Shown here: positions 1 to 64,000 of the stretch, one piece after another | How positions within the stretch are numbered: the first letter of the stretch is position 1 | How the letters are laid out: each line of letters begins with the position of its first letter | Source: an uncultured Gammaproteobacteria bacterium | GTDB lineage: Bacteria > Patescibacteriota > Patescibacteriia > Magasanikbacterales > GWA2-37-8 | Length of the DNA stretch: 64,000 nucleotides | Direction: 5' to 3' | NCBI GenBank assembly: GCA_964535515.1 | Contig: CAZHTA010000001.1 | Span: forward strand, 49,707 to 113,706 | Translations under genes and position numbers: made by a program | The notes under the pieces: generated by a model | Databases searched by the model: none | Told to the model about the DNA's origin: nothing | What the model saw: only the letters and a program-made list of their open reading frames with translations

Positions 1-757
1 CTCTTCCAATATCGCCAGTACTTAAAACATTAATTGAAAGATCGTCGTGAAAATTTGCTACATTTTTAGGTAAGTAGTGAGAAAAATCAACGCTCGCAAT
101 TACCAAACTACCCATTGGTAAAACCTCATACAATTTCGAAGCTAACCCATCTACCAAATCATCATTTTTTACATTCTTAACTATCAAAGGAACAATTTCC
201 GTACTTGGCCAAGTGTTTTTAATAAACGCCGTTAAAGCACCAATACTATGTTCTTTGGTTAAAGCCGCGTCATCAAGACTAACCAAATTGCTCGATACTA
301 ATGAATCAATAATTTGTGAATTAGAAGACAAAACACCCACTTCTGTTTTCCATCCTAACTTGGAAGATAAAATAAAACTATTACCCGCTTGAAAATGATT
401 TGGTCCAATCACCACTACCACTGGTGGACGTAAATTTTTCATCACCCCAAAAACACCCGCCATATAATTACCAGCCACCAAATGATGTGGTAATACCAAT
501 GACATTATCGTGCCCGACGGTGCAATGGTTGGTCGTGGATAATCAAAAAAATCCTTGTACATCTCTTCTGGAGCAAAGATAGCCGGAATAACATCAGTTG
601 AATTTTGATTGACTGTTGCTGCTAAAACCGGTTCTGGCAATTCCTTGGTATATTTGCCAATTTCCGGACCAAACCAAAAACCCAAGGCTCCTGCACCAAA
701 AGCCAAGCAAACACTCAATATTAAAAAAGCTGCTTGTTTAAATCTCATATATCCCAT
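1..757 (-). CDS. AmmeMemoRadiSam system protein B / MEMO1-family protein, 5' part (gene runs off the window start)
   Basis: Manual minus-strand translation from ATG at 757 (alt 748): MGYMRFKQAAFLILSVCLAFGAG...SLVLPHHLVAGNYMAG...VVVIGPNHF, motifs typical of Memo-like proteins. No stop before the window edge, so it is absent from the ORF track. Confidence 0.5.
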   Translation of the reverse strand, partial: MGYMRFKQAAFLILSVCLAFGAGALGFWFGPEIGKYTKELPEPVLAATVNQNSTDVIPAIFAPEEMYKDFFDYPRPTIAPSGTIMSLVLPHHLVAGNYMAGVFGVMKNLRPPVVVVIGPNHFQAGNSFILSSKLGWKTEVGVLSSNSQIIDSLVSSNLVSLDDAALTKEHSIGALTAFIKNTWPSTEIVPLIVKNVKNDDLVDGLASKLYEVLPMGSLVIASVDFSHYLPKNVANFHDDLSINVLSTGDIGR

Positions 758-851
758 ATTTTACTCTAAAAAAAGATAAAAAACAACCCTTTAAAACCGT
801 GCTTCTAACAAAAACCTACCACGCATTCTCCCTTCTCTTTCTCCAATAATT

Positions 852-905
852 TTAGAGAAAAAGAAGGCGGCATGGTAGGCTCTGTCGATAACATTCGCCG
901 CCCTT
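852..905 (-). terminator. Rho-independent terminator after the zinc-ribbon gene
   Basis: GC hairpin aagaagggcggc...gccgccttctt followed by a T-run on the minus strand. Confidence 0.4.
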
Positions 906-906
906 C

Positions 907-1122
907 TTACTCATACTTTGGCCTGAGATAGCCACAGTGCGGACACTTCTCGATCGACGAGAGGTGGATACGAGTAAGAGTTGCACACCCACAGATCCAC
1001 AACCTGCAGACGTGGGTTTCCCACTTACCGTGTTTAACCGCACTTTTCCCTCCTCCGAGCAAACGGGCGATGATCTCATCCACCGAGGGCGACACCTTGT
1101 CTTTCCCTTGTGTGTCGGTCAT
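907..1122 (-). CDS. small zinc-ribbon protein (71 aa), high-GC island 1
   Basis: ORF with AAGGAGG SD 5 nt upstream of ATG. CxxxxCxC...CPHCG cysteine pattern. About 58% GC versus about 37% backbone. Confidence 0.55.
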   Translation of the reverse strand: MTDTQGKDKVSPSVDEIIARLLGGGKSAVKHGKWETHVCRLWICGCATLTRIHLSSIEKCPHCGYLRPKYE

Positions 1123-1186
1123 TTTGTCCTCCTTTGGACAAGATGGTTATCTGCCTCTACCTTAGTCCAAAAAGAAATGACTGTCA

Positions 1187-1346
1187 AACAAAATAAAAAC
1201 ACGAACGCCGCCCCGGGTGGGACGGCGGTGTTTCTGGAATTTAGAAAGACAGGACAATGTCCACGATGGACATCAGGATGGCAGTGCCGGCGGGGATATA
1301 GAAATTATCCCATTTACCGCCTAACACCTCAAAGACAGGGGCAGAG
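1187..1346. repeat. Direct repeat copy 1 (about 160 bp, near-identical to 2673-2832): a displaced terminator plus the 3' end of the membrane-protein gene
   Basis: caaaataaaaacacgaacgccgccccgggtgggacggcggtgtttctgg...gacaggggcagagc occurs twice with 2-3 mismatches. This copy diverges right after ggggcagagc, so it is an orphan 3' gene fragment plus terminator. Confidence 0.85.
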
Positions 1347-1408
1347 CCTCGAGGAATAGAATCATTTAAAAACACAACTCCCGTCATAAAGACGAGAGCA
1401 TGAAGAGA

Positions 1409-1564
1409 CTAGCTGCACGCGAACCGATCGTTGCTGTTCCAGTCGTTGCTCTCCCAATTGAAGTTCAGCACCCAGCGATCGCCGTTGAAGTAGAGGTAAG
1501 CGACATGGCGATTACCGTCCGAGTTGCGCAAAATATGCAATGCGTCTTCCGTGACACCACCCAT
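1409..1564 (-). pseudogene. orphan 51-aa ORF paralogous to the C-terminus of the 184-aa protein at 1884-2438
   Basis: About 120 bp at 1405-1530 is about 80% identical to 1900-2020. Minus-strand translation MGGVTEDALHILRNSDGNRHVAYLYFNGDRWVLNFNWESNDWNSNDRFACS versus the 184-aa C-term GRHVAYLFFDGVRWVLYFSWEGFDWYSDDRFACS. Intact ATG..TAG, but below the ORF-track length cutoff. Confidence 0.45.
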
Positions 1565-1883
1565 CGAATACTCTCCGGGTTGAATAGAATTTGAAGACGT
1601 GATCTCCCTAACACATCACACCGAGTATCTTCATTTTATCACTTCAATCTTACTCTGCAGCAAGCCTTGGCCGACCACATTCCGAAGTTTGAAATGACGA
1701 GATTCTACACGCCCAAATCGTAACCAGGGCAGTGTCTGTAAAATCTGAATTAATTTTATCAAAATTTGACATAAAAGCAAAGACCCCCGTCCCAACATCC
1801 ACCTTGTGAGTGAACGCCGAGACGAGGGTCTGAGGAACCGAGGACCGGACAGTTGACGCCGAAGCGCCGAGTGTCCGAGTGAC

Positions 1884-2438
1884 CTAGGTTCCGAGAGACT
1901 CGCTGCACGCGAACCGATCGTCGCTGTACCAGTCGAAGCCCTCCCAAGAGAAGTACAGCACCCAGCGAACGCCGTCGAAGAAGAGGTAAGCGACATGGCG
2001 ACCACCGCCCGAGCCGCGCAACTTCGTGCCGGGCAACACAATGTATTTGCCCTGCATTTCCGTCGGGATCAGCTCGTCCTGGTGGTCGACCAAGTACTGG
2101 CCGTCGACCAGGCCGTAGTTGCCCTTCAGCACCACGGCGAGCCTGCGCATCGCCTTGGTGTTGCAGGACTCACCGGACTTGCAGAAGGGGACGAACGTGA
2201 TCTTCTTGCCCACGAAATCCGAGGGCTCGACGTCGTCCTCGACCGTGTACCCGTACTGGGCGGCGATGGCGTCGGACGGGAACGAGGGACGAGGCAGCTT
2301 CGTAACGGGCTGAGACGACACCCGCTCGACGATGAGCTTGCACTCACCGCGGAGTGCGGCGCGCGCGACATCCGTGCCGCCGAGCATGTTGAGGAGCGCC
2401 TCATCCTCTCCTCGACTCCAATCACTGTACTTTCCCAT
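1884..2438 (-). CDS. hypothetical protein (184 aa), high-GC island 1 cargo
   Basis: ORF with ATG at 2438. Non-biased amino-acid composition, unlike the overlapping antisense ORFs. No family recognised. Confidence 0.55.
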   Translation of the reverse strand: MGKYSDWSRGEDEALLNMLGGTDVARAALRGECKLIVERVSSQPVTKLPRPSFPSDAIAAQYGYTVEDDVEPSDFVGKKITFVPFCKSGESCNTKAMRRLAVVLKGNYGLVDGQYLVDHQDELIPTEMQGKYIVLPGTKLRGSGGGRHVAYLFFDGVRWVLYFSWEGFDWYSDDRFACSESLGT

Positions 2439-2672
2439 TTCGTGGACTCTCTTTCAGGGCTGAAAGCCCGAAAAGCAATTTGCCCCTGCCCGGGGCCCAG
2501 GTCTCCCTCTCATGAGAAGAGCTTTTGTGCCACTTATGAAAAATGACACCAAAGTTCTTCTGATGATTTTAACTAATTTGTTCACTAATTATATAAAGAA
2601 CCGCTTATTCTAAATCCTAGAATAACAAGAAATTATAGCAAAAAACAGAGAATTTGTCAAACTTCCCCACCA

Positions 2673-2832
2673 ACAAAATAAAAACACGAACGCCGCCCCG
2701 GGTGGGACGGCGGTGTTTCTGGAATTTAGAAAGACAGGACAATGTCCACGATGGACATCAGGATGGCAGTGCCGGCGGGGATATAGAAATTATCCCATTT
2801 ACCACCTAGCACCTCAAAGACAGGGGCAGAGC
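2673..2832. repeat. Direct repeat copy 2 (functional 3' end plus terminator of the membrane-protein gene)
   Basis: Near-identical to 1187-1346. Contains the stop of the 230-aa gene and a GC-rich hairpin followed by TTTTTATTTT on the minus strand. Confidence 0.85.
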
Positions 2833-3418
2833 ACACGCCTACCGTATACACGGTTACAACATGCCAGAACCCCAGTTCCACAGGAAAGAGCGGTGTAGCA
2901 AAGTGGTAGACCCCCACCCAGATTGCAGCGATGATTCCAACCCCCAATCCGAACAGCATGCCCCCGCGCGACTTACCGTTTTTAAAACGGGGCCCCATGG
3001 GAAAACGCTTGCCCAGCTTAGAGATCGGATCTACTACCCCCAACAGCAACCCAGCCAGCGCACAGATCCAGCGTGGACAGAAAACCCAAGCCACTGTACA
3101 CCCGAGAATCGTCTGAAGGGTAGTAGTCAAATCACCGCTCTTCTCGTTGTCCCTTGTGAAATGACTCACAAAGGCCGTGACCCGGTCAGCCCAGACAGCC
3201 GAGCTACGTTGCGCTGTCTTTCTAACCACCTCGACGGCAGAGAAGACAGACGCCACGATAATCAAAGCCGCCCAAACCACCTGGTTGCCATAGAACAACG
3301 GGTGGAGCACCAGCCAGGCCGAAAGCCCGACCAAGAAGTGGAGCAACCCGCGCTTCACTTCTGTCCCTGTCGACCACTTACCCCAATGGGTGAGGTGGTC
3401 TTGCCATTCCTTTTTCAA
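2726..3418 (-). CDS. polytopic membrane protein, CTP_transf_1-like (CdsA/dolichol-kinase/CarS superfamily) candidate
   Basis: 230 aa with multiple TM helices. C-terminal DPISKLGKRFPMGPRFKNGKSRGG resembles the S..KR..G.KD.G..GHGG motif of the cytidylyltransferase family. TTG start with GGGGGAGG just upstream. High GC. Confidence 0.5.
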   Translation of the reverse strand: MKKEWQDHLTHWGKWSTGTEVKRGLLHFLVGLSAWLVLHPLFYGNQVVWAALIIVASVFSAVEVVRKTAQRSSAVWADRVTAFVSHFTRDNEKSGDLTTTLQTILGCTVAWVFCPRWICALAGLLLGVVDPISKLGKRFPMGPRFKNGKSRGGMLFGLGVGIIAAIWVGVYHFATPLFPVELGFWHVVTVYTVGVCSAPVFEVLGGKWDNFYIPAGTAILMSIVDIVLSF

Positions 3419-3489
3419 TTCCTCCCCCTTTAAGATAAATGATCTGATTCAGTTTTATCACACTGCTCAAAAAAAATCAAGATTAAAAA

Positions 3490-3530
3490 AGACCCCGATT
3501 TTTTCGAGGTCTTTTACAAATATTGTATAT
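3490..3530 (-). terminator. rpoC terminator (bidirectional hairpin)
   Basis: aaaagaccccgattttttcgaggtctttt hairpin flanked by A and T runs, directly downstream of the rpoC stop. A near-identical copy lies at 42784-42814. Confidence 0.6.
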
Positions 3531-3535
3531 TTTGA

Positions 3536-6500
3536 TTACTGTTTAAAACCAGTACCGGCTGGAATTAAACGACCGATAATCACATTCTCTTTCAAACCTT
3601 CCAAGTAGTCAACTTTACCGGTAATGGCGCTGTTGATCAATACTTTAGCGGTCTCTTGGAACGAAGCTGAAGACAAGAAACTCTGAGTGGAAAGCGCAAC
3701 GCGAGAGATGCCTAAAAGCAATTCTCGAGCAGTTGCTAAAGTACCACCATTTTTCTTGGCCAATCGATTGGCAAACTCTAACTGAGATTTTTCTACCACT
3801 TCACCTGGCAACAACTCAGTTTCACCCGCATCTTCTACGTATACACGCGAGAACATTTGTTTGATCAAAAGCTCTACGTGTTTGTCGTTCACTTTCTGAC
3901 CTTGAGAGGAGTAAATATTCTGAATCTCTTCCAATACATAGCGTTGTACTGCTGGCCGACCAGAAAGCTCAAACAATTCTTGCAAACTAATACTGCCATT
4001 TGTCATGCGCTGTCCTTTTTCCGCGACATCACCTTCTTTGACTAACATCTTGTACCCGGTTGGCACGATGTATTCACGTATTTTTGGACCGACGTAAGAC
4101 AAAGTAATATTATTCTTAACAATTTTTACCTCACTGGTATATTTAGCAGTTACTTCTTCGCCAGTAGCACCACGCACTACTATCACCTGATCTTTTTGAA
4201 CAGTATCACCATCTTTAGCCATCACTTCGTCTTCAGCAGTAACCTTGATCTTTGTTTCATCCATACCTTCAAAGTGAACACGGATGATTTTCTGACCACG
4301 ACGACCTTCAAAAATCTTTTTACCACTAGCAGAAGTAACAATTTTTCCATCGGCATCTTCTACTTCAATCTTACCCGCTACCTCAGACAAAATTGCCTTG
4401 TGCTTTGGCATGCGATTTTCAAATAACTCTTCAACGCGTGGCAAACCTTGGGTAATATCGCCTCCACCAGCCACACCACCGGCATGGAAAGTACGCAAAG
4501 TCAACTGAGTACCTGGTTCACCGATAGACTGAGCAGCAATCGTACCTACCGCTGTACCAAATTCTACTGGACGGTTATGAGCCAAATCATTACCATAGCA
4601 CTTACGACAAACACCCTTTGGTAATTTACATTGCAAAACACTACGCACATGAACTGACTCAAGTTTGTTATCATCAATCAAACGAGCAGCTTCGTCGATA
4701 ATCACCTCACCAGTTTTAACAATCGTCTTACCATCAGCTATTACATCAGCTAAAGCATAACGACCCCAAACACGATCAGATAATTTTTCACCCATCTGCT
4801 TAGATTGTTCAACAGTAAATATTTCACCAGTAGTATCGCCACAGTCATCTTCCAAAACAACAACATCTTGAGATACATCTACTAAACGACGAGTTAAGTA
4901 ACCAGCATTAGCCGTGCGAAGCGCCGTATCAGACAAACCTTTTCTCGTACCGTGAGAAGAGATGAAATATTCCAATACATCAAAACCATCTTTGTAGTTA
5001 CCTTTTACTGGCAGCTCGATAACATCACCGGATGGTGATACCACCAAACCTTTCATACCGATGACCTGACCTAACTGACCCCAGGTACCACGCGCGCCTG
5101 AATCAATCATCGCAAACACTGGACCATTCTTGTCCAAAATCTCTTGGTTATGTGCCAAGATTTTTTCTTTAGCCGTAGTCCAGATTTCCAAAATCTTAGC
5201 ATAGCGCTCAGCTTGAGTTAACAAACCTTCTTGATATTGGTCTTCCAACTCACGAATCTGTTTGTCAGCCCCTTCCAAAATCGCTGGCTTTTCTACCACT
5301 GGTGGAAAATCAGCAAAGCCTAAAGAGTAACCAGATTTAGTAACATAGCGGAAACCAAGATTTTTCAATTCATCCAAGAAGTAAGCAGTTTCCTGTTGAC
5401 CATAGTACTCAAGACAATAACGGATGATCTCGGCCAATTTTTTAGTGTTAATAGTCTCGTTGTAATATTTTAATTTTTCCGGCAAAATTTCATTAAACAA
5501 GACGCGACCAATTGTAGTCTCGATTAATAATTTATCACCTTCAGCAAATTTATTCTTTGCTTCCACGATTTTAACATTAATACGTTCGTGCAAATCAATA
5601 CGTCGGACTTTGTAAGCCAACTTAGCATCACGCTCAGAGTAAAAATATTTCTTTACTTCACCAACGTCTTTGCTTTCCGTACGAGTTAAATAGTAACAAC
5701 CCAAAGCAATATCCTGTTTAGGAGTAATAACCGGCTGGCTAGTAGCAGGTTTCAAAAGATTCTTTTCTGCAGCCATTAGGTTATCTGCTTCCCAACGTGC
5801 TTCTGCGGTTAAAGGCAAATGCACAGCCATCTGATCGCCGTCGAAATCAGCGTTAAACGCTGTACAAACCAACGGATGCAAATGAATGGCCTTACCTTCT
5901 ACGAGACGAGGGTGGAAAGCTTGGATACCAAGACGATGCAAAGTAGGAGCACGATTCAAGAATACACGAGTAGTTCTAGTTAATTCTTCCAAAATATCCC
6001 ACACTTCATCATGTTCGCCTTCAATGAAACGAGAAGCCGAACGAACATTGTGCGCTAATTCACGTTTGATAATCTCACCGATGATAAACGGTTTGAAAAG
6101 TTCCAAAGCCATGCGTTTTGGCAAACCACATTCATCAATATTTAAAGTTGGGCCAACTACGATTACGGAACGGCCAGAGTAGTCAACACGTTTACCAAGC
6201 AAGTTCTGACGGAAACGACCCTGTTTACCTTTCAAGATATCAGCTAAAGAACGCAACTGACGTTTTTGACCAGTAGCGGCGATAACCGTTTTAGAATGAC
6301 GTGCGTTGTTATCAATCAAAGCATCAACTGCTTCTTGCAACATACGCTTCTCATTACGACAGATAACCTCAGGAGCATCCAATTCTAACAAACGACGTAA
6401 ACGATTGTTGCGGTTAATTACGCGACGATACAAATCGTTCAAATCAGAAGTAGCAAAACGACCACCATCTAACGCAACCATCGGACGTAAATCTGGCGGG

Positions 6501-7414
6501 ATCACTGGGATACAACGCATAATCATCCACTCTGGACGAATACCATTAACCGCTAAACTCTTTAATAATTTCTTACGACGAACCAAGCGCTCTAATTTAG
6601 CACCTTTAGATTTTTCCTGTTCAGTAGCAATCTGCTTGATTGTCTCTTCTAAATTAATTCTTTCGAGCAAACGATAAACACCTTCAGCACCAATCGCAGC
6701 TTCAAACAAATGACCAAAGCGTAAAGAAAGATCTTGATATTTATTCTCGGAAATAACCTTCATCATCTGAACCTCTTTCAAATCTTTGTCTGCCTGTTGG
6801 AAATCTTCTTCCAAAGATTTGTTTTTACGTTCGGTTTCTTCTTGAATAGCATTCAACGCTTCTTTGCCTAACTTCTGATCATTAGCATTTTTAATTGCTG
6901 TTTCATGATCACGCTCAATCTGTTTCTTTTTTGTTTTAAATTCTTGACGCAACAAATCAATTGTCTGCTTCTTGGCGTTCTCGTCAACATGCATGATGAT
7001 AAAAGCAGCAAAGTAAATAACTTTCTCTAATGCTTGTACCGACATGTCTAACACCAAACCAACTTTGGAAGGAACAGAACGTAAGAACCAAATATGCGAT
7101 ACTGGAGCAGCCAACTCAATATGGCCCATACGCTCACGACGAACGAGAGAAGTAGTTACTTCTACGCCGCACTTATCACAAACAATTCCTTTGTAACGGA
7201 TCTTCTTGTATTTTCCACAGTAACATTCCCAATCTTTGGTTGGACCAAAAATTTCTTCCGCAAACAAACCACCTTTTTCTGGTTTTTGTGTGCGATAGTT
7301 AATAGTCTCTGGTTTGTTCACTTCACCATATGACCATTCCCGAATTGTTTCAGGAGATGCCAAACGCAAGCGAATGGCGTCGAAGTCTATGGAACGAATA
7401 AGGTCTCGATTCAT
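3536..7414 (-). CDS. rpoC: DNA-directed RNA polymerase subunit beta'
   Basis: 1292 aa. N-terminal zinc-binding CYCGKYKKIRYKGIVCDKCGVEV and the NADFDGD catalytic motif. Confidence 0.97.
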   Translation of the reverse strand: MNRDLIRSIDFDAIRLRLASPETIREWSYGEVNKPETINYRTQKPEKGGLFAEEIFGPTKDWECYCGKYKKIRYKGIVCDKCGVEVTTSLVRRERMGHIELAAPVSHIWFLRSVPSKVGLVLDMSVQALEKVIYFAAFIIMHVDENAKKQTIDLLRQEFKTKKKQIERDHETAIKNANDQKLGKEALNAIQEETERKNKSLEEDFQQADKDLKEVQMMKVISENKYQDLSLRFGHLFEAAIGAEGVYRLLERINLEETIKQIATEQEKSKGAKLERLVRRKKLLKSLAVNGIRPEWMIMRCIPVIPPDLRPMVALDGGRFATSDLNDLYRRVINRNNRLRRLLELDAPEVICRNEKRMLQEAVDALIDNNARHSKTVIAATGQKRQLRSLADILKGKQGRFRQNLLGKRVDYSGRSVIVVGPTLNIDECGLPKRMALELFKPFIIGEIIKRELAHNVRSASRFIEGEHDEVWDILEELTRTTRVFLNRAPTLHRLGIQAFHPRLVEGKAIHLHPLVCTAFNADFDGDQMAVHLPLTAEARWEADNLMAAEKNLLKPATSQPVITPKQDIALGCYYLTRTESKDVGEVKKYFYSERDAKLAYKVRRIDLHERINVKIVEAKNKFAEGDKLLIETTIGRVLFNEILPEKLKYYNETINTKKLAEIIRYCLEYYGQQETAYFLDELKNLGFRYVTKSGYSLGFADFPPVVEKPAILEGADKQIRELEDQYQEGLLTQAERYAKILEIWTTAKEKILAHNQEILDKNGPVFAMIDSGARGTWGQLGQVIGMKGLVVSPSGDVIELPVKGNYKDGFDVLEYFISSHGTRKGLSDTALRTANAGYLTRRLVDVSQDVVVLEDDCGDTTGEIFTVEQSKQMGEKLSDRVWGRYALADVIADGKTIVKTGEVIIDEAARLIDDNKLESVHVRSVLQCKLPKGVCRKCYGNDLAHNRPVEFGTAVGTIAAQSIGEPGTQLTLRTFHAGGVAGGGDITQGLPRVEELFENRMPKHKAILSEVAGKIEVEDADGKIVTSASGKKIFEGRRGQKIIRVHFEGMDETKIKVTAEDEVMAKDGDTVQKDQVIVVRGATGEEVTAKYTSEVKIVKNNITLSYVGPKIREYIVPTGYKMLVKEGDVAEKGQRMTNGSISLQELFELSGRPAVQRYVLEEIQNIYSSQGQKVNDKHVELLIKQMFSRVYVEDAGETELLPGEVVEKSQLEFANRLAKKNGGTLATARELLLGISRVALSTQSFLSSASFQETAKVLINSAITGKVDYLEGLKENVIIGRLIPAGTGFKQ

Positions 7415-7438
7415 ATAATTAAAGGGTTAGTAGTTGAT

Positions 7439-10400
7439 TTAAACTGCTGGTGGTGGAACTGGACCACCACTTTGCATGTCATCCTTGTTCTCACCCTCTA
7501 CTGTTTCTTTAGCAACTACATACTCACCCGAATCAGAACGTTTCAATAATTCGACATCTAAACCTAGACCTTTAAGTTCGCGCACCAACACATTGAAAGA
7601 TTCAGGAATGTTGACACGACTAATTTGTTCACCTTTAACAATGGCCTCATAGGCTTTAGAACGGCCGGGCACATCATCAGATTTGATTGTTAAAATTTCT
7701 TGCAAAGTATGAGCGGCGCCGTATGCTTCCAATGCCCAAACTTCCATCTCACCAAAACGCTGGCCACCAAATTGCGCTTTACCACCCAATGGCTGTTGCG
7801 TAATTAAAGAGTATGGACCAATTGAACGCTGGTGGATCTTGTCTTCAACCATATGGTTCAACTTCAACATGTAGTTGTAACCAACGGTAATTTTGTGATC
7901 AAATGGTTCACCGGTTCTGCCGTCAAACAAACGTACTTGGCCATCTACCGGCAATCCGGCTTTGATTAACTCATCACGAATTTGATCTTCACTTAAACCA
8001 TTTAAAACTGGAGTAGCGATTTTGTATCCTAGTGCATTCGCAGCTAAACCTAAATGGGTTTCCAAAATCTGACCCAAGTTCATACGAGAGATAACACCAA
8101 GTGGTGACAAGATAATATCAATTGGGGTTCCGTCTTCGAGGAATGGCATGTCAGCCATTGGCACAACGCGTGAAATCACACCTTTGTTACCATGACGACC
8201 GGCCATTTTATCACCCACCTGAATTTTTCTCATGTCTGCCACCTTTACTTGAACTTGCTTAATTACACCTGGTTCCAATTTATCACCGGCTTCTTCGGAA
8301 AATACTTGAACACCGATTACTTTTCCATGTTCACCGTGTTCAAGATACAATGAAGAGTCACGCACATCGCGTGCTTTTTCACCGAAGATTGCGCGTAACA
8401 ATCTTTCCTCAGCAGATAATTCAGTCTCACCCTTTGGTGTGATTTTACCAACTAAAATATCACCGGATTTTACTTCAGCACCAATTCGGACAACACCTTC
8501 AGAATCCAAATTCTTTAATTTTTCTTCACTCACATTTGGAATATCAGAAGTTACAACTTCTGGGCCAAGCTTGGTTTCACGTACGTCGATTGTATAGTCT
8601 TCAATATGAATTGAAGTGTAGCGATCACTCTGTACTAAACCTTCAGAAAAAATTACCGCATCTTCGTAGTTGAAACCATCCCAAACCATGTAAGCAACCA
8701 ATACATTCTGACCCAAAGCCAATTCACCATTGTGAATACTTGGACCATCGGTTAAATATTGTCCCTTCTTTACTTTGTCGCCTACTTTAATTTCTAAATG
8801 TTGGTTAATACAAGTAGCTGCATTAGAACGGACAAACTTGTTTAATTGATAAGTATACAAATCACCTTTCTTGCCTTTCAAAACAATGTGACCACCGTCA
8901 GCTTCTACAATCTCACCATCTTCACTAGCAATAATCATGTGACCAGAATAGTGAGCAGCAGCTTTCTCTGCACCTGTACCAACCAATGGTGGCTCCGGTC
9001 GAATACAAGGAACAGCCTGACGCTGCATGTTTGTACCCATGAGGGCGCGCTGGCCATCATCATGTTCCATGAAAGGAATACAAGCTGTAGCCACACTAAC
9101 GATCTGACTAGAAGATACATCTAAATAATCCAAATCAATAGTTGCGGCGGTGCCTGGATTACCATGCACACGTGCCGGCACCATCTCATCAAGAAAATAT
9201 CCATTTTCATCAGTTCTAGTTTTAGCAGAAGCCGTCATTACTTTTTCTTCTTTAAAAGCAGAAAGATAAATAATCTCATTGGTTACACGTGGACGTACCG
9301 GAATTTTTTGTAATTTTGCTTTTGCTAATTTAGCGGCTATCTCTTTGGTAATTTTTGTACCATCCTTTACACCTTCGATATCACCACGCAAAATTTCACC
9401 TTCCAAAAATTCTGGCTTGTTTTCTACCTCACGCAAAACTTTGCGATATGGAGTTTCAATAAAACCAAATTCATTGATACGAGCAAAACTAGATAAGTGG
9501 TTAACCAAACCAATGTTCGGTCCTTCTGGAGTAGCAACTGGACAGATACGGCCATAGTGAGTGGTATGCACATCACGAACTTCAAAACTAGCGCGGTCAC
9601 GAGACAAACCACCTGGACCCATAGCAGACAAACGACGTTTGTGTTCTAACTCTGACAATGGGTTGTGTTGATCCATGAACTGTGACATTTGTGAACTCAT
9701 GAAGAACTCGCGAATCGCACTAGTTACTGGACGAGAGTTAATTAAACGATTCGGTGTTACCTGCTCCATGTCATAAGTACTCATACGATCCTTAGCAACA
9801 CGTTCCATACGAGCCAAACCAACACGGAAACGATTCTGTACTAATTCACCAACGGCACGAACACGACGGTTGCCTAGATGATCAACATCATCTGGTTCTT
9901 CTTGAGTAACATTCAATCGAATTACTTCTTTTAAAACTGCCAACAATTTGTCAGCTGACAAAACACGATTCTCTTTTTTATCATAATCTTCGTGCTGACT
10001 TGGAATATCAAATTTACTGTTGAATTTATAAACACCAACGCGACCCAAATCATATCTTTCAAAATTGAAAAACATTGCTTCGATCAAACTCTTAGCATTG
10101 TCAGCGGTTGCTAAATCACCCGGACGAATTCTTTTGTATACTTCGATAAAACCTTCGCTTTGATTCTTTGCTAAATCTTTTTTAATTGTTGCGTCCAAGA
10201 AATCAATATTTGGATGGTTGTTTACATCTTTAAAAAGCTCTTTCATCTTCTCATCATCCTCATAACCAAAAGCACGCAAGAGTGAAGTTGCGGCTACTTT
10301 ACGTTTACGATCAACCTTAATCCAAAGGGCATTGTTAGAATCAGTTTCTACTTCAATCCAAGCACCGCGATTCGGAATAATCTTAGCACCGTAATATCGG

Positions 10401-10864
10401 CGACCGCGAACATTCTCAGCAGTGAAGAAAACACCAGCAGAACGGATAAGTTGAGAAACAACTACACGTTCAATACCATTCACAATAAAAGTACCACGAT
10501 CAGTCATCACTGGCACATCACCTAAATAAATTTCTTGTGACTTGGTTTGATTGGTGCGCTTATTAACCATTCGCGCTGTAATACGTAATGGTGCTTCAAA
10601 GGTAACATTACGCTGACGACAAACCACTTCATCAAAACGTGGTTCGTCTAAATAGTAGTCTTCTAAATACAATTCTAAATCCCTACCAGAAAAGTCTGTG
10701 ATTGGAGACACCTCCTCAAACAATTCTTTAATACCAAATTTTAGAAACCAGCTGTAGGAGTCCTTCTGAACTTCAATCAAGTCTGGCAACGGCATAGCAT
10801 CAAGTGCAGTGGTGAAGAATTTTCTTTCCAAAGTCTTGAGCGGGAGGCGTTTAAAAAGAGACAT
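7439..10864 (-). CDS. rpoB: DNA-directed RNA polymerase subunit beta
   Basis: 1141 aa. Canonical rpoB sequence throughout, immediately upstream of rpoC. No SD before ATG. Confidence 0.97.
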   Translation of the reverse strand: MSLFKRLPLKTLERKFFTTALDAMPLPDLIEVQKDSYSWFLKFGIKELFEEVSPITDFSGRDLELYLEDYYLDEPRFDEVVCRQRNVTFEAPLRITARMVNKRTNQTKSQEIYLGDVPVMTDRGTFIVNGIERVVVSQLIRSAGVFFTAENVRGRRYYGAKIIPNRGAWIEVETDSNNALWIKVDRKRKVAATSLLRAFGYEDDEKMKELFKDVNNHPNIDFLDATIKKDLAKNQSEGFIEVYKRIRPGDLATADNAKSLIEAMFFNFERYDLGRVGVYKFNSKFDIPSQHEDYDKKENRVLSADKLLAVLKEVIRLNVTQEEPDDVDHLGNRRVRAVGELVQNRFRVGLARMERVAKDRMSTYDMEQVTPNRLINSRPVTSAIREFFMSSQMSQFMDQHNPLSELEHKRRLSAMGPGGLSRDRASFEVRDVHTTHYGRICPVATPEGPNIGLVNHLSSFARINEFGFIETPYRKVLREVENKPEFLEGEILRGDIEGVKDGTKITKEIAAKLAKAKLQKIPVRPRVTNEIIYLSAFKEEKVMTASAKTRTDENGYFLDEMVPARVHGNPGTAATIDLDYLDVSSSQIVSVATACIPFMEHDDGQRALMGTNMQRQAVPCIRPEPPLVGTGAEKAAAHYSGHMIIASEDGEIVEADGGHIVLKGKKGDLYTYQLNKFVRSNAATCINQHLEIKVGDKVKKGQYLTDGPSIHNGELALGQNVLVAYMVWDGFNYEDAVIFSEGLVQSDRYTSIHIEDYTIDVRETKLGPEVVTSDIPNVSEEKLKNLDSEGVVRIGAEVKSGDILVGKITPKGETELSAEERLLRAIFGEKARDVRDSSLYLEHGEHGKVIGVQVFSEEAGDKLEPGVIKQVQVKVADMRKIQVGDKMAGRHGNKGVISRVVPMADMPFLEDGTPIDIILSPLGVISRMNLGQILETHLGLAANALGYKIATPVLNGLSEDQIRDELIKAGLPVDGQVRLFDGRTGEPFDHKITVGYNYMLKLNHMVEDKIHQRSIGPYSLITQQPLGGKAQFGGQRFGEMEVWALEAYGAAHTLQEILTIKSDDVPGRSKAYEAIVKGEQISRVNIPESFNVLVRELKGLGLDVELLKRSDSGEYVVAKETVEGENKDDMQSGGPVPPPAV

Positions 10865-11218
10865 AGAGAATTAAATTATTTTTAATTTATTTATTTATTT
10901 AAAAAAAGTAGTAATTAAACAAAAAAACGGCCAAAAAAAGAGGCTTTTAGATTAAATTTCCTTATAATTTAGCCAAAACAAGCAAGGTGAGCATGATTTT
11001 TGTCTTAATGTCCTTGCACGCAGCCTTAACCGTTGGTATAGGTAAAAGCCACATTTTTCGCTTGATTAAGCAGAAAAACAGCTAATTTTTCTCCTAAATC
11101 AAGAAGCACATAGATTTTATATGATTTGTCAAGAAAAGTCAAATTTTAACGGTGGATAACTTATAAAAACAAGGAAACAATCCTTAAACGAAAAAAGATG
11201 CCTGGTTTGGAAGTTAAT

Positions 11219-11243
11219 AAAAGCTCTCAAAATGAGAGCTTTT
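11219..11243. terminator. bidirectional terminator hairpin downstream of tRNA-Leu
   Basis: aaaagctctcaaaatgagagctttt perfect hairpin with a T-run. Confidence 0.55.
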
Positions 11244-11245
11244 AT

Positions 11246-11330
11246 TGGTGGTCCGAGTGGGGATCGAACCCACATGCCTTGCGGCACAGGATTTTAAGTC
11301 CTGCGTGTATACCAGTTCCACCATCGGACC
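11246..11330 (-). tRNA. tRNA-Leu (anticodon TAA), CCA encoded
   Basis: Minus-strand ggtccgatggtggaactggtatacacgcaggacttaaaatcctgtgccgcaaggcatgtgggttcgatccccactcggaccacca. Anticodon loop cttaaaa, long variable arm, GTTCGATCC T-arm. Confidence 0.85.
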
Positions 11331-11402
11331 ATTCTCGCCCTGTTAGGGTAAAACCAAGAAAATATTATCACGACTACAAAAAAAATTCAATACCTTGCTT
11401 TT

Positions 11403-12068
11403 TTATTCCTTTTTTAAATAATTACTTACCATCAAAGCTTCTAACTCCTTCTTTTCTGTATCAGAAAAATCAACTGACGCTAATACAGCTGTCTTCATTT
11501 TCTCAAATTCAACCTCTTCGACTTGCACACGCATACCCTTGCTATCGCCAACAACTAATTTAAACAAATTACCTGCATTGTCTACACCCATTTTTTTCAA
11601 AATTTCTTTAAACTTTTCATTTACTGTTTCCACTATACTAATGGCATTTACTGATCCCAAATCAGAACTCCCTTCTAATTCACTCATTGGAAGATTAGTA
11701 TTTTGATTACCAAACAAAGACAAAACCACTGGCTCTCGCCAAAAAGCAACTACCCAATCCCGTACGTTGCGCTCAGGCACAGCTAATACCTCAACAAATC
11801 CGATCTGTCTTCTTGTTGCAGCACCACCATCTCTTTGTTGTTGTTGACGTTCTTCGGCAATCAAATCCGACAAGGTCGGCCCTTGGTCTAGCAACGAAGT
11901 ATTAAAACCAATTTTTTTTGGACGATTGTGTGGACCATCTGCTTCGTCGATCTCTCTAGCCGAAATACCGCGTGATAACTCACGCAGCATTGATTCACGA
12001 TACTGATCATCCCCAAGAGACCCTCTACCTAAATTAATTTCTGGAGCCCCGCCATTACCTTCTGACAT
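11403..12068 (-). CDS. hypothetical protein (221 aa)
   Basis: Long ORF with ordinary composition. No family recognised. Confidence 0.5.
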   Translation of the reverse strand: MSEGNGGAPEINLGRGSLGDDQYRESMLRELSRGISAREIDEADGPHNRPKKIGFNTSLLDQGPTLSDLIAEERQQQQRDGGAATRRQIGFVEVLAVPERNVRDWVVAFWREPVVLSLFGNQNTNLPMSELEGSSDLGSVNAISIVETVNEKFKEILKKMGVDNAGNLFKLVVGDSKGMRVQVEEVEFEKMKTAVLASVDFSDTEKKELEALMVSNYLKKE

Positions 12069-12318
12069 ATAAATAAAAATACTTTCCTACAAAGAGCTGC
12101 GAGAAGAATTGCATGTTTTAGCTAACGAATCAAATGATGAAAACGCCTAATCCAGACAAATTAATGTAAGGAAAAAGGGAGAGAGAATGTTTTTAACATC
12201 CGATTCGGTTGAGACATCAACTCGTTCCGCAGCTCTTTAGAGAAAAGTACTAACATTATATCTGGTCTACACTTACCGTCAAGAGAAGCGACCTGTTGAT
12301 AACTAAAAACAATACCCA

Positions 12319-12861
12319 CTAAATGATTTTTATTTCTTCTACCCCTTCTTGAAAATTCACCCACCGAGCGGCGGTGAATAAATAGTCACTTAAACGATTA
12401 AGATATTTATACAACTCTGGCCGAACAGTTTGTTCTTTTCCTAAAGTAACTAAAACTCGTTCAGTTCGGCGACAAATAGTACGCGCGTGATGCAAGTGCG
12501 CACCAGCCAAACATCCTCCAGGTAAAATGAAATTCTTTAACTCTGGCAAATCTTCTGAACAACTATCAATATTTTCTTCCAGTTCTTTAATTTCTTCTTC
12601 GCCGACTTTAACCAAGCCTTCCCCAACAGTAGTTTGTAATGCCGCTACCTCCGCACCCACCTTAAAAAGATCATGCTGAATTTTTACTAAAAACTCTGTT
12701 AGTAAACTACCAAACAAATGCGCTACCGCTTCACCGATTTTAGAATTGAGCTCATCAATCTCCCCTACCACCTGCAAGGTGATACAATCTTTAGTAACAC
12801 GCTCGCCGCCCAAAAGTGACGTTTCTCCGGTATCCCCGGTTTTAGTATATATTTTGATCAT
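12319..12861 (-). CDS. ATP:cob(I)alamin adenosyltransferase, PduO-type
   Basis: MIKIYTKTGDTGETSLLGGERV N-terminus is characteristic of PduO/MMAB-type adenosyltransferases. Start moved to the internal ATG at 12861. Confidence 0.8.
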   Translation of the reverse strand: MIKIYTKTGDTGETSLLGGERVTKDCITLQVVGEIDELNSKIGEAVAHLFGSLLTEFLVKIQHDLFKVGAEVAALQTTVGEGLVKVGEEEIKELEENIDSCSEDLPELKNFILPGGCLAGAHLHHARTICRRTERVLVTLGKEQTVRPELYKYLNRLSDYLFTAARWVNFQEGVEEIKII

Positions 12862-13160
12862 AAAAGTTGTTCTTATATCGAATAATTGAATTATATCCCA
12901 CCCTAAAACATAAATCAAACAAGATTGACAATTTGCCTAAAATAGGCTAATTTAGCTTGGGATAACTGGAAAAAGGAGGAAGAACTTGAGACACGTCTTG
13001 ATGTCCGTCAAGAAGCGCGGCATGAAGTTCGGACGTCGCCGGGTGTTCTAACCCCGACTTCTACGGCTACACCATCTCATATCCCCCATGCACGCCTGCT
13101 GCACTCCCATCCTGCAGGCATTCCATTTTTATAACTACTTTGGTAATTATAAAATAGAAT

Positions 13161-13194
13161 AAAAAACCACTGCTTTAAAACAGTGGTTTTTTAT
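13161..13194. terminator. bidirectional terminator T1 (degenerate copy of the guaB terminator at 16124-16156)
   Basis: aaaaaaccactgctttaaaacagtggtttttt. Lies at the left edge of high-GC island 2. Confidence 0.6.
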
Positions 13195-13367
13195 TCCCCT
13201 CATTCATCAAAATATTTTAATGAATAAGGGATGGGTGGTGTATGCGCCGGAAACACACACCCTTCCCCCCTAGGAAAGAACAGTAGCATTTCACACTGAA
13301 ACACGAACATTTCTCCGGCTATGTGAACGAGATTGAATGAGCGAAATTGAAGACCAGCGCGAACGCG

Positions 13368-15824
13368 CTAGGCCTGGTGTTCGTCGTTGGTGAGACGGGT
13401 CTTGACCTCGTCCCACACACCGGCGATGAACTCCACCGCGAGAACGGGGTTCCTGACGACGATATCGGCCACCATCGGATAGCGATTGCCGAGCATTTCG
13501 AGCAGGACCTCCACGACCTCGTGGTGCATCGCCAGCATCACGACCTTGCCGATGTCGACGAGACCGTCCGTGCGACCGGCAGGGATGAAGGACGGCGGCG
13601 GGATGAACACCATGGAGGGCGAAGCCACGCCATCTTCCATGCCATCCCGAGTTTCGGGCGGTTGGTCGAGAGCCGTATTGTCGGCGTCGTCATGTTGACC
13701 CACCAGCCCATCGGGGAACGGCTCAGCCGACTCGACGACCTCGTCGACACGACCTTCCGGCTCCCTCGACTCCTCCGACGAGATGTAACCGAACTGTGCC
13801 GACTGGAGTTGAGCGAACGCCTCGTCGTAGCCGCCTTCCCCGAAGAAACCGCTGTCCCGAATGACGTCGAGGGCGGCCTGGCCGCCATCGATCGTGGAGA
13901 AGCGCTCCCGAGGAATGGTCTCCCCGGTCACACTCTTCCACTCGTAGACGATCACGGTCGCACCACTTCCCTCGATCCGTTCGAGTTGCAGTCTACCGGC
14001 AGGAGTGGCCCTGATGGGCTCCGCCAGAACGGATTCCTGCTCGAGCACGGACTCGATGACCTCGGGGGTCGGATCGAGATCTTCGATCGGCGGCGCAACA
14101 CCCACGATGGGCACGACGTCGTTGGCCTCGGCGGGTGCCGCGGCCATCGCGTCGTCGTTGACCTCGATCGAAGCCGCGTTGGCGTCAACCAGGTCGACGA
14201 CCGCCTCGACGACAGACACCGGGGTTGGTGTAGCCGACGGAACGTAGGTGAACGGTTCATCGGTCCGGGGATGCTTGATGAACTTGATCTGACGATCAGC
14301 AACACCATCACCCACGAACTCCACGTAGCCCCAGTCACGAACCGTCCTGCAATATATCGAGGCCGAACAGGTCTCGTTCAGGTTCACCTTGGGACATTGC
14401 AGTCCCGAGATGCGCATGACCTCGGCGTAAGGCCCGGTGCGGCCATTCACGAGTTCGAACAGCTGAGCCAGACGCTCCTGCCGATCCATGCGAGCACCCG
14501 ACAACGCCGGCACCTTGGTCCAATCGAACTCGTCCACCACGATGGCGACGGGCTCGATGACCTCAGAGGTCGGCTCGAGCTCTTCAACCGGCGGCGCAGC
14601 ACTCACGATGGGCGCAGCGTCGTTGGTCTCGGCGAGGACGGGTTCTTCACGATCGGCACGCTTGCCCACGACCAGGCCGTCCAGATCTAGAACCATGTCG
14701 TTGGGATCACCCGCCCACACGAACTTGTCGGGATGATCCTTGTTGGGCTCGAGCGTTCCGTAACCCAAGTTCTCCATGAGGCGCAAAGCCTCACGGGCAC
14801 CACCCTTGTTGACGAAGCAGCCCACACCTTCCCAGTCGAGGCTGCCCCACGGCACATCCTTACCCTGGTAATGAGCGTAGAACTTCACGGCCACATCGAG
14901 GGGCGCGGAGAGCGACTCAGCGGGGCTATCGGCGTTGACCGCGACCGGCTCGGCCGTCGCCACGTTAGCGTCGGTCAAACCACCGCCGTTCGCCTCCGAT
15001 CCGACACCGAAGTCCTTGATGGCCATCGGATCGAGCAAGTAAATCTTGTGCTCGATCGTCAAGCTGTCCTGCACCTGCTTGTTCTGCAACTGGCAGAGGA
15101 CCATAACGGCCTCATCACCGGCCTTGATCAGCCGACTGTAGAGGCCCAGGATGTTGCTGGAGACAGCGTAGGTGGGGTGTTTGGTCGAACCCTTGTTCAC
15201 CACCCACTTGTGCCGTTCCATTTCCTTGAGCACTTCGACGACGAGGTTGCGCCTCTGCTGAACACCTTCCTGCTTGCCCAGGATCTCCTTGTACAGATCT
15301 CCCAGGCCGTGCTCGGCACCTTCGTCCAACACCTCCATAATGGCACCGAACAACTCGGCCTGTTTGGCCTTGCTCATGACTTGCCTCCCTTCTTGCGCTT
15401 TCATCCAGGCTTCTATCATCTCGCCTTTGTTCGAGACTCTCCTCTCTTGAGCAAGATCATCTTCGTCTTCTTCCGGGGCTTCACCTTTCGGCTCTACTCC
15501 GAGCGAAGCGAGGATCGTACGTGTGGTTTCACCTCCAGCCTTTTTTCGTTTTGCTTTCTCTGCTTGCCACTCACGCTCCTCGAAGACACCAGACGTGCCT
15601 TCTTCGGAGAACCCTTCACGATTCTTCCTTCCCTGCACGCAACGCCAACAACAGCTACGCTTTTTCTCCATCGCGTTTGCATCGAGGTAATCGTCGAGAC
15701 ATTGCTGCAACGACAACACCTTCCGGCGAGACTTGCACGGGAACGTGGTAGCCGCAAGTTGCGCCTCCAGCTCTGGACACCCTTCTCGATACGAAGGGGG
15801 AGCGAACGGATCACTCTTGTCCAT
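13368..15824 (-). CDS. large acidic hypothetical protein with internal tandem repeats (818 aa from the SD-preceded ATG), high-GC island 2
   Basis: About 62% GC. GGAGGAGGTG directly before ATG at 15824. Internal repeat NDAAPIVSAAPPVEELEPTSEVIEPV versus NDVVPIVGVAPPIEDLDPTPEVIESV. The plus-strand ORFs over the same span have R/G/H-biased junk composition. Confidence 0.6.
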   Translation of the reverse strand: MDKSDPFAPPSYREGCPELEAQLAATTFPCKSRRKVLSLQQCLDDYLDANAMEKKRSCCWRCVQGRKNREGFSEEGTSGVFEEREWQAEKAKRKKAGGETTRTILASLGVEPKGEAPEEDEDDLAQERRVSNKGEMIEAWMKAQEGRQVMSKAKQAELFGAIMEVLDEGAEHGLGDLYKEILGKQEGVQQRRNLVVEVLKEMERHKWVVNKGSTKHPTYAVSSNILGLYSRLIKAGDEAVMVLCQLQNKQVQDSLTIEHKIYLLDPMAIKDFGVGSEANGGGLTDANVATAEPVAVNADSPAESLSAPLDVAVKFYAHYQGKDVPWGSLDWEGVGCFVNKGGAREALRLMENLGYGTLEPNKDHPDKFVWAGDPNDMVLDLDGLVVGKRADREEPVLAETNDAAPIVSAAPPVEELEPTSEVIEPVAIVVDEFDWTKVPALSGARMDRQERLAQLFELVNGRTGPYAEVMRISGLQCPKVNLNETCSASIYCRTVRDWGYVEFVGDGVADRQIKFIKHPRTDEPFTYVPSATPTPVSVVEAVVDLVDANAASIEVNDDAMAAAPAEANDVVPIVGVAPPIEDLDPTPEVIESVLEQESVLAEPIRATPAGRLQLERIEGSGATVIVYEWKSVTGETIPRERFSTIDGGQAALDVIRDSGFFGEGGYDEAFAQLQSAQFGYISSEESREPEGRVDEVVESAEPFPDGLVGQHDDADNTALDQPPETRDGMEDGVASPSMVFIPPPSFIPAGRTDGLVDIGKVVMLAMHHEVVEVLLEMLGNRYPMVADIVVRNPVLAVEFIAGVWDEVKTRLTNDEHQA

Positions 15825-16123
15825 CACCTCCTCCTTCTGGTTTGGGTTTCTTTCGCATACGCCTGTACGCAAACTGCGGACACCACTTACGGGGCGACCC
15901 TTTGTTTCTCACCTCCAACATCATCCCTCCTCCCGGTGTGAAAGTTGAGTGCTAGCCTAAAACGATCGAAACCGTCTATGTTACCTTTTATATATGCAAA
16001 ACTGCCTAAGCAGTTTGTTAGGTTGGAAAAGAACTAATCGTTTCTCCTCCTTTCAGCTTTGTATTCTACATATTTAATACTAAAAGTCAACCATTCATAC
16101 TAAAACTACGCACTTCTAAAACA

Positions 16124-16156
16124 CAAAAAAACACCGCTTTAAACGGTGGTTTTTTG
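16124..16156. terminator. guaB terminator T2
   Basis: aaaaacaccgctttaaacggtggtttttt immediately downstream of the guaB stop (minus strand). Confidence 0.65.
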
Positions 16157-16170
16157 TTGCTAATTTTTTA

Positions 16171-17613
16171 TCACCCCATCACATCAACATCGTGTGGCCC
16201 ACTCTCCCGCTGACCCGCTTGAGTCATACGCACAAAAGTAACATTTTCTTGCAGTTCAGAGATGGTGTGTGAATTGGTATAGCTCATACCAGATTTTAAC
16301 CCACCAACCATCTGCGAAACAATATCAATCACTGGCCCTTTGTATGGCACGAGCGATTCTACTCCTTCTGGTACTACATCATTCAAATCTTTCTTTTCCA
16401 AATTAATTGATTTACGTTTGTAACTCACTGAAAAACTCGCACTCCCCCGACACACTTTAAACTTCTTGTCCCCTCGTTTCATTAACACCCCTGGAGACTC
16501 TTCGGTACCAGCCAACATTCCACCCAACATGACTGTATCTGCACCAGCACCAAGTGCTTTTACCAAATCACCGGAACGTTGAATACCGCCATCAGCAATC
16601 ACTGGTACACCATAGCGTTTAGCCACCCTAGAAGCCTCCATAACAGCTGTTAGCTGTGGCATACCACATCCAGTGACCAAACGAGTGATACAAGTTGTCC
16701 CAGGGCCAACACCGACCTTAATCGCATCTGCTCCGGCTTCACACAAATCACGGGCGGCTGTCGCTGTCGCAATATTGCCAGCGATAATCTGTACATCTCC
16801 CGCTGCCGCTCGGATCTGTTCAATCGCTCGAAACATATGTTCTGAATGTCCATGAGCAATATCTACCACCAACGCATCTGCCCCCGCTTCAGTCAAAGCA
16901 ACTGCTCGTTCGATAAAATCACCATGCACGCCTACTGACGCTCCCACCAACAATTGACCAAACGAATCTAAATTAGCCAAAGGGTATTGTACAATATGTT
17001 TTAAGTCATCGGTGGTAATCAAACCAACAATTACATTATCCAAATCCACCAATGGCAACTTTTCAATTTTATGTTCCGCAAAAATTACCTTGGCCTCTTC
17101 GAAGGTTGTGTGTGGCTCACCCACAATTAATTTTTCTCGTGGTGTCATAACATCCTTAACCAACAAACGATCTTCATCCCCATTAGCAAACAAAAAATCA
17201 CGGCGCGACAACACGCCTAGTAATTTTCTATCACCATTTGCTACCAACAAACCCGTTACCCCAACCTCAGCAGCAAAACGTTTAACTTCAGCGACAGTTT
17301 TATCGGGAGAAATTGTATATGGATCTTCCACGATAAAATTCTGTGCCCGTTTAACCCGCTTCACCTGTTCCACATTTTCTTCAATACTCATGAAACGATG
17401 CAACACACCAAAACCCCCAATCCGCGCTAACGCGATTGCCATTTCTGCTTCAGTCACAGTATCCATATTGGCACTAACAATCGGTACGTTAATATTAATT
17501 TTTTTAGTTAGACGCGTTCGGGTATTGGCTTCACTGCGTGAACTAAAAGATGAACGTTTTGGAACAATCAAGACATCGTCATATGTTAGTGCCCACGGGA
17601 TAATATTCTCCAT
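16171..17613 (-). CDS. guaB: inosine-5'-monophosphate dehydrogenase
   Basis: 480 aa. IMPDH catalytic loop [11 protein letters not shown] and the CBS pair region. Confidence 0.95.
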
Positions 17614-17679
17614 AGTAATTAAAGATAATTAAAAATGCATTTGTTTTAAAAGCCACCCTTTTTTGGGGTGGCTCTCATT

Positions 17680-20600
17680 TTAACTACAACCAGTGGTGCT
17701 GCCACAGTTCAAACATTTGTAACAACTACCGCTGCGAATGGTAATATGCCCGCAAGTCGAGCAAGGCGGAGCATCTCCCATCATCCCAGACAACTGTTGA
17801 TCCGCACCTGAATCAGCCACTTCTTTTTTAAACAACGCCAACTGATCTTTGGTCGCTGTTTCGTCTTTCAAAATTATCTTTTCTTTTTCCACCTCACCAT
17901 CAATCTCTTCTTTTATCTCCGGCAATTCTAAAGTTTTTTGCCCAGTTGCTTCAGCCATGAGCTTGGCTAATTGCTCTGCCCGATTTTTCTGAATGCCAGT
18001 TGGTTTAACCTGAACAAAATCAGTGCGTCCTAAATATTCCATACCCAATACTCGGAAGATGAAATCAACAATCGAAGTAGAGAGTTTAATATTTGGGTGG
18101 TCAGTCATGCCGCTCGGTTCAAAACGGGTAAAAGTAAACTTATCAACATACTCTTCTAGCGGTATACCATATTGCAAACCAGTAGAGATAGAAATTGCAA
18201 ACAGATTCAATAGACTTCGGAAAGAAGCGCCCTCTTTGTACATGTCGATAAACACCTCGCCTAATTTACCATCCGGATATTCCCCAGTACGCAAGAACAA
18301 TTTCTGCCCACCTACTTTAGCCTTAATGGTTAAACCACTACGCTTGTATGGCATCTTGCGTTGTTCACCATGGATATATACTTTCCTACCATTCTCTGAT
18401 CCGTCATGAGCATAATTAACCTGCATCTGACTATCAGAGTGTGTTGGTGCAACAGCAACTGGTGCTGGGGCAATCTCTGCCGCTGCCTCAACAGCTTTTT
18501 CTTCTTTTTTATCTTCGGCTTTTTCTTTGCTCTTACTTGATAATGGTTGAGACAATTTACAACCATCGCGATAGATCGCAATTGCTTTCAAACATAATTT
18601 CCAAGAAGCATTATAAGCAATTTTGATATCTTCTTCTGTCGCTTCGTTCGGCATGTTAATAGTTTTGGAAATAGCACCAGATAAAAATGGTTGTACTGCT
18701 GCCATCATTCTAATATGACCAAGGTAATGAATGTAGCGCTCACCTTTCTTACCGTTCTTGTTGGCCGTATCAAACACCGCATAATGTTCCTGACGTAAAT
18801 GAGGTGCCCCTTCGATTGTCATCGCTCCACAAACATATTCATTAGCAATACTAACTTCTTCGCGAGTGAATCCTAGGGCCGCAAACAAATCAAAATTCTG
18901 ATCATTGTATTGTTCACTAGTAAACCCTAAACGCTTTAAGCAATCTTCACCCAAAGTCCAAACATTAAAAGCAAACGCTATTTCAAATACACCCGCTAAA
19001 CTCTTCTCAATTTTGTTAACCTCTTCTTCTTTTAAACCCTTGGCTTTTAATGATTCAAGATTAATACCTGGGCACCCTTTCAAAGTGGCCCGGCCTTTAA
19101 GATAGTTAACGACGTCGTTAATCTGTGACTCGTTGTATCCTAAAGTTTTTAAAGCCATTGGCACCGCTTCATTTACAATTTTAAAATACCCACCACCAGA
19201 AAGTTTTTTAAATTTTACCAAAGCAAAATCTGGTTCTACACCCGTAGTAGCACAATCCATGAGCAATCCAATTGTACCAGTTGGCGCAAGCAAAGTAGTT
19301 TGAGCATTGCGATAGCCATACTTCTCACCCATCTCTAATGCTTTGTTCCAACTCTCACGGGCGGCAACCAAAAGATACGCTGGAGCATATTGAGGATCAA
19401 TGGCTAATGGCTTTACTGACAATCCTTCATACTCATCTTCTGATACACCAAAAGTCGCTCGGCGATGATTACGCATTACTCTTAACATGTCTGCGCGATT
19501 TTCCTCAAACTTAACAAACGGACCATGTAACCGTGCCATCTCCGCGGAAGTAGCATAGGACTCAGCTGTCATCAAAGACGTTACACTCCCAGCAAAAGCC
19601 AACGCTGATGGTGAATCATATGGAATACCAGCGGTCATCAAAAGTGAACCAATGTTGGCATAACCTAAACCAAGAGTACGATAATCATAACTACCTTGAG
19701 CGATTTCCGCACTTGGATATTGTGCCATCAAAACACTAATCTCTAATACCACTGTCCAAAGACGAGTGGCATAAGTAAAACCAGGAATATCAAAAGTAAC
19801 AGTTTCCGAATCGTAAAAATGTGCTAGGTTTATCGAAGCTAAATTGCAGGCAGTATTATCCAAAAACATGTACTCACTGCAAGGGTTGGAACCGTTAATT
19901 GTTCCCGACTGCGGACAAGTGTGCCATTCATTAATTGTTGTATCAAATTGCAAACCTGGATCAGCACAAGCCCAAGCCGCATGTGCGATTTGATCCCACA
20001 AACTACGTGCTAACAAAGTCTTGCAAGACCGGCCATCCGTACGCCAAGTTAAATTCCAATCCGTATTACTTTCCACCGCTTCCAAGAATGCTTGATTAAC
20101 ACGCACGGAATTATTTGAATTTTGACCGGACACTGTTTGGTAGGCTTCACTTTCATAAGAAGAATCATAACCCGCTGCCACTAATGCTGCTACCTTTTTC
20201 TCTTCCATTACTTTCCAACTGATAAACTCCTCAATATCTGGGTGATCAATATTTAAAATTACCATCTTCGCAGCACGACGAGTAGTACCACCCGATTTAA
20301 TTGCACCAGCAGCACGATCCCCAATCTTTAACCAACTCATTAAACCCGAAGAAGTTCCACCACCAGATAATTTTTCTCCTTTACCACGTAGATTAGAAAA
20401 ATTAGTACCAGTACCAGAACCATATTTAAACAAACGTGCTTCACGGATCCAGAGGTCCATGATACCACCTTCATTGACCAAATCATCACGCACTGATTGA
20501 ATGAAACACGCATGCGGTTGTGGATGAGAATATGAATCAGACGCTGCTGTTAACACTCCCGTTGTTGGATCAACAAAGTGATGACCTTGAGAAGGACCGT

Positions 20601-21123
20601 TAATACCATACGCCCAATACAACCCCGTATTAAACCATTGCGGTGAATTAGGGGCGGTCATCTGTTTAACGATTGTAAAAACTAATTCATCATAAAAAAC
20701 CTGAGCATCATTGGCAGAAGCAAAATACCCAAACTTCTCTCCCCAATAACGCCAAGTGCCAGCGAGCCGATGAGCAACTTGCTTAACACTTTTTTCAGGA
20801 CCAAGCATGGGGGTCCCGTCAGCGTTAAGTTTCAAATTACCATCGGCGTCATATTGTGGTACACCGGCTTTACGAAAATATTTTTGTGCCAAAATATCAG
20901 TCGCTACTTGCGACCAAAAAACTGGTACTTCAACATCATTCATCTCAAAAATTATTCGACCACTTGTTTCACGAATAATGGAAGAACGTAGTTCGTATTG
21001 AAATAAATCATACGGACTTACTCCATCTTGGGTGAAGTGGCGCGTGAAGCGCAAACCATTTTCCGGAGAATATTTAAAGTCGTTATCGACTTTGTAAGTT
21101 TGCGTTGCCACGACAGTGTTCAT
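17680..21123 (-). CDS. nrdJ: ribonucleoside-diphosphate reductase, class II (adenosylcobalamin-dependent), long form with C-terminal zinc finger
   Basis: 1147 aa. NrdJ N-terminal region, active-site region HACFIQSV / SNPCSEY, C-terminal CSTCGH...CYKCLNCG. Confidence 0.9.
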   Translation of the reverse strand: MNTVVATQTYKVDNDFKYSPENGLRFTRHFTQDGVSPYDLFQYELRSSIIRETSGRIIFEMNDVEVPVFWSQVATDILAQKYFRKAGVPQYDADGNLKLNADGTPMLGPEKSVKQVAHRLAGTWRYWGEKFGYFASANDAQVFYDELVFTIVKQMTAPNSPQWFNTGLYWAYGINGPSQGHHFVDPTTGVLTAASDSYSHPQPHACFIQSVRDDLVNEGGIMDLWIREARLFKYGSGTGTNFSNLRGKGEKLSGGGTSSGLMSWLKIGDRAAGAIKSGGTTRRAAKMVILNIDHPDIEEFISWKVMEEKKVAALVAAGYDSSYESEAYQTVSGQNSNNSVRVNQAFLEAVESNTDWNLTWRTDGRSCKTLLARSLWDQIAHAAWACADPGLQFDTTINEWHTCPQSGTINGSNPCSEYMFLDNTACNLASINLAHFYDSETVTFDIPGFTYATRLWTVVLEISVLMAQYPSAEIAQGSYDYRTLGLGYANIGSLLMTAGIPYDSPSALAFAGSVTSLMTAESYATSAEMARLHGPFVKFEENRADMLRVMRNHRRATFGVSEDEYEGLSVKPLAIDPQYAPAYLLVAARESWNKALEMGEKYGYRNAQTTLLAPTGTIGLLMDCATTGVEPDFALVKFKKLSGGGYFKIVNEAVPMALKTLGYNESQINDVVNYLKGRATLKGCPGINLESLKAKGLKEEEVNKIEKSLAGVFEIAFAFNVWTLGEDCLKRLGFTSEQYNDQNFDLFAALGFTREEVSIANEYVCGAMTIEGAPHLRQEHYAVFDTANKNGKKGERYIHYLGHIRMMAAVQPFLSGAISKTINMPNEATEEDIKIAYNASWKLCLKAIAIYRDGCKLSQPLSSKSKEKAEDKKEEKAVEAAAEIAPAPVAVAPTHSDSQMQVNYAHDGSENGRKVYIHGEQRKMPYKRSGLTIKAKVGGQKLFLRTGEYPDGKLGEVFIDMYKEGASFRSLLNLFAISISTGLQYGIPLEEYVDKFTFTRFEPSGMTDHPNIKLSTSIVDFIFRVLGMEYLGRTDFVQVKPTGIQKNRAEQLAKLMAEATGQKTLELPEIKEEIDGEVEKEKIILKDETATKDQLALFKKEVADSGADQQLSGMMGDAPPCSTCGHITIRSGSCYKCLNCGSTTGCS

Positions 21124-21368
21124 ATATTTAAGATGAATTTTTTTAAAATTATTTTAATATATTACTAGATTGCTTTAATCTCAGAAAAAGCCACAATTTG
21201 TGCTCAGAAAACTTTTAGACCACAATATGTTGTGTAACAGCTAAAGCTCATTCATTATATCATACTCGTCAAACTGCTACCAACAAACTGCTTTTTAATG
21301 CATTTTTAGATAAAAAAACAAGGTTGAGACTCCCCCTTGCAAAAGTTATCCACAGAACTTTTTCTTGT

Positions 21369-21842
21369 TTACTCTTCTTTGTCTAACCCAAGCGAAGCCA
21401 AAATAGCTGACACCCTCTTTTCTGCTTCACTTTCTAATATTTGTCGGTCCCTAATCTGCCCCTCATCCTCCAAAACAGTAATTTCCTCGGCCAACAAAGC
21501 CACCCGCAAATCTGATAGTTCACCTCTTAAGCCCGCCAGCTTACTTTTTAGATTTGCCACGTTCTGCTGATCACGCTCTACCGAAGGGATTGATTCGTCG
21601 GCATTTAGTGCCAACTGCGCTCGAATCGCCTGGACAGCCTTAATCACCGCCTGCATATTGGCCAAGATATTCTGCATCTGTTGTTTGGTACTTTTAACCT
21701 CTTTCGATACCTGTTCTGCTCGTTCTCGAGCCGCCATCTTCTTCTCCTGTGCTTCCATCGCCGCTTCTTTAGACTCTTGACCTACCTCAAAACTCTCGGA
21801 GCGAGGGCGATTAAAATTTTCAATTTCGTTGTTAGGTGACAT
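21369..21842 (-). CDS. coiled-coil hypothetical protein
   Basis: About 157 aa, Q/E/K/A-rich heptad-like sequence. TTGTCA-18-TATAAT promoter at 21864-21893 on the minus strand just upstream. Confidence 0.5.
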   Translation of the reverse strand: MSPNNEIENFNRPRSESFEVGQESKEAAMEAQEKKMAARERAEQVSKEVKSTKQQMQNILANMQAVIKAVQAIRAQLALNADESIPSVERDQQNVANLKSKLAGLRGELSDLRVALLAEEITVLEDEGQIRDRQILESEAEKRVSAILASLGLDKEE

Positions 21843-21949
21843 ACACAAATATTTTATTAACTAATTATATCACCACTCTTCTCTCATTGACAACTGCAAA
21901 AAACAATGATTAGATAATACTGAACCACCAATGCCTCAGGAGGCACCAA

Positions 21950-22183
21950 ATGGCAACGGTCGACAGACACCCCACCGGCGCACATCGACAGTCGTACAGC
22001 GACAACCGGAACCATCTGTTCGAGCGGCGCAAGAAGAAGCGGGCCAACGCTGCCGCACGAGCGAAGATCCCCCTCGAGCGGCGCCTCGCGGCCGAGAAGG
22101 CCTGGCGCAACATGCCGGGTGGCGTCCTGCCGAGCTTCGCACGGCCGGAACAGACCCACTACATGTCGCGGTATGGGTACTAG
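21950..22183 (+). CDS. small basic protein (77 aa), high-GC island 3
   Basis: AGGAGG 7 nt upstream of ATG. Sensible composition. The overlapping 131-aa ORF in another frame is R/P/A junk. Confidence 0.5.
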   Translation: MATVDRHPTGAHRQSYSDNRNHLFERRKKKRANAAARAKIPLERRLAAEKAWRNMPGGVLPSFARPEQTHYMSRYGY

Positions 22184-22359
22184 ACCAGAGCACCCAACGT
22201 GCACTACACTCCTCCCGACCTAGGGCATTCCACTATGCCCGAGATCACAGGAACTCCCGTTCCTGCTTCGATCTCAAAAGCAAAAAATATTTTTTTACTT
22301 TTGAGAAAGCAGGAACAAAACAATAGGACAATTCGCATATATGCGAATTGTTTTTTAAT

Positions 22360-22390
22360 CTTTACAATAAAAACTCGAAAGCATATAATA
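22360..22390 (+). promoter_or_regulatory. ruvB promoter TTTACA-17-TATAAT, with the 20-bp palindrome aattcgcatatatgcgaatt just upstream (22331-22350)
   Basis: Read directly. The ATG at 22399 sits about 3 nt after the predicted TSS, so the mRNA would be leaderless. Confidence 0.5.
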
Positions 22391-22398
22391 TCTCTACT

Positions 22399-23427
22399 AT
22401 GACCGATACTGACGACCGCCTAGTGGCGGCAGAAGAAAATACGGAAGAGACTTTCTTAGACCGAGCGCTCCGCCCTGAGACCTTAGGTGATTTTATTGGC
22501 CAAAATAATATTAAGCAGAACTTAGAGGTGGCCCTGACCGCTACTAAAAATCGCGGCGACGTTTTAGAACATATCATGCTCTATGGCAACCCTGGTCTAG
22601 GAAAAACCACCCTCGCTCACATCATCGCCCGTGAAATGGGTAGTAATATTAAAATCATCGCTGGTCCAACTTTAGAAAAAGTTGGTGATCTAGCTGCCAT
22701 CCTATCTAACCTTCAGCAAGGCGACATCTTGTTTATCGATGAAATCCACCGCTTAAACAAAACTATCGCTGAGGTCCTCTACCCGGCCCTAGAAGATTTT
22801 GTCTTAGACATCATAATCGGCCAAGGACCAGCTGCTCGCACTATCCGTATGCCAATTGCTCCATTTACCCTGATTGGCGCTACCACAAAGATGAGCTTGC
22901 TACCTGGACCACTACGCGATCGCTTTGGGCATGTGTACCATTTAAATTTTTACGAACCAGAAGAGATTGAAACTATTGTCGGCAGAAGTGCTAAGTTGTT
23001 ACAAATAACAATTGAACCAACCGCCGTAAAATTAATCTCCACTCGTGCCAGGCGCACACCTCGTATTGCCAACCGACTTTTAAAACGTGTTCGCGATTAT
23101 GCCGAAGTACATACGGATGCTGTAATCAACGAAACCTCTGCTCTTGGCGCTTTAGAAATGTTAGCAATTGACGAATTAGGCCTAGACGAAATTGATCGCC
23201 ATCTTTTAAATACCTTAATTGAAAAATTTAATGGTGGACCAACCGGCCTAAACACTTTAGCGGCGTCTGTAGCCGAAGAAATGGATACCATTGAAACCGT
23301 CTACGAACCATACCTTTTACAGTTAGGATTTTTAGAACGTACCCCCCGCGGACGTAAAGCTTCACCCGCTGCTTACAAACATTTAGGGCATATTGTCCCA
23401 CCGGGACAAACTAATGCTAATTATTAA
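22399..23427 (+). CDS. ruvB: Holliday junction branch migration helicase RuvB
   Basis: Walker A GNPGLGKTTLA, sensor and RuvB C-terminal domain. The ORF-track start at 22348 lies inside the promoter, so start moved to 22399. Confidence 0.93.
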   Translation: MTDTDDRLVAAEENTEETFLDRALRPETLGDFIGQNNIKQNLEVALTATKNRGDVLEHIMLYGNPGLGKTTLAHIIAREMGSNIKIIAGPTLEKVGDLAAILSNLQQGDILFIDEIHRLNKTIAEVLYPALEDFVLDIIIGQGPAARTIRMPIAPFTLIGATTKMSLLPGPLRDRFGHVYHLNFYEPEEIETIVGRSAKLLQITIEPTAVKLISTRARRTPRIANRLLKRVRDYAEVHTDAVINETSALGALEMLAIDELGLDEIDRHLLNTLIEKFNGGPTGLNTLAASVAEEMDTIETVYEPYLLQLGFLERTPRGRKASPAAYKHLGHIVPPGQTNANY

Positions 23428-23430
23428 AAT

Positions 23431-23691
23431 ATGATCGCCATCCCTCTCTACGTTTTTCTTTTTATCTACTTTGCCTTTCTGTTAGTATTTGCGATTTTTA
23501 CAATTATAAACTTCGGACACATTTTCCAAACCGGCGGTATCACCTTCACTAGCTTTATTGTTACGGCCATAATTTTAATATTGACTGCCTTTGTCCTTTT
23601 CTTCACTTGGTTCTTATTGCAAAATGTAAACTGGACAGAAACCTGGCAAATTACTAACTGGTTTAGTAATGGTTCAAATAACCTTTTTTAA
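23431..23691 (+). CDS. small membrane protein (86 aa, 2-3 TM)
   Basis: Hydrophobic ORF immediately after ruvB. Confidence 0.45.
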   Translation: MIAIPLYVFLFIYFAFLLVFAIFTIINFGHIFQTGGITFTSFIVTAIILILTAFVLFFTWFLLQNVNWTETWQITNWFSNGSNNLF

Positions 23692-23694
23692 AAT

Positions 23695-24240
23695 ATGAAC
23701 CTAATTAATTTCATCCATAAAAAATCTTACGAAAAAATTGTTAAAACCGTCCGTCGTGATCCAATTACTTTTGTACCATACATTATTGTCTTCTTACTAA
23801 CAATGTTAGTACCAGTTGGAGTGTTATGGTTAATCAACACTATGTTCCCTGGTCTACTAGTTGGAGCCATCTCCTATCCACTTGTCGTACTTTTCGCCAG
23901 CGCTTACTACCTTTGTCTTTTTCTTTTCTTTTACTCCTACTTTGTTGCTTTCTATTTAGACATGTGGGTAATCACCAACGATCGCTTAATTGACGTTCGT
24001 CAGATTAGTCTATTTGCTAAATCAATTGCCGAACTTGATCTTTATCAAATTCAAGACGCCACCTCTGATGTTAAAGGTTTTTTTGCTTCCGTATTTAATT
24101 ATGGTAATGTTAATTTGCAAACCGCTGGCTCCGTACCTAAGTTCATTATTTACAACACTCCTGATCCACACGCCTTAAGACAACTCATCCTTGACCTCGC
24201 AGCTGAAGACAAACGATACCACGCGAGCCAGAAGAAATAG
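23695..24240 (+). CDS. membrane protein with bacterial PH-like (bPH_2/YdbS-like) domain
   Basis: Two N-terminal TM helices, then WVITNDRLIDVRQ...YQIQD pattern typical of membrane-anchored bPH proteins. Confidence 0.5.
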   Translation: MNLINFIHKKSYEKIVKTVRRDPITFVPYIIVFLLTMLVPVGVLWLINTMFPGLLVGAISYPLVVLFASAYYLCLFLFFYSYFVAFYLDMWVITNDRLIDVRQISLFAKSIAELDLYQIQDATSDVKGFFASVFNYGNVNLQTAGSVPKFIIYNTPDPHALRQLILDLAAEDKRYHASQKK

Positions 24241-24246
24241 GACAAA

Positions 24247-24277
24247 AAAATCCCGACACAATCGGGATTTTTAATTT
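24247..24277 (+). terminator. terminator
   Basis: aaaaatcccgacacaatcgggatttttaatttt. Confidence 0.6.
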
Positions 24278-24288
24278 TACTTAAAATT

Positions 24289-26379
24289 TTAATATACCCT
24301 CTCCACCCCAACACCCGTGTAATAGTACTTAAGTAGCTGATCATATGTCCAACTATCTTCGGCCGCTCTCCTAGAAGCGTCATAAGCACTCATACCCACG
24401 CCATGACCAAACATACTTTTGCCTTGATCATAAATACAATCAACTGGTTGTAACCACGGTTTGTCTGTACCACCCCACACTTCTTTCCAACCTCTTGTCT
24501 TGCCGTTAGAATTACCAAAGTATGGTGTGGTAACTGGATTATTATTGTAAGTCACCATCTCACCATAAGTGGCCTGAGCGGCCTGTACTACTCTTGGCAT
24601 CAATACTTCTGAGTTATATCCTAAATACAATTGATCAACAGTCGTGGGAAAAACATCAAAACTTGGTTGAGCCGAAGAAACACTCATTCGAATATTGTTG
24701 TAAGCATAACTACGAGCGGCCACTAATATTGCTTTGATATATTCCATCGCTGCACCATTAGAGGTTTCACCAATACCAGCAATGTATGCATCTAGTGGTA
24801 ACTCGTTGATAACATAAGGCAAAGCGCTCTTTGGAGAATATACATACTCTAGCGTACCGCGATATATATTAAAGTTTTTGTTTCCCTTCCAAGAAACCAA
24901 CCTCTCATAGTTTGTTAAAGTAAAATATGCTTCTTTGTTACTAGATACTAAGCGAATAAAACTATGACCGGAAAACTCTATTGCCCCACCAAGAAAATTA
25001 TACACTCCTTGTGAGTACGATAGTGTTGCTAGCTCATTTGGTTCCAACCAACCTTTAGAAATATTATCAGCAAAAACTTCATAACGAAAATTAGCTTTAA
25101 ACTTTACTGCCTCAGCAGTCTTGTAAAGTCCCACCCGAATATTTGGTTCACTAATTAAAGCGCGAGCAGTCTGCCAAGTTGTTTCTTGATAATCACTTGG
25201 CGCATCAACTAAAACTTTAACTGGCAATTCTAAAGTACCACCGCTCGTGGTATGATCATTGGCGACTAACTGAAAACGTAAAATGTAATTGCCTGCTAGA
25301 CGTGGAGCACGAAACGTAAAACCAAACTCTAGTGGATCGCCTGGTTTTATTATATTGCTCCCCGCTTCAATCAATTTACGTGACTGCCAGCTAGGAGAAG
25401 AAATATTTAGAGCCGAAGAATTATCTAACGCCACACTACCTGCTTCCTGCCAAATATATTTACTCCACTCTTTTGTACCGTCGTTAGTATAGCGAACAAT
25501 AAAATTCACATCATTCCCACCTTGAGCAACCTCGACATTACGCGATGAAAAAGCTAACAGGTGTGATTTGTATTCACCTGAGTCTGCGGCCACCTCTACT
25601 GCCCCCGCTGAGTTACCACTGGCACTAGTGCTGTCGCTAACTGTTGTGTCATTACTTTTTGCTACTCCATTTATCTTTTCTCTCGTTGCCAAATCTAAAA
25701 TACCAGTTTGACTAAGCTTGTTTGCTTTCTGATATTGAATAAGAGACGCTTTAGTAACCGAACCAAAGTAATTGGTAATGTAAGGGTGAGTAAAATATCC
25801 CAGATTCTTTAAAAACTTTTGTAGCTCGCTCACCGCATTATCTGTCATCCCTAGACTTAGTGTCTTAGTAAACACTGTCGTCGCCGATACTGCTGCTTTT
25901 TTAGCTACTTTAATTTTCAAGAAAAAATATGATCCTTGAATCCAAGTATGATTTTCTGCAACTAAGTAAAATCTTTCAGTGTAATCTCCCAACTTAGTTG
26001 GTGCTCTTAATAATATTTTAAACTCACCAATCGCCCCAGGCTTAGTATCAGCTTTTAACTTAGCGGGCTGATCATTGTGCACCCAACTAGCCTGATCAAA
26101 AAAAACACTCGCCCGATAATTTGGATCAACTGTATAAACCGAAACATAGTTAGTACCAGTTGCTTTCCAAATGGTCTTACCGGTATTTTTAATTTTTAAA
26201 ACAACTTCTTTGGCACTACCAGCTTCAATCGAAACTGGATCCGCGACTGATTGACTTACATACTTACCGGCATAATCTTTGTCCTTAAACGTGGGTATCT
26301 CAAACTCCGCCGCTGATACGGTGGGAATAAAAAAGAAAACAGTAAAGATAGCAACAAATATCAAAAAAAGTCTTTTCAT
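24289..26379 (-). CDS. secreted SpoIID/LytB-domain protein with peptidoglycan-binding domain
   Basis: Signal peptide. PG_binding_1-like LQKFLKNLGY...QKANKLSQTGILD. C-terminal SpoIID motif GHGVGMS. Confidence 0.75.
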   Translation of the reverse strand: MKRLFLIFVAIFTVFFFIPTVSAAEFEIPTFKDKDYAGKYVSQSVADPVSIEAGSAKEVVLKIKNTGKTIWKATGTNYVSVYTVDPNYRASVFFDQASWVHNDQPAKLKADTKPGAIGEFKILLRAPTKLGDYTERFYLVAENHTWIQGSYFFLKIKVAKKAAVSATTVFTKTLSLGMTDNAVSELQKFLKNLGYFTHPYITNYFGSVTKASLIQYQKANKLSQTGILDLATREKINGVAKSNDTTVSDSTSASGNSAGAVEVAADSGEYKSHLLAFSSRNVEVAQGGNDVNFIVRYTNDGTKEWSKYIWQEAGSVALDNSSALNISSPSWQSRKLIEAGSNIIKPGDPLEFGFTFRAPRLAGNYILRFQLVANDHTTSGGTLELPVKVLVDAPSDYQETTWQTARALISEPNIRVGLYKTAEAVKFKANFRYEVFADNISKGWLEPNELATLSYSQGVYNFLGGAIEFSGHSFIRLVSSNKEAYFTLTNYERLVSWKGNKNFNIYRGTLEYVYSPKSALPYVINELPLDAYIAGIGETSNGAAMEYIKAILVAARSYAYNNIRMSVSSAQPSFDVFPTTVDQLYLGYNSEVLMPRVVQAAQATYGEMVTYNNNPVTTPYFGNSNGKTRGWKEVWGGTDKPWLQPVDCIYDQGKSMFGHGVGMSAYDASRRAAEDSWTYDQLLKYYYTGVGVERVY

Positions 26380-26474
26380 AAAAAATATAGTTCCTATCTA
26401 TTATACCATACTTTCAAACCACGCCTTTTTATTGAAAAAAAACAGTTTTTAAGATATACTTAACTCAGAAAAAT

Positions 26475-27914
26475 ATGGAAACATTACATAAAATTGCTCG
26501 TAATACGGGCTTTCAAATTGGTGGGAAGATTATTAGCACAACCCTAGGGATTGCGGCCGTTATGGTAATGACCCGACATTTAGGGGTAGAGCAGTTTGGT
26601 TGGTACACCACTGCCGTTGGATTTTTGCAGTTTATTGGCTTACTATCTGATTTTGGTTTTACGGTCACTACTGCCCACATGTTATCTGAACCGGCATTTG
26701 AAAAAAACAAATTGTTTAATACTCTTTTTACCTGGCGCTTTTTAACTGCCTTGCTATTTAATGGCTTGGCTCCAGTTTTTATTCTTTTCTTCCCTTACCC
26801 AACACCAGTAAAGATAGCGGTGATAATCGCGGCAGTTTCTTTCTTCGCCCTTTCATTAAACCAAGCTTTCATTGGTTATTACCAAGCAAAAGTAAAAACC
26901 AATTTTATTGCCATTGGAGAAATAATCGGCAGAGTGGTTTTGTTAGTCGGCGTGGTGCTGGCTTTTTACTTTAACTGGAGCTTCTTGTGGATTATGGTCA
27001 TAGTGGCCCTAGGTTCAATCGCCAACCTCATTTACTTGTGGAACAAAAGCGAACCAATACGATTTTCTTTAGACAAAGAAATCTCTAAAGCAATCTATAA
27101 AAAAATCTGGCCCAACGCTACTGCTGTTATTTTCAATTCCTTCTATCTACAAGGCGATCGCGTGATCTTACCTCTTTTTGTTTCTCAGACATTAGTTGGT
27201 CTCTACGGTGCTGCTTATCGAGTACTCGACATTGTTATCCAAATTGCCACTTTAATAATGGGGATAATGTTGCCATTAATCACTTTCTCTTGGTCACGCA
27301 ACCATCTACAAGAATTTAAAGAACGCTATCAATTGGCGATAAACATAAGCGCTTTAATATTATTCCCTATTTTGGTCGGTATTGTAATTAAAGCCGAACC
27401 AATCATGAACTTCGTTGCCAGTGAAAAATTTATTGGTTCTGGTAATATTTTACGCTACCTCGCCTTATCAATTCTCGGCATTTGCTTTGGCGTAACTTTT
27501 GGCTACACTGCACTAGCGCTCAATCGCCAACGCCAAGCACTCTGGATCTATGGTAGCAATGCAATTTTAAGTATCATTGGATATTTTGTCTTTATCCCCC
27601 GCTTTGGTATTTGGGGAGCAGTTGGTGTAACTATATTCTCCGAAATATATTCTGGGTTGTTATTATTCATCCTAGTAACAGTAGCCAGTAAAACTCTCCC
27701 TAAAATTTTTACTTTAATAAAAATCACTCTGGCTAGCATATTAATGGGTTTAATATTGCTTAAATTTCCAACCAACTCTTTACTGGTAAGCATTTTAATT
27801 GGTGTCTTGTCATATGGAATCCTAGTCTTAGGCTTAAGGATAATCTCCTGGAAGACAATAAAAACAATTTTACTACCCACAACGTTTGCTGAAAACCAGG
27901 AAAATGGGTTATAA
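26475..27914 (+). CDS. polysaccharide/lipid-linked oligosaccharide flippase (Wzx/MOP superfamily)
   Basis: 479 aa, about 12-14 TM, typical Wzx N-terminus. Confidence 0.75.
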   Translation: METLHKIARNTGFQIGGKIISTTLGIAAVMVMTRHLGVEQFGWYTTAVGFLQFIGLLSDFGFTVTTAHMLSEPAFEKNKLFNTLFTWRFLTALLFNGLAPVFILFFPYPTPVKIAVIIAAVSFFALSLNQAFIGYYQAKVKTNFIAIGEIIGRVVLLVGVVLAFYFNWSFLWIMVIVALGSIANLIYLWNKSEPIRFSLDKEISKAIYKKIWPNATAVIFNSFYLQGDRVILPLFVSQTLVGLYGAAYRVLDIVIQIATLIMGIMLPLITFSWSRNHLQEFKERYQLAINISALILFPILVGIVIKAEPIMNFVASEKFIGSGNILRYLALSILGICFGVTFGYTALALNRQRQALWIYGSNAILSIIGYFVFIPRFGIWGAVGVTIFSEIYSGLLLFILVTVASKTLPKIFTLIKITLASILMGLILLKFPTNSLLVSILIGVLSYGILVLGLRIISWKTIKTILLPTTFAENQENGL

Positions 27915-27943
27915 TACTAAAAGATTATTAAATAAAAAAATAT

Positions 27944-28996
27944 ATGGACTTTGCCAAAATTCGCAATTACCTTTTCTTGGGATTACTATTAATCGTAACC
28001 CTAGCGTTCTTCTCAACCATCAAAGTATTTGCCTACCCCATATTTTGGGCGATGGTAATAGCAGCAATATTTTATCCACTCTACAAATGGTTAAATACCA
28101 AATTAAAACACCCTGATTTAAGTTCCACAATTACTCTAATTACAGTATTTTTAGTAATCGTTATTCCTTTCAGCATTTTAGGAACATTAATAATCAAACA
28201 ATCCGTTGACCTCTACTCTTCTATTAACGGAAATCGCGGACAAATACTTCAAGCCGTTCAAGATACTACCCGCTGGATACAAAACAATCCAATAACTAAA
28301 CAACTAAATTTTGATGATGCCTTTTGGGTAGAAAAGTTTTCTCAATTTACCCAAACAGTCACCACTTTCTTAATCAACTCAGCCACTGCTTTCACCCAAA
28401 ACTCAGTGACTTTTATTATCATGTTCATCGTCATGTTTTATGCGCTCTTCTTCTTTTTGCGTGACGGTGAAAAACTATTACATAAATTAATGCACCTTTG
28501 CCCACTAGGTGATCGCTATGAACAAAAACTTTACGACCGTTTTACCTCCACTGCTCGTGCTACTATTAAAGGAAACTTGATCCTAGGAGCAATCCAGGGC
28601 GGACTAGGCGTACTACTGTTTGCCTTAACCGGAATACCCGGAGCACTTATCTGGGGTATAATCATGATGTTGTTTTGTGTGATCCCTGGTCTTGGATCTT
28701 TTATCGTCTGGTTTCCAATCGGATTAATCACTCTTCTAACTGGTAATACCTGGCAAGGGGTAGTGATCTTATCGGTAGGCGCTTTACTTATTAGCACCAT
28801 CGACAATTTCTTACGACCAGTATTGGTGGGCAAAGATATCCAAATGCATCCACTACTCGTGCTCTTCTCTACCCTAGGTGGTATCGTCGTATTTGGTGCT
28901 TCTGGCTTTGTTATTGGCCCAATCATCGCTGCCCTATTTATGGCCTTCTGGGATATGTATGAGGAATACTATCGTAGTGAGTTGAATAACAACTAA
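27944..28996 (+). CDS. AI-2E family transporter (PerM/YdiK-like)
   Basis: 350 aa, 8 TM, conserved region GAIQGGLG...IPGLGSFIVWFP...DNFLRP. Confidence 0.8.
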   Translation: MDFAKIRNYLFLGLLLIVTLAFFSTIKVFAYPIFWAMVIAAIFYPLYKWLNTKLKHPDLSSTITLITVFLVIVIPFSILGTLIIKQSVDLYSSINGNRGQILQAVQDTTRWIQNNPITKQLNFDDAFWVEKFSQFTQTVTTFLINSATAFTQNSVTFIIMFIVMFYALFFFLRDGEKLLHKLMHLCPLGDRYEQKLYDRFTSTARATIKGNLILGAIQGGLGVLLFALTGIPGALIWGIIMMLFCVIPGLGSFIVWFPIGLITLLTGNTWQGVVILSVGALLISTIDNFLRPVLVGKDIQMHPLLVLFSTLGGIVVFGASGFVIGPIIAALFMAFWDMYEEYYRSELNNN

Positions 28997-29045
28997 GAGC
29001 TTAAAAACTGCTAACAAAAAAACAAACAAAAATATCAGATAAAAT

Positions 29046-29075
29046 AAAAAATGACCAATTGGTCATTTTTTATTT
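29046..29075. terminator. bidirectional terminator
   Basis: aaaaatgaccaattggtcatttttt perfect palindrome. Confidence 0.6.
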
Positions 29076-29076
29076 G

Positions 29077-29150
29077 TTGCGGGGCCCGGATTTGAACCGG
29101 GAACCTCAAGGTTATGGGCCTTGCGAGCTGCCTGGTTGCTCTACCCCGCG
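29077..29150 (-). tRNA. tRNA-Met (anticodon CAT), initiator-like, CCA not encoded
   Basis: Minus strand cgcggggtagagcaaccaggcagctcgcaaggcccataaccttgaggttcccggttcaaatccgggccccgcaa. Close to E. coli tRNA-fMet, including the C1:A72 mismatch. Confidence 0.8.
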
Positions 29151-29248
29151 ATGTAATCTGCACCCCATTATACTTGATTTTTTAATTTTGTCAACCCACA
29201 TTACTAAAAAACCTTTTATTTGATATAATAGAACCAAATAAAATATAT

Positions 29249-31876
29249 ATGTTTAAATTTAAACACCTTCTTAGCCACGCCACGAAATTAGCCAAAGAAC
29301 CAATCGACCTGTCTGATAACCTAGAAGACATTGTTTTTTTGTCTAAATTAAAAAGTAATGAATTAATCAAAAAATTTAAAACCTCTAGCACGCACGGTCT
29401 AACAAATTTTGAAACAAAAAAACGCCTACTACTATACGGAAAAAACGAAGCCATCAAAGAACAAACACCGTCCTGGCCAATAGTGCTATTAAAAAACTTC
29501 AACGACCCACTAAGCTTGCTGTTAGTCGCTTTGATTATCATTTCTGTTGTGACACGTGACTACAAAGCAGTTGTAATGATTTCCGTAATGGTGGTCTTGA
29601 GTGTTATCTTGCGCTTCTTCCAGGAGATAAAAGCCGACAAAGCAGCACAGAAATTAAGAGCGATGGTCCACACCACTATCCACGTTATTCGCAATTCTAA
29701 ACCAAAGGAAGTGCCTTTGGCAGAATTAGTACCGGGAGATATTATCCACCTTTCTTCTGGCGATATGATACCGGCCGATGTAATCTTACTTTCATCTAAA
29801 GACCTATTCGTTAATCAAGCCACTCTTACCAGTGAGTCTCTGCCTGCAGAAAAACATGCCGAACCGTTAAAAAAAGACTGTGATAATTGTTTGGATATAG
29901 AGAACGTCTGCTTCTTGGGCACTAACGTCGAAAGTGGTACTGCTATCGCCCTAGTAGCTGCTACCGGGCGCCACACCTACATTGGTGCAATGGCCAAGAA
30001 TTTAACTAACAACGAACCGCCTACTAGTTTTGATATTGGTATCAAAAAATTTACTTGGTTGATAATGACCTTTATCTTAATAATGGTGCCAGCAGTTTTC
30101 TTAATCAATGGCCTTTCTAAACACGACTGGGTCGAGGCATTGATCTTCGCTCTGGCGGTCGCCGTCGGATTAGCACCAGAAATGCTGCCAATGATCGTCG
30201 CCGTTAACCTCTCTAAGGGGGCAATGGGCATGTCAAAAAAGAAAGTAATTGTTAAACATCTTAACTCCGTTCAAAATTTTGGTGCCATGGAAATATTATG
30301 TACTGATAAAACTGGCACTCTAACTGAAGGTTATGTCATCTTAGAAAAATATTTAAATATTGAGGGCATCGAAGACAAAACAGTATTAGAGTATTCTTAC
30401 TTAAACAGTTTCTTTCAGACCGGCCTTAATAACCTAATGGACACTGCTATACTCAAACACCATGAGGTAGAAAAAGAATTAAATGTAAAAAAAGGATACA
30501 AGAAAATCGACGAAATACCATTTGATTTTTCTCGACGTCGGATGTCGGTGGTAGTTGAAACTCCTGATGGCGAACACATATTGATTTGCAAAGGCGCCAC
30601 CGAAGAAATTATTAGTGCTTCCAAGAAAGTGAAAATAAACGGCAAAGAACAAGACCTCAAAAAGGTACAAGATAAAATAAAAGAAAACATTGAAAACGAA
30701 CTTAACGCTGATGGCTTCCGAGTCGTGGCCGTTGCCTATAAAAAAATATCTGATAACAAAAAAAGATATTCTGCCGCTGATGAAAATGATTTGGTGTTAC
30801 TTGGCTTTCTCGCATTTCTTGACCCACCCAAAGCTAGTGCCAAAGAAGCGATTGCTGAATTAGAAAGAAATGGCATTGAAATCAAAGTACTTACTGGAGA
30901 CAATGAAATAGTTACTAAAAAAATCTGCTCCGAAGTTGGACTAGATGCCACACGGATCATCTTAGGACATGAAATAGAAAAATTCTCTGAAACCGAACTA
31001 ACTGAGGCCGTACAAAAATATCAGATTTTTGCCAAACTCACACCATTACATAAAGAAAAAATAGTCCGTGCCTTGCGTGCCAGCGGCAAAGCCGTTGGTT
31101 TCATGGGAGATGGAATTAATGATGCCCCTGCCCTACGTGCCGCTGATATTGGTATCTCAGTAGATAGTGCTGCTGATATTGCCAAGGAATCATCCGACAT
31201 CATCCTCCTAGAAAAAAGTCTGATGGTTTTAAAAGACGGTGTAATTGAAGGCAGAAAAATATTTGGCAATGTTGTTAAATATATTGAAATGGCCGCCAGC
31301 TCCAATTTTGGTAATATGTTTAGCGTCGTTGGTGCCAGTATTTTCCTACCCTTTTTACCGATGTTACCAATACAAATTTTAACCAATAATCTTCTTTACG
31401 ATGTCTCACAAACATCGATTCCGACCGATCAAGTAGATGAGGAATACTTAACCAAACCAAGAAAATGGAACATTGATCATATTAAAAAGTTTATCCTTTT
31501 TATTGGCCCAATTAGTTCGTTATTTGACTTTGCCACCTACTTCATCATGCTCTATGTATTTAACGCTTGGGTTAACCCAGCGATGTTCCATACCGGCTGG
31601 TTTATCGAATCACTTGCTTCGCAAACTTTAATTATCTATGTTATCCGTACTAACAAAATTCCCTTCTTACAAAGTTGGCCATCGAAGGCCCTGCTCTTTA
31701 CTACTTTAGCAATTGTTGGATTAGCAATATATCTACCATATTCTCCGCTCGCTTCCACACTTAAATTCGTTCCTCTTCCTGGACTATATTGGTGGTTGCT
31801 AGCCGCCATGCTGCTAGTTTACTTTGCACTGACTCAAACGATAAAAATGTGGTTTATAAAAAAATACAAAGATTAA
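29249..31876 (+). CDS. mgtA: magnesium-translocating P-type ATPase (MgtA-like)
   Basis: 875 aa. DKTGTLT phosphorylation motif, GDGINDAPAL. MgtA-like N-terminus. Confidence 0.85.
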   Translation: MFKFKHLLSHATKLAKEPIDLSDNLEDIVFLSKLKSNELIKKFKTSSTHGLTNFETKKRLLLYGKNEAIKEQTPSWPIVLLKNFNDPLSLLLVALIIISVVTRDYKAVVMISVMVVLSVILRFFQEIKADKAAQKLRAMVHTTIHVIRNSKPKEVPLAELVPGDIIHLSSGDMIPADVILLSSKDLFVNQATLTSESLPAEKHAEPLKKDCDNCLDIENVCFLGTNVESGTAIALVAATGRHTYIGAMAKNLTNNEPPTSFDIGIKKFTWLIMTFILIMVPAVFLINGLSKHDWVEALIFALAVAVGLAPEMLPMIVAVNLSKGAMGMSKKKVIVKHLNSVQNFGAMEILCTDKTGTLTEGYVILEKYLNIEGIEDKTVLEYSYLNSFFQTGLNNLMDTAILKHHEVEKELNVKKGYKKIDEIPFDFSRRRMSVVVETPDGEHILICKGATEEIISASKKVKINGKEQDLKKVQDKIKENIENELNADGFRVVAVAYKKISDNKKRYSAADENDLVLLGFLAFLDPPKASAKEAIAELERNGIEIKVLTGDNEIVTKKICSEVGLDATRIILGHEIEKFSETELTEAVQKYQIFAKLTPLHKEKIVRALRASGKAVGFMGDGINDAPALRAADIGISVDSAADIAKESSDIILLEKSLMVLKDGVIEGRKIFGNVVKYIEMAASSNFGNMFSVVGASIFLPFLPMLPIQILTNNLLYDVSQTSIPTDQVDEEYLTKPRKWNIDHIKKFILFIGPISSLFDFATYFIMLYVFNAWVNPAMFHTGWFIESLASQTLIIYVIRTNKIPFLQSWPSKALLFTTLAIVGLAIYLPYSPLASTLKFVPLPGLYWWLLAAMLLVYFALTQTIKMWFIKKYKD

Positions 31877-31951
31877 AACAAAACATCCAGGAACTAACCT
31901 GGATGTTTTGTTTTAGAATTCCTTGGCAAAGAATATTAGAAGCACCTTAAA

Positions 31952-32677
31952 TTACTCCACTGAATCCCAAATTATCTGAAAAACAACTTTAAACACATCT
32001 ACCATTGCCGGCACAGCGAGGACCACGGCAAGACAAGACATCTCTGGGCTAACGATCAATATCTTATCATCAAAAATATCAATAGTACTATTAAAACGAT
32101 ACTTCGACGGTAAATATTTAAACTCGCGCAACAATTCTTTTTGAGTCGGATTTAAGCCCTTAGAATCATTAGAAAGCAACAACCTAGTCTTGATGTTCGC
32201 ACTTCCTCGCTTCACACGAAAATCACGAAAAAAATCAGGTTCAATTCCCTCCCAAGCATTAGAGTTACCAATTATGCTATAACTACGATTTTTGTATTCA
32301 CCCAGAACCCCTCGATAAAACTTCTTTAACTCATTAACCGTCTCAATCAACCGGATACCAGAAACTTGTATTTGCTTTTTCCCAAAAGACTCCAAAGCAG
32401 GAATAATTTGAGTAAAACTTTCTAATTTGTTCTCAAAATATTCTGCGACTCTCTGTGGTTTTTCTGCATAAAACAATTGCTTATTTTTACGATAATACAT
32501 CGTCGCAAAACCTTTATTCGCAAGAGATTTTAACAAGGCGTATACGGTCGTACGCTTCATCCCAGTCTCTTTAGCCACAATACTAGCAACCGAACCTCCA
32601 ATCTTAAGCATGGCAAGATAAATTGCTGACTCTTCTTTGGATAAACCAAGTTCTTCTAACGCTTTTTCATTTTTCAT
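31952..32677 (-). CDS. TrmB-family transcriptional regulator
   Basis: N-terminal winged HTH LSKEESAIYLAMLKIGGSVASIVAKETGMKRTTVYALLKSLANKG plus TrmB C-domain. Confidence 0.7.
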   Translation of the reverse strand: MKNEKALEELGLSKEESAIYLAMLKIGGSVASIVAKETGMKRTTVYALLKSLANKGFATMYYRKNKQLFYAEKPQRVAEYFENKLESFTQIIPALESFGKKQIQVSGIRLIETVNELKKFYRGVLGEYKNRSYSIIGNSNAWEGIEPDFFRDFRVKRGSANIKTRLLLSNDSKGLNPTQKELLREFKYLPSKYRFNSTIDIFDDKILIVSPEMSCLAVVLAVPAMVDVFKVVFQIIWDSVE

Positions 32678-32842
32678 ATGTTGTCAAAATTATTAGACAC
32701 TTTTTATAGATACCGATATATTATCATACCTTAGCTAAATCTGTCAAGATATTAGTCATAGAAGCTTGACAATAACATGATTTTATAGTACAATTACTCG
32801 TTTTATAGTATAATAACACATAAATATTGACCTAACAAATAT

Positions 32843-34189
32843 ATGCCAAATATTAATCCGCGAGACCTATTTCGAGCAAAAATTCTAGATTATCCAGTAA
32901 ATACCACAAAAAAACACAAAACATCCTACGTAAACCTAGATAACGCCGCTACCACACCCCCATTTGCGGTAGTTGAAAAACATGTTGTCAGTTATTTGAC
33001 CAGCTATGGTTCAGTACACCGTGGTTCTGGCACTAAATCCCAGATTTCTACTGACGTTTATGAGGAAAGTCGCGAAGTGATCAAAAAATTCGTCAACGCC
33101 CCAAAAGATGACTATGTCCTCTTTACTGGAAATACCACCGGCGCTGCCAACACATTGGCATATTTCTTTTCTTTCTTAGCCGGCAAAGTAGCAGTGTCTA
33201 GTATTGAGCACAGCTCCTCTTGGCTACCTTGGATAAAAGCTGAGGGCATTACCACATTTGGCGCCAAACAAATGGACATCGAAATGATGGACAAGCTTAA
33301 TGAAAAAATTCAAAAACTCGGTCGTGCCCAAGTACTACAATATGATGTTGACGATCATTTTGAATTCAACTTAGCAGCCATTGAAAAATTACTAAAAGAA
33401 AATAAAATTAAAGCATTAGTGGTAACTGCATCATCCAACTTAACCGGCTACTGCCCAGATATCAAAGCGATTGGTCAGCTAGCACACAAATACAACGCCT
33501 ACTTCATCGTAGATGCCTGCCAATATCTACAACACCACCACGTTGATATGCGCTCGATGGAAATCGACTTTCTTATGGCTTCCGGCCACAAATTTTACGC
33601 TCCGTACGGTGGCGGTTTTCTCATCGGACCTAAATATTTCTTCGATAATTTCTTGCCATACCAGATCGGTGGCGGAAATTTACCGTATATTACCGAAGAA
33701 GGAGAATTCTTGCGCTACCGCAACCAACTAGCGCACGACCCAGGCACCCCAAATGCAGTCGGAGCAATCTCAATGGCGTGCGCTTTGCAAGAACTGACCA
33801 AAATTGGGCTCGATAACGTCTACACGTATGAACACAGATTGGCAAAGTTGGCTTTTGACTACCTCAAGACCAACCACAAAGTAGACCTATACATAACGGA
33901 GAAACATTTAAACACTATAATTCCGTTTAATATAAAAGGGGCAACATCCAAAGTAGTAGCCGGACGACTAAATGATGAATTTGGCATCGGCGTACGCGCT
34001 GGCAGCTTCTGCGTCTACCATGCAATCCGTAAATTGCTTAAGCGCACTGACGATAAACAAATCGCTAACTATGTCCGCAGAGGATACACTGATACTATGC
34101 CACAAATTATTCGTGCTTCATTCGCCCTTTGCAACACAGAAGTTGATGTTAAAAGATTCATCGAGGCGATTAAAGAAATAACAAAGTAG
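32843..34189 (+). CDS. aminotransferase class V / cysteine desulfurase-family PLP enzyme
   Basis: NLDNAATTP start, PLP-lysine SGHKF, class V fold length. Confidence 0.75.
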   Translation: MPNINPRDLFRAKILDYPVNTTKKHKTSYVNLDNAATTPPFAVVEKHVVSYLTSYGSVHRGSGTKSQISTDVYEESREVIKKFVNAPKDDYVLFTGNTTGAANTLAYFFSFLAGKVAVSSIEHSSSWLPWIKAEGITTFGAKQMDIEMMDKLNEKIQKLGRAQVLQYDVDDHFEFNLAAIEKLLKENKIKALVVTASSNLTGYCPDIKAIGQLAHKYNAYFIVDACQYLQHHHVDMRSMEIDFLMASGHKFYAPYGGGFLIGPKYFFDNFLPYQIGGGNLPYITEEGEFLRYRNQLAHDPGTPNAVGAISMACALQELTKIGLDNVYTYEHRLAKLAFDYLKTNHKVDLYITEKHLNTIIPFNIKGATSKVVAGRLNDEFGIGVRAGSFCVYHAIRKLLKRTDDKQIANYVRRGYTDTMPQIIRASFALCNTEVDVKRFIEAIKEITK

Positions 34190-34190
34190 T

Positions 34191-34895
34191 ATGAAAATAG
34201 CCAAAACGACCAACGTCAACCCGACTGACTTAAACTACGATCACTACACACGCAGTCAATATGACCGAGACATTGTAAATGCAATCCCTTTTCACAAAGA
34301 GATTCACTTACAACTCGCTGATTATATCACCAAACACTTTGCCTCTAATTGTGCAGCGGAAATAATCGATTTAGGCACTGGCACTGCTCTTACGAGTGCT
34401 GTCATTCGATCAATTTTACCACAAGCCCATTTTGACTTAATAGATTTTTCCAAACAGATGCTTAGTGGTGCAAAGAAAAAAATGGGTACAAAAAATATCC
34501 GCTATATTTTAGCTGATTTTGCCACACTAAAATTTGATAAAAAATATGACATCGCAGTTACTGTGATCGGTTTACACCATCAAACTGTCAGCGGCACTAA
34601 AAAATTATTCAAAAAAATTTACCACAATCTAAAACCAGGAGGTATATTAATCATCGGTGATTTAGTAACATACACAGACAAAAACAAAGCCGCCCTGAAC
34701 AATGCCTTACACTACAAACATCTCGTAGACAAAGCCACAAACGAAAAAGTGCTAACTGAATGGGCACACCACCATATGTATCTAAACGATCTCAAACCGT
34801 TAGAAGATCAAATTCATTGGATGAAAGACGTTGGATTCAAAATAGTATGGCAATTTAACAAATGGAACACGGCGTTGATTATTGGGAAAAAATAA
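34191..34895 (+). CDS. class I SAM-dependent methyltransferase
   Basis: Motif I IIDLGTGTA. Post I LIDFS. LKPGGILI. Its start overlaps the upstream stop, suggesting coupling with the aminotransferase. Confidence 0.75.
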   Translation: MKIAKTTNVNPTDLNYDHYTRSQYDRDIVNAIPFHKEIHLQLADYITKHFASNCAAEIIDLGTGTALTSAVIRSILPQAHFDLIDFSKQMLSGAKKKMGTKNIRYILADFATLKFDKKYDIAVTVIGLHHQTVSGTKKLFKKIYHNLKPGGILIIGDLVTYTDKNKAALNNALHYKHLVDKATNEKVLTEWAHHHMYLNDLKPLEDQIHWMKDVGFKIVWQFNKWNTALIIGKK

Positions 34896-34922
34896 ACAAA
34901 AAACCCGACCGAAAGGTTGGGT

Positions 34923-34994
34923 TTTTTGTTTGAGCGGGTAACGGGAGTCGAACCCGTATCTCGTCCTTGGCAAGGACGCATAATAGCCGCTATA
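34923..34994 (-). tRNA. tRNA-Gly (anticodon GCC)
   Basis: Minus strand gcgggtatagtatagcggctattatgcgtccttgccaaggacgagatacgggttcgactcccgttacccgct. Anticodon loop ttgccaa. Confidence 0.8.
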
Positions 34995-35060
34995 CTATAC
35001 CCGCGGACATATTTGACGACTTATAATATATATTTTTTGAGCAAAAATGTCAAGTCCTAA

Positions 35061-35548
35061 CTATTTGATATCTATTGATTTTTTTAATACCTTTTCTCCT
35101 TTTTTCCAAAACCAGCTTATCTCCCCTGCCAACAAACCTTTTAGAGTTGGGAATAACAATATATTCAAAAAGAACAAGGTAATGATAATAATGGCATCGT
35201 AACTCTGACGTACCCAATAATCGTCTCTTAACATCACCCACATACCAAATTCATCAAAAGTCAGTCCTAACCCAAAACCATATATGAGTGCTGACCAGCG
35301 TAATTGATGTGAATCTGATTTAGGTTGTTTAATTAAAAGATAAAAACCTATTACCACCAAAATCACTACTCCATAAATAAAATGATGAATATGCACCCCC
35401 TTAACAGTAAGAAAAAAATCTGGCATCAAATGACCTAAAACCAAATATACTACCAAACGTGCTGCCACAAAGGTCAAAAGGAAAGAAAAGGTAACTAGCG
35501 CTACCAATCGACGAGAAGACAAAGGTACTATTTTATTTAAATCATCCA
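35061..35548 (-). CDS. polytopic membrane protein (about 162 aa) with HxxxH-containing helix
   Basis: The ORF-track N-terminus overlaps tRNA-Gly(TCC), so start moved to the ATG abutting the tRNA 3' end. 4-5 TM helices. Confidence 0.45.
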
Positions 35549-35549
35549 T

Positions 35550-35621
35550 GAGCGGGTAACGGGAGTCGAACCCGTGTCGCCAGTTTGGAAAACTGGAATA
35601 ATAGCCGTTATACGACACCCG
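35550..35621 (-). tRNA. tRNA-Gly (anticodon TCC)
   Basis: Minus strand gcgggtgtcgtataacggctattattccagttttccaaactggcgacacgggttcgactcccgttacccgct. Confidence 0.8.
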
Positions 35622-35916
35622 CAAAAACGCTAGTATTATATATCATTTACCCCAAAAGTCAACACTCCTGTTGATAATTTCCTTGACTGAAACTACTAAG
35701 ATATTTTAAAATATTAGGTGTTGGTTACCAATAGCTAACAAAAACATATTAACTTAAATATGATTTTAAATAACAGTAATTTAGGGGGTAATGATGATTG
35801 GCAACTTTTAGATGACGAAAATACCGACGACGAAGACGGTGACGGTAAAGATGGATTAAAAAAAGAAAACTGGGGTGACGCGCTAGAAGACGGAGATGAT
35901 GACGACGATTTTAATA

Positions 35917-35969
35917 ATTAAAAACAAAGGAAATAAAAAACCACCATACTTAAAACGGTGGTTTTTTAT
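35917..35969. terminator. bidirectional terminator T3: 21-bp perfect inverted repeat arms
   Basis: caaaggaaataaaaaaccacc-atacttaaaac-ggtggttttttatttcctttg. Sits at the left edge of high-GC island 4. Confidence 0.65.
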
Positions 35970-36059
35970 TTCCTTTGTCGACAAAGTGAAGTGCCGGAGA
36001 GAATGCCGGCTCACTATCACCTCTATTGAATAGCCGAGGGACAGGCCAAGAAAGAACTA

Positions 36060-37373
36060 CTACTCCTTTTCCAAAATTTGAAACCAGGGAAGGATCGAGC
36101 GGTCCGTACGGTGATAAGGACCACGTGCCGGAAGGGTAAAGGAGGGGTTGTTGGCAAGCAACCGATACGTCTCCGGATCAACACGCCGCACTGCCGTGCC
36201 TTCGTCATACTCCTTCTTCACTACCGTACCAGCCGAATACTCATTAAGCAGTATTACTGGCAAAGCAGAAATCGGATGATGCCTGTGCACTTGCGGCATG
36301 ATTTCTTCGAACAGAAGCTGGGAGTGATTAGCCAACAACTCCGACAACACACGCAAGACTTCACGCGTGATGATCGGGCCCATGGCCAAGCAATGCTTCC
36401 CGACGAATTCGGTGACACGCGACTGAAGAACTCCCGAGCTAAACGATCCGATCGCCTTGAGCAAGTTCCAGAGCCAGGCGGTAGTATGGCGATGGCTACC
36501 GTCCGTATTGCACCCATACTCATTCACCACGATAGGAGCAAACCCGTTCTTGTACAAGCTCTGGAGCTCTTGGATAATACGCGCCGGCACCACCAGCTCA
36601 GTTGCCTTGATGGAAGCGAGCCCGACTTCTCCAACCTCAATCCACATGCCGCGATAAACACCCCGACTATGAATATTGAGATTGTAAGAATACTGTCGAT
36701 AACTCGCTGCTGCCTCCAACTCAAAAGCTACGCTCAACCCGCAATTCTCTTTACCAACAACTGACATAGTGTTCTCTGCCCACAAAAGCGTATCGCGATT
36801 GTAGACCATCCTACCGTGTTGGTCCCAAGCCTGACGCACCAACGACAGAACTTTGGCTACGCCATCATCGTGCGCCTGGTGCAGATTGCGCCGCAGCTCT
36901 TCAACATACGCCTGCCAACCAACATCACTCCGCGGCAGCGTTTGAACGACGACGGGACTCAAGACAAAGATGTCCGGCTCTGCCACACCCGACCAATCCC
37001 ACGACGGCAGCTTACGCTCTGCCACGGTCGTTACTGGCTGATGATTCCCAACAACCGGAATCCCCGCGAACTTCGAAAGCTCCTGGAAGCGACTCCATTC
37101 CAAAGCGCCGGCATTAATCTGACAACTACCGCCCGGACCAGGCAAGGTATGCCCGGGAAAGCGCGTCAGACACTGTACCCCCGGCATCACGAGCGCCGTC
37201 CCAACTCGGGAAGAAATGAACTCGCACTCACACCCACTAATCGGATCCGCGAACAGATCATTCTCCTGCTTGATCTGTTTCACGCCCTTCTGCTGTTGAT
37301 ACTGTCCCACGTCTGGCTCCCGAAAGCGACACGACGACTTGAATCCGGGCAAGAGCAACGCACCCTCTCGCAT
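36060..37373 (-). CDS. hypothetical protein (437 aa from the SD-preceded ATG), high-GC island 4
   Basis: GCAGGAGGAGGGAAC then ATG at 37373. About 60% GC. The plus-strand ORFs over it are compositional junk. No family recognised. Confidence 0.6.
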   Translation of the reverse strand: MREGALLLPGFKSSCRFREPDVGQYQQQKGVKQIKQENDLFADPISGCECEFISSRVGTALVMPGVQCLTRFPGHTLPGPGGSCQINAGALEWSRFQELSKFAGIPVVGNHQPVTTVAERKLPSWDWSGVAEPDIFVLSPVVVQTLPRSDVGWQAYVEELRRNLHQAHDDGVAKVLSLVRQAWDQHGRMVYNRDTLLWAENTMSVVGKENCGLSVAFELEAAASYRQYSYNLNIHSRGVYRGMWIEVGEVGLASIKATELVVPARIIQELQSLYKNGFAPIVVNEYGCNTDGSHRHTTAWLWNLLKAIGSFSSGVLQSRVTEFVGKHCLAMGPIITREVLRVLSELLANHSQLLFEEIMPQVHRHHPISALPVILLNEYSAGTVVKKEYDEGTAVRRVDPETYRLLANNPSFTLPARGPYHRTDRSILPWFQILEKE

Positions 37374-37447
37374 GTTCCCTCCTCCTGCTTTTTTAAACAA
37401 AAACACCCGCCAGCCTTGGCGAGTATTTTGTTCAAAAACTAATACCA

Positions 37448-37486
37448 CTACCAAGCAACCGGCCCTGTCCCGGTGGTAGTAGCGGT
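37448..37486. repeat. hairpin element H1 (direct-repeat partner of 38254-38296)
   Basis: ctaccaagcaaccggccctgtcccggtggtagtagcggtag versus ctaccgcctcaaagagagagctgaacggtggtagtagttgtag. Shared CTACC...CGGTGGTAGTAG. Confidence 0.5.
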
Positions 37487-38203
37487 AGTCAATTTTTGAA
37501 TTTCATTTACTATTTTTTCAAAACCAATAATTTTTAATTTATTCATCTCATCAACTGATAACAAAAAATTTAAAGTTGGTAATAATGATGGTACAGAAAC
37601 AAAATATTTTGACTCCTTAAATACTTTTTCTCGTTGTACAACTCCGCCAAAACCAACAAAAATACCCACTTCACTTGCCGCTTCCCAGTCAGCCACACTA
37701 TCACCCACCAACGCTAATCTTCCACCTTTTTGTTTTTCTTGCTGTAACACTTTTGTTTTACCGCAATCCTGAGCCAGCAACGAACTAGTATTAAAATTAG
37801 AAAAATTTTCATCCCCATCAAAAAATATCTCATTGGCGATAATACTGCTCTCGTCTAACCCAAGCTTTTTCGCCACCGGTAAAATCATTGGGTGAAAATT
37901 AGCTGACAAAATATATACCTGCTTATCTAAAGCACACAATATTTTTATTACCTCTACTGCTCCATCTACCAACAAACCAACACACTCCTGTGCCACAAGA
38001 TCGAGATCGTTTTTTGTCGGAGCAATCAACTGCATTTTTTCTATAAAAATATCAGCAAAAGCCACTTCGCCATCCATCGAACGTTTCGTCATAACAGCAA
38101 CTTTTTCTCCCACCCCCCGGCGCGAACCTAACAAATCCAAACTTTCCGCTTTAATCAAAGTGCTATCAAAATCAAAATATATTTTATTGATTGTTTCATT
38201 CAT
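37448..38203 (-). CDS. HAD-superfamily hydrolase (phosphatase)
   Basis: Motif I FDFDSTL, motif III/IV ...K...GDSVAD. The last about 14 codons (KLTTATTTGTGPVAW) are encoded by GC-rich island-boundary sequence. Confidence 0.75.
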   Translation of the reverse strand: MNETINKIYFDFDSTLIKAESLDLLGSRRGVGEKVAVMTKRSMDGEVAFADIFIEKMQLIAPTKNDLDLVAQECVGLLVDGAVEVIKILCALDKQVYILSANFHPMILPVAKKLGLDESSIIANEIFFDGDENFSNFNTSSLLAQDCGKTKVLQQEKQKGGRLALVGDSVADWEAASEVGIFVGFGGVVQREKVFKESKYFVSVPSLLPTLNFLLSVDEMNKLKIIGFEKIVNEIQKLTTATTTGTGPVAW

Positions 38204-38253
38204 AAAAAAACGACCCTCCTTTGAGGGTCGCAGTTAATGTTTGATCTAACAAA

Positions 38254-38296
38254 ACTACCGCCTCAAAGAGAGAGCTGAACGGTGGTAGTAGTTGTA
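38254..38296. repeat. hairpin element H2
   Basis: See H1. Located in the HAD gene upstream region. Confidence 0.5.
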
Positions 38297-38366
38297 GAAA
38301 TATTTTTCATAGTTAATATATACTATAGCAGGTAATATTTTACTGTCAAATAAAAATGTGGATAAA

Positions 38367-38402
38367 AAAATGCCCCGTTTTAATTCGGGACATTTTTCTT
38401 TT
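38367..38402 (-). terminator. pnp terminator
   Basis: Minus-strand atgtcccgaattaaaacggggcat followed by TTTTTTT. Confidence 0.55.
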
Positions 38403-38409
38403 CTTGTTT

Positions 38410-40623
38410 TTAATTACGATGACCACCAAAACCTCCACGACCACCACCGCTTGGACGTCGATCATTGCTACGTTCTGGACGTGGCTGCTCAACGTATCCT
38501 TCTGGCTTAGGGGTAAGAAGTTTCATGCTCAAGTTTACCCGGCCTAAATTGTCAACTTCCTTAACTTGTACCTTTACCTTGTCACCCAACTTCATCACAT
38601 CACTTGGTTTGTTGGTTCGCCCCCAAGCAATATCACTGACATGTACCATACCATCTTTACCAGGTAAAATTTCTACAAAAGCACCAAAATCCTCTAAACG
38701 AGTAACCGTGCCTTCGAATACTTCACCTGCTAATGGCTCGCGAGTTAAATCATTAACCCACTTGATTGCCTTCTCCATTTGAGCGGCATCATTAGAGGTA
38801 ACAAATACTCGACCATCTTGTTCAATATCAATTGATACACCCGTCTCAGCAATGATCTTGTTAATCATCTTTCCACCTGGACCAATAACATCTCTAATCT
38901 TGTCTGGGTTGATATTGATAACAACAATACGTGGTGCATACTTTGATAATTCTGCTCGGTGAGTTGGCATGACTTTAGCCATTGCTTCCAAGATCTCTAA
39001 ACGAGCAGTGCGTGAGCGGCCAAAAGTGCTCTCCACGATTTCCCAAGACAAACCATCAGTCTTAGTGTCCATTTGGATTACGGTAATACCATCTTTGGTA
39101 CCAGTAATTTTAAAATCCATTCCACCAGGTCCGTCTTCTACATCTTGCAAGTCAGTTAAAATTTCATAACGACCATTTGGTTCACTTGCCAAACCCATCG
39201 CAATACCAGCGACTGCTTTCTTTAAAGGTACGCCGGCATCCATTAACGCTAACGAAGATCCACAAGTTGAAGCCATCGAACTAGAACCATTTGAACCAAG
39301 CACTTCTGATACTACACGGATAGTGTAAGGGAAATCAGTCTCAGTAGGTAAAACTGGCTCTAAGGCCTTCTCAGCAATTGCTCCATGACCGATTGCACGG
39401 TTCCCTGGACCACGTAATGGCCCAACCTCACCGTAAGTGGCGGGGGTGTCATTGTAGTGGTGCATATAGCGTTTTGTGCCTTCCTCTTCCATTGAATCTA
39501 GGGTCTGCACATCACCAGGAGCACCAAGGGTAACTATTGATAACACTTGAGTATCGCCACGCATAAACATACCAGAACCGTGCACGCGTGGTAAAAGGGC
39601 AGTTTCAACTTCCAAGTTACGCACTTCGTCTAAACGACGTCCATCTAGACGTTGCTTTTTATCTAAAATTCTTTTAGTGATAAATTTTTCCACATAAATT
39701 TTCATGCGGCTTAAAATTATCTTCTGTACTGCAGCGTCAGTTTCCTTGCTTACCATCATTTCTTTTACAGCATCAGTAAATCTATCAACCATTACTACAC
39801 GTTCAGCACGACTAACTTTTGGGGAATCAAACATCCAATCTTCTGCCTTGTCAGCGATAAAATTCTCAACATCTTTCTCCCATGAATTAATTGCTACTTC
39901 CAAATCACTTTTTAGTAATTCTTCCAAATCCATTTTTGTCTGACCAACCTCGCTTTGGATTTTAGTAATAAAATCCAAAACTGGTTGTAGGCTATCCGCA
40001 CCAAATTTCATGGCAGTGATAACATCAGCTTCAGAAATATCTTTACAAGCTGCTTCTACCATCACTACTTTTTGAGGACTACCTGCTACAACGATATCAA
40101 AATCACTCTGAGCACGTTCTAATAAACTTGGGTTTAAAATCAACTTACCGTCAATTCTACCAACACGAGCACCAACTAAATTTCCTTTCCAAGGAATAGA
40201 AGAAATTGTTAAAGACAATGCCGCTGCTACCAAAGCTGGTACCTGCGGATCGTTTTCCATATCATATGATAGTGCGGTTAAGATAACCTGCACATCATTG
40301 CGCATACGTTCGTCAAACAACGGACGAATTGAACGATCAACTAAACGACCGGACAAAACTGCGTCCTCGGTTGGACGGCCTTCACGTTTGATAAACCGAC
40401 TACCTTTGATCTTCCCAGCAGCGTATAACTTTTCTTCAAAGTTAACCATGAGTGGGAAGTAATCAATCCCATCACGAGTTTGGCGACTCATATTGGCAGT
40501 TGCCAAAATAACAGTATCACCATAGCGTACCACACAAGAAGAATTGGTCTGAAGGGCCAATTTTCCTATTTCCACAGACAAGGTTCTTCCACCCCATTCC
40601 ATGGACCAATTTTTGACATTCAT
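38410..40623 (-). CDS. pnp: polyribonucleotide nucleotidyltransferase (PNPase)
   Basis: Two RNase PH domains, KH and S1 domains, GR-rich C-terminus. Start moved to the internal ATG (MNVKNWSMEW). Confidence 0.93.
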   Translation of the reverse strand: MNVKNWSMEWGGRTLSVEIGKLALQTNSSCVVRYGDTVILATANMSRQTRDGIDYFPLMVNFEEKLYAAGKIKGSRFIKREGRPTEDAVLSGRLVDRSIRPLFDERMRNDVQVILTALSYDMENDPQVPALVAAALSLTISSIPWKGNLVGARVGRIDGKLILNPSLLERAQSDFDIVVAGSPQKVVMVEAACKDISEADVITAMKFGADSLQPVLDFITKIQSEVGQTKMDLEELLKSDLEVAINSWEKDVENFIADKAEDWMFDSPKVSRAERVVMVDRFTDAVKEMMVSKETDAAVQKIILSRMKIYVEKFITKRILDKKQRLDGRRLDEVRNLEVETALLPRVHGSGMFMRGDTQVLSIVTLGAPGDVQTLDSMEEEGTKRYMHHYNDTPATYGEVGPLRGPGNRAIGHGAIAEKALEPVLPTETDFPYTIRVVSEVLGSNGSSSMASTCGSSLALMDAGVPLKKAVAGIAMGLASEPNGRYEILTDLQDVEDGPGGMDFKITGTKDGITVIQMDTKTDGLSWEIVESTFGRSRTARLEILEAMAKVMPTHRAELSKYAPRIVVININPDKIRDVIGPGGKMINKIIAETGVSIDIEQDGRVFVTSNDAAQMEKAIKWVNDLTREPLAGEVFEGTVTRLEDFGAFVEILPGKDGMVHVSDIAWGRTNKPSDVMKLGDKVKVQVKEVDNLGRVNLSMKLLTPKPEGYVEQPRPERSNDRRPSGGGRGGFGGHRN

Positions 40624-40744
40624 AAATGTCCTTTCCTGAAGATGATTCACGCGCACAAGACCAGATAAGTGGTCTCTTTGTCCGTAAACCATCTTCTTAA
40701 GAATAAAATGCTAAACTCTTTTAAAAAAGTTTAACGATCTAGTC

Positions 40745-41335
40745 TTAAAATTTCTTTACTCGTTGTACCGGTGGACGAACAGCAGGACGTGCTGTTGGTG
40801 GACGACGATCAGAAATCAAAAATTTGTTTTTCTCTTCAGCCAAATCAATAAAATCATCCACTGCTTCCTTTAGACGAGCCGAGGCAGTCCTACCAAAAGC
40901 TAAAACTTCTACTTGCTTACCTTGGTTAAACTTCAAATATTCTACCAATGGCAAATAATCGCCATCGCCAGTGACTAAAATGATTGCATCCAAACTAGCA
41001 GACAATCGAATAGCATCAACAGTTAAACCAACATCCCAATCCGCCTTTTTCTCACCACCGTAAAAGATTTGCAATGGTCGTTCTTTAGTTTCAATGCCTA
41101 GGTTATACAAAGCATCAAAAAATGGTTGTTCCTCTTTACCTTCGGTACGCACAACATAGGCAATAGCGCGAATAAGCTTGCGGCCAGCAATTGCTTCTTT
41201 AACAATGTTACCAAAATCAACTTTAGCACCATACAGATTTTTGGCGCTATAGTACATATTTTGTACATCAATAAACACCCCGACGCGTTGTTCAGGGTGT
41301 TTTAACGGATGATGTGTTTTATTCTTTAATTCCAT
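40745..41335 (-). CDS. NYN-domain (LabA-like, PIN-fold) protein
   Basis: VGVFIDVQNMYYS...DWDVGLTVDAI...ILVTGDGDYLPLV. Confidence 0.7.
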   Translation of the reverse strand: MELKNKTHHPLKHPEQRVGVFIDVQNMYYSAKNLYGAKVDFGNIVKEAIAGRKLIRAIAYVVRTEGKEEQPFFDALYNLGIETKERPLQIFYGGEKKADWDVGLTVDAIRLSASLDAIILVTGDGDYLPLVEYLKFNQGKQVEVLAFGRTASARLKEAVDDFIDLAEEKNKFLISDRRPPTARPAVRPPVQRVKKF

Positions 41336-41687
41336 CTTTTTCCTCCACTATGTCAACCTCTTCTAAATCTTCAATTTCTGCTACTTCCTTACCAGAAGAA
41401 TCTAATTTGGTAATTGAACGAGGTTGTTTGATTTTTAATTTTTTGGCGATAATATCGTAGCTTTCTGGGTTATCTTTCTTTAAATAACGCATTAAACGAC
41501 GACGAGTACTAACCTTACGAAGTAAACCACGACGAGAAGAATGATCTTTGTGGTGGCCTTTCAAGTGTTCAATCAATTCCTCGATTTCAGCGGTCAAAAT
41601 AGCGATTTGGACCTCACTGGAACCAGTATCCCCAGTATGGGTCTGGAACTTCTTGATAACTTGCTGTTTCTTTTTTACGTCTAACAT
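41319..41687 (-). CDS. rpsO: 30S ribosomal protein S15 with about 40-aa acidic C-terminal extension
   Basis: S15 core SEVQIAILTAEIEELIEHLKGHHKDHSSRRGLLRKVSTRRRLMRYLKK, then an E/D-rich tail. TTGACA-17-TATATT promoter on the minus strand at about 41775-41810. Confidence 0.88.
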   Translation of the reverse strand: MLDVKKKQQVIKKFQTHTGDTGSSEVQIAILTAEIEELIEHLKGHHKDHSSRRGLLRKVSTRRRLMRYLKKDNPESYDIIAKKLKIKQPRSITKLDSSGKEVAEIEDLEEVDIVEEKDGIKE

Positions 41688-41840
41688 ACATGCAATAACA
41701 TTAGCCGAGCGCATCCCGGGCATGTCCGGAAGGGTTCGACCCCGATCAAGTCGGGAATAATTATGGGTATAATATAGCGGAAAATGGGAAATGTGTCAAT
41801 GGGCCTATCCGTTATTAAACACACCTATTTTATTATTAAC

Positions 41841-42461
41841 TTAATTCCACATACACCACGGCAAAGCTATGCACGGACCTTCAGTCCCCATACTTGCACA
41901 CATACTAGAGAAATTCTCTAGCTGGCCAGTACACTTAAAGGCTGGGGCAACGGCCATCCCGTTCCATTCACATGCCGAACTCAAACATTCTGCCTGAAGC
42001 TTAGGGTTGCAAATAGTACTCACGCTAGTACCTGGTTTTATAGTACAAGTGTTAGCGGTTGGCACACCAGGATTAATACCCGAATTAACCTCTTCCGTCA
42101 CCTTCCCTGCCCCCACCTTCCCTAACACAAAATTCGTAATCGCATAAGCCATAGAAATGACTGCCAAACCGATAATTGCGGCTTCTAGTATGTTTTTGGC
42201 TTTGGTTACGTGTTCTTCATTGCCTTGGGCAGTCATCCAACGAATACCGGCGTATAGAACCAGAATAAAAAAGACAAAATAAACCAAATACAACGCCGTA
42301 TTGATAATTGTGGTTGTTACAGACTCTGGCGTATCATTTTTGCTATAGCTTGTCTTGCTAACAGTCTCATCTAATCCATACTGCGCCTTAACCGGTGTTA
42401 ATCCAAACAAAAAAACCGCTAACAAAAATACGGGCAAAAGTAATAAAAGATATTTATTCAT
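41841..42461 (-). CDS. secreted two-helix VirB2/TrbC-like (T4SS-pilin-like) family protein, paralog 1 (Cys-rich C-terminal domain)
   Basis: Signal peptide MNKYLLLLLPVFLLAVFLFG. Conserved hairpin LYAGIRWMTAQGNEEHVTKAKNILEAAIIGLAVISMAYAITNFV, shared with 8 paralogs at 44036-48910. Confidence 0.55.
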   Translation of the reverse strand: MNKYLLLLLPVFLLAVFLFGLTPVKAQYGLDETVSKTSYSKNDTPESVTTTIINTALYLVYFVFFILVLYAGIRWMTAQGNEEHVTKAKNILEAAIIGLAVISMAYAITNFVLGKVGAGKVTEEVNSGINPGVPTANTCTIKPGTSVSTICNPKLQAECLSSACEWNGMAVAPAFKCTGQLENFSSMCASMGTEGPCIALPWCMWN

Positions 42462-42557
42462 AATTAAATATTTACCCTTAAATAATACCATAACTTGATT
42501 TTTTTTACAAAACATACTATTATATTGACACTTACCCCAAATGGATATTGAATATTT

Positions 42558-42629
42558 GCCCTCATAGTTTAATGGATAAAACACGACCCTTCTAAGGTTG
42601 AGTTGTATGTTCGATTCCTGCTGGGGGCA
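42558..42629 (+). tRNA. tRNA-Arg (anticodon TCT), one T-stem mismatch (coordinates +/-1)
   Basis: gccctca-ta-gttt-aatggata-aaac-a-cgacc-cttctaa-ggttg-agttg-gtatg-ttcgatt-cctgc-tgggggc-a. Acceptor contains a G-U pair. Confidence 0.6.
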
Positions 42630-42690
42630 CGGGTAGTTGAAAAATTATATATATTAAGATATAATCTCAACTAAGATAAAGTCCTGGTAG

Positions 42691-42768
42691 GGGTGTCCTT
42701 GGTATAACGGTTATTACGTCGGTTTGTGGAACCGACAACACGGGTTCGACTCCCGTAGGACACCCCCA
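42691..42768 (+). tRNA. tRNA-His (anticodon GTG) with encoded G-1 and CCA
   Basis: g-ggtgtcc...gtcggt-ttgtgga-accgac...cgggttcgactcccg-ggacacc-c-cca. Confidence 0.85.
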
Positions 42769-42783
42769 CCCGGATTTTTTAAA

Positions 42784-42814
42784 AGACCTCGATTTTATTC
42801 GAGGTCTTTTGTTT
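42784..42814. terminator. terminator hairpin, near-identical copy of the rpoC terminator
   Basis: aaaagacctcgattttattcgaggtctttt versus aaaagaccccgattttttcgaggtctttt at 3497-3527. Overlaps the last codons of the glycosyltransferase gene. Confidence 0.55.
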
Positions 42815-43931
42815 TTAATATTTTCTGTAATATTTCTTCCACACCATTTCCAAATGATAATAGCTTTATTCTTTCTAATATTTTTATATACCCCTCTTCA
42901 TCAGAAAAAAAACTACTTACTGTTTGTGATAACCGCCAAATCCTTGGTTCATACTTGCCATACTTGTTGTCCACCACAAAATCACGATTGCCTTTCTCCT
43001 GTCCCCAGATATAGCTAGTTAAAATTATTGGACGACCAATAATTAAAGATTCAAAAACTACTGCCGGTCCCGCTTTGCCTACCACCAAATCTGCTGCCTC
43101 CATTAATTCTTCCACGTTCTCTGCAAAACCAACAACTGATAATATTTTACTTGGGTAACTGCTTCGTAAACGACTCGCTTGTTCAAAAAATTTCTGCTCT
43201 CGCCCACAAACGACAATTAAACAAAAGTCGTCAGACAAATCTACTAGTGAACGAACAACCTCTCCTCCTTTATACATTCCATCACCACCACCAGCCACTA
43301 AGACTATCTTTTTATCAAGCGGCAAACCTAACTTTCTCCGCATCTCCATCTTGTCCGATACACGCGTCTGCAAAAACTTTTTGTTTATCAACGGTGCTGT
43401 CACGAAAACATTCTTTTCTCCAACACCCTGCTCGAGGGCTATCTTTTTTGCTAATTCGGAAAAAACAAAATATTTAATCTCTTTTTCAAAAAACCAAACT
43501 CGTGGTACAGAAAAAGGATCAGTTACAACCGACCACACTTCTGTCTGTGGACTTACCTTTCTAACAGCCGTTAAAAGTGGCGGGGTAATAAAAAAATACA
43601 ACGAAATTACAATGTCAAATTTGCCCTCTTTTACTAGGCTATCCATGTGCTTTTGATTGCGAAACATGTTCACAAACAAATACATTGCCCAAGAATATTG
43701 CGAGATCCAATAAAACATCCACCACAGTAATATGAAATGATTGCTGTTAATCCACAACGCATACCCCTTGTGTAACAACCATTTAGACAACCTATTACTC
43801 TCAGCTCCAGCATCAACTAAAACAGACTGAGCTAACCCAGAATATTTTTCTTCTATCTCTTTGGCTAACGCTTTAGCAGCACCACTGTGCCCACCACCAG
43901 CATTAACGTAAAATATACCTATCTTTTTCAT
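42795..43931 (-). CDS. GT28-family diacylglycerol glycosyltransferase (MGDG synthase/UgtP-like)
   Basis: N-terminal KKIGIFYVNAGGGHSGAAKAL and C-terminal MurG-like domain. Confidence 0.7.
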   Translation of the reverse strand: MKKIGIFYVNAGGGHSGAAKALAKEIEEKYSGLAQSVLVDAGAESNRLSKWLLHKGYALWINSNHFILLWWMFYWISQYSWAMYLFVNMFRNQKHMDSLVKEGKFDIVISLYFFITPPLLTAVRKVSPQTEVWSVVTDPFSVPRVWFFEKEIKYFVFSELAKKIALEQGVGEKNVFVTAPLINKKFLQTRVSDKMEMRRKLGLPLDKKIVLVAGGGDGMYKGGEVVRSLVDLSDDFCLIVVCGREQKFFEQASRLRSSYPSKILSVVGFAENVEELMEAADLVVGKAGPAVVFESLIIGRPIILTSYIWGQEKGNRDFVVDNKYGKYEPRIWRLSQTVSSFFSDEEGYIKILERIKLLSFGNGVEEILQKILKTKDLE

Positions 43932-44035
43932 AATCGAAACAAACGAAAGAAATGAAAAAAATGATTATTCATTCCCAAACAAGTAAAAACTATATATTTC
44001 AAAACTCTCCTTTTCTAAGGAGAGTCTAACGATGA

Positions 44036-44500
44036 TTAAGGACAAGATAAACCATGACATTCAATCGTGCCACGTTGTTCTATATACTGAATATTTTCAT
44101 AATCAGTCCACCGGCCAAATACGATCTTTGCTACCATTAAAGTAATAGAATAAGCAGAAACAATAATTGCCAGACCAATAGTTGCTTGAAATAACAAAGT
44201 TTTTGATTTAGTTACCTTTTCTTCATTACCACCAGCCGTCATCCACAAAAATCCAGCATACAATGTTAAGACAATAAATATTATACCAATAAACTCTAAC
44301 GCTGTCCGAATAATATTAACAACAGTTACACGTGGATCTTGAGCTTCACCAAACCCTGCCCCTTTTTCTCCAGCAGCTGCCTGCAGCTGCTCAGCAATCT
44401 GAGCTTGAGTACTGCTTGCCGCAGCATTTACCAAAGAAAACGACAAAGCACTTCCCAAAAAGACCAAAGATATAAACAAAAAAACAAAAACCTTTTTCAT
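44036..44500 (-). CDS. VirB2/TrbC-like family paralog 2
   Basis: Signal peptide MKKVFVFLFISLVFLGSALS. Hairpin LYAGFLWMTAGGNEEKVTKSKTLLFQATIGLAIIVSAYSITLMV. Start moved to the internal ATG. Confidence 0.55.
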   Translation of the reverse strand: MKKVFVFLFISLVFLGSALSFSLVNAAASSTQAQIAEQLQAAAGEKGAGFGEAQDPRVTVVNIIRTALEFIGIIFIVLTLYAGFLWMTAGGNEEKVTKSKTLLFQATIGLAIIVSAYSITLMVAKIVFGRWTDYENIQYIEQRGTIECHGLSCP

Positions 44501-44507
44501 AAAACAA

Positions 44508-45008
44508 TTACTTAAAACCATTTTTAAACTCCTGCCAGCCACTACTCCAACCCCGACCAAAACCATCCCAAAAGCCTGTATCACTAGAAGGTGTAGCAGC
44601 ACCAACTGCTGAGCCGCTACCCTGAGCTCCACCAACCGTATACACCACCACAAAAGCCGTAATACCATAAGCTGCTACGACTATTATCAAACCGATAACT
44701 GCCATCTTTAAAATATTTGTTGCCTTAGTAACTTGTTCTTCGTTACCACTAGCAGTCATCCACAAAAACCCAGCATAAACTGTTAGAGCTAAAAAAAGTG
44801 TACCAACCAGCGTCATCGCTATCTTGATAATTCCGCCAACTTTTTCTGACAAAGCAGTCCCGCTCTCGTCGCTCTTATCATACCCAGCCTGTGCCGCAAC
44901 CTTGCCGGTCAACTCATTAATATTTGGTGCTGCTAAAACTGGTACAGCTATCAAAAAAACAAAAAGCGAGAGAAGGGCAGAGGTGATAATTTTACTTTTT
45001 AATTTCAT
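44508..45008 (-). CDS. VirB2/TrbC-like family paralog 3 (Gly/Trp-rich tail)
   Basis: MKLKSKIITSALLSLFVFLIAVPVLA...VYAGFLWMTASGNEEQVTKATNILKMAVIGLIIVVAAYGITAFV. Confidence 0.55.
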   Translation of the reverse strand: MKLKSKIITSALLSLFVFLIAVPVLAAPNINELTGKVAAQAGYDKSDESGTALSEKVGGIIKIAMTLVGTLFLALTVYAGFLWMTASGNEEQVTKATNILKMAVIGLIIVVAAYGITAFVVVYTVGGAQGSGSAVGAATPSSDTGFWDGFGRGWSSGWQEFKNGFK

Positions 45009-45024
45009 AAATTTATTTACTAAC

Positions 45025-45459
45025 CTACAAACACTGCTTAATTGTTGTACTACAAGTTTGACCACCCGAACAATCTGATGTGGTCGCACATGTTGTTGGT
45101 CCTGTCCCACCACCTGCCAACCTACCTGTAACAAAACTAGTGATTGCATAAGCGGCCATGGTAATAACCAAACCAATAATTGCAGCAATAATAATATTCT
45201 TTGATTTGGTAACTTTTTCTTCATTGCCCTGAGCAGTCATCCAAAGAATACCAGCGTAGACAGTTAAAATTAAAAATATTGTACCAACTAAAGCCAATGC
45301 ACCAGAAATAATAGTACCAACCGAAGTCTCTAAACTAGCTTCTAAGCCGGTTTGTTTGCCAACTTCCCCTAATTTTGTTGCCGCACTGTTCCATTGTGCT
45401 GAAGCAGAAAAAGGTAATAGCAACAGACAAACCGAAAGGAGTAAAAATATTTTTTTCAT
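45025..45459 (-). CDS. VirB2/TrbC-like family paralog 4 (Cys-rich tail)
   Basis: MKKIFLLLSVCLLLLPFSASA...VYAGILWMTAQGNEEKVTKSKNIIIAAIIGLVITMAAYAITSFV...CATTSDCSGGQTCS. Confidence 0.6.
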   Translation of the reverse strand: MKKIFLLLSVCLLLLPFSASAQWNSAATKLGEVGKQTGLEASLETSVGTIISGALALVGTIFLILTVYAGILWMTAQGNEEKVTKSKNIIIAAIIGLVITMAAYAITSFVTGRLAGGGTGPTTCATTSDCSGGQTCSTTIKQCL

Positions 45460-45472
45460 AATTTATAAAATG

Positions 45473-46060
45473 TTATTTACAACAAACATTTAAATCACCG
45501 CCTGTACAAAGACTTAAAGCACATTTATCTGAATTATTAGAGCATGCAGTACGTTTAGTTGATGTCGTGGCATCAGCAGCAAATGGCGGCAAACCACAAC
45601 TACCAATATCTTTACAAGTAAAACCAGGTTTTGTTTTCGCACATGTCTCTGCCGTCACCTCTCCAGCCGGTGTACTGCTAGTTTTCGTTCCCAAACTAGT
45701 GAAAACAAAATTCGCAATCGCGTAAGCACCGCCCACCAAAACTAGACCAATAATTGCTCCTTCAATAATATTTTTTGCTTTAGTGACTTGTTCGGTATTG
45801 CCCATTGCTGTCATCCAAGTAAAACCAGCATATAAGATTAAAACAAAAAAGATAATACCGATAAAAGACAAGGCAATATTAATCACTACACCAATAACAG
45901 CCGCCGGTGTTCCCATTTTAGCAATTTTTGTATCTTTTAATCCCGCCTTATCCGCTGCTACTCCAGCACCATAAGTAGGATCTGCTGCTGCCAAAACAAA
46001 AATTGGAGACAACAAAATTAAGGCGAGAACAAACGCAATCAATATTTTTTTAATATACAT
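45473..46060 (-). CDS. VirB2/TrbC-like family paralog 5 (Cys-rich tail)
   Basis: MYIKKILIAFVLALILLSPIFVLAAA...LYAGFTWMTAMGNTEQVTKAKNIIEGAIIGLVLVGGAYAIANFV...8 Cys in the tail. Confidence 0.55.
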   Translation of the reverse strand: MYIKKILIAFVLALILLSPIFVLAAADPTYGAGVAADKAGLKDTKIAKMGTPAAVIGVVINIALSFIGIIFFVLILYAGFTWMTAMGNTEQVTKAKNIIEGAIIGLVLVGGAYAIANFVFTSLGTKTSSTPAGEVTAETCAKTKPGFTCKDIGSCGLPPFAADATTSTKRTACSNNSDKCALSLCTGGDLNVCCK

Positions 46061-46171
46061 ATTTATCTTATATATTGGACACTGGAAAAAATACCTTCTT
46101 TCCACTAGCCAATAAAACTTCTTCCAACAGGGGGTTGCGCGCGCGAACCCCCTGTAGAAAGATAAAAACTA

Positions 46172-46645
46172 TTATGGGTTAAGGGTAGCTGTAACCAACT
46201 GGGTAATAACAAAGCTAGCTAAAGCGTAAGCGGACAAGATAATAGCTAAACCGATAATACCAGAAAAAATCCATTTCTTTGCCTCTCCTACTTTTTCTTC
46301 GTTACCACCAGCGGTCATCCAAGTGAAACCACCAATCAAGATGATAACAACTGCTACGATACCAAGTAAGCTCATGGCTGTACGAATAATACTAGCGATA
46401 GTAGTACGCACATCCTTAGAACCTAAACCGGTGTCAGCACCATAGTAAAGACCTAAAGAAGTAGCACTAATATCATTATTAGTACTAGCGGCAGCGGTAC
46501 ATGCTACTGGAGGTGTGCCTTGCATTGTCCCAACGGCTGCACCGCCAGTACAAACCGCAGCGCTCACCATTGATGGACTCATAACAATACCTAAACCTGC
46601 CACCAACATTACACTCAAAACGATAGTCGATAAAATTTTCTGCAT
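46172..46645 (-). CDS. VirB2/TrbC-like family paralog 6 (variable domain N-terminal)
   Basis: AAGGGGG SD before ATG at 46645. IGGFTWMTAGGNEEKVGEAKKWIFSGIIGLAIILSAYALASFV. Confidence 0.55.
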   Translation of the reverse strand: MQKILSTIVLSVMLVAGLGIVMSPSMVSAAVCTGGAAVGTMQGTPPVACTAAASTNNDISATSLGLYYGADTGLGSKDVRTTIASIIRTAMSLLGIVAVVIILIGGFTWMTAGGNEEKVGEAKKWIFSGIIGLAIILSAYALASFVITQLVTATLNP

Positions 46646-46706
46646 ATATTCACCCCCTTTCTTTGTATCAAAATTTATACAATAATTATAACACACCGAT
46701 TATTTT

Positions 46707-47261
46707 TTATCCAGACAATCCTTTCAACACTGCTGTCAAAAGCAGATAACTAGACAACACCACTACTGCACCTAAAATTGCCCAAATAATCATGTTTGAA
46801 CCAGACTTAATTTTTTCCGGACTACCAGCAGCTGTCAACCAAGTAATTCCACCATAAACAATCATCAAAAGAACAAGAGCACCCATTATACCAGTGGCAG
46901 TTTTAATAGCATTGCCAATAATAGCATTCACATCTGTTACATTTCCCTCCAAAGGATTACTTAATTTTACTACATTGCCAGAATCAGTTGGGGCGCTGAC
47001 AGTAGAACTAGGAGCGACTCCTGGCACCTCTTCATTGCACGACTCCGGCAAAGCTTCCACTGGCCCACCACTAGTACAACCTTCTGGACAAACCGCTTCC
47101 ACTTCTGCTGCCGCACCAAAAGAAGCACATTTTTGACCATTAACTCGTTCAACTTCAGACAAAGAACTACCAGAACAATCACAAAAATAAATTGCAGCAA
47201 AAGTAGTCGCCGGAAAAAATACACACCCAACAATTAATAAATATAAAAATAATTTTTTCAT
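46707..47261 (-). CDS. VirB2/TrbC-like family paralog 7 (Cys-rich N-terminal domain)
   Basis: MKKLFLYLLIVGCVFFPATTFA...VYGGITWLTAAGSPEKIKSGSNMIIWAILGAVVVLSSYLLLTAV. Confidence 0.5.
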   Translation of the reverse strand: MKKLFLYLLIVGCVFFPATTFAAIYFCDCSGSSLSEVERVNGQKCASFGAAAEVEAVCPEGCTSGGPVEALPESCNEEVPGVAPSSTVSAPTDSGNVVKLSNPLEGNVTDVNAIIGNAIKTATGIMGALVLLMIVYGGITWLTAAGSPEKIKSGSNMIIWAILGAVVVLSSYLLLTAVLKGLSG

Positions 47262-47264
47262 ATA

Positions 47265-48236
47265 TTACCCAGCAAATTTAAAAAGAATAGTAACGATCGC
47301 ATAACTTGCCAAAACCACTATCACCCCAAGCGTGCTCCAGATAGCAATTTGCTTTGCCTTACCAACTCTTTCACTACTACCCGCCGAAGTCATCCAAAGC
47401 ACGCCGGCATAGACATAGAAAAGCAACAACAAAGACCCCATGGTAAACGTCATAGCGGCAATCATTCTGCCAATAAAATCGTTAACTCCCGCTGCGCCTG
47501 TTTTAAATTTCATTGGATTAAGTGTGCTAGCAGCTTCGGCCTTAAGTATTTTAGCAGTGTCAATAACTGGAGCGGTAGGTTTTTCTATTATCGACTCAGC
47601 ACTACTACAAGGCTTTATCCCGTTAGAAAAAAGATCAGCACAATTCCCAGCAAACTCTTTCCAACCACCCCACGAAGCGCTGACTGTTGAATTTGGATCG
47701 TCGCAAGTTAAAAAATCACCAAGATTGCTCCCGGCAGGAATTATCCCTGACTCAATCTGACCGAGAACTTCTGGACGAATAAAAGGAACATGTGGCGGGG
47801 CATCCTTACATGAGGCATCTGAGTTGTAACAACACGCATTTTTTTGCACAGCTTCTATTTGTTTTTTAACACCATTCGCACTCGCCTTACTAAGTTTAAC
47901 CAAAAAACCAGTACTATTATTTAATTGGTCTGCTTTAGCACAGTTTTCATCGTCGTTACCAACTGCCGCAGCATAAAATCCAGGTACATCAATACATTCT
48001 CCAGATTCTGAAGAATAGCCTCCTTTTAAATTATCCGAATAGATACCTGACTCTAAAGAACAATCCGCCGGTTGATTAGTTGTAATATTTAGACAGATTT
48101 CGCTTGGCTCATCACCTTCATAGTAAACACAACAAGCGCCAGCGGCGGCGGCATAATCATAATGAGAAACAAACAAATACCCAGATAAAAAAATTACAAA
48201 GAAAGACAAAAACTTAAAAGAAAAAAACTCACGCAT
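47265..48236 (-). CDS. VirB2/TrbC-like family paralog 8 (large Cys-rich N-terminal domain, 323 aa)
   Basis: About 16 Cys in the ectodomain, then VYAGVLWMTSAGSSERVGKAKQIAIWSTLGVIVVLASYAIVTILF. Confidence 0.5.
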   Translation of the reverse strand: MREFFSFKFLSFFVIFLSGYLFVSHYDYAAAAGACCVYYEGDEPSEICLNITTNQPADCSLESGIYSDNLKGGYSSESGECIDVPGFYAAAVGNDDENCAKADQLNNSTGFLVKLSKASANGVKKQIEAVQKNACCYNSDASCKDAPPHVPFIRPEVLGQIESGIIPAGSNLGDFLTCDDPNSTVSASWGGWKEFAGNCADLFSNGIKPCSSAESIIEKPTAPVIDTAKILKAEAASTLNPMKFKTGAAGVNDFIGRMIAAMTFTMGSLLLLFYVYAGVLWMTSAGSSERVGKAKQIAIWSTLGVIVVLASYAIVTILFKFAG

Positions 48237-48241
48237 ATATT

Positions 48242-48910
48242 TTAACTAGTCAATTGAAACTCTGGCTTTATATTAACCGCCTCACCCAAGAAACTTACTA
48301 ACATATAAGCACCAAACATGATAACCAAACCAATTACTGCTGCCACCAAAATATCTGTACCTTTCTTTACTTTCTCCGAACTGCCTTGAGACAAGATCAA
48401 TGTAAACCCACCATAAACAAACATTACCAAAGCCAAAGCACCAATTACACCAAACAAATACCGTGACAGCTGAATAAGAAAAAATACAAAAATAGAAACA
48501 TCCATACAAGGATCATCTGCCACTTTCGAGAACGATCGCGCCAAGAGACATTCTGGAATTAATTGGCTAGCCACTCCTCTGAAACCACTTTTAGTAGCAG
48601 CCGTTCCTTCTAAATCTCGAGAGGCTTCCCATTTATTTTTTTCGTCTTTACATAACTGTTCACCCGTTGCTCCAGCAAAAAACTTACAACTTCTTTTTAA
48701 TCCTTCACCCTGCTTTGCTAAACAAGTAGCTTCATCTGCTGCTGTTTCACAACTACTACTAAACAAAGAATTGTCTTTAATATTCTCTGGCGTTGCTTTG
48801 CTTAAATCACTCCCACAAAAACAATAATCAGCCGCCGAAACTAATGTGGGGGTTAAGAAAAACATCAACCCAATTAAACCTCCTACTAACCAACTGGTTT
48901 TTTTAATCAT
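48242..48910 (-). CDS. VirB2/TrbC-like family paralog 9 (Cys-rich N-terminal domain)
   Basis: MIKKTSWLVGGLIGLMFFLTPTLVSA...VYGGFTLILSQGSSEKVKKGTDILVAAVIGLVIMFGAYMLVSFL. Confidence 0.5.
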   Translation of the reverse strand: MIKKTSWLVGGLIGLMFFLTPTLVSAADYCFCGSDLSKATPENIKDNSLFSSSCETAADEATCLAKQGEGLKRSCKFFAGATGEQLCKDEKNKWEASRDLEGTAATKSGFRGVASQLIPECLLARSFSKVADDPCMDVSIFVFFLIQLSRYLFGVIGALALVMFVYGGFTLILSQGSSEKVKKGTDILVAAVIGLVIMFGAYMLVSFLGEAVNIKPEFQLTS

Positions 48911-48912
48911 AC

Positions 48913-50310
48913 TTAGATAGTTTGATTAATCTTCGCCGCAGCATCATTAAGAAGAGTTTGACGCCACTCCGCCTGACCTTTATCCTCTGGCCCAGGTATC
49001 AACCAAGCGCTTAACAAATCATTGATTGCTCTATTCGCTGCTTCATAGTTACTACCACGATACCAGTTCTCAGCAATCAAGACATCGGAAACAAATGGTA
49101 ATAATTCTAACTTTTCTTTTTGAGCAGAAATAAAAGCACGAAGTGCGGTTGGTCTACCCGTAGCATCTAAATAATCCTTGGTAGTTTTTGAATGAGTCAA
49201 GAAATCAATTAAGTTCCACGCCTCGTTTTGATTCTTTGATTTACCAACAACGGTTTGAACCCAGTAGTTTGCAACATTAACTGGCTTTTCTGGATTCAGC
49301 TGAAACAATGGTAACACCTCAAAGTTTAACTGTGGTGCCCGTGCTTTTATCTGTGGATAGTTGTAACTATAACCAAAGAAAAATCCAACTGACCCATTTA
49401 CAAATTGATCTAACGCATTACCCATTTCACTATTCCAAGAATAAGTATCACGTGTCGAATTCGCATAATCAGTATAAAAATTTAACACTGCCATTGCGGG
49501 TGTTTCATCCCCTCCGCCCGTAGTTAAATTAAACAAAGCCTGTCCGCTTTTGGCAGAAAAAGCAACGCCACTCTGGCGGAACAATGCATACAAAATATCA
49601 TCTGCACCATTAATATTACTTCCTGTGCCAAGAGCCGTACCAGACTGTACAATCTTGTTGGTTTTTTTGTCGTACTTATTAATTTTCTTTACTGCCGCTT
49701 GAAACTCTTCCCAATTCTTTGGTGGTTCTGGTACACCTGATCGATCTAAAATATCTTTATTGTAATATATAGCCATGGTATCAAGTGACAATGGCAAACC
49801 ATATATCTGATCACCAATCACCACATCGTCTTTAACTACTTTTACATATTCTCGATCTAGGCCAAGCAAATTAATCATTGGCCGTGGGGTGTTGTTAACA
49901 ATCGTCTCTGTACTAAACTGTCCTTTCTGAACAACAACCGTAGTGTCATTTACTGACGCTGGCATTGGCACCAATTTACTTTGAAATGTTTTTAACCAAC
50001 GATTTTTAATAGAGATAATATCCGGACCACGATCTTCTGCTAACGCTTCAACTAAACGAGGATACAATTCAGCCTCACGAATCTGACGAATATTTACTGT
50101 AACCTGTGGACGAGTCGCATTAAATTTTGCTACCGCTGCACGCAAAGCATCCACATCATCAAAAACCGTCCAGTATTCCAAAGTGACTGGCTTAGTTAAC
50201 TGTCTCTCGGCTTGCGTAATCCCTTTACAACCAAATCCAAGAAACAAAAACAAACCAGCAATCATAGAAATTGCTAGAAAAGAAATTGATATTTTATTTT
50301 TCATAACCAA
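48913..50310 (-). CDS. ABC transporter substrate-binding lipoprotein (SBP family 1, sugar-type)
   Basis: Lipobox FLGFGC, SBP_bac_1-like length and composition. Confidence 0.75.
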   Translation of the reverse strand: MVMKNKISISFLAISMIAGLFLFLGFGCKGITQAERQLTKPVTLEYWTVFDDVDALRAAVAKFNATRPQVTVNIRQIREAELYPRLVEALAEDRGPDIISIKNRWLKTFQSKLVPMPASVNDTTVVVQKGQFSTETIVNNTPRPMINLLGLDREYVKVVKDDVVIGDQIYGLPLSLDTMAIYYNKDILDRSGVPEPPKNWEEFQAAVKKINKYDKKTNKIVQSGTALGTGSNINGADDILYALFRQSGVAFSAKSGQALFNLTTGGGDETPAMAVLNFYTDYANSTRDTYSWNSEMGNALDQFVNGSVGFFFGYSYNYPQIKARAPQLNFEVLPLFQLNPEKPVNVANYWVQTVVGKSKNQNEAWNLIDFLTHSKTTKDYLDATGRPTALRAFISAQKEKLELLPFVSDVLIAENWYRGSNYEAANRAINDLLSAWLIPGPEDKGQAEWRQTLLNDAAAKINQTI

Positions 50311-50336
50311 AGCGATAGAATTTTAATCAGCTTTAA

Positions 50337-51206
50337 TTATATCACACTCTTCAAATATTTCCTAAACTCTTTGGACAATTTCGGATCACGCAAAGCAAAA
50401 TCTACGTTGGCTTGCAAGTATCCAAGCTTCGAACCAGTATCATAATATTTACTATCTACTACTTTCGCGTAAATTGGACGTTTCTTAAGTAGTTTAAAAA
50501 TTGCATCTACCAACCATAATTCTCCACCCTTACCTACTTTTGTTTTTTCTAACATTTCAAAAATATCTGGGGTTAAAATAAAACCACCCAAACTCGCAAT
50601 TCGTGAAGGGGCTTTCTCTGGTCCTGGTTTTTCAACAATATTCTTTACTTTTAAAACTGATTTTTCCACTTCTACCCCATCGATCACACCATACTTGGTT
50701 GTTCCTTCATCATTAACCGGATAACCAGTTAAAACCGGATCACCATATTTTTCAAACACCTCAATCAATTGTTTAAGCTGAGGTTTCTTTGGTGCATAAT
50801 GGAACTCATCACCCCACATAACCGCAAAAGGTTCGTCACCAATCACATTCTTAGCACACATTACTGGTGTACCATTACCATATGGACCTTTTTGACGGAT
50901 AAAGATAAAATTAGCCAAATCAGCGATTTTCTTTACTTCTTCAGCCATCTCTCCCTTCCCTTGCTTCTTTAACCAATTCACTAATTCATAGTTAGGACTA
51001 AAATGGTCTTCCACTGCCCGCTTTGATGGACCAGTGACTAAAATAATATCGGTAATACCTGATCGTACTGCATCTTCTACTACATATTGGATAATTGGCT
51101 TATCAACCACCGGCAACATCTCTTTAGGTGAAGCTTTGGTAGCTGGTAAAAAGCGCGTTCCTAAACCAGCAACCGGAATAACCAACTTACGAATCGTTTG
51201 TGACAT
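50337..51206 (-). CDS. galU: UTP--glucose-1-phosphate uridylyltransferase
   Basis: KLVIPVAGLGTRFLPATKASPKEMLPVVDKPIIQY. Confidence 0.9.
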   Translation of the reverse strand: MSQTIRKLVIPVAGLGTRFLPATKASPKEMLPVVDKPIIQYVVEDAVRSGITDIILVTGPSKRAVEDHFSPNYELVNWLKKQGKGEMAEEVKKIADLANFIFIRQKGPYGNGTPVMCAKNVIGDEPFAVMWGDEFHYAPKKPQLKQLIEVFEKYGDPVLTGYPVNDEGTTKYGVIDGVEVEKSVLKVKNIVEKPGPEKAPSRIASLGGFILTPDIFEMLEKTKVGKGGELWLVDAIFKLLKKRPIYAKVVDSKYYDTGSKLGYLQANVDFALRDPKLSKEFRKYLKSVI

Positions 51207-51293
51207 AAAGTAATATTTATATATCTATGGTATTAAGTATAACAAGTACCAGACTATATTTCAATAACTAAAAAAGAACCAATAAACAAGCCC

Positions 51294-51349
51294 TTGAAAA
51301 AAGTCTGAAAATGTGCTATAATACACCCGTTGGTAAATCAATTTACCAA
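51294..51349 (+). promoter_or_regulatory. promoter TTGAAA-17-TGcTATAAT followed by a 9-bp-arm palindrome ttggtaaat-ca-atttaccaa at +1..+20
   Basis: Read directly. Extended -10. The palindrome is an operator-like site. Confidence 0.5.
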
Positions 51350-51398
51350 TTTAATCCTTTTTTACAAAGGAAAATATTATTTACTAATTAACAATCAT

Positions 51399-52763
51399 AT
51401 GGCGTTCGGAGCAGAAAATCGATATAGCCCACCAGGTGCTGACAAAAAAATATCACCGGCAAAAGGTCTACATGAAGTCGACTCTTTTGATGCTATGCTC
51501 GCAGAACAACTGGCTGATGCCAATGCTGAGTTACATTCAAAAACAGCGGCAGGCAGAGCAGAAGCTCCGGACGAAAGACGTGCAGCAAATATAGCTTCAG
51601 TTGAAGGCCAAACACCAGCTGTCAAAACTTCAGATAAACCACAACGACTACGCTCTGTTGATGCTTTTGACGCACTATTAGCAGAACAGCTCGCTGACGC
51701 TAATGATGAGCTACACGCAAAAACACCAGCTGGCAAAGCTGAGGCAGCAGAGGCAAAACGCCTTGCAGGCATAGCTGCAGCCAGAGAAGCGATAAAAAAA
51801 TCACGTGCTGACGGTACATATGAAGCTAAGAAAGCCGAATTTGCAGCAAAACAAGCTTCACGTGGGTCAAATTTTGAAAAAGGAGCACCATTATCACCAG
51901 ATAAACAAGCTTCATTAAACAAAGAAACTAATATTTTACAACAAGGCGATACACCTCAGAACGAGAAACTTGCTTGGGACGATGCTGAAAGAATAGCCGT
52001 CTCACAGCAACGCAAAAATAAATCAGAATCAACAGGAGTTGATCGTGCGGTTATGTTACAAAATCAATTAGATGAGCTTAATAGCAAAACTGCTGATTTG
52101 TTAGGTGAAGAAATTAAAAAAATGAGATTTTGGGTTATTAATAAAGCAACAAAAGCTCATAAAAATTTAATGGATACAAACAGTGTATATGCTGAGTTAG
52201 TATCTAGACGAGAAAAAATCACAAGTAACATCGGTGTAATTGAGAGCCCAGGTTTACGTTTAAACACTACACCTGAAGTTAACTTATCTCAACCAGAACC
52301 AGTCGTCGAACAAGCGCCAACACCTACTGCCAGAATAGAGCGCTCCGTTTTACCACCATCAATTTCTAATCCAGAAAGAACTGCACCAACCCTAAAATTC
52401 TTAACTAACGCTGAAAAGAAAATTATAGCGACAGACAAAGTCATGCGTCCAGAAGACACAAATCAGATTAGACTGGTTAAGTTGCTCGCAAGACTTAAAG
52501 AAACTTTCAACATCGACATGGATGAACAAGGAAAAATGGGGTTCTTTTCTCAACGTAAGTTTAATAAACTATATGAACAACGGATACCTGCATTTGAAGA
52601 ACTTACTGATAAAATCGTAAAAACACAAACTGACCTTGCTTTAGAAAGAACACCTAAGGAAAAATCGCTAAGAATATCAAATGTGATCGCAGCTGCAGCA
52701 GACAGTGGCAGATCAAACAAAATTGCCGATACCGGCAAAGGTACTATGAGCGGAAAAGCATAA
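51399..52763 (+). CDS. hypothetical protein with tandem 30-aa repeats
   Basis: VDSFDAMLAEQLADANAELHSKTAAGRAEA / VDAFDALLAEQLADANDELHAKTPAGKAEA. The ORF-track GTG start at 51330 coincides with the TSS and was rejected. Confidence 0.5.
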   Translation: MAFGAENRYSPPGADKKISPAKGLHEVDSFDAMLAEQLADANAELHSKTAAGRAEAPDERRAANIASVEGQTPAVKTSDKPQRLRSVDAFDALLAEQLADANDELHAKTPAGKAEAAEAKRLAGIAAAREAIKKSRADGTYEAKKAEFAAKQASRGSNFEKGAPLSPDKQASLNKETNILQQGDTPQNEKLAWDDAERIAVSQQRKNKSESTGVDRAVMLQNQLDELNSKTADLLGEEIKKMRFWVINKATKAHKNLMDTNSVYAELVSRREKITSNIGVIESPGLRLNTTPEVNLSQPEPVVEQAPTPTARIERSVLPPSISNPERTAPTLKFLTNAEKKIIATDKVMRPEDTNQIRLVKLLARLKETFNIDMDEQGKMGFFSQRKFNKLYEQRIPAFEELTDKIVKTQTDLALERTPKEKSLRISNVIAAAADSGRSNKIADTGKGTMSGKA

Positions 52764-52861
52764 AATAACCGAATCAAAAAATACTTCAGTCCATCTGAAG
52801 TATTTTTTTATTCCCTAACATATAATTCCATATTACACATCTCTCTCGTACAAACATTCCC

Positions 52862-54223
52862 CTAATTCAACGCCTCCCAACTAATTAAATTGTACTCTGA
52901 TCCTACTGGAAAACCTGGCGGCGGTCCATAGGTTAAATTGGCATCATAGGTAGAGTTGGTAGCTTCATAACCTGACACTACTGACCCGCCGCCTGATACC
53001 CAACTCCATGTCCAAAGACCATTGGTAATTATCGAGCCATACACCGTTAAACTATCCTTCGTATTACCTGGGTAATAGTACCTCTTAGCTGCACCATTCT
53101 GAGCCAAAATCACTGCATTGATCTCCAAAATATTTGGAGAATTATATGGTATTAAAACATTTTTCTCAGCCATCAAACCCAAACTGTGATTTCCGTCTTT
53201 TGCTAAGTAAGTTAAATTACCGTTAATAATAATCGACTTGCCTGTTGCTGTACCAACTGTCGCTCTACCATTAACCACTCCATCTACCCATACCGTATCC
53301 TCTACATATATATATCCATTAGACGGCATATCATAAGTGGTAGCAGTGCCTAAAGTTTTGATATCAATACAAAAAGTATAGTATCGATTGTCATTAATAT
53401 CTTTCCCGTTATAACAATTTGTCGTATTAACTTTGTAAGCCTTAACATGGCCATCGCTAGTAAACTCCAACCGCCAACCCTGTTTACCCGAAGATGAAAG
53501 ATATATTCCACCACTCTTTGACCCTGTTTTTACATCCGCCAATTTAACAGTCACAGCCGAAAAATCCTTAGATGGCACAGGAAAACTCCAATAACTTTGG
53601 GGTGTACCATCACCCCAAATGCCCGGCTTTTCCACATTGCCACAACCAATATGCGCCTTACAAATATAGGTTGGAACAGCTGAGGTAATTTGTGCGTCCC
53701 CTGTCCCATCAAATCGAATACCACTGTTAGCATGCATTTTCCCGTGAACCACTTCATCATCTCCAATCCAAACATCACCGTTCGTTAAAAAAGCATAATC
53801 AGTCAAAGCCGGGAAGCCTACTCGAGCACGAATAATACGTTTACTACTCTCTTGTATATTTAACCAACCAGTCGATTCAATTGTTACCACAGTGGAACCA
53901 GAGGGTGGTGGTGTAACTACTAAAGAATATTGACCAATAACATTCCCGTCTTTATCTTCATAATCATGCACATACGGACCCGACTGACCAGTGCCATCAG
54001 TATAATCAGTTTTATTATGCGCCAAATGCCAACGGTAGTAGTTAACACCAGCTTCCGCAATCTGAAAAGCCATTTCACGATTGTGTTTATGAGCTGAAGC
54101 CCTGTTTTCTAAAATTGCATAACCCACCACCCCGCCAACAAGAAGCGTAAAACTAATCGCCCCAAACACCATAACAAACAAAAGCATGGAACCACGATTA
54201 TCTTTTTTAAATTCCCTTATCAT
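52862..54223 (-). CDS. large pilin-like protein with N-terminal hydrophobic anchor (PilX-like minor pilin candidate)
   Basis: KDNRGSMLLFVMVFGAISFTLLVGG then a 420-aa Gly/Thr/Asn-rich ectodomain. Last gene of the pilin operon. Confidence 0.5.
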   Translation of the reverse strand: MIREFKKDNRGSMLLFVMVFGAISFTLLVGGVVGYAILENRASAHKHNREMAFQIAEAGVNYYRWHLAHNKTDYTDGTGQSGPYVHDYEDKDGNVIGQYSLVVTPPPSGSTVVTIESTGWLNIQESSKRIIRARVGFPALTDYAFLTNGDVWIGDDEVVHGKMHANSGIRFDGTGDAQITSAVPTYICKAHIGCGNVEKPGIWGDGTPQSYWSFPVPSKDFSAVTVKLADVKTGSKSGGIYLSSSGKQGWRLEFTSDGHVKAYKVNTTNCYNGKDINDNRYYTFCIDIKTLGTATTYDMPSNGYIYVEDTVWVDGVVNGRATVGTATGKSIIINGNLTYLAKDGNHSLGLMAEKNVLIPYNSPNILEINAVILAQNGAAKRYYYPGNTKDSLTVYGSIITNGLWTWSWVSGGGSVVSGYEATNSTYDANLTYGPPPGFPVGSEYNLISWEALN

Positions 54224-54228
54224 ACTAA

Positions 54229-54837
54229 TTAATTACTTTTCAAATTCCTAATTTCTACCTTTGATTCAATATTAAAAGGCACTGGTGCCACATTTGGCTT
54301 TTCTTCCAACATTAATTTAATTCCTACCATTCTAACCAATGTAACATTTATCGGTGCAGACATTGGCGTACCAGATACACTCGAATAATTTTGATCATAA
54401 TAATAAAAAACTGAAGTGGTAGCATTGGCCACATCATTAACGGCAGTGGTTATCACTTCATTTGCCGGATTATACGTCAAAGGATTACCTGTTGGTTTAG
54501 TAATTCCTTTTTTAAGTAACTTACCCGATAAAAAATATCTTACTCGCTCACGCCAAGAATCAGAATCGATGTTACTGTAAAATACAATCGTGCTCGTATT
54601 GGCAACCTCCAATGGATATGATCCAATACTTGAAGCATTTGCACGCCGTAATTCGTTAACAAAATCTTGAACAATTTTTCTGCCATCGTTTTGCGTTGAC
54701 AATTGTTCCCACACCACATCACGTCCGTGTAAACCCCACAAAAGAAGCTCGACAATACCGGTGATTAAAAGCAAAAATATACCAATGGCAACTAGCACTT
54801 CAACCATGGTAAAACCCCTTTTGTTTAATCTAATCAT
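54229..54837 (-). CDS. type IV pilin-like protein (prepilin-type N-terminal cleavage/methylation domain)
   Basis: KRGFTMVEVLVAIGIFLLLITG class III signal peptide. Confidence 0.7.
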   Translation of the reverse strand: MIRLNKRGFTMVEVLVAIGIFLLLITGIVELLLWGLHGRDVVWEQLSTQNDGRKIVQDFVNELRRANASSIGSYPLEVANTSTIVFYSNIDSDSWRERVRYFLSGKLLKKGITKPTGNPLTYNPANEVITTAVNDVANATTSVFYYYDQNYSSVSGTPMSAPINVTLVRMVGIKLMLEEKPNVAPVPFNIESKVEIRNLKSN

Positions 54838-54841
54838 ATTA

Positions 54842-56641
54842 TTATTCTTGAGGAGATAGACTAACAACCGCCTCACCGTTACCACTCACTTCAATTGAAC
54901 CAGAGTTGATAGAATAACCACTACGAGAAACTTCTAGTGTATATGTCCCAGCTGCTAACCCTGAAAAGAACACCTGCCCTGGAGGCGTACAATCACTAGT
55001 ATACGTTACTGCCACCTCAGAAAGTTGTGGTGTGTAATGATTATCAGCGGTTGAAAGATACACACGATAGCGCAAATATCTTTTTCCGCTCAGACTAGCA
55101 TGCACCACAGTATTGGTGGCATTATAGAAAGTAGCAGCGGTACCATCTGGACCGATAAAATCCCAAGCTGCTGGAGTACTAGAATTACTGGTTGCTAATT
55201 GAAAAACAATTGGATTGCTACCAGTCTGAACCGGTTGAGATAATGGCTCCCACTCCAAATTACGTAAACTGACTGCACCACCCAAATCAAAAGTTGATGA
55301 TTCTAAATACCCACTACTTAAATATATTCCTCCCACTTTACGTAATTTCAAATCTCCCACCGGAGAGTTAATATCTAAATTACCATCGTCATAAAAATAT
55401 TTATTCTCCGTTGTATAATCCACTTGTCCACTACTACCAGACCAATCAGTCTGACGTGAATAACCTAAGCTAGTAGCAAGCGTATCGTCAAAGCTGCCGT
55501 TATAAAGACGCACCGATGCATCCGACAAAGACAACCCCGTACCTGCATCTTTTACTTTTACCAAAACTGAATTAGTGGTGTGAGTGCGAAGCACCACATA
55601 GAACTCTTGATTTAACCCAGGGGTTAAATTGAGTGGCAACATTGGTATTGTACCAGCAATATCATATGACACGCCCGTTGGTGATAAATAGTAGGTATCC
55701 CACTCTTGATTAGCAAAGCTATATTCCCCACCACCATTAGCCGTAAAATTCTGACTAAACTTATAAATATTCGGATTAGTACCTAATACCTTAGTACCAT
55801 GTAAATTAAAACCAACACTGCCGATTGCGGAACAAGTTGGATTGATTGAATGTAAATTAATACTACCTAATCGATCAATCGAAAAACTTAACTCCGTAAC
55901 CGTTTGGCTAACCACATTAGCCGGTGGTTTCACAGGGTTAGGATTATCAACCGAACTAACAACGGTGTAATCAGAAGAATAACCACCTTTAGAAACAGTA
56001 ATATGATAACTTAAAGTACCAGTCGGAGTATCAATGATTTTTAACCACCCTTCGTTATCAGTTACATCATCAATTACCGTATTTGGTGTGCGTGCAGTGT
56101 TTATGGCATGAACACTTGCGCCAGACACTACTAAACCACTGGCGTCAAAAACTTGAATATATAGGTGACCATTAGAACTCGCACCTTCCAAATTCTTTGG
56201 CGCTACCAACGTACTTAAAATAACCGGCCGAGTCTGTGTGCAATTTGCACAGATCGCCGACATCTCTACTAACTTGTAATCACCGGGTGAAGTATCTTTA
56301 GTGGGTGTACCAGTTGCCATACCATCAAAAGCATTATCAATATTACGTACGGTCGTAGTAAGTAAAAATGTCGCGCCGTTTCGCACCACACTTTTAGTAC
56401 GAGCTAATACACCAGCGGGTACACCATTTTGAATACCAATACTATCAAAAGGAATATTACGCGCTGATTCCAACTCTTCTGACAAAAGGGCAGTTTCCAA
56501 AATTTTCAAACGTGATTGATAAACAATTTTAAATACCAATGAAATACCACCATAAATACCAAGCGCAAATATCAAAAATATCGCCGCGGCAACAACCGCT
56601 TCGATTAAAGTGAATCCTCTGTTTCCTCCAAATAGTTTCAT
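54842..56641 (-). CDS. large type IV pilin-like protein (599 aa)
   Basis: NRGFTLIEAVVAAAIFLIFALGIYGG prepilin motif plus a large beta-rich ectodomain. Confidence 0.7.
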   Translation of the reverse strand: MKLFGGNRGFTLIEAVVAAAIFLIFALGIYGGISLVFKIVYQSRLKILETALLSEELESARNIPFDSIGIQNGVPAGVLARTKSVVRNGATFLLTTTVRNIDNAFDGMATGTPTKDTSPGDYKLVEMSAICANCTQTRPVILSTLVAPKNLEGASSNGHLYIQVFDASGLVVSGASVHAINTARTPNTVIDDVTDNEGWLKIIDTPTGTLSYHITVSKGGYSSDYTVVSSVDNPNPVKPPANVVSQTVTELSFSIDRLGSINLHSINPTCSAIGSVGFNLHGTKVLGTNPNIYKFSQNFTANGGGEYSFANQEWDTYYLSPTGVSYDIAGTIPMLPLNLTPGLNQEFYVVLRTHTTNSVLVKVKDAGTGLSLSDASVRLYNGSFDDTLATSLGYSRQTDWSGSSGQVDYTTENKYFYDDGNLDINSPVGDLKLRKVGGIYLSSGYLESSTFDLGGAVSLRNLEWEPLSQPVQTGSNPIVFQLATSNSSTPAAWDFIGPDGTAATFYNATNTVVHASLSGKRYLRYRVYLSTADNHYTPQLSEVAVTYTSDCTPPGQVFFSGLAAGTYTLEVSRSGYSINSGSIEVSGNGEAVVSLSPQE

Positions 56642-56758
56642 GGATATATTATACCACGAAAACTAAATCAAAAAAACATGTTTTTCGTTGGATTCAATTT
56701 TTATGATAAAATAAAATAATAAATTTCCCAACACATCTTTTTTGTGTGGATAAAGATA

Positions 56759-56787
56759 TTGACAACATATCATAAATGATATATAAT
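56759..56787 (+). promoter_or_regulatory. consensus promoter TTGACA-17-TATAAT with the palindrome tatcataaatgata in the spacer (toxin-antitoxin operator candidate)
   Basis: Read directly. ATG of the toxin at 56797 is about 3 nt after the TSS, so it is leaderless. Confidence 0.55.
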
Positions 56788-56796
56788 ATTAAACGT

Positions 56797-57162
56797 ATGG
56801 AGGGATATAAAATATTTTATTATAAAAATAGTTCTAATGGAAAACAGCCGGCAAGAGAATTTATTCTCGGTTTACAACATAAAGTAAGAGTAAAGGTCTT
56901 TAAATATTTGGAGTATCTACGGTTAAATAATGGCTATCTAGACGAACCCTACTCGCGGCATATAAAAGACAAAATAAGAGAATTGCGAGTCGATTTTGCC
57001 AAAGAGCGACACAGGATTTTCTATTTTACTTTTATTGATAAAAAAATCATTTTATTAAACGGATTTACCAAAAAAACTCCAAAGACACCAGAAAGCGAAA
57101 TTGAAAAAGCACAAAAATATTATCTAGAGACGATCAATAACCCAAATATATATGAAGAATAA
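56797..57162 (+). CDS. type II toxin, HigB/Gp49-like (RelE/ParE superfamily)
   Basis: KQPAREFILGL...KVFKYLEYLRLNNGYLDEPYSRHIKDKIRELRVDFAKERHRIFYFTFIDKKIILLNGFTKKTPKTPESEIEKAQKYY matches the Gp49/DUF891 addiction-module killer pattern. The ORF-track start inside the promoter was rejected. Confidence 0.7.
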   Translation: MEGYKIFYYKNSSNGKQPAREFILGLQHKVRVKVFKYLEYLRLNNGYLDEPYSRHIKDKIRELRVDFAKERHRIFYFTFIDKKIILLNGFTKKTPKTPESEIEKAQKYYLETINNPNIYEE

Positions 57163-57442
57163 AAGAAAACTAAATGATTTTGAGCAAGATCTTCAAAAAG
57201 AATTGAAAAACCCGGAATCTAAACGATTGTTTGACGAATATGGCAAACAACTAGAATTGGCTTACCAAATTTTACAATTACGTAAAAAACAAAAAGTATC
57301 ACAAAGCCAACTGGCAAAGAAAATTGGTACCACTCAAAGTAATGTGGCAAGAATGGAAGCTGGCAAACAAAATTTTTCAACAAACACACTAGTAAAAGTG
57401 GCAGCAGCACTGGGCAAAGAATTGGAAATAAAATTTGTATAA
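57152..57442 (+). CDS. XRE-family HTH antitoxin (HigA-like)
   Basis: QSQLAKKIGTTQSNVARMEAGKQNFSTNTLVKVAAALGKEL. Overlaps the toxin stop by 11 nt. Confidence 0.75.
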   Translation: MKNKRKLNDFEQDLQKELKNPESKRLFDEYGKQLELAYQILQLRKKQKVSQSQLAKKIGTTQSNVARMEAGKQNFSTNTLVKVAAALGKELEIKFV

Positions 57443-57448
57443 AACTAA

Positions 57449-57512
57449 CCGAGGCCTTAGAGCCTCGGTGTTTTTTACCAAACAAAAAACCACGTGAATA
57501 ACCAACGTGGTT
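57449..57512 (+). terminator. two tandem terminator hairpins
   Basis: ccgaggccttagagcctcgg+T-run and aaaaaaccacgtgaataaccaacgtggtttt. Confidence 0.55.
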
Positions 57513-57577
57513 TTAATATGAACTTATACACATCACCCCAAATCAAAAAATGTGATATAATATCTTTACCACAAACT

Positions 57578-59848
57578 ATGCGACGACGAATGTACCATTG
57601 TCAGCGCCGCCAAACTAGGGCGCCGCTTAATCTTAATCCGCAGATCAGCCACGGACTGTTGGCAATTTTTTTGTTTATCGTTGCTGGTTTAGCAACTCTA
57701 AGCTTTTTCTCCTTAGCTGGTGTTGCCGGTCAGTTTATCGATTCCCTACTTGCCCTACTTTTCGGACAGGTTCGATATTTCTTCCCAATTGTTTTAATAA
57801 CCTCAGCTGTTCTCTTAATTAAAGACATCGAATACAACTATCGCCACACCCATTCTTTGGGGGCAGTGCTTTTTTTCTTAAGTTTTAACGGTCTTGTTCA
57901 TTTAGGTAAACCTGTTGGTGAAATGGTAGATATTGCTTTGCAAGGATATGGTGGTGGTTTGATTGGTTTGGTTCTTGGTTGGCCACTAGGGAAATATGTT
58001 GGCTATTGGGGCGGACTCATGATTTTAATTGGCCTACTTCTTGTTGCTATCATCTTCCTTTTTAACACCTCACTCACCCGCTTAGTTGAACTACACAAAA
58101 AAGCCTTCCTCGCTTTAGGTTGGGCAGGCAAACAGTTAGTTGGGCTATTCGCCGGATTCAAAAAAACCGAAGATGTAAAGTTTAGCATCAAGGGTGATTA
58201 TCAAGCTGCTGTTGAGGAAGAAGAAGCTGAAGAGGAAGAAGAAAGATCGTTTAAACAAAAATCAATTGGTAAAGAAGCAGAGGAAGAGTCTGAAGATGAA
58301 GAGGAGGAAACCGAAGAAGAGGAAGAAGCGCCTACCTTAGGAGTACCTCGACCAGTGATAAAAGACTTACCAGACTTAGATATTCTTTACACTTCCAAAA
58401 GCAAGCCGTCAGCTGGTGATATTAAAGGCAACGCTGAAGTAATCAAAAGTACCCTAAGCAACTTTGGTATTGAAGTCGATATGGGCGAAGTGCGAGTTGG
58501 CCCAAGTGTTGCTCAGTATTCTTTTAAACCGGCTGCTGGTGTAAAGCTTACACGCATCACTACTCTCTCAAACGACTTGGCCTTGGCCTTGGCCGCTCAC
58601 CCCATTCGTATTGAAGCACCAATCCCAGGCAAATCACTCGTCGGTGTTGAAGTGCCAAACCAAAAAGTAGCCATGGTAACTTTGCGTGAATTACTAGAAG
58701 CACCTGAATTCCAAAATCGTCCACACAACATGATGATTGCATTAGGTAAAGACGTGGCGGGCAAAGTCTGGTTTGCCGATTTACCACGCATGCCCCACCT
58801 CTTGGTTGCTGGCGCAACTGGCTCTGGTAAAACTGTTTGTATTAACTCCATCATCTTAAGTTTGATTTATCAAAATACCGCTGAAACTCTACGTTTCATC
58901 ATGGTTGACCCAAAACGCGTAGAGCTAACTTTGTATAACGGCATCCCCCATCTTTTAACACCGGTCATTACTGACTCGCACAAAACTGTTAATGCCTTAC
59001 GTTGGACAATTAGTGAAATGGAGCGCCGCTTTGATGTGCTAGCCAAAGCAGGTAAACGTGACATTGGTACATACAACCTTAGCGCTGCTGAACCTCTACC
59101 ACACATTGTGTTTGTAATCGACGAACTCGCTGATTTAATGGCCACAGCTGCCTCCGAAGTCGAAGCCGGAATTATCCGTATTGCTCAGATGGCCCGTGCA
59201 GTTGGTATCCATCTAGTGGTTGCTACCCAACGCCCAAGTGTTGAGGTTATTACCGGTTTAATGAAAGCAAACATTCCTGGCCGCATCGCCTTCTCAGTCG
59301 CTTCCATTATCGACTCTCGCACTATCCTTGATTGCCCAGGAGCAGACAAACTACTCGGTCGCGGTGATATGCTTTTGTTAACCGCTGATATGTCAAAGCC
59401 AAAACGTATCCAGGGCGCCTATGTTTCCGAAGAAGAAATTGACCGCGTCGTTGAATATTTAAAAGGTGACGAACCGCCAACATATGATGAAACTGTAGTT
59501 GCTAAAGGTGGTAGTAGTAGTGGTACTGCCAGCATGTTTGGTGGACCAAGTGATGAACAAGACTCTTTATTTGATGATGCTAAAAAAACTGTAATCGAAT
59601 CAGGCAAAGCCTCTGCTTCGCTATTACAACGTCGCTTACGAGTCGGTTATGCCCGTGCCGCACGTCTCTTGGACGAATTGGAAGAAGCTGGTATAGTAGG
59701 ACCAGCGGAAGGCGCCAAACCCCGCGAGGTCTTTGTAGAACACCTACGCCAAGAAGAAGAGATTCCCGAAGAAGAACAGACAATGGATGCTGGCGGAACT
59801 GTCTTTGATGCTCCAGAAAAAAAGACCGACGAAGAAGAGAACATCTAA
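57578..59848 (+). CDS. ftsK: DNA translocase FtsK/SpoIIIE
   Basis: 4 TM N-domain, E-rich linker, motor domain with Walker A AGATGSGKT, C-terminal gamma winged helix. Start moved downstream of the extended -10 promoter TGaTATAAT at 57553-57561. The ORF-track start lies inside a terminator hairpin. Confidence 0.9.
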   Translation: MRRRMYHCQRRQTRAPLNLNPQISHGLLAIFLFIVAGLATLSFFSLAGVAGQFIDSLLALLFGQVRYFFPIVLITSAVLLIKDIEYNYRHTHSLGAVLFFLSFNGLVHLGKPVGEMVDIALQGYGGGLIGLVLGWPLGKYVGYWGGLMILIGLLLVAIIFLFNTSLTRLVELHKKAFLALGWAGKQLVGLFAGFKKTEDVKFSIKGDYQAAVEEEEAEEEEERSFKQKSIGKEAEEESEDEEEETEEEEEAPTLGVPRPVIKDLPDLDILYTSKSKPSAGDIKGNAEVIKSTLSNFGIEVDMGEVRVGPSVAQYSFKPAAGVKLTRITTLSNDLALALAAHPIRIEAPIPGKSLVGVEVPNQKVAMVTLRELLEAPEFQNRPHNMMIALGKDVAGKVWFADLPRMPHLLVAGATGSGKTVCINSIILSLIYQNTAETLRFIMVDPKRVELTLYNGIPHLLTPVITDSHKTVNALRWTISEMERRFDVLAKAGKRDIGTYNLSAAEPLPHIVFVIDELADLMATAASEVEAGIIRIAQMARAVGIHLVVATQRPSVEVITGLMKANIPGRIAFSVASIIDSRTILDCPGADKLLGRGDMLLLTADMSKPKRIQGAYVSEEEIDRVVEYLKGDEPPTYDETVVAKGGSSSGTASMFGGPSDEQDSLFDDAKKTVIESGKASASLLQRRLRVGYARAARLLDELEEAGIVGPAEGAKPREVFVEHLRQEEEIPEEEQTMDAGGTVFDAPEKKTDEEENI

Positions 59849-60510
59849 TGTCAATCTTTTGCATTAAAAAAATCACTCCTCCTGTCCATCTCGGACAGCT
59901 CTTAAAAGAAGCCCGCCTTAAAGCTGGCCTTACTTTGTTTTCCTTAGAACAAAAAACCAGAATCGCAGAAAAATATTTGCAGGCGATCGAAGAAAACAAC
60001 TACTCTATCCTACCACCTGCCCGTGCCTATCGCTTAGCTTACATTCGCGAGTTTGCTAATACTGTTAATTACAACTCTGAAAAAGCAATCTATCAATTTA
60101 TCAAAGAAAATGGATTGGGTGATATCAAAACAATCCACCCTCAAAGTGGAATTAAAAAAATGCAACTCTACTTTACCTCGTGGTTAGTCCGTAGTATTTT
60201 AATTATCGGCATCATCGTACTTTTTGTTGGCTACCTTGGCTGGCAAGTAAAAGGAATTTTAACTCCACCTGATCTCCAAGTATATTCACCAATCGAAGGT
60301 GCAATTATTAATCAAACCGAAATCGTTATCGAAGGTGTAACTGCAAAAGAAACGCACCTAACTATCAACGGACAAGAGGTACGGGTAAATGAACAGGGTA
60401 AATTTAGCACCACCTTAAATCTTTCTGTCGGGGTAAACACTCTAACCATTACCGCTACCAAAAAACACGGCAAAACCATCTCCATCGTACGTCACGTGGT
60501 GGTGAAATAA
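59848..60510 (+). CDS. RodZ-like HTH membrane protein
   Basis: N-terminal XRE HTH LGQLLKEARLKAGLTLFSLEQKTRIAEKYLQAIE, single TM, C-terminal beta domain. Start overlaps the ftsK stop. Confidence 0.6.
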   Translation: MSIFCIKKITPPVHLGQLLKEARLKAGLTLFSLEQKTRIAEKYLQAIEENNYSILPPARAYRLAYIREFANTVNYNSEKAIYQFIKENGLGDIKTIHPQSGIKKMQLYFTSWLVRSILIIGIIVLFVGYLGWQVKGILTPPDLQVYSPIEGAIINQTEIVIEGVTAKETHLTINGQEVRVNEQGKFSTTLNLSVGVNTLTITATKKHGKTISIVRHVVVK

Positions 60511-60590
60511 TCCACAATTTTACCCCCTTGCTCTTCAAACCATTACCCGATATAATACGGGTACTTTAATTTAAATTTTAAATTTACACT

Positions 60591-61652
60591 ATGCCTAAAG
60601 TTAGTGAGGAGGTAAAGAACAAGCTAAAAGCCGCTGAAACTGCTATTGAGCAAATCAAAGCTAAATTCGGTGAAGGCGCAATCATGACCTTTGGGGAGGG
60701 GCAAACTACGCACGTCGAATCAGTTACTACCGGTTGTCTTTCATTAGACGTTGCCTTGGGTGTAAGAGGCGTACCACGTGGCCGTATTATCGAAATCTAT
60801 GGCCCAGAATCTTCTGGTAAAACCACCCTGTCTCAACATATTATCGCTGAGGTACAAAAAACTGGTGGTATTGCCGCCTTTGTGGATGCAGAACATGCTT
60901 TTGATCCAGACTATGCTAGAAAAATTGGTATTAAGATTGAAGAGCTTCTAATCTCTCAACCTGACACCGGCGAACAGGCTTTAGATATCGTAGAAACATT
61001 AGTACGATCTAATGCCGTCGATATTATCGTCGTCGACTCAGTTGCGGCACTTGTACCAAGAGCAGAAATCGAAGGTGACATGGGAGATTCACACATGGGT
61101 TTACAAGCTCGTCTCATGAGCCAGGCACTACGTAAACTTACTGGTATTATCAGCAAGTCAAAAACCATCCTTGTTTTCATCAATCAGACTCGTATGAAGA
61201 TCGGCGTGGTCTATGGTAACCCAGAAACTACTACCGGTGGTACTGCTTTAAAATTTTACTCTTCTATCCGTATTGAAATTCGTCGCGCCGCCCAGATTAA
61301 ACAAGGCGACAAAGTGATTGGTAACCGAGTGAAGATAAAAGTAGTAAAAAACAAAGTAGCCGCACCGTTCCGCACCACTGAATTTGATATCATGTATAAT
61401 GAAGGAATTTCACTAAGTGGCGACACTCTTGATACTGGTGTGTTATTTAAAGTGATTGATAAAAAAGGTAATAGCTACAGCTTTGGTGAAGAAAAACTTG
61501 GTGTCGGACGCGAAGCTGCCAAAAGATATTTGAAAGAACACCCAGAATTAATGAAAAGAGCCTATGCCGCTGTCTTTGAAGCAGTACAAAGTGGTGAAGC
61601 ACCAGAAGAGGAAGAGGCTGAAGACGACGCACCATTGCCAACGGAAGAATAG
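60591..61652 (+). CDS. recA: recombinase RecA
   Basis: [10 protein letters not shown] Walker A, L1/L2 loops, acidic C-tail. Confidence 0.97.
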
Positions 61653-61666
61653 ACTAAATCTAAAAA

Positions 61667-61700
61667 CAAAAACACTTCCCGATTTGGGGAGTGTTTTTTT
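61667..61700 (+). terminator. recA terminator (direct-repeat copy A)
   Basis: caaaaacacttcccgatttggggagtgttttttt. Confidence 0.7.
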
Positions 61701-61743
61701 GTTTCTTTGCCTAGCGAAACTGATTGTATTTATTGGGTAAAGC

Positions 61744-61771
61744 ACACACATCATTGACAAAACCGCTATTT
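61744..61771 (+). promoter_or_regulatory. sigma70-like promoter TTGACA-16-TATTAT, upstream of the island 5 gene
   Basis: Read directly. Followed by an about 140-nt AT-rich leader containing the palindrome tcgccagtggcga (61873-61885). Confidence 0.5.
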
Positions 61772-61915
61772 TATGCTATTATATCCTGTTCTTTAAAAAC
61801 TATATCCCTTTTGGCAAAAGACGTAAATTATAAAATATTTACTTTTTCTACCAGAAGGGACAACGTACCAATCGCCAGTGGCGAGTATGGCGTGCCCCTT
61901 GAATTGAGGACTAAA

Positions 61916-62293
61916 ATGAGGAAAATCGCATTGGTTCTGGTTGCGGCCCTGTTCGTTCTGTCGACCGGTATCGGCATCTGGGACTGCTGGAGCAACACCA
62001 ACGGCGACGGATGGAACCCGTCGACCCCGGTCATCTCATTCGTGCTCGGCTACAGCCGGGTCGAACCCTGCACCTATTTGGGGCAGGAGGACGGGTGGGA
62101 CTGCACGACCTTTGACGGGGCCATCAACCCTCTCCCCTGGGCGTGGGTGGATGAGCCAAAAAAAGACGACATCCTGCACACGATCATCGTGATGACCCCC
62201 AAGTGGCTCGAATGGCTGGGGCTCCTGTTCGCGACGATCGCCCTGGCTGCTCCGCCGCCGCGCACAACCACGCTCAATCGTGGCAACATCTGA
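61916..62293 (+). CDS. small secreted/membrane-anchored Cys/Trp-rich protein (125 aa), high-GC island 5
   Basis: GAGGA then ATG. MRKIALVLVAALFVLSTGIG signal/anchor. CWSNTNGDGWNP...C...C...WAWVDEP. About 62% GC. Confidence 0.55.
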   Translation: MRKIALVLVAALFVLSTGIGIWDCWSNTNGDGWNPSTPVISFVLGYSRVEPCTYLGQEDGWDCTTFDGAINPLPWAWVDEPKKDDILHTIIVMTPKWLEWLGLLFATIALAAPPPRTTTLNRGNI

Positions 62294-62363
62294 GACCTCA
62301 CGGGTTCGGTAGCGCAATTCTTGCGCAAACACGAACCTGTGAATTCACACAGTTCTTAACACC

Positions 62364-62448
62364 GACCCTCCATAGCAGAAAAAAATTTTCTTCTGTGGAG
62401 GTGTTAGGAATATTACTTAAAAAGAAACGCATTTTGCGTTTCTTTTTG
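62364..62448 (+). terminator. two terminator hairpins after the island 5 gene
   Basis: cctccatagcagaa...ttctgtggagg and agaaacgcattttgcgtttct+TTTTT. Confidence 0.55.
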
Positions 62449-62478
62449 TGTTCATTTAAATAGTAAACCTAACCTAGA

Positions 62479-62510
62479 CAAAAACACTTCTAAATTTGGG
62501 GAGTATTTTT
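62479..62510. repeat. degenerate direct-repeat copy B of the recA terminator
   Basis: caaaaacacttctaaatttggggagtattttt versus copy A caaaaacacttcccgatttggggagtgttttt, about 28/32 identical. Confidence 0.75.
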
Positions 62511-62679
62511 CTAATTTTACAATCGATAAACAATCACAGGACTTACAATGCTCTTATGAACCGACCAGTCTGACCAACCCAAGATTAGCATCTACAAAAA
62601 CTACATCTCCAATCTTTAAAATCCTCGTGACATTTTGTCCTAATCACACAAGGTTTAGAATGTTTTTCATATTTAATTA

Positions 62680-63993
62680 TTATTTTTTAGCTTTCTGAAT
62701 AATCTTTACAATTCCAACGCTAGCATCAACTTCAATCAAATCCCCGTCTCCTATTATTTGTGTAGCATTTTTTGTGCCAATTACACACGGAACACCAAGT
62801 TCTCGTGACACAACAGCGGCATGACATGAGAGGCCGCCCTCATCGGTAACAATCGCACCAGCCCTTTTCATCCCCACAATAAAATCCGGCGTTGTCATGC
62901 TTGTAATCAATATTTCTCCATGTTTCAATTTTGTAATTTCCGATATTTTATTAATAACCCGGGCTTTACCAACAACATAACCGAGTGAAGCAGGGAAACC
63001 ATTAATTTGCCTAGTGTTAGTGTTCGCTTTATTAAAAGAATTCTCTATCTCACATACCAACTTTTTGGCAAACACCCCTGTTAACATCAAAATTTTTCCA
63101 TTTAACACCCCAATTATAAAACCTCTCTTTCTATCTTCTATCTCTTTCTTAGAAATATCTAATTTGCCATTTTTTAATGATTCAACAATTTCTTCATGGG
63201 TAAGACGCAAAAAATTATCACGACTTACTCCAAATTGTTTTGCCAAAAAAGGAAGAAACTTTTCATATGATTGCCACAACTGTTGCATCGACTCTTTGGT
63301 GTGATTTCTTAAATATATCCCTACTTGTAAAGCAACCACGATATGCTTAAGTGGGTGTTTAACAATTTTTGTTCTTACATTTACTGGTTGTTTTAACGTC
63401 AGCTCTTGTTTTAGTTCTTCTTTAGTATATGGTTCTGTTATATTATAACAATTTTTAATCCAAACAAATTTTATTAAATGTTCCTCCTCTAAATTTTTTA
63501 TTTTATTTTTTGTTTGTGCTTTTTTTATTTCAACCAAGGATTGAGTTACGAGATCTAAATCAAGCGCTCTATAAGGTACAGCATATTTTAACAAGGTCTT
63601 ATCTTTATTTTCGATAACTTTTTCACAATAATTAGTGAGCGGGACAGCAATAGCATAATATCTTGAATATTTTTTTTGAAGTTGAAAATATTTACTTATA
63701 CAGGCAATGCGTTCTTCGTTTGTTAAATTAGTCCATTTTTGTTGATTAACAATCTTAATAAATTTATTTTTTTGCTTGGACAAAGAATTAATTTCCGACA
63801 TTTTTTTTAACACCCAATTTTTTTCTTCAGCAAAAGCTGCGGGAATAATTTTATTCATTACTTTTTCTGTAGTTTTTGAATCAAACAAATTCAAATCATT
63901 TGCCCAGACAATATTTTTGTATGACACGCTTTGATTTTTAGTTAAAATAAATTTTTGGCAAACACCATCGGCAACCATCTGTTTAGACTGCAA
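62680..63993 (-). CDS. PEP-utilizing enzyme mobile-domain protein (PEP synthase/rifampicin-phosphotransferase-like); may extend beyond the window
   Basis: C-terminal GEILITSMTTPDFIVGMKRAGAIVTDEGGLSCHAAVVSRELGVPCVIGT, the phosphohistidine swivel domain. Confidence 0.65.
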   Translation of the reverse strand: MQSKQMVADGVCQKFILTKNQSVSYKNIVWANDLNLFDSKTTEKVMNKIIPAAFAEEKNWVLKKMSEINSLSKQKNKFIKIVNQQKWTNLTNEERIACISKYFQLQKKYSRYYAIAVPLTNYCEKVIENKDKTLLKYAVPYRALDLDLVTQSLVEIKKAQTKNKIKNLEEEHLIKFVWIKNCYNITEPYTKEELKQELTLKQPVNVRTKIVKHPLKHIVVALQVGIYLRNHTKESMQQLWQSYEKFLPFLAKQFGVSRDNFLRLTHEEIVESLKNGKLDISKKEIEDRKRGFIIGVLNGKILMLTGVFAKKLVCEIENSFNKANTNTRQINGFPASLGYVVGKARVINKISEITKLKHGEILITSMTTPDFIVGMKRAGAIVTDEGGLSCHAAVVSRELGVPCVIGTKNATQIIGDGDLIEVDASVGIVKIIQKAKK

Positions 63994-64000
63994 AAAACCA

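Follow-up and report, generated by a model that had tools for sequence, protein, structure and literature searches.

The T4SS pili known so far are each built from copies of a single small pilin and carry a VirB5 tip, and their genes lie inside a virB/tra operon. To our knowledge, and as far as a limited literature search goes, no VirB2 homologs that bear ectodomains have been described.

Tandem arrays of VirB2-like pilin genes in Patescibacteria are already known from papers published in 2023–2025. They comprise 2–11 genes, in tandem or one non-pilin gene apart, with a mean identity of 25% and a maximum of 54% (Quinonero-Coronel et al., 2025, PMC12102498). The family concerned, PF18895, is a hallmark of Patescibacteria, which agrees with the enrichment in CPR bacteria mentioned in the first-pass annotation of this DNA, and PF18895 genes adjoin virB4 in 1,135 assemblies of other Patescibacteria (PMC12102498). 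The same survey places the arrays mainly in Microgenomatia and Saccharimonadia, and records one array-bearing Magasanikbacteria genome with a single VirB2. In Southlakia epibionticum, the VirB2-like pilin array is essential (Wang et al., 2023, PMC10633639; PMC12857230).

The array described here was found in a 64-kb window (the whole stretch of DNA analyzed). The source organism belongs to Magasanikbacteria (Patescibacteria, class ABY1) and is an ultra-small groundwater bacterium. Like the published arrays of Patescibacteria, including those of S. epibionticum and TM7x ("Sec-secreted array"), this one consists of tandem, divergent PF18895 genes on the chromosome of a monoderm CPR bacterium, without a relaxase context. 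It also qualifies as an array in the sense of the survey (PMC12102498), with the separation of the ninth gene slightly looser than "one non-pilin gene." However, it is never located beside virB4 and is fixed behind an orphan solute-binding protein (SBP) gene. Its nine positions are conserved orthologs among which a candidate major subunit can be distinguished, and the remaining eight are modular proteins whose large, hypervariable ectodomains are mostly Cys-rich. The new feature is this fixed, ordered nine-gene set behind an orphan SBP gene, rather than a loose repertoire.

Three other systems invite comparison. The VirB2/TrbC/TraA pilins (PF04956; F, pED208, and T pili) share with the array proteins a long signal peptide, a two-helix hairpin of ~70 aa, a short polar loop, and both termini predicted outside, and the two groups give a weak in-register profile match; however, the array proteins fail the PF04956 threshold. 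The Mbov_0395/MMCAP2_0565 proteins of Mycoplasma ICEs (NCBIfam NF045849, "pilin-like conjugal transfer protein") have a monoderm MPF-FATA-type context, as is the case for Patescibacteria VirB4. The nine paralogs can all be aligned to almost the entire 80-position NF045849 model (15–33 bits; E = 3.6e-8 to 0.017), but these scores are below the 40-bit equivalog cutoff, and the Mycoplasma protein is encoded by a single small gene in an ICE rather than by a chromosomal array. The modular type IV pilins, such as PilB of Streptococcus sanguinis (Raynaud et al., 2021, PMC8179133), are alike in concept. A functional or adhesive module is grafted onto a small polymerization module, and one locus combines an abundant major pilin with several minor modular pilins. 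Their fold and assembly are unrelated: type IV pilins carry a class III signal peptide with an N_methyl motif, whereas the array proteins have a Sec signal peptide and a helical hairpin.

Organization of the pilin gene array

An ORF check placed nine paralogous genes on the minus strand, at 41841-42461 and 44036-48910. They are numbered in operon order counted from the SBP gene, and the coordinates use the likely true starts:

48242-48910, minus strand: W_1, modular pilin, 222 aa; N-terminal ectodomain of ~105 aa with 8 conserved Cys, then the hairpin
47265-48236, minus strand: W_2, modular pilin, 323 aa; N-terminal ectodomain of ~225 aa with 12 Cys
46707-47261, minus strand: W_3, modular pilin, 184 aa; Cys-containing N-terminal ectodomain
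46172-46645, minus strand: W_4, bare pilin, 157 aa; candidate major subunit
45473-46060, minus strand: W_5, modular pilin, 195 aa; C-terminal Cys-rich ectodomain of 68 aa with 8 Cys
45025-45459, minus strand: W_6, pilin, 144 aa; short C-terminal Cys knot, 4 Cys in the mature protein
44508-45008, minus strand: W_7, pilin, 166 aa; Gly/Trp-rich C-terminal tail without Cys
44036-44500, minus strand: W_8, pilin, 154 aa; short C-terminal tail with 2 Cys; end of the tandem run
41841-42461, minus strand: W_9, modular pilin, 206 aa; C-terminal Cys-rich ectodomain of 86 aa with 8 Cys

Eight genes are in tandem. The ninth lies beyond a glycosyltransferase gene and two tRNA genes on the plus strand, and is a separate transcription unit. 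The intergenic spacing inside both gene runs is operon-like (3–16 nt). In the alignment of the nine paralogs, the core YAG(F/I)xWMTAxGNEEKVTKAK...AIIGL...AYAI is common to W_4–W_9, and a diverged version (YGGFTLILSQGSSEKVKKG and similar) is present in W_1–W_3. Identity between paralogs is 22–58% in the core and 20–45% over the full length. An HMM of the core has exactly nine matches in the 64 kb window (E about 1e-29 to 1e-35; next best E = 0.33), a set far beyond chance.

Three hydrophobic segments were seen in every protein: at the N-terminus a signal-peptide-like one with an AxA-type site, then two helices of transmembrane length. This is the PF18895-type architecture (a signal peptide, then a hydrophobic helix-loop-helix of ~70 aa). 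The first-pass annotation had read the hairpin as a membrane hairpin rather than a cleaved signal, and the segment analysis and the AF2 models of W_4 and W_1 both place it apart from the cleavable signal peptide. The hairpin of the W_4 model spans H79-111/H116-155 (pLDDT about 90). The W_1 model (pLDDT 80.6 overall) has a small alpha/beta ectodomain and a hairpin with pLDDT of about 90. The extensions of W_1–W_3 are N-terminal, between signal peptide and hairpin, and about 105–245 aa long; that of W_4 is short and of low complexity; those of W_5–W_9 are C-terminal and 23–86 aa long. The earlier description of nine paralogs with a signal peptide, a hairpin, and an N- or C-terminal extension is thus borne out by the ORFs, the alignment, and the core HMM. 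From W_1 to W_9, the mature proteins contain 8, 12, 6, 2, 8, 4, 0, 2, and 8 Cys, all even numbers.

Family assignment

As the first-pass annotation anticipated, all nine paralogs match Pfam PF18895 (T4SS_pilin). Six of these exceed the gathering cutoff of 26.6 bits (W_1, 34.3; W_3, 37.0; W_4, 44.6, the best; W_6, 36.5; W_7, 39.0; W_9, 32.9), and three are just under it (W_8, 26.1; W_5, 22.4; W_2, 21.8). Despite the sub-cutoff scores, the core HMM marks W_2, W_5, and W_8 as unambiguous paralogs (E <= 1e-29; 9e-30 for W_2 and 3.5e-33 for W_5). Moreover, PF18895 is matched by 56 of 56 homologs, nearly all of the 243 W_6 homologs in the database carry this annotation, and relatives are named "pilin" by NCBI sources.

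The proposed resemblance to VirB2/TrbC holds through PF18895 but not through the TrbC/VirB2 family itself. None of the nine reached the PF04956 gathering cutoff of 27.9 bits (best W_4, 18.4 bits; W_1, 14.7 bits), and only one of 56 family members matched this family at E <= 0.01, no better than unrelated transmembrane families. The hhalign comparison with an alignment of nine plasmid VirB2/TrbC proteins gave a probability of 32% (P = 4.8e-4), with 79 columns in register, starting at the signal-peptide cleavage site and covering both helices. The corresponding probability was 28.6% for one single VirB2 and 0.15% for the control ATP synthase c; the control hairpin gave P = 0.4. A PDB profile search found no pilin. 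These matches hint weakly at sequence homology between the array proteins and true VirB2/TrbC. Nor do the nine proteins look like type IV pilins: none has a PF07963 (N_methyl) match or a class III signal peptide.

Conservation among Magasanikbacteria

In nearly all of the 46 Magasanikbacteria species loci compared, the paralogs are collinear and in the same order (1–9), with 8–12 pilin genes per locus. Each position keeps its extension on the same side, N- or C-terminal, and the loop motif WMTAxGNEEKV is strictly conserved in the nine paralogs and about 46 species. Read from this collinearity, the nine genes are ancient positional orthologs, their order fixed in about 46 species. The eight paralogs other than W_4 are modular, with conserved cores and mostly disulfide-rich ectodomains that diverge much faster than the hairpin. 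Compared with the relative L008 (PNPase 90.5% and GalU 89.6% identical), the cores are 73–94% identical, whereas the ectodomains are 10–45% identical and show large length changes; the extensions are truly hypervariable between genomes, as had been proposed. Most orthologous ectodomain pairs are not detected by BLAST.

Cys numbers are even in 92–100% of the members of the positional ortholog groups. In W_1, C30, C32, C54, C63, C75, C87, C121, and C135 are strictly or almost strictly conserved among 51 homologs. The orthologs of W_2 range from 123 to 415 aa (median 12.5 Cys) and those of W_9 from 115 to 536 aa (up to 52 Cys), and the largest ectodomains among orthologs reach 408 aa.

A candidate major subunit

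The core of W_4 is the most conserved of the nine (median 81% identity). It is 82–95% identical to its orthologs, alongside about 80% for GalU and about 70% for PNPase, and its dS is 0.34, whereas the other cores have values of about 1 or higher. Orthologs at position 4 have a median length of 134 aa and a median of 0 Cys. Among the nine, it is also the paralog with the most frequent duplications in other genomes, where up to four copies occur. Two features flank the gene:

46646-46727, minus strand: W_4 expression signals, two promoter-like sites and a strong Shine-Dalgarno (SD), AAAGGGGGTGA
46120-46162, minus strand: GC-rich stem-loop directly downstream of W_4 (inverted repeat I12 and fold)

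The promoter-like sites (promoter scan) and the SD lie in, and just upstream of, a 61-nt gap. The anti-SD duplex of W_4 has an energy of -18.0 kcal/mol, compared with -12.6 or weaker for 32 other genes in the window. The same strong SD at position 4 (about -18 kcal/mol) is present in every related locus, whereas 0% of the genes in the other eight groups are below -10. The stem-loop is a candidate terminator or mRNA stabilizer. Across loci, the median MFE of the 90-nt stretch that follows a position-4 gene is -30.8 kcal/mol, compared with -12 to -14 at other positions, the last gene of the tandem run excepted; the region downstream of W_8 is often structured in relatives. Taken together, W_4 looks like the major subunit, highly expressed judging by its sequence signals.

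Gene neighborhood and T4SS machinery

The neighbors named in the first-pass annotation (glycosyltransferase, galU, sugar-binding protein, and type IV pilin-like genes) were all recovered:

50337-51206, minus strand: GalU, UTP-glucose-1-phosphate uridylyltransferase (Pfam NTP_transferase; NCBIfam galU, 322.8 bits)
48913-50310, minus strand: orphan solute-binding protein SBP_bac_1 (Pfam; lipoprotein-like N-terminus in translation)
42795-43931, minus strand: UgtP-like glycolipid glycosyltransferase between W_8 and W_9 (Pfam MGDG_synth and GT28 C-terminal domain)
54229-56641: N_methyl (type IV pilin-like) genes (Pfam; motif present)

The conserved block starts with the GalU gene, and the promoter scan placed a promoter-like site ahead of it at 51264-51236. 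GalU lies before the SBP gene in each related locus with that side visible. The SBP gene itself is followed immediately by the first pilin gene wherever a related locus includes that side. Only 2 nt separate the SBP stop codon from the W_1 start in the window and in the loci examined, and no ABC permease or ATPase genes were found near the SBP gene. The glycosyltransferase, which matches NCBIfam diglucosyl-diacylglycerol synthase under the equivalog cutoff (E = 1.8e-39), is at the same place in most, not all, related loci, and its strand varies. The N_methyl neighbors, a few kb from the array, are true modular type IV pilins; together with the gene for a conserved 453-aa unknown protein, they always adjoin the array in related loci. 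The conserved synteny of the SBP, GalU, and glycosyltransferase genes may in part stem from a gene order that is largely frozen throughout this lineage; the S15, NYN, and PNPase genes next door are just as syntenic. An FtsK gene with a complete FtsK domain set is located at 57494-59848.

No VirB4 or VirD4 gene was found in the 64-kb window, as already noted in the first-pass annotation, and VirB6 is absent from it too. VirB4 and VirB6 genes were also not found within 10 kb of the array in about 46 relatives. Nevertheless, five genomes with an orthologous array are listed as VirB4-positive (PMC12102498 supplement, Table S1), and in one of these genomes VirB4, TrsD, and VirB3 are about 400 CDS from the sole recorded VirB2 (PMC12102498 supplement).

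Possible roles of the array

We favor, with about even confidence, a reading in which the products of the locus are subunits of a single heteropolymeric surface filament of the conjugative-pilus type (VirB2-like, PF18895), with hypervariable host-binding modules and a T4SS encoded elsewhere. In this inferred scheme, the signal peptide would be cleaved and the hairpin inserted with both ends outside the membrane, leaving N- and C-terminal extensions extracellular. W_4 would be the major subunit that polymerizes, and the eight modular paralogs would enter the fiber at low stoichiometry (at the tip, at the base, or sparsely along the shaft) and display disulfide-stabilized hypervariable modules that bind host-cell surface structures. 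Assembly would be driven by a VirB4-TrsD-VirB3 T4SS, located at another locus in related genomes. The co-transcribed orphan sugar-binding lipoprotein would work at the same cell-host interface, a role that may extend to the flanking GalU and UgtP-like glucolipid enzymes. Against a filament, ectodomains of 100–400 aa may be sterically incompatible with T4SS-pilus packing. Those of up to 408 aa have no known precedent among T4SS pilins and would fit non-polymerizing surface-display proteins, in which the hairpin is a mere membrane anchor for Cys-rich adhesins or receptors and no pilus is built. The topology with both termini outside, the lack of an assembly ATPase nearby (10 kb, about 46 relatives), and the weak VirB2 homology point the same way. 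This explanation is nonetheless rather unlikely, since a simple anchor would need neither core conservation above that of GalU (82–95%), nor a bare, ectodomain-less member with the strongest expression signals, nor a strict WMTAxGNEEKV loop in nine paralogs and about 46 species. The PF18895 genes beside virB4 in 1,135 other Patescibacteria assemblies (PMC12102498) also count against it.

A filament or channel built independently of a T4SS, by Sec/YidC and self-assembly or by the neighboring type IV pilus-like genes, and serving nutrient capture with the SBP, would account for the SBP gene being the invariable immediate upstream neighbor of the first pilin gene (2 nt away in the window and the examined loci), for the constant adjacency of the N_methyl genes and the 453-aa unknown, and for VirB4 never being nearby. 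However, such linkage is weak evidence because the unrelated S15, NYN, and PNPase genes are equally syntenic. Prepilin-peptidase-dependent assembly is unlikely for nine proteins without N_methyl or a class III signal peptide, and PF18895 is T4SS-linked elsewhere; we consider this possibility improbable. Tandem divergent paralogs with variable exposed parts also recall an antigenic or phase-variation repertoire of interchangeable pilins, one or few expressed at once, and the survey suggests an analogy to the VirB2 paralogs of Bartonella and Anaplasma (PMC12102498). For the present array this is highly improbable. The array showed neither long stretches of identical DNA nor invertible segments or recombination repeats, and the core DNA repeats are just 60–71% identical. 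Ectodomains are rarely exchanged between positions, the genes are tightly spaced as in an operon (3–16 nt), and positional orthology is strict, with N- versus C-terminal architecture kept in about 46 species. The "variable repertoire" of the first-pass annotation gives way on this point: the fixed order, together with a bare member carrying major-subunit expression signals, argues for a fixed multi-subunit structure rather than interchangeable variants.

Nine pilin-like genes and their family assignment

The array itself is confirmed: all nine minus-strand paralogous ORFs claimed by the first-pass annotation are present in the window. They are numbered from the side of an adjacent gene for a solute-binding protein (SBP), and plausible starts were chosen for all nine.

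Pilin-like genes of the array and the tRNA genes located among them
48242-48910, minus strand, W_1
47265-48236, minus strand, W_2
46707-47261, minus strand, W_3
46172-46645, minus strand, W_4
45473-46060, minus strand, W_5
45025-45459, minus strand, W_6
44508-45008, minus strand, W_7
44036-44500, minus strand, W_8
42692-42768, plus strand, tRNA-His(GTG), between the glycosyltransferase (GT) gene and W_9
42558-42630, plus strand, tRNA-Arg(TCT), between the GT gene and W_9
41841-42461, minus strand, W_9, beyond the GT gene and the two tRNA genes

For W_9, the start at 42461 was preferred because a longer version (start 42584) would run into the tRNA-Arg gene. The helix-loop-helix core common to the nine proteins, including its previously quoted motif, aligns cleanly in W_4 to W_9 and is diverged in W_1 to W_3. 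A core HMM search of the whole window recovered exactly W_1 to W_9 (E 1e-29 to 1e-35; next best 0.33). All nine proteins begin with a segment resembling a signal peptide, which has an AxA-type site, followed by two more helices of transmembrane length; the hairpin is therefore distinct from the signal peptide, which bears out its reading as a membrane hairpin rather than a cleaved signal. The extensions, which had been described as lying at either end, precede the hairpin in W_1 to W_3, follow it in W_5 to W_9, and are essentially lacking in W_4. That of W_7 is rich in Gly and Trp and has no Cys. In mature form, all nine paralogs have an even number of Cys.

The Pfam family PF18895 ("T4SS_pilin") is matched by all nine proteins (six pass the gathering score and three fall just under it) and by 56 of 56 aligned homologs. 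Database relatives are from Magasanikbacteria/Patescibacteria MAGs, and some are called "pilin" by NCBI. The proposed VirB2/TrbC-like identity thus held at the level of PF18895 membership, but direct similarity to TrbC/VirB2 is weak (PF04956, at most 18.4 bits). At E<=0.01, PF04956 matches one of the 56 family members, a level no higher than that of unrelated membrane families. A profile search of PDB found no pilin, the sole matches being spurious designed "Pizza" propellers, and tblastn of W_4 and W_6 against 72,556 plasmids gave no match. When compared by hhalign with nine authentic VirB2/TrbC proteins from annotated plasmids, the family gave an in-register alignment that starts at the AxAQ cleavage site and spans both helices (probability 32%, P 4.8e-4), and a control hairpin, ATP synthase c, reached 0.15%. 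All nine also align full-length, below threshold, with NCBIfam NF045849 ("pilin-like conjugal transfer protein", Mycoplasma ICEs). The family assignment is supported: judged from sequence, membership in PF18895 is solid, and homology to VirB2 proper is plausible, though unproven by sequence.

Gene order and synteny among Magasanikbacteria

Homolog look-ups and a W_4 scan of species-representative genomes (best match 77% identity) yielded about 50 related loci, mostly labeled Ca. Magasanikbacteria or Magasanikiibacteriota. Many TPA MAG records with the locus (L008, L009, L013, L014, and others) are titled "uncultured Gammaproteobacteria bacterium", which is evidently a placeholder or mislabel for a Patescibacteria locus. 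Full-length loci each have 8-12 PF18895-type genes on a single strand. When these genes were assigned to positions by best match to W_1-W_9, the order 1-2-3-4-5-6-7-8-9 was found in nearly all loci, and occasional duplications affect position 6 or position 4, the latter reaching as many as four copies.

The synteny around the array is invariant: [FtsK], two N_methyl genes, a conserved 453-aa unknown, GalU, SBP, the pilin genes, (GT), the last pilin gene, S15, NYN, and PNPase. The SBP gene always directly precedes the first pilin gene, 2 nt away both in the window and in those loci that were studied closely, and is probably co-transcribed with the pilin genes. It encodes a protein with a lipoprotein-like N-terminus, no permease gene was found nearby, and from its sequence context it appears to be an orphan. 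The UgtP-like GT inside the array (42795-43931) is 24-35% identical between loci with PNPase identity of about 70% (compared with L002, L004, L006, and L013). It occurs on either strand, and in about eight loci it was undetected at this site (BLAST E<1e-8). Its evolution or replacement is much faster than that of neighbor genes.

Variation of the ectodomains

The architecture of the extensions (ectodomains) is position-specific. Positions 1-3 have N-terminal ectodomains (median 136, 237, and 87 aa, measured from the start codon) with median Cys counts of 8, 12.5, and 4, respectively. At position 4 the proteins are bare, with a median of 134 aa and 0 Cys. The C-terminal domains at positions 5, 6, and 9 are Cys-rich and reach 408 aa and 52 Cys; at positions 7 and 8, the C-terminal extensions are usually Cys-free, and about half exceed 20-35 aa. 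Across the related loci, 92-100% of members have an even number of Cys. A Pfam scan of the largest ortholog ectodomains (from proteins with as many as 536 aa and 52 Cys) yielded nothing besides PF18895. The W_1 ectodomain, which has eight conserved Cys, is confidently modeled as a small alpha/beta domain for which no recognizable structural relatives were found.

Compared with the close relative L008, PNPase, GalU, and SBP are 90.5%, 89.6%, and 87.5% identical, respectively; the two-helix cores are 73-94% identical and the ectodomains 10-45%. Lengths differ as well, with 92 versus 243 aa for the W_9 C-extension and 92 versus 214 aa for the W_3 N-extension. Most pairs of orthologous ectodomains are undetectable to each other by BLAST. 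Against the closest relative, dN is 0.05-0.21 for cores and 0.37-0.76 for ectodomains; only dN was compared, with dS saturated or undefined for most segments and dN/dS unusable. By these measures, the ectodomains are genuinely hypervariable.

Shuffling of ectodomains between positions was also considered and rejected, as cross-position BLAST matches are rare and short. Rearrangement of the DNA as a route to phase or antigenic variation was likewise rejected, with no long repeats or invertible elements detected; repeats between the genes are only 60-71% identical.

A candidate major subunit at position 4

Several features make position 4 look like a major subunit. Core identity there is 82-95% between genomes with GalU identity of about 80% and PNPase identity of about 70%, and the other cores in the same genomes are 35-79% identical. 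In every locus, position 4 alone has a canonical Shine-Dalgarno (SD) site (GGAGGTGA or GGGGGTGA, about -18 kcal/mol), and no gene in the other eight position groups has an SD duplex below -10. A promoter scan placed promoter-like sites in a longer gap upstream of W_4. Downstream of the position-4 gene is a GC-rich stem-loop, and the next 90 nt have a median MFE of -30.8 kcal/mol, compared with -12 to -14 at other positions. Finally, the W_4 core has a dS of 0.34 against the closest relative, compared with about 1 or more for other cores, which over 66 codons is a hint rather than a result.

In species with position-4 duplicates (L006/L041, L044, L048, L013, L033, L035), most copies retain a strong SD, and one more divergent copy is usually without it. 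SD sites are hardly used in the window, as the anti-SD duplex is weaker than -7 kcal/mol in 30 of the 33 genes tested. The exceptions are W_4 (-18.0), a HAD hydrolase gene at 37448-38203 (-12.6), and the NYN gene at 40745-41335 (-9.3). An A/T-rich "AATAT" precedes many starts.

Relationship to type IV secretion systems and published arrays

Pilin arrays of this kind are already known from published work. Using PF04956 and PF18895 on 3,035 Patescibacteria genomes, Quinonero-Coronel et al. 2025 reported 441 "VirB2 arrays" across 383 assemblies; these arrays contain 2-11 genes whose identity averages 25% and peaks at 54% (PMC12102498). In Southlakia epibionticum, a series of pilins in the T4SS cluster proved essential (Wang et al. 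2023; PMC10633639); according to a 2025 review, this system is possibly the first pilus-forming T4SS of a monoderm (PMC12857230). T4SS and pilin array are essential in the only genetically tractable Patescibacterium (PMC10633639, PMC11665869). The present array is a member of this class.

The window has no T4SS, in line with the absence of VirB4/VirD4 that had been noted, and no VirB4-like gene was found within 10 kb of the array in any related locus. Large unknown ORFs near divergent arrays were considered as VirB4 candidates and turned out to be lectin, type I R-M enzyme, PBP1, DUF2079, and RecJ. Five array-carrying genomes (loci L010, L022, L042, L043, and L045) are VirB4-positive in Table S1 of PMC12102498. 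For one of these, GCA_000992085.1 (L010), Table S3 lists VirB4, TrsD, and VirB3 as CDS 794-796 and a sole VirB2, CDS 380, that is not VirB4-associated (PMC12102498), whereas at least eight genes of the nine-gene array are present in this genome. These entries indicate that the machinery is located elsewhere in these five genomes and that the survey did not register the array. Judging from this case, arrays distant from virB4 seem under-reported; HMM surveys centered on virB4 neighborhoods under-count arrays like this nine-gene set.

Possible function and assembly

Within the published class, the array is a distinct variant with a lineage-wide fixed order, detachment from VirB4, linkage to an SBP gene, and one recognizable major subunit with eight modular hypervariable minor subunits. 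With a cleaved signal peptide and two membrane helices, both termini would be outside, and ectodomains would therefore be possible at either end. W_4 would polymerize as the major subunit, and the eight modular paralogs would be minor subunits presenting disulfide-stabilized, fast-evolving binding modules. Assembly may involve a distant VirB4-TrsD-VirB3 system, as family context suggests. T4SS pili incorporate a lipid partner, and we speculate that GalU and the UgtP-like diglucosyl-diacylglycerol synthase beside the array supply a pilus lipid or glycan. Tentatively, these may be the first "modular" conjugative-type pilins: a monoderm VirB2-like pilus that is genetically uncoupled from the T4SS ATPase and coupled to an orphan sugar-binding lipoprotein, with a flanking glucolipid pathway that could supply the lipid partner, forming an organelle for host recognition or uptake that is confined to episymbiotic CPR bacteria. 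The concept matches that of modular type IV pilins (PMC8179133), but their scaffold is unrelated to the W hairpin proteins.

Alternatively, the nine proteins may be purely membrane-anchored display proteins. This is somewhat unlikely given that W_4 is bare and ultra-conserved, with strong predicted expression signals. Assembly independent of a T4SS and tied to the SBP gene or to those of the type IV pilus is a weaker candidate still, as all nine proteins are without a class III signal peptide and unrelated neighbor genes are just as syntenic. A repertoire for antigenic variation is very improbable, as the paralogs have positional orthology and recombination signatures are absent.

This lineage provides a clean natural dissection: the candidate major subunit stands out clearly, each of the eight modular subunits is tied to its position and has exposed parts that evolve several times faster than its scaffold, and the orphan SBP is a constant partner. 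Several ideas become testable: that the pilus is a possible host-recognition device, that ectodomains may determine host range, and that VirB2-type filaments may diversify by grafting modules onto a polymerization core, like type IV pili.

Other features of the window

Two type IV pilin-like genes (54229-56641, minus strand) are always syntenic with the array. One encodes a 599-aa protein (N_methyl and CarboxypepD_reg) with the commonest "modular type IV pilin" architecture, which has been illustrated with a Magasanikbacteria protein (PMC8179133). The adjacent 453-aa protein (52862-54223, minus strand) is 69-84% conserved and has no Pfam or NCBIfam match. Between its gene and GalU, a plus-strand ORF (51330-52763) encodes a 477-aa Ala/Glu/Lys-rich protein without a Pfam match, in which a repeat of about 30 aa, SVDAFDA(M/L)LAEQLADAN.ELH.KT.AG.AEA, occurs in copies about 60 aa apart. 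This site is empty in most relatives and has other inserts in three (L008, L040, and L044); it looks like an insertion hot spot. Finally, a GC-rich patch at 13347-15940 (58.5% GC, compared with a background of about 40%), with an 834-aa ORF lacking a Pfam match (13368-15872, minus strand) as its sole ORF, has the appearance of foreign DNA or of a chimeric assembly.

Follow-up and report, generated by a model that had tools for sequence, protein, structure and literature searches.

A single-gene cassette bracketed by a duplicated recA terminator segment in a Patescibacteria genome

Introduction

Patescibacteria have tiny genomes, and the way in which they gain genes is poorly understood. The window analysed here, a stretch of 64,000 nucleotides, belongs to a low-GC (~39%) Patescibacteria genome whose nearest named RecA relatives are Candidatus Magasanikbacteria. 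Directly behind recA stands a small cassette built around one high-GC gene and enclosed by two copies of the recA terminator segment, which raises the question of how such a unit came to this site and whether it moves. A survey attributed up to 13% of genome length in Patescibacteria to horizontal transfer, with no mechanism given at this scale (PMC12455944). The initial annotation of the locus had described a discrete inserted unit bracketed by a duplication of the recA terminator and had taken it for a candidate mobile cassette with the footprint of site-specific integration. The first part of this description stands, while the second is overstated.

Results

Genomic Setting and Organisation of the Cassette

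The gene order FtsK, RodZ-like gene and recA is common to all relatives of the window genome. The place occupied in relatives by a csoR-cop operon is taken in the window by a gene for a protein with a PEP-utilising mobile domain, the GC-content of which is unusually low (0.32), and no csoR was found in the 64-kb window. This neighbouring gene may be a part of the same acquired or rearranged region as the cassette. The features of the locus are listed in Table 1.

Table 1. Features of the recA flank and the cassette (positions in the window).
Feature	Position	Strand	Remarks
recA, conserved gene with the insertion site in its 3′ flank	60591..61652	+	Pfam RecA 1.9e-134
Y1, repeat copy 1: recA stop codon, spacer, strong terminator hairpin	61648..61698	+	core 61666-61698
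Spacer between Y1 and promoter	61699..61753	+	contains GTTTCTTTG
Near-consensus sigma-70-type promoter TTGACA-17-TATTAT with TG extension	61754..61782	+	11/12 matches
AT-rich 5′ leader	61783..61915	+	fold −37.8 kcal/mol, z −4.1
125-aa ORF with foreign codon usage	61916..62293	+	GC 61%, GC1/2/3 = 0.52/0.49/0.82; ATG at 61916, stop codon ends at 62293
3′-UTR hairpin 1: GGGTTCGG...CGAACC, inner stem GCGCAA/TTGCGC	62298..62342	+	
3′-UTR hairpin 2, long stem TTCTTAACACC...GGTGTTAGGAA	62352..62410	+	
Xc, the cassette's own intrinsic terminator AAAAAGAAACGC-ATTT-TGCGTTTCTTTTT	62418..62448	+	−16.2 kcal/mol
Y2, repeat copy 2: decayed recA stop/terminator segment	62459..62510	+	core 62478-62510
Downstream neighbour, PEP-utilising mobile domain gene	62680..63993	−	Pfam

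The cassette has the parts of a complete transcription unit, namely a promoter, a structured leader, the 125-aa ORF and three 3′ hairpins, the last of which is a terminator; judging by these signals, it is probably transcribed. The near-consensus promoter had been recognised in the initial annotation, with a spacer of 16 nt instead of the actual 17 nt. Its position and hexamers are kept (TTGACA-17-TATGAT) in L093, one of the related loci with a homologous cassette described below. The leader is AT-rich and contains the palindrome TCGCCAGTGGCGA at 61872-61884, as had been reported; its length, given earlier as 140 nt, is 133 nt from the −10 hexamer to the ATG, or ~127 nt when counted from the likely transcription start. 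While L093 has not kept the palindrome, a long leader hairpin at ~61805-61860 is retained there via compensatory pairs. A Shine-Dalgarno sequence, GAGGA, is located at 61906-61910. Upstream of the promoter, the GTTTCTTTG segment of the spacer can be aligned, though weakly, to the right arm of the L093/L096 recA terminator.

Two terminators had been counted after the gene. There are three hairpins, and Xc, which is orthologous to the terminator of the L093 cassette, is the only canonical terminator among them. The entire 3′ UTR folds at −71.9 kcal/mol (z −11). Hairpin 1 shows a compensatory A-U to U-A change in L093, and hairpin 2 differs from its L093 counterpart in three compensatory pairs; the compensatory changes in the leader hairpin and the UTR hairpins amount to 4 and 5 pairs in this comparison of two sequences. 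Searches of the leader and the 3′ UTR against Rfam, at the gathering threshold and at E ≤ 1, gave sub-threshold noise only. A candidate LexA/SOS operator in the 3′ UTR (CTGTG-N6-CACAG, 62337-62352) was rejected, as it is not conserved in L093.

The Encoded Protein and Its Family

The high GC-content of the 125-aa gene, pointed out in the initial annotation, was confirmed. A step from ~0.37 to ~0.61 coincides sharply with the ORF, and its GC3 far exceeds the values of 0.31–0.38 found in recA, rpoB, rpoC, FtsK and the RodZ-like gene. NCBI annotates the gene as a 160-aa product with an upstream TTG start.

A word-indexed search of 5.8 billion clusters returned the gene itself as the sole match. 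An exhaustive HMMER search of 1.84 billion representatives recovered six genuine relatives of 102–137 aa, and a profile search of the 5.8 billion clusters added one more, P0010. The family thus comprises about eight members, seven relatives and the window protein, with a narrow and patchy spread. The homologues (P0002, P0004-6, P0008-10) share the invariant residues N27, D31, G32, P35, G45, R48, C52, W61 and C63. These conserved residues, together with a strong three-base periodicity in the ORF, identify it as a real gene; on the same grounds of periodicity and protein homology, a DGR target or a structured ncRNA was rejected as the source of the GC island. What had been called as a 147-aa "gene" on the minus strand of L096/L098 proved to be a shadow ORF of the high-GC homologue. 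Neither the 125-aa protein nor any other island ORF of the window has a match in Pfam or PHROGs.

The product contains three Cys and eight Trp residues. Family members feature an N-terminal hydrophobic helix, a loop with the invariant residues and a C-terminal hydrophobic helix. The AF2 model of the window protein (pLDDT 71) places helices at residues 2-26 and 96-111 around a small beta/loop domain, in agreement with the hydropathy. The initial annotation had read the product as a signal/anchor with a Cys/Trp-rich secreted domain, but the protein does not appear to be secreted, since the second hydrophobic helix (~96-111) is conserved in the family. The modelled topology suggests a membrane protein with an anchor at each end and, between them, a Cys/Trp loop of ~70 aa that faces outward and includes a conserved Cys pair.

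The Terminator Repeat

The recA terminator recurs as a degenerate direct copy, as had been noticed at the outset. The cores of the two copies are identical at 29 of 33 positions, and a gapped local alignment lengthens the repeat to the full Y1 and Y2 segments of Table 1, starting at the recA stop (AATAG). The extended alignment scores 52, compared with 18.8 ± 2.3 (maximum 28) in 300 shuffles. The hairpin alone scores 46, while 17 bona fide terminators of the window, a set defined strictly enough to miss imperfect hairpins and used only as a score background, reach no more than 25 under the same scoring (136 pairs). Y1 and Y2 are a real and significant duplication of the recA terminator segment.

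Both copies sit in direct orientation exactly at the cassette borders. The bracketing repeats are 31–33-nt terminators of the A-tract/stem/T-tract type, and beyond the palindrome the match between Y1 and Y2 is short, rich in A and interrupted by gaps. Y1 folds at −19 kcal/mol (z −4.6) and qualifies as a Rho-independent terminator. Y2 folds at −7.1 kcal/mol (z −1.6), which is no better than shuffled sequence on either strand, and does not qualify as one. The Y motif has no third occurrence in the window and is absent, as is its hairpin, from 103 related loci and IMG/VR.

The recA Flank in Related Genomes

The informative relatives were obtained via exact-protein look-ups of RecA homologues. A scan of GTDB representatives with RecA yielded no genome of the same species (best match 77–79%), and a metagenome scan with the RodZ-like neighbour returned distant relatives only (≤51%).

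The closest relative found, L102, has an identical RecA (100% aa), a nucleotide identity of 92.5% over window positions 59709-61659 and a recA third-codon identity of 0.81. The identity is even to the recA stop codon, recA being without mosaic structure up to that point, and homology is lost 7 nt later, at 61659/61660, inside the Y1 segment. In L102, recA is followed by a different hairpin, the csoR promoter/operator and csoR, that is, by an empty site. The cassette is also missing in L100/L101 (RecA 90%), where a terminator and the csoR-cop operon follow recA, and in L099 (RecA 93%), where SOD follows. Uninterrupted recA flanks thus exist among the relatives, and the arrangement is not one that all of them share with matching GC-content.

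The loci L093, L096 and L098 represent one lineage from three samples (RecA 93% aa, recA 81% nt, third-codon identity 0.556). Between recA and csoR, this lineage carries a homologous cassette with a promoter, a leader, a 137-aa homologue, the same two 3′-UTR hairpins and a terminator. The homologue shares 46% aa identity with the window protein and has a GC3 of 0.83, compared with 0.34 in its recA. At the nucleotide level, the ORFs of the window and L093 are 55% identical, the leaders 60% and the 3′-UTR hairpins 78.5%, the last value being equal to that of the recA 3′ end. The L093/L096 cassette is bracketed by a different hairpin pair, the recA terminator of this lineage and the cassette's own terminator, which resemble each other only marginally, with a score of 29 against the background maximum of 25. 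The sequence distal to the cassette in L093 was considered as a Y-type remnant and rejected, as it is the csoR promoter.

Two of the five lineages therefore carry the cassette, and the closest one does not; this implies either two gains at one site or one gain and at least two to three losses. The recA-csoR backbone occurs in L102, in L100/L101 and, with the cassette in between, in L096; it is thus ancestral for the genus, and the window arrangement is derived. Since the closest relative is without the cassette, the locus represents a real gene gain. One and the same recA-flank site bears differing cargo across relatives, and the locus is a genuine insertion polymorphism at a recA-flank hotspot.

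The third-codon divergence of the window is 19% from L102 and 44% from L096. The divergence of Y1 and Y2 (12% over 33 nt) is comparable to the neutral value for L102 and falls far short of the one for L096, so an event near or after the L102 split would fit. The decay of Y2 and the unameliorated GC3 likewise speak for a young event in the window lineage. The proportion of identical codons at conserved residues is 0.59 in the ORF, where 0.50 is expected at saturation, and 0.555 in recA, where 0.445 is expected, i.e., the margin is the same. As the ORFs are 46% identical at the protein level and their codon sharing is only slightly above saturation, the family is old. Taken together, these values suggest an old cassette family and a relatively recent arrival of the window copy, or at least of its repeat. 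A GC3 of ~0.82 in both lineages is unexplained by neutral amelioration and needs selection, a biased process or continued movement. The age of the family and an L096 homologue that stands at the same site, behind a recA differing by 19% nt, and has another hairpin pair do not mark the window copy as an evidently active mobile element.

Other Islands, Hairpin Pairs and the L088 Array

Similarly built cassettes, the search for which had been proposed, occur elsewhere in the window. It contains five high-GC islands of unknown function, at least four of them with their own promoter. All five adjoin intrinsic terminators, three stand directly behind those of rpoC, guaB and recA, and several are bracketed by duplicated terminators. 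In island 1, a 161-nt repeat with 99% identity (1187-1347 and 2672-2832) is made up of a gene's final 107 nt and its terminator; it encloses a perfect TTGACA-17-TATAAT promoter together with a high-GC ORF of 184 aa. This repeat indicates that duplicative insertion at terminators does happen in the window genome.

Similar hairpin pairs are also found at unlinked loci: the hairpins at 13157 and 35924 score 53 and those at 3487 and 42781 score 48, the members of these two pairs being 22–39 kb apart, and those at 16125 and 35924 score 41. The suspicion that the Y repeat could be a generic terminator motif is contradicted by the restriction of the Y type to its two sites but gains some ground from these equally similar pairs, which mean that a similar terminator pair alone is not a proof of target duplication. 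Six of the seven high-similarity hairpins (scores 41–53) lie at borders of the high-GC islands, which is compatible with either cassette-borne hairpins or insertion-linked duplication.

L088 (RecA 83%) has four copies of the recA terminator, all in direct orientation and 88–100% identical, with a Fic gene, an AbiE-type module and further accessory genes set apart by them. Next to this array, no integrase, transposase or Cas1-like gene was detected.

Mobility Genes and Comparison with Known Systems

Pfam scans of the plausible ORFs of the 64-kb window matched RecA and RuvB and revealed no integrase, transposase, reverse transcriptase or Cas1. The absence of a recombinase from the cassette, stated from the beginning, was confirmed: it holds no ORF besides the 125-aa one, which leaves no room for an element-encoded integrase. 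A scan of 61400-62800 found no terminal inverted repeats, only hairpins and cross-matches between palindromic copies, and searches of the window, the 103 related loci and IMG/VR detected no further copy of the ORF, the UTR motifs or the Y hairpin. The length of the repeat varies (33–51 nt here, 161 nt in island 1 and ~30 nt in L088), and there is no fixed target-site duplication. Moreover, Y1 is not demonstrably a pre-existing target, because homology to L102 ends upstream of the Y1 core and the hairpin of L102 is different. With no recombinase, no terminal inverted repeats, no second copy and this break in the L102 alignment, the repeat is not demonstrably the classic footprint of site-specific integration that had been seen in it.

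Genomic islets, or "minimal mobile elements", exchanged between conserved flanking genes have been described for Neisseria, and the window lineage is one thought to take up DNA, as with Neisseria-type elements. Like them, the recA cassette is a one-gene unit between core genes, present or absent among relatives, with alternative contents at the site and without mobility genes. In contrast to them, it features a terminator duplication, a strong promoter, structured UTRs and a strongly foreign composition, and exchange by flanking homology is not supported by a recA without mosaic to its stop codon.

Integron cassettes and CALIN arrays resemble the islands in being small, mostly single-ORF units of unknown function parted by hairpin repeats, the four-hairpin array of L088 being the closest parallel. 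attC sites are imperfect inverted repeats of ~55–141 nt with R''/L''/L'/R' boxes, whereas the hairpins here are canonical terminators of ~30 nt without such length or boxes. In addition, the recA cassette comes with a promoter of its own, the 64-kb window yielded no IntI, attI or Pc, and the cassettes are scattered behind rpoC, guaB and recA instead of forming one array.

Integrase islands targeting 3′ ends (tRNA/tmRNA and protein-gene att sites) are similar in that the element adjoins a highly conserved gene. The direct repeats, which begin at the recA stop codon, may likewise correspond to the target's 3′ end, although homology to the empty L102 site stops before the Y1 core and the hairpin there is another one. 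In island 1, 107 nt of the repeat are coding, which would suit an attL/attR pair. The differences are the lack of an integrase in or near the cassette, its size of 0.8 kb and the variable repeat length. Group IIC introns and some IS families, such as IS200/IS605, home on terminator hairpins and do not duplicate them. The insertion point directly 3′ of an intrinsic terminator hairpin is the same here, but no intron RNA structure (no Rfam match), reverse transcriptase, TnpA or element ends are present.

Discussion

Origin of the Cassette

What has been observed is where the cassette occurs in related genomes, its repeat and composition, the family of its gene and the conservation of its UTR structures; the direction, timing and mechanism of the insertion event are inferred, and so are the transcription of the unit and the topology of its product. 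The favoured reading, to which we give about an even chance, is a horizontally acquired single-gene islet that entered through host recombination or repair with a duplication of the hairpin. The empty L102 site, the foreign GC3, the unique repeat, the precedent of island 1 and the lack of a recombinase in 64 kb argue for it. The islet would have been added directly behind recA after the split from the closest sampled sister. A strong housekeeping-type promoter would drive the structured leader and the ORF as an autonomous transcription unit, the product would display its fast-evolving loop on the cell surface, the two conserved 3′ hairpins would probably stabilise the mRNA, and the terminator would insulate the neighbouring genes. 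The terminator copies are most likely a by-product of integration, in which host recombination or repair duplicated the recA stop/terminator segment; possible routes are template switching at the hairpin and a Campbell-type integration, over a short homology, of a circular fragment. No cassette-encoded enzyme would be involved, and the distal copy Y2 would now be decaying.

Several observations tell against the favoured reading. Y1 may have come in together with the insert and not represent the old target, and the atypical neighbouring gene and the missing csoR blur the right end of the acquired or rearranged region. The cassette of L096 at the same site needs a second insertion or an ancient presence followed by several losses. 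Highly similar hairpins are also present at unlinked loci.

It is possible, though rather unlikely, that the cassette was moved in trans, a recombinase encoded elsewhere inserting promoter-ORF-hairpin units at terminator hairpins and duplicating or recombining the hairpin in an integron-like or CRISPR-repeat-like manner. Homologous cassettes at the exact recA-flank position in genomes so far apart, with an empty close sister, would then be expected, as would the fourfold recA terminator between accessory modules in L088 and the near-confinement of the hairpin families scoring 41–53 to the edges of the five islands. The high GC3 in both lineages despite near-saturated synonymous divergence fits ongoing movement. 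However, no integrase, transposase or Cas1-like gene lies among the scanned window ORFs or beside the L088 array, the repeat lengths are inconsistent, the hairpins are ordinary terminators, no second cassette or UTR-motif copy was found in the sequences searched, and the L096 bracketing pair hardly exceeds the background.

Vertical descent of a cassette ancestral in the genus seems similarly improbable. According to this explanation, recombination between the repeats deleted the cassette in L102, L099 and L100, and gene conversion keeps the repeats alike. Position and architecture do match in the window and L093/L096, with the promoter, leader hairpin, 3′-UTR hairpins and terminator all alignable; the excess of codon identity over saturation in the ORF equals that of recA, and direct repeats make a precise deletion easy. 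Against this, at least two to three independent losses are required, one of them in a close sister, and no hairpin of an empty site is Y-like or scarred, L102 already differing from 7 nt past the recA stop. Neutral amelioration should give a GC3 of at most ~0.6 by a rough two-state calculation, not 0.82. Finally, the window and L096 had parted long before the Y1/Y2 pair arose, and Y2 is decaying, not maintained.

The repeat could also be unrelated to the insertion, which we regard as improbable to a greater degree: the cassette would have entered by flanking homologous exchange or illegitimate recombination, and the hairpins would be products of local copying or conversion or members of a dispersed family. 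The equally similar pairs 22–39 kb apart (scores 53 and 48), the other hairpin type around the L096 cassette and the short, gapped, A-rich non-palindromic part of the repeat are in line with this. The Y type is, however, found nowhere else in the window, the 103 loci and IMG/VR, the copies lie exactly at the borders in direct orientation, and the repeat of island 1, long, nearly perfect and largely coding, cannot be convergence.

An assembly chimera, with a foreign high-GC fragment joined into a low-GC MAG contig, or a spurious ORF is highly improbable: the GC switch is abrupt and the genome is metagenome-derived, but an orthologous cassette with the same GC jump stands behind recA in the independently assembled L093, L096 and L098, the imperfect repeat copies do not suit a k-mer join, the AT-rich UTRs are conserved alongside the ORF, and the protein belongs to a family with conserved residues.

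Biological Implications

The recA cassette can be considered a new instance within a known class, that of small horizontally acquired islets, with a non-negligible chance of a new capture mechanism. There is a small but tangible likelihood that this clade of Patescibacteria captures genes by inserting autonomous cassettes at the terminators of core genes, with the hairpin serving as an attachment site that is duplicated each time. If so, the process would build arrays like that of L088, performing an integron-like function without attC or a recognisable integrase, and the cassettes would retain their high-GC3 codon style from host to host. The persistence of a high GC3 in two lineages near synonymous saturation is in itself a puzzle of base composition.

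Should the terminator duplication prove mechanistic, it would offer a simple route to insulated, self-expressing genes that leave their neighbours undisturbed and depend on host functions or a trans factor only. The fast-evolving protein with its predicted surface loop could plausibly take part in the contact between cells that these episymbionts rely on.

High-GC Islands and Terminator Hairpins

The locations of the features discussed are listed in the table. Island 1 occupies positions 780–3520, 3′ of the rpoC terminator. Its 161-nt direct repeat corresponds to the final 107 nt of a 230-aa membrane-protein gene (2726..3418, minus strand) together with the terminator of this gene, and encloses a cassette consisting of a promoter and a 184-aa ORF that has no match in Pfam. 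Nowhere else in the window is a duplicative insertion as clear as in this island.

Island 2 (13140–16160) is enclosed by two similar bidirectional hairpins at 13157–13196 and 16125–16158, the second of which is the guaB terminator; their alignment score is 43, and the stems differ through compensatory changes. The 834-aa ORF, to which no family was assigned, has its own promoter (TTGACT...TAGAAT). A 21-codon ORF is located within a GC-rich patch shortly ahead of the first hairpin.

Island 3 shows the same architecture as island 5, the cassette flanking recA. A TTGACA...TAGATAAT promoter is followed by a 77-aa high-GC ORF (21951..22184) and then by two hairpin terminators; the island has no Pfam match. 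At its end, a HAD-hydrolase gene overlaps with the ORF of island 4, which is unmatched in both Pfam and PHROGs; the boundary of the island is formed by the hairpin at 35924.

Near-identical terminator hairpins form families across unlinked loci of the window. Local alignment gave scores of 53 for hairpins 13157 and 35924, 48 for 3487 and 42781 and 41 for 16125 and 35924, compared with a ceiling of 25 for ordinary terminators. All family members are found at the edges of high-GC islands, with the exception of hairpin 42781, which adjoins tRNA-His. The repeats with 70–76% DNA identity revealed by self-comparison of the window are due to seven paralogous genes with a PF18895 domain.

Features of the window and of the recA loci of relatives (window coordinates unless a relative's locus is named)
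Feature	Position	Strand	Remarks
Direct repeat, 161 nt	1187–1347 / 2672–2832		Island 1; 99% identical
Perfect promoter, TTGACA-17-TATAAT	about 2660–2625	minus	Island 1 cassette
184-aa ORF	1884..2438		Island 1 cassette; GC3 0.85
Duplication, 128 nt	1404–1531 / 1894–2021		Inside island 1 cassette; 87% identical
Additional promoter and small Cys-rich ORF	about 940–1146	minus	Island 1
TTGACA-17-TAATTT promoter, strong Shine-Dalgarno, 21-codon ORF (MRHVLMSVKKRGMKFGRRRVF)	12925–13060
834-aa ORF	13368..15872	minus	Island 2; 60% GC
Internal repeat of 834-aa ORF, 87 nt	14047 / 14548		85% identical
Island 3	21880–22355		Immediately upstream of ruvB
Hairpin terminators of island 3	22259–22316, 22328–22351
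464-aa ORF	36060–37454		Island 4; 54% GC, GC3 0.60
Hairpin-family members	3487–3515, 13157–13196, 16125–16158, 35924–35978, 42781–42810
Seven consecutive paralogous genes	41844–48910		PF18895, T4SS-pilin-like domain
Gene with PEP-utilising mobile domain	62680–63993	minus	Next after island 5 cassette
L088 repeat, 78 nt	L088 14157 / 16227		97% identical
213-aa ORF	L001 1314–1955	opposite	60–65% GC; directly behind recA terminator
Tandemly repeated small-ORF units	L096 2743–3779		52–138 aa

recA Flanks in Related Genomes

In locus L088 of a relative (RecA 83%), four copies of the recA terminator CAAAAAACCGTCACAATCGTGGCGGTTTTT, 88–100% identical and in direct orientation, are present at 11977–17475. 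They set apart a Fic-domain gene, a four-gene module that encodes an AbiEii toxin among its products, and a second module carrying SHOCT and DsrE-like genes. The 213-aa ORF of L001 (RecA 77%) differs from the ORF behind the window recA; it has no Pfam match, and a search for a flanking repeat around it found none. The small ORFs of L096 are likewise without Pfam matches, and their units include repeats of 52 nt and 81 nt (90% and 89% identical, respectively), spaced about 490–530 nt apart and containing a hairpin.

Features of the Island 5 Cassette

The gene downstream of the cassette has an unusually low GC-content of 0.32 (0.26–0.30 at 63000–64000) and takes the position of the csoR-copZ/DsbD-copA operon of relatives; therefore, the acquired or rearranged region may reach past the cassette and past the window end.

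The public annotation of the cassette gene product (P0001, 160 aa; 61811–62293) begins at a TTG within the leader. The family alignment, the Shine-Dalgarno sequence and the orthologue in L093 all support ATG 61916 as the start, giving a predicted protein of 125 aa. The 147-aa opposite-strand gene called in its place in L096 and L098 was rejected as a shadow ORF.

The orthologous cassette ORFs (window 61916–62293, L093 3658–4071) both have a GC3 of 0.82–0.83. Synonymous divergence between the two host lineages is nearly saturated, with a recA third-position identity of 0.556. Under neutral drift, the GC3 of a foreign gene would be expected to end up far nearer the host value of 0.34, unlike that of these ORFs. 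Between the window and L093, the cassette 3′ UTR (62294–62415) is 78.5% identical, which is the level of the recA coding sequence, compared with 55% for the ORF, and its two long hairpins are kept through compensatory changes. A comparison of this 3′ UTR with Rfam gave no family match; the region may serve to stabilise the mRNA or may give rise to a 3′-UTR-derived small RNA.
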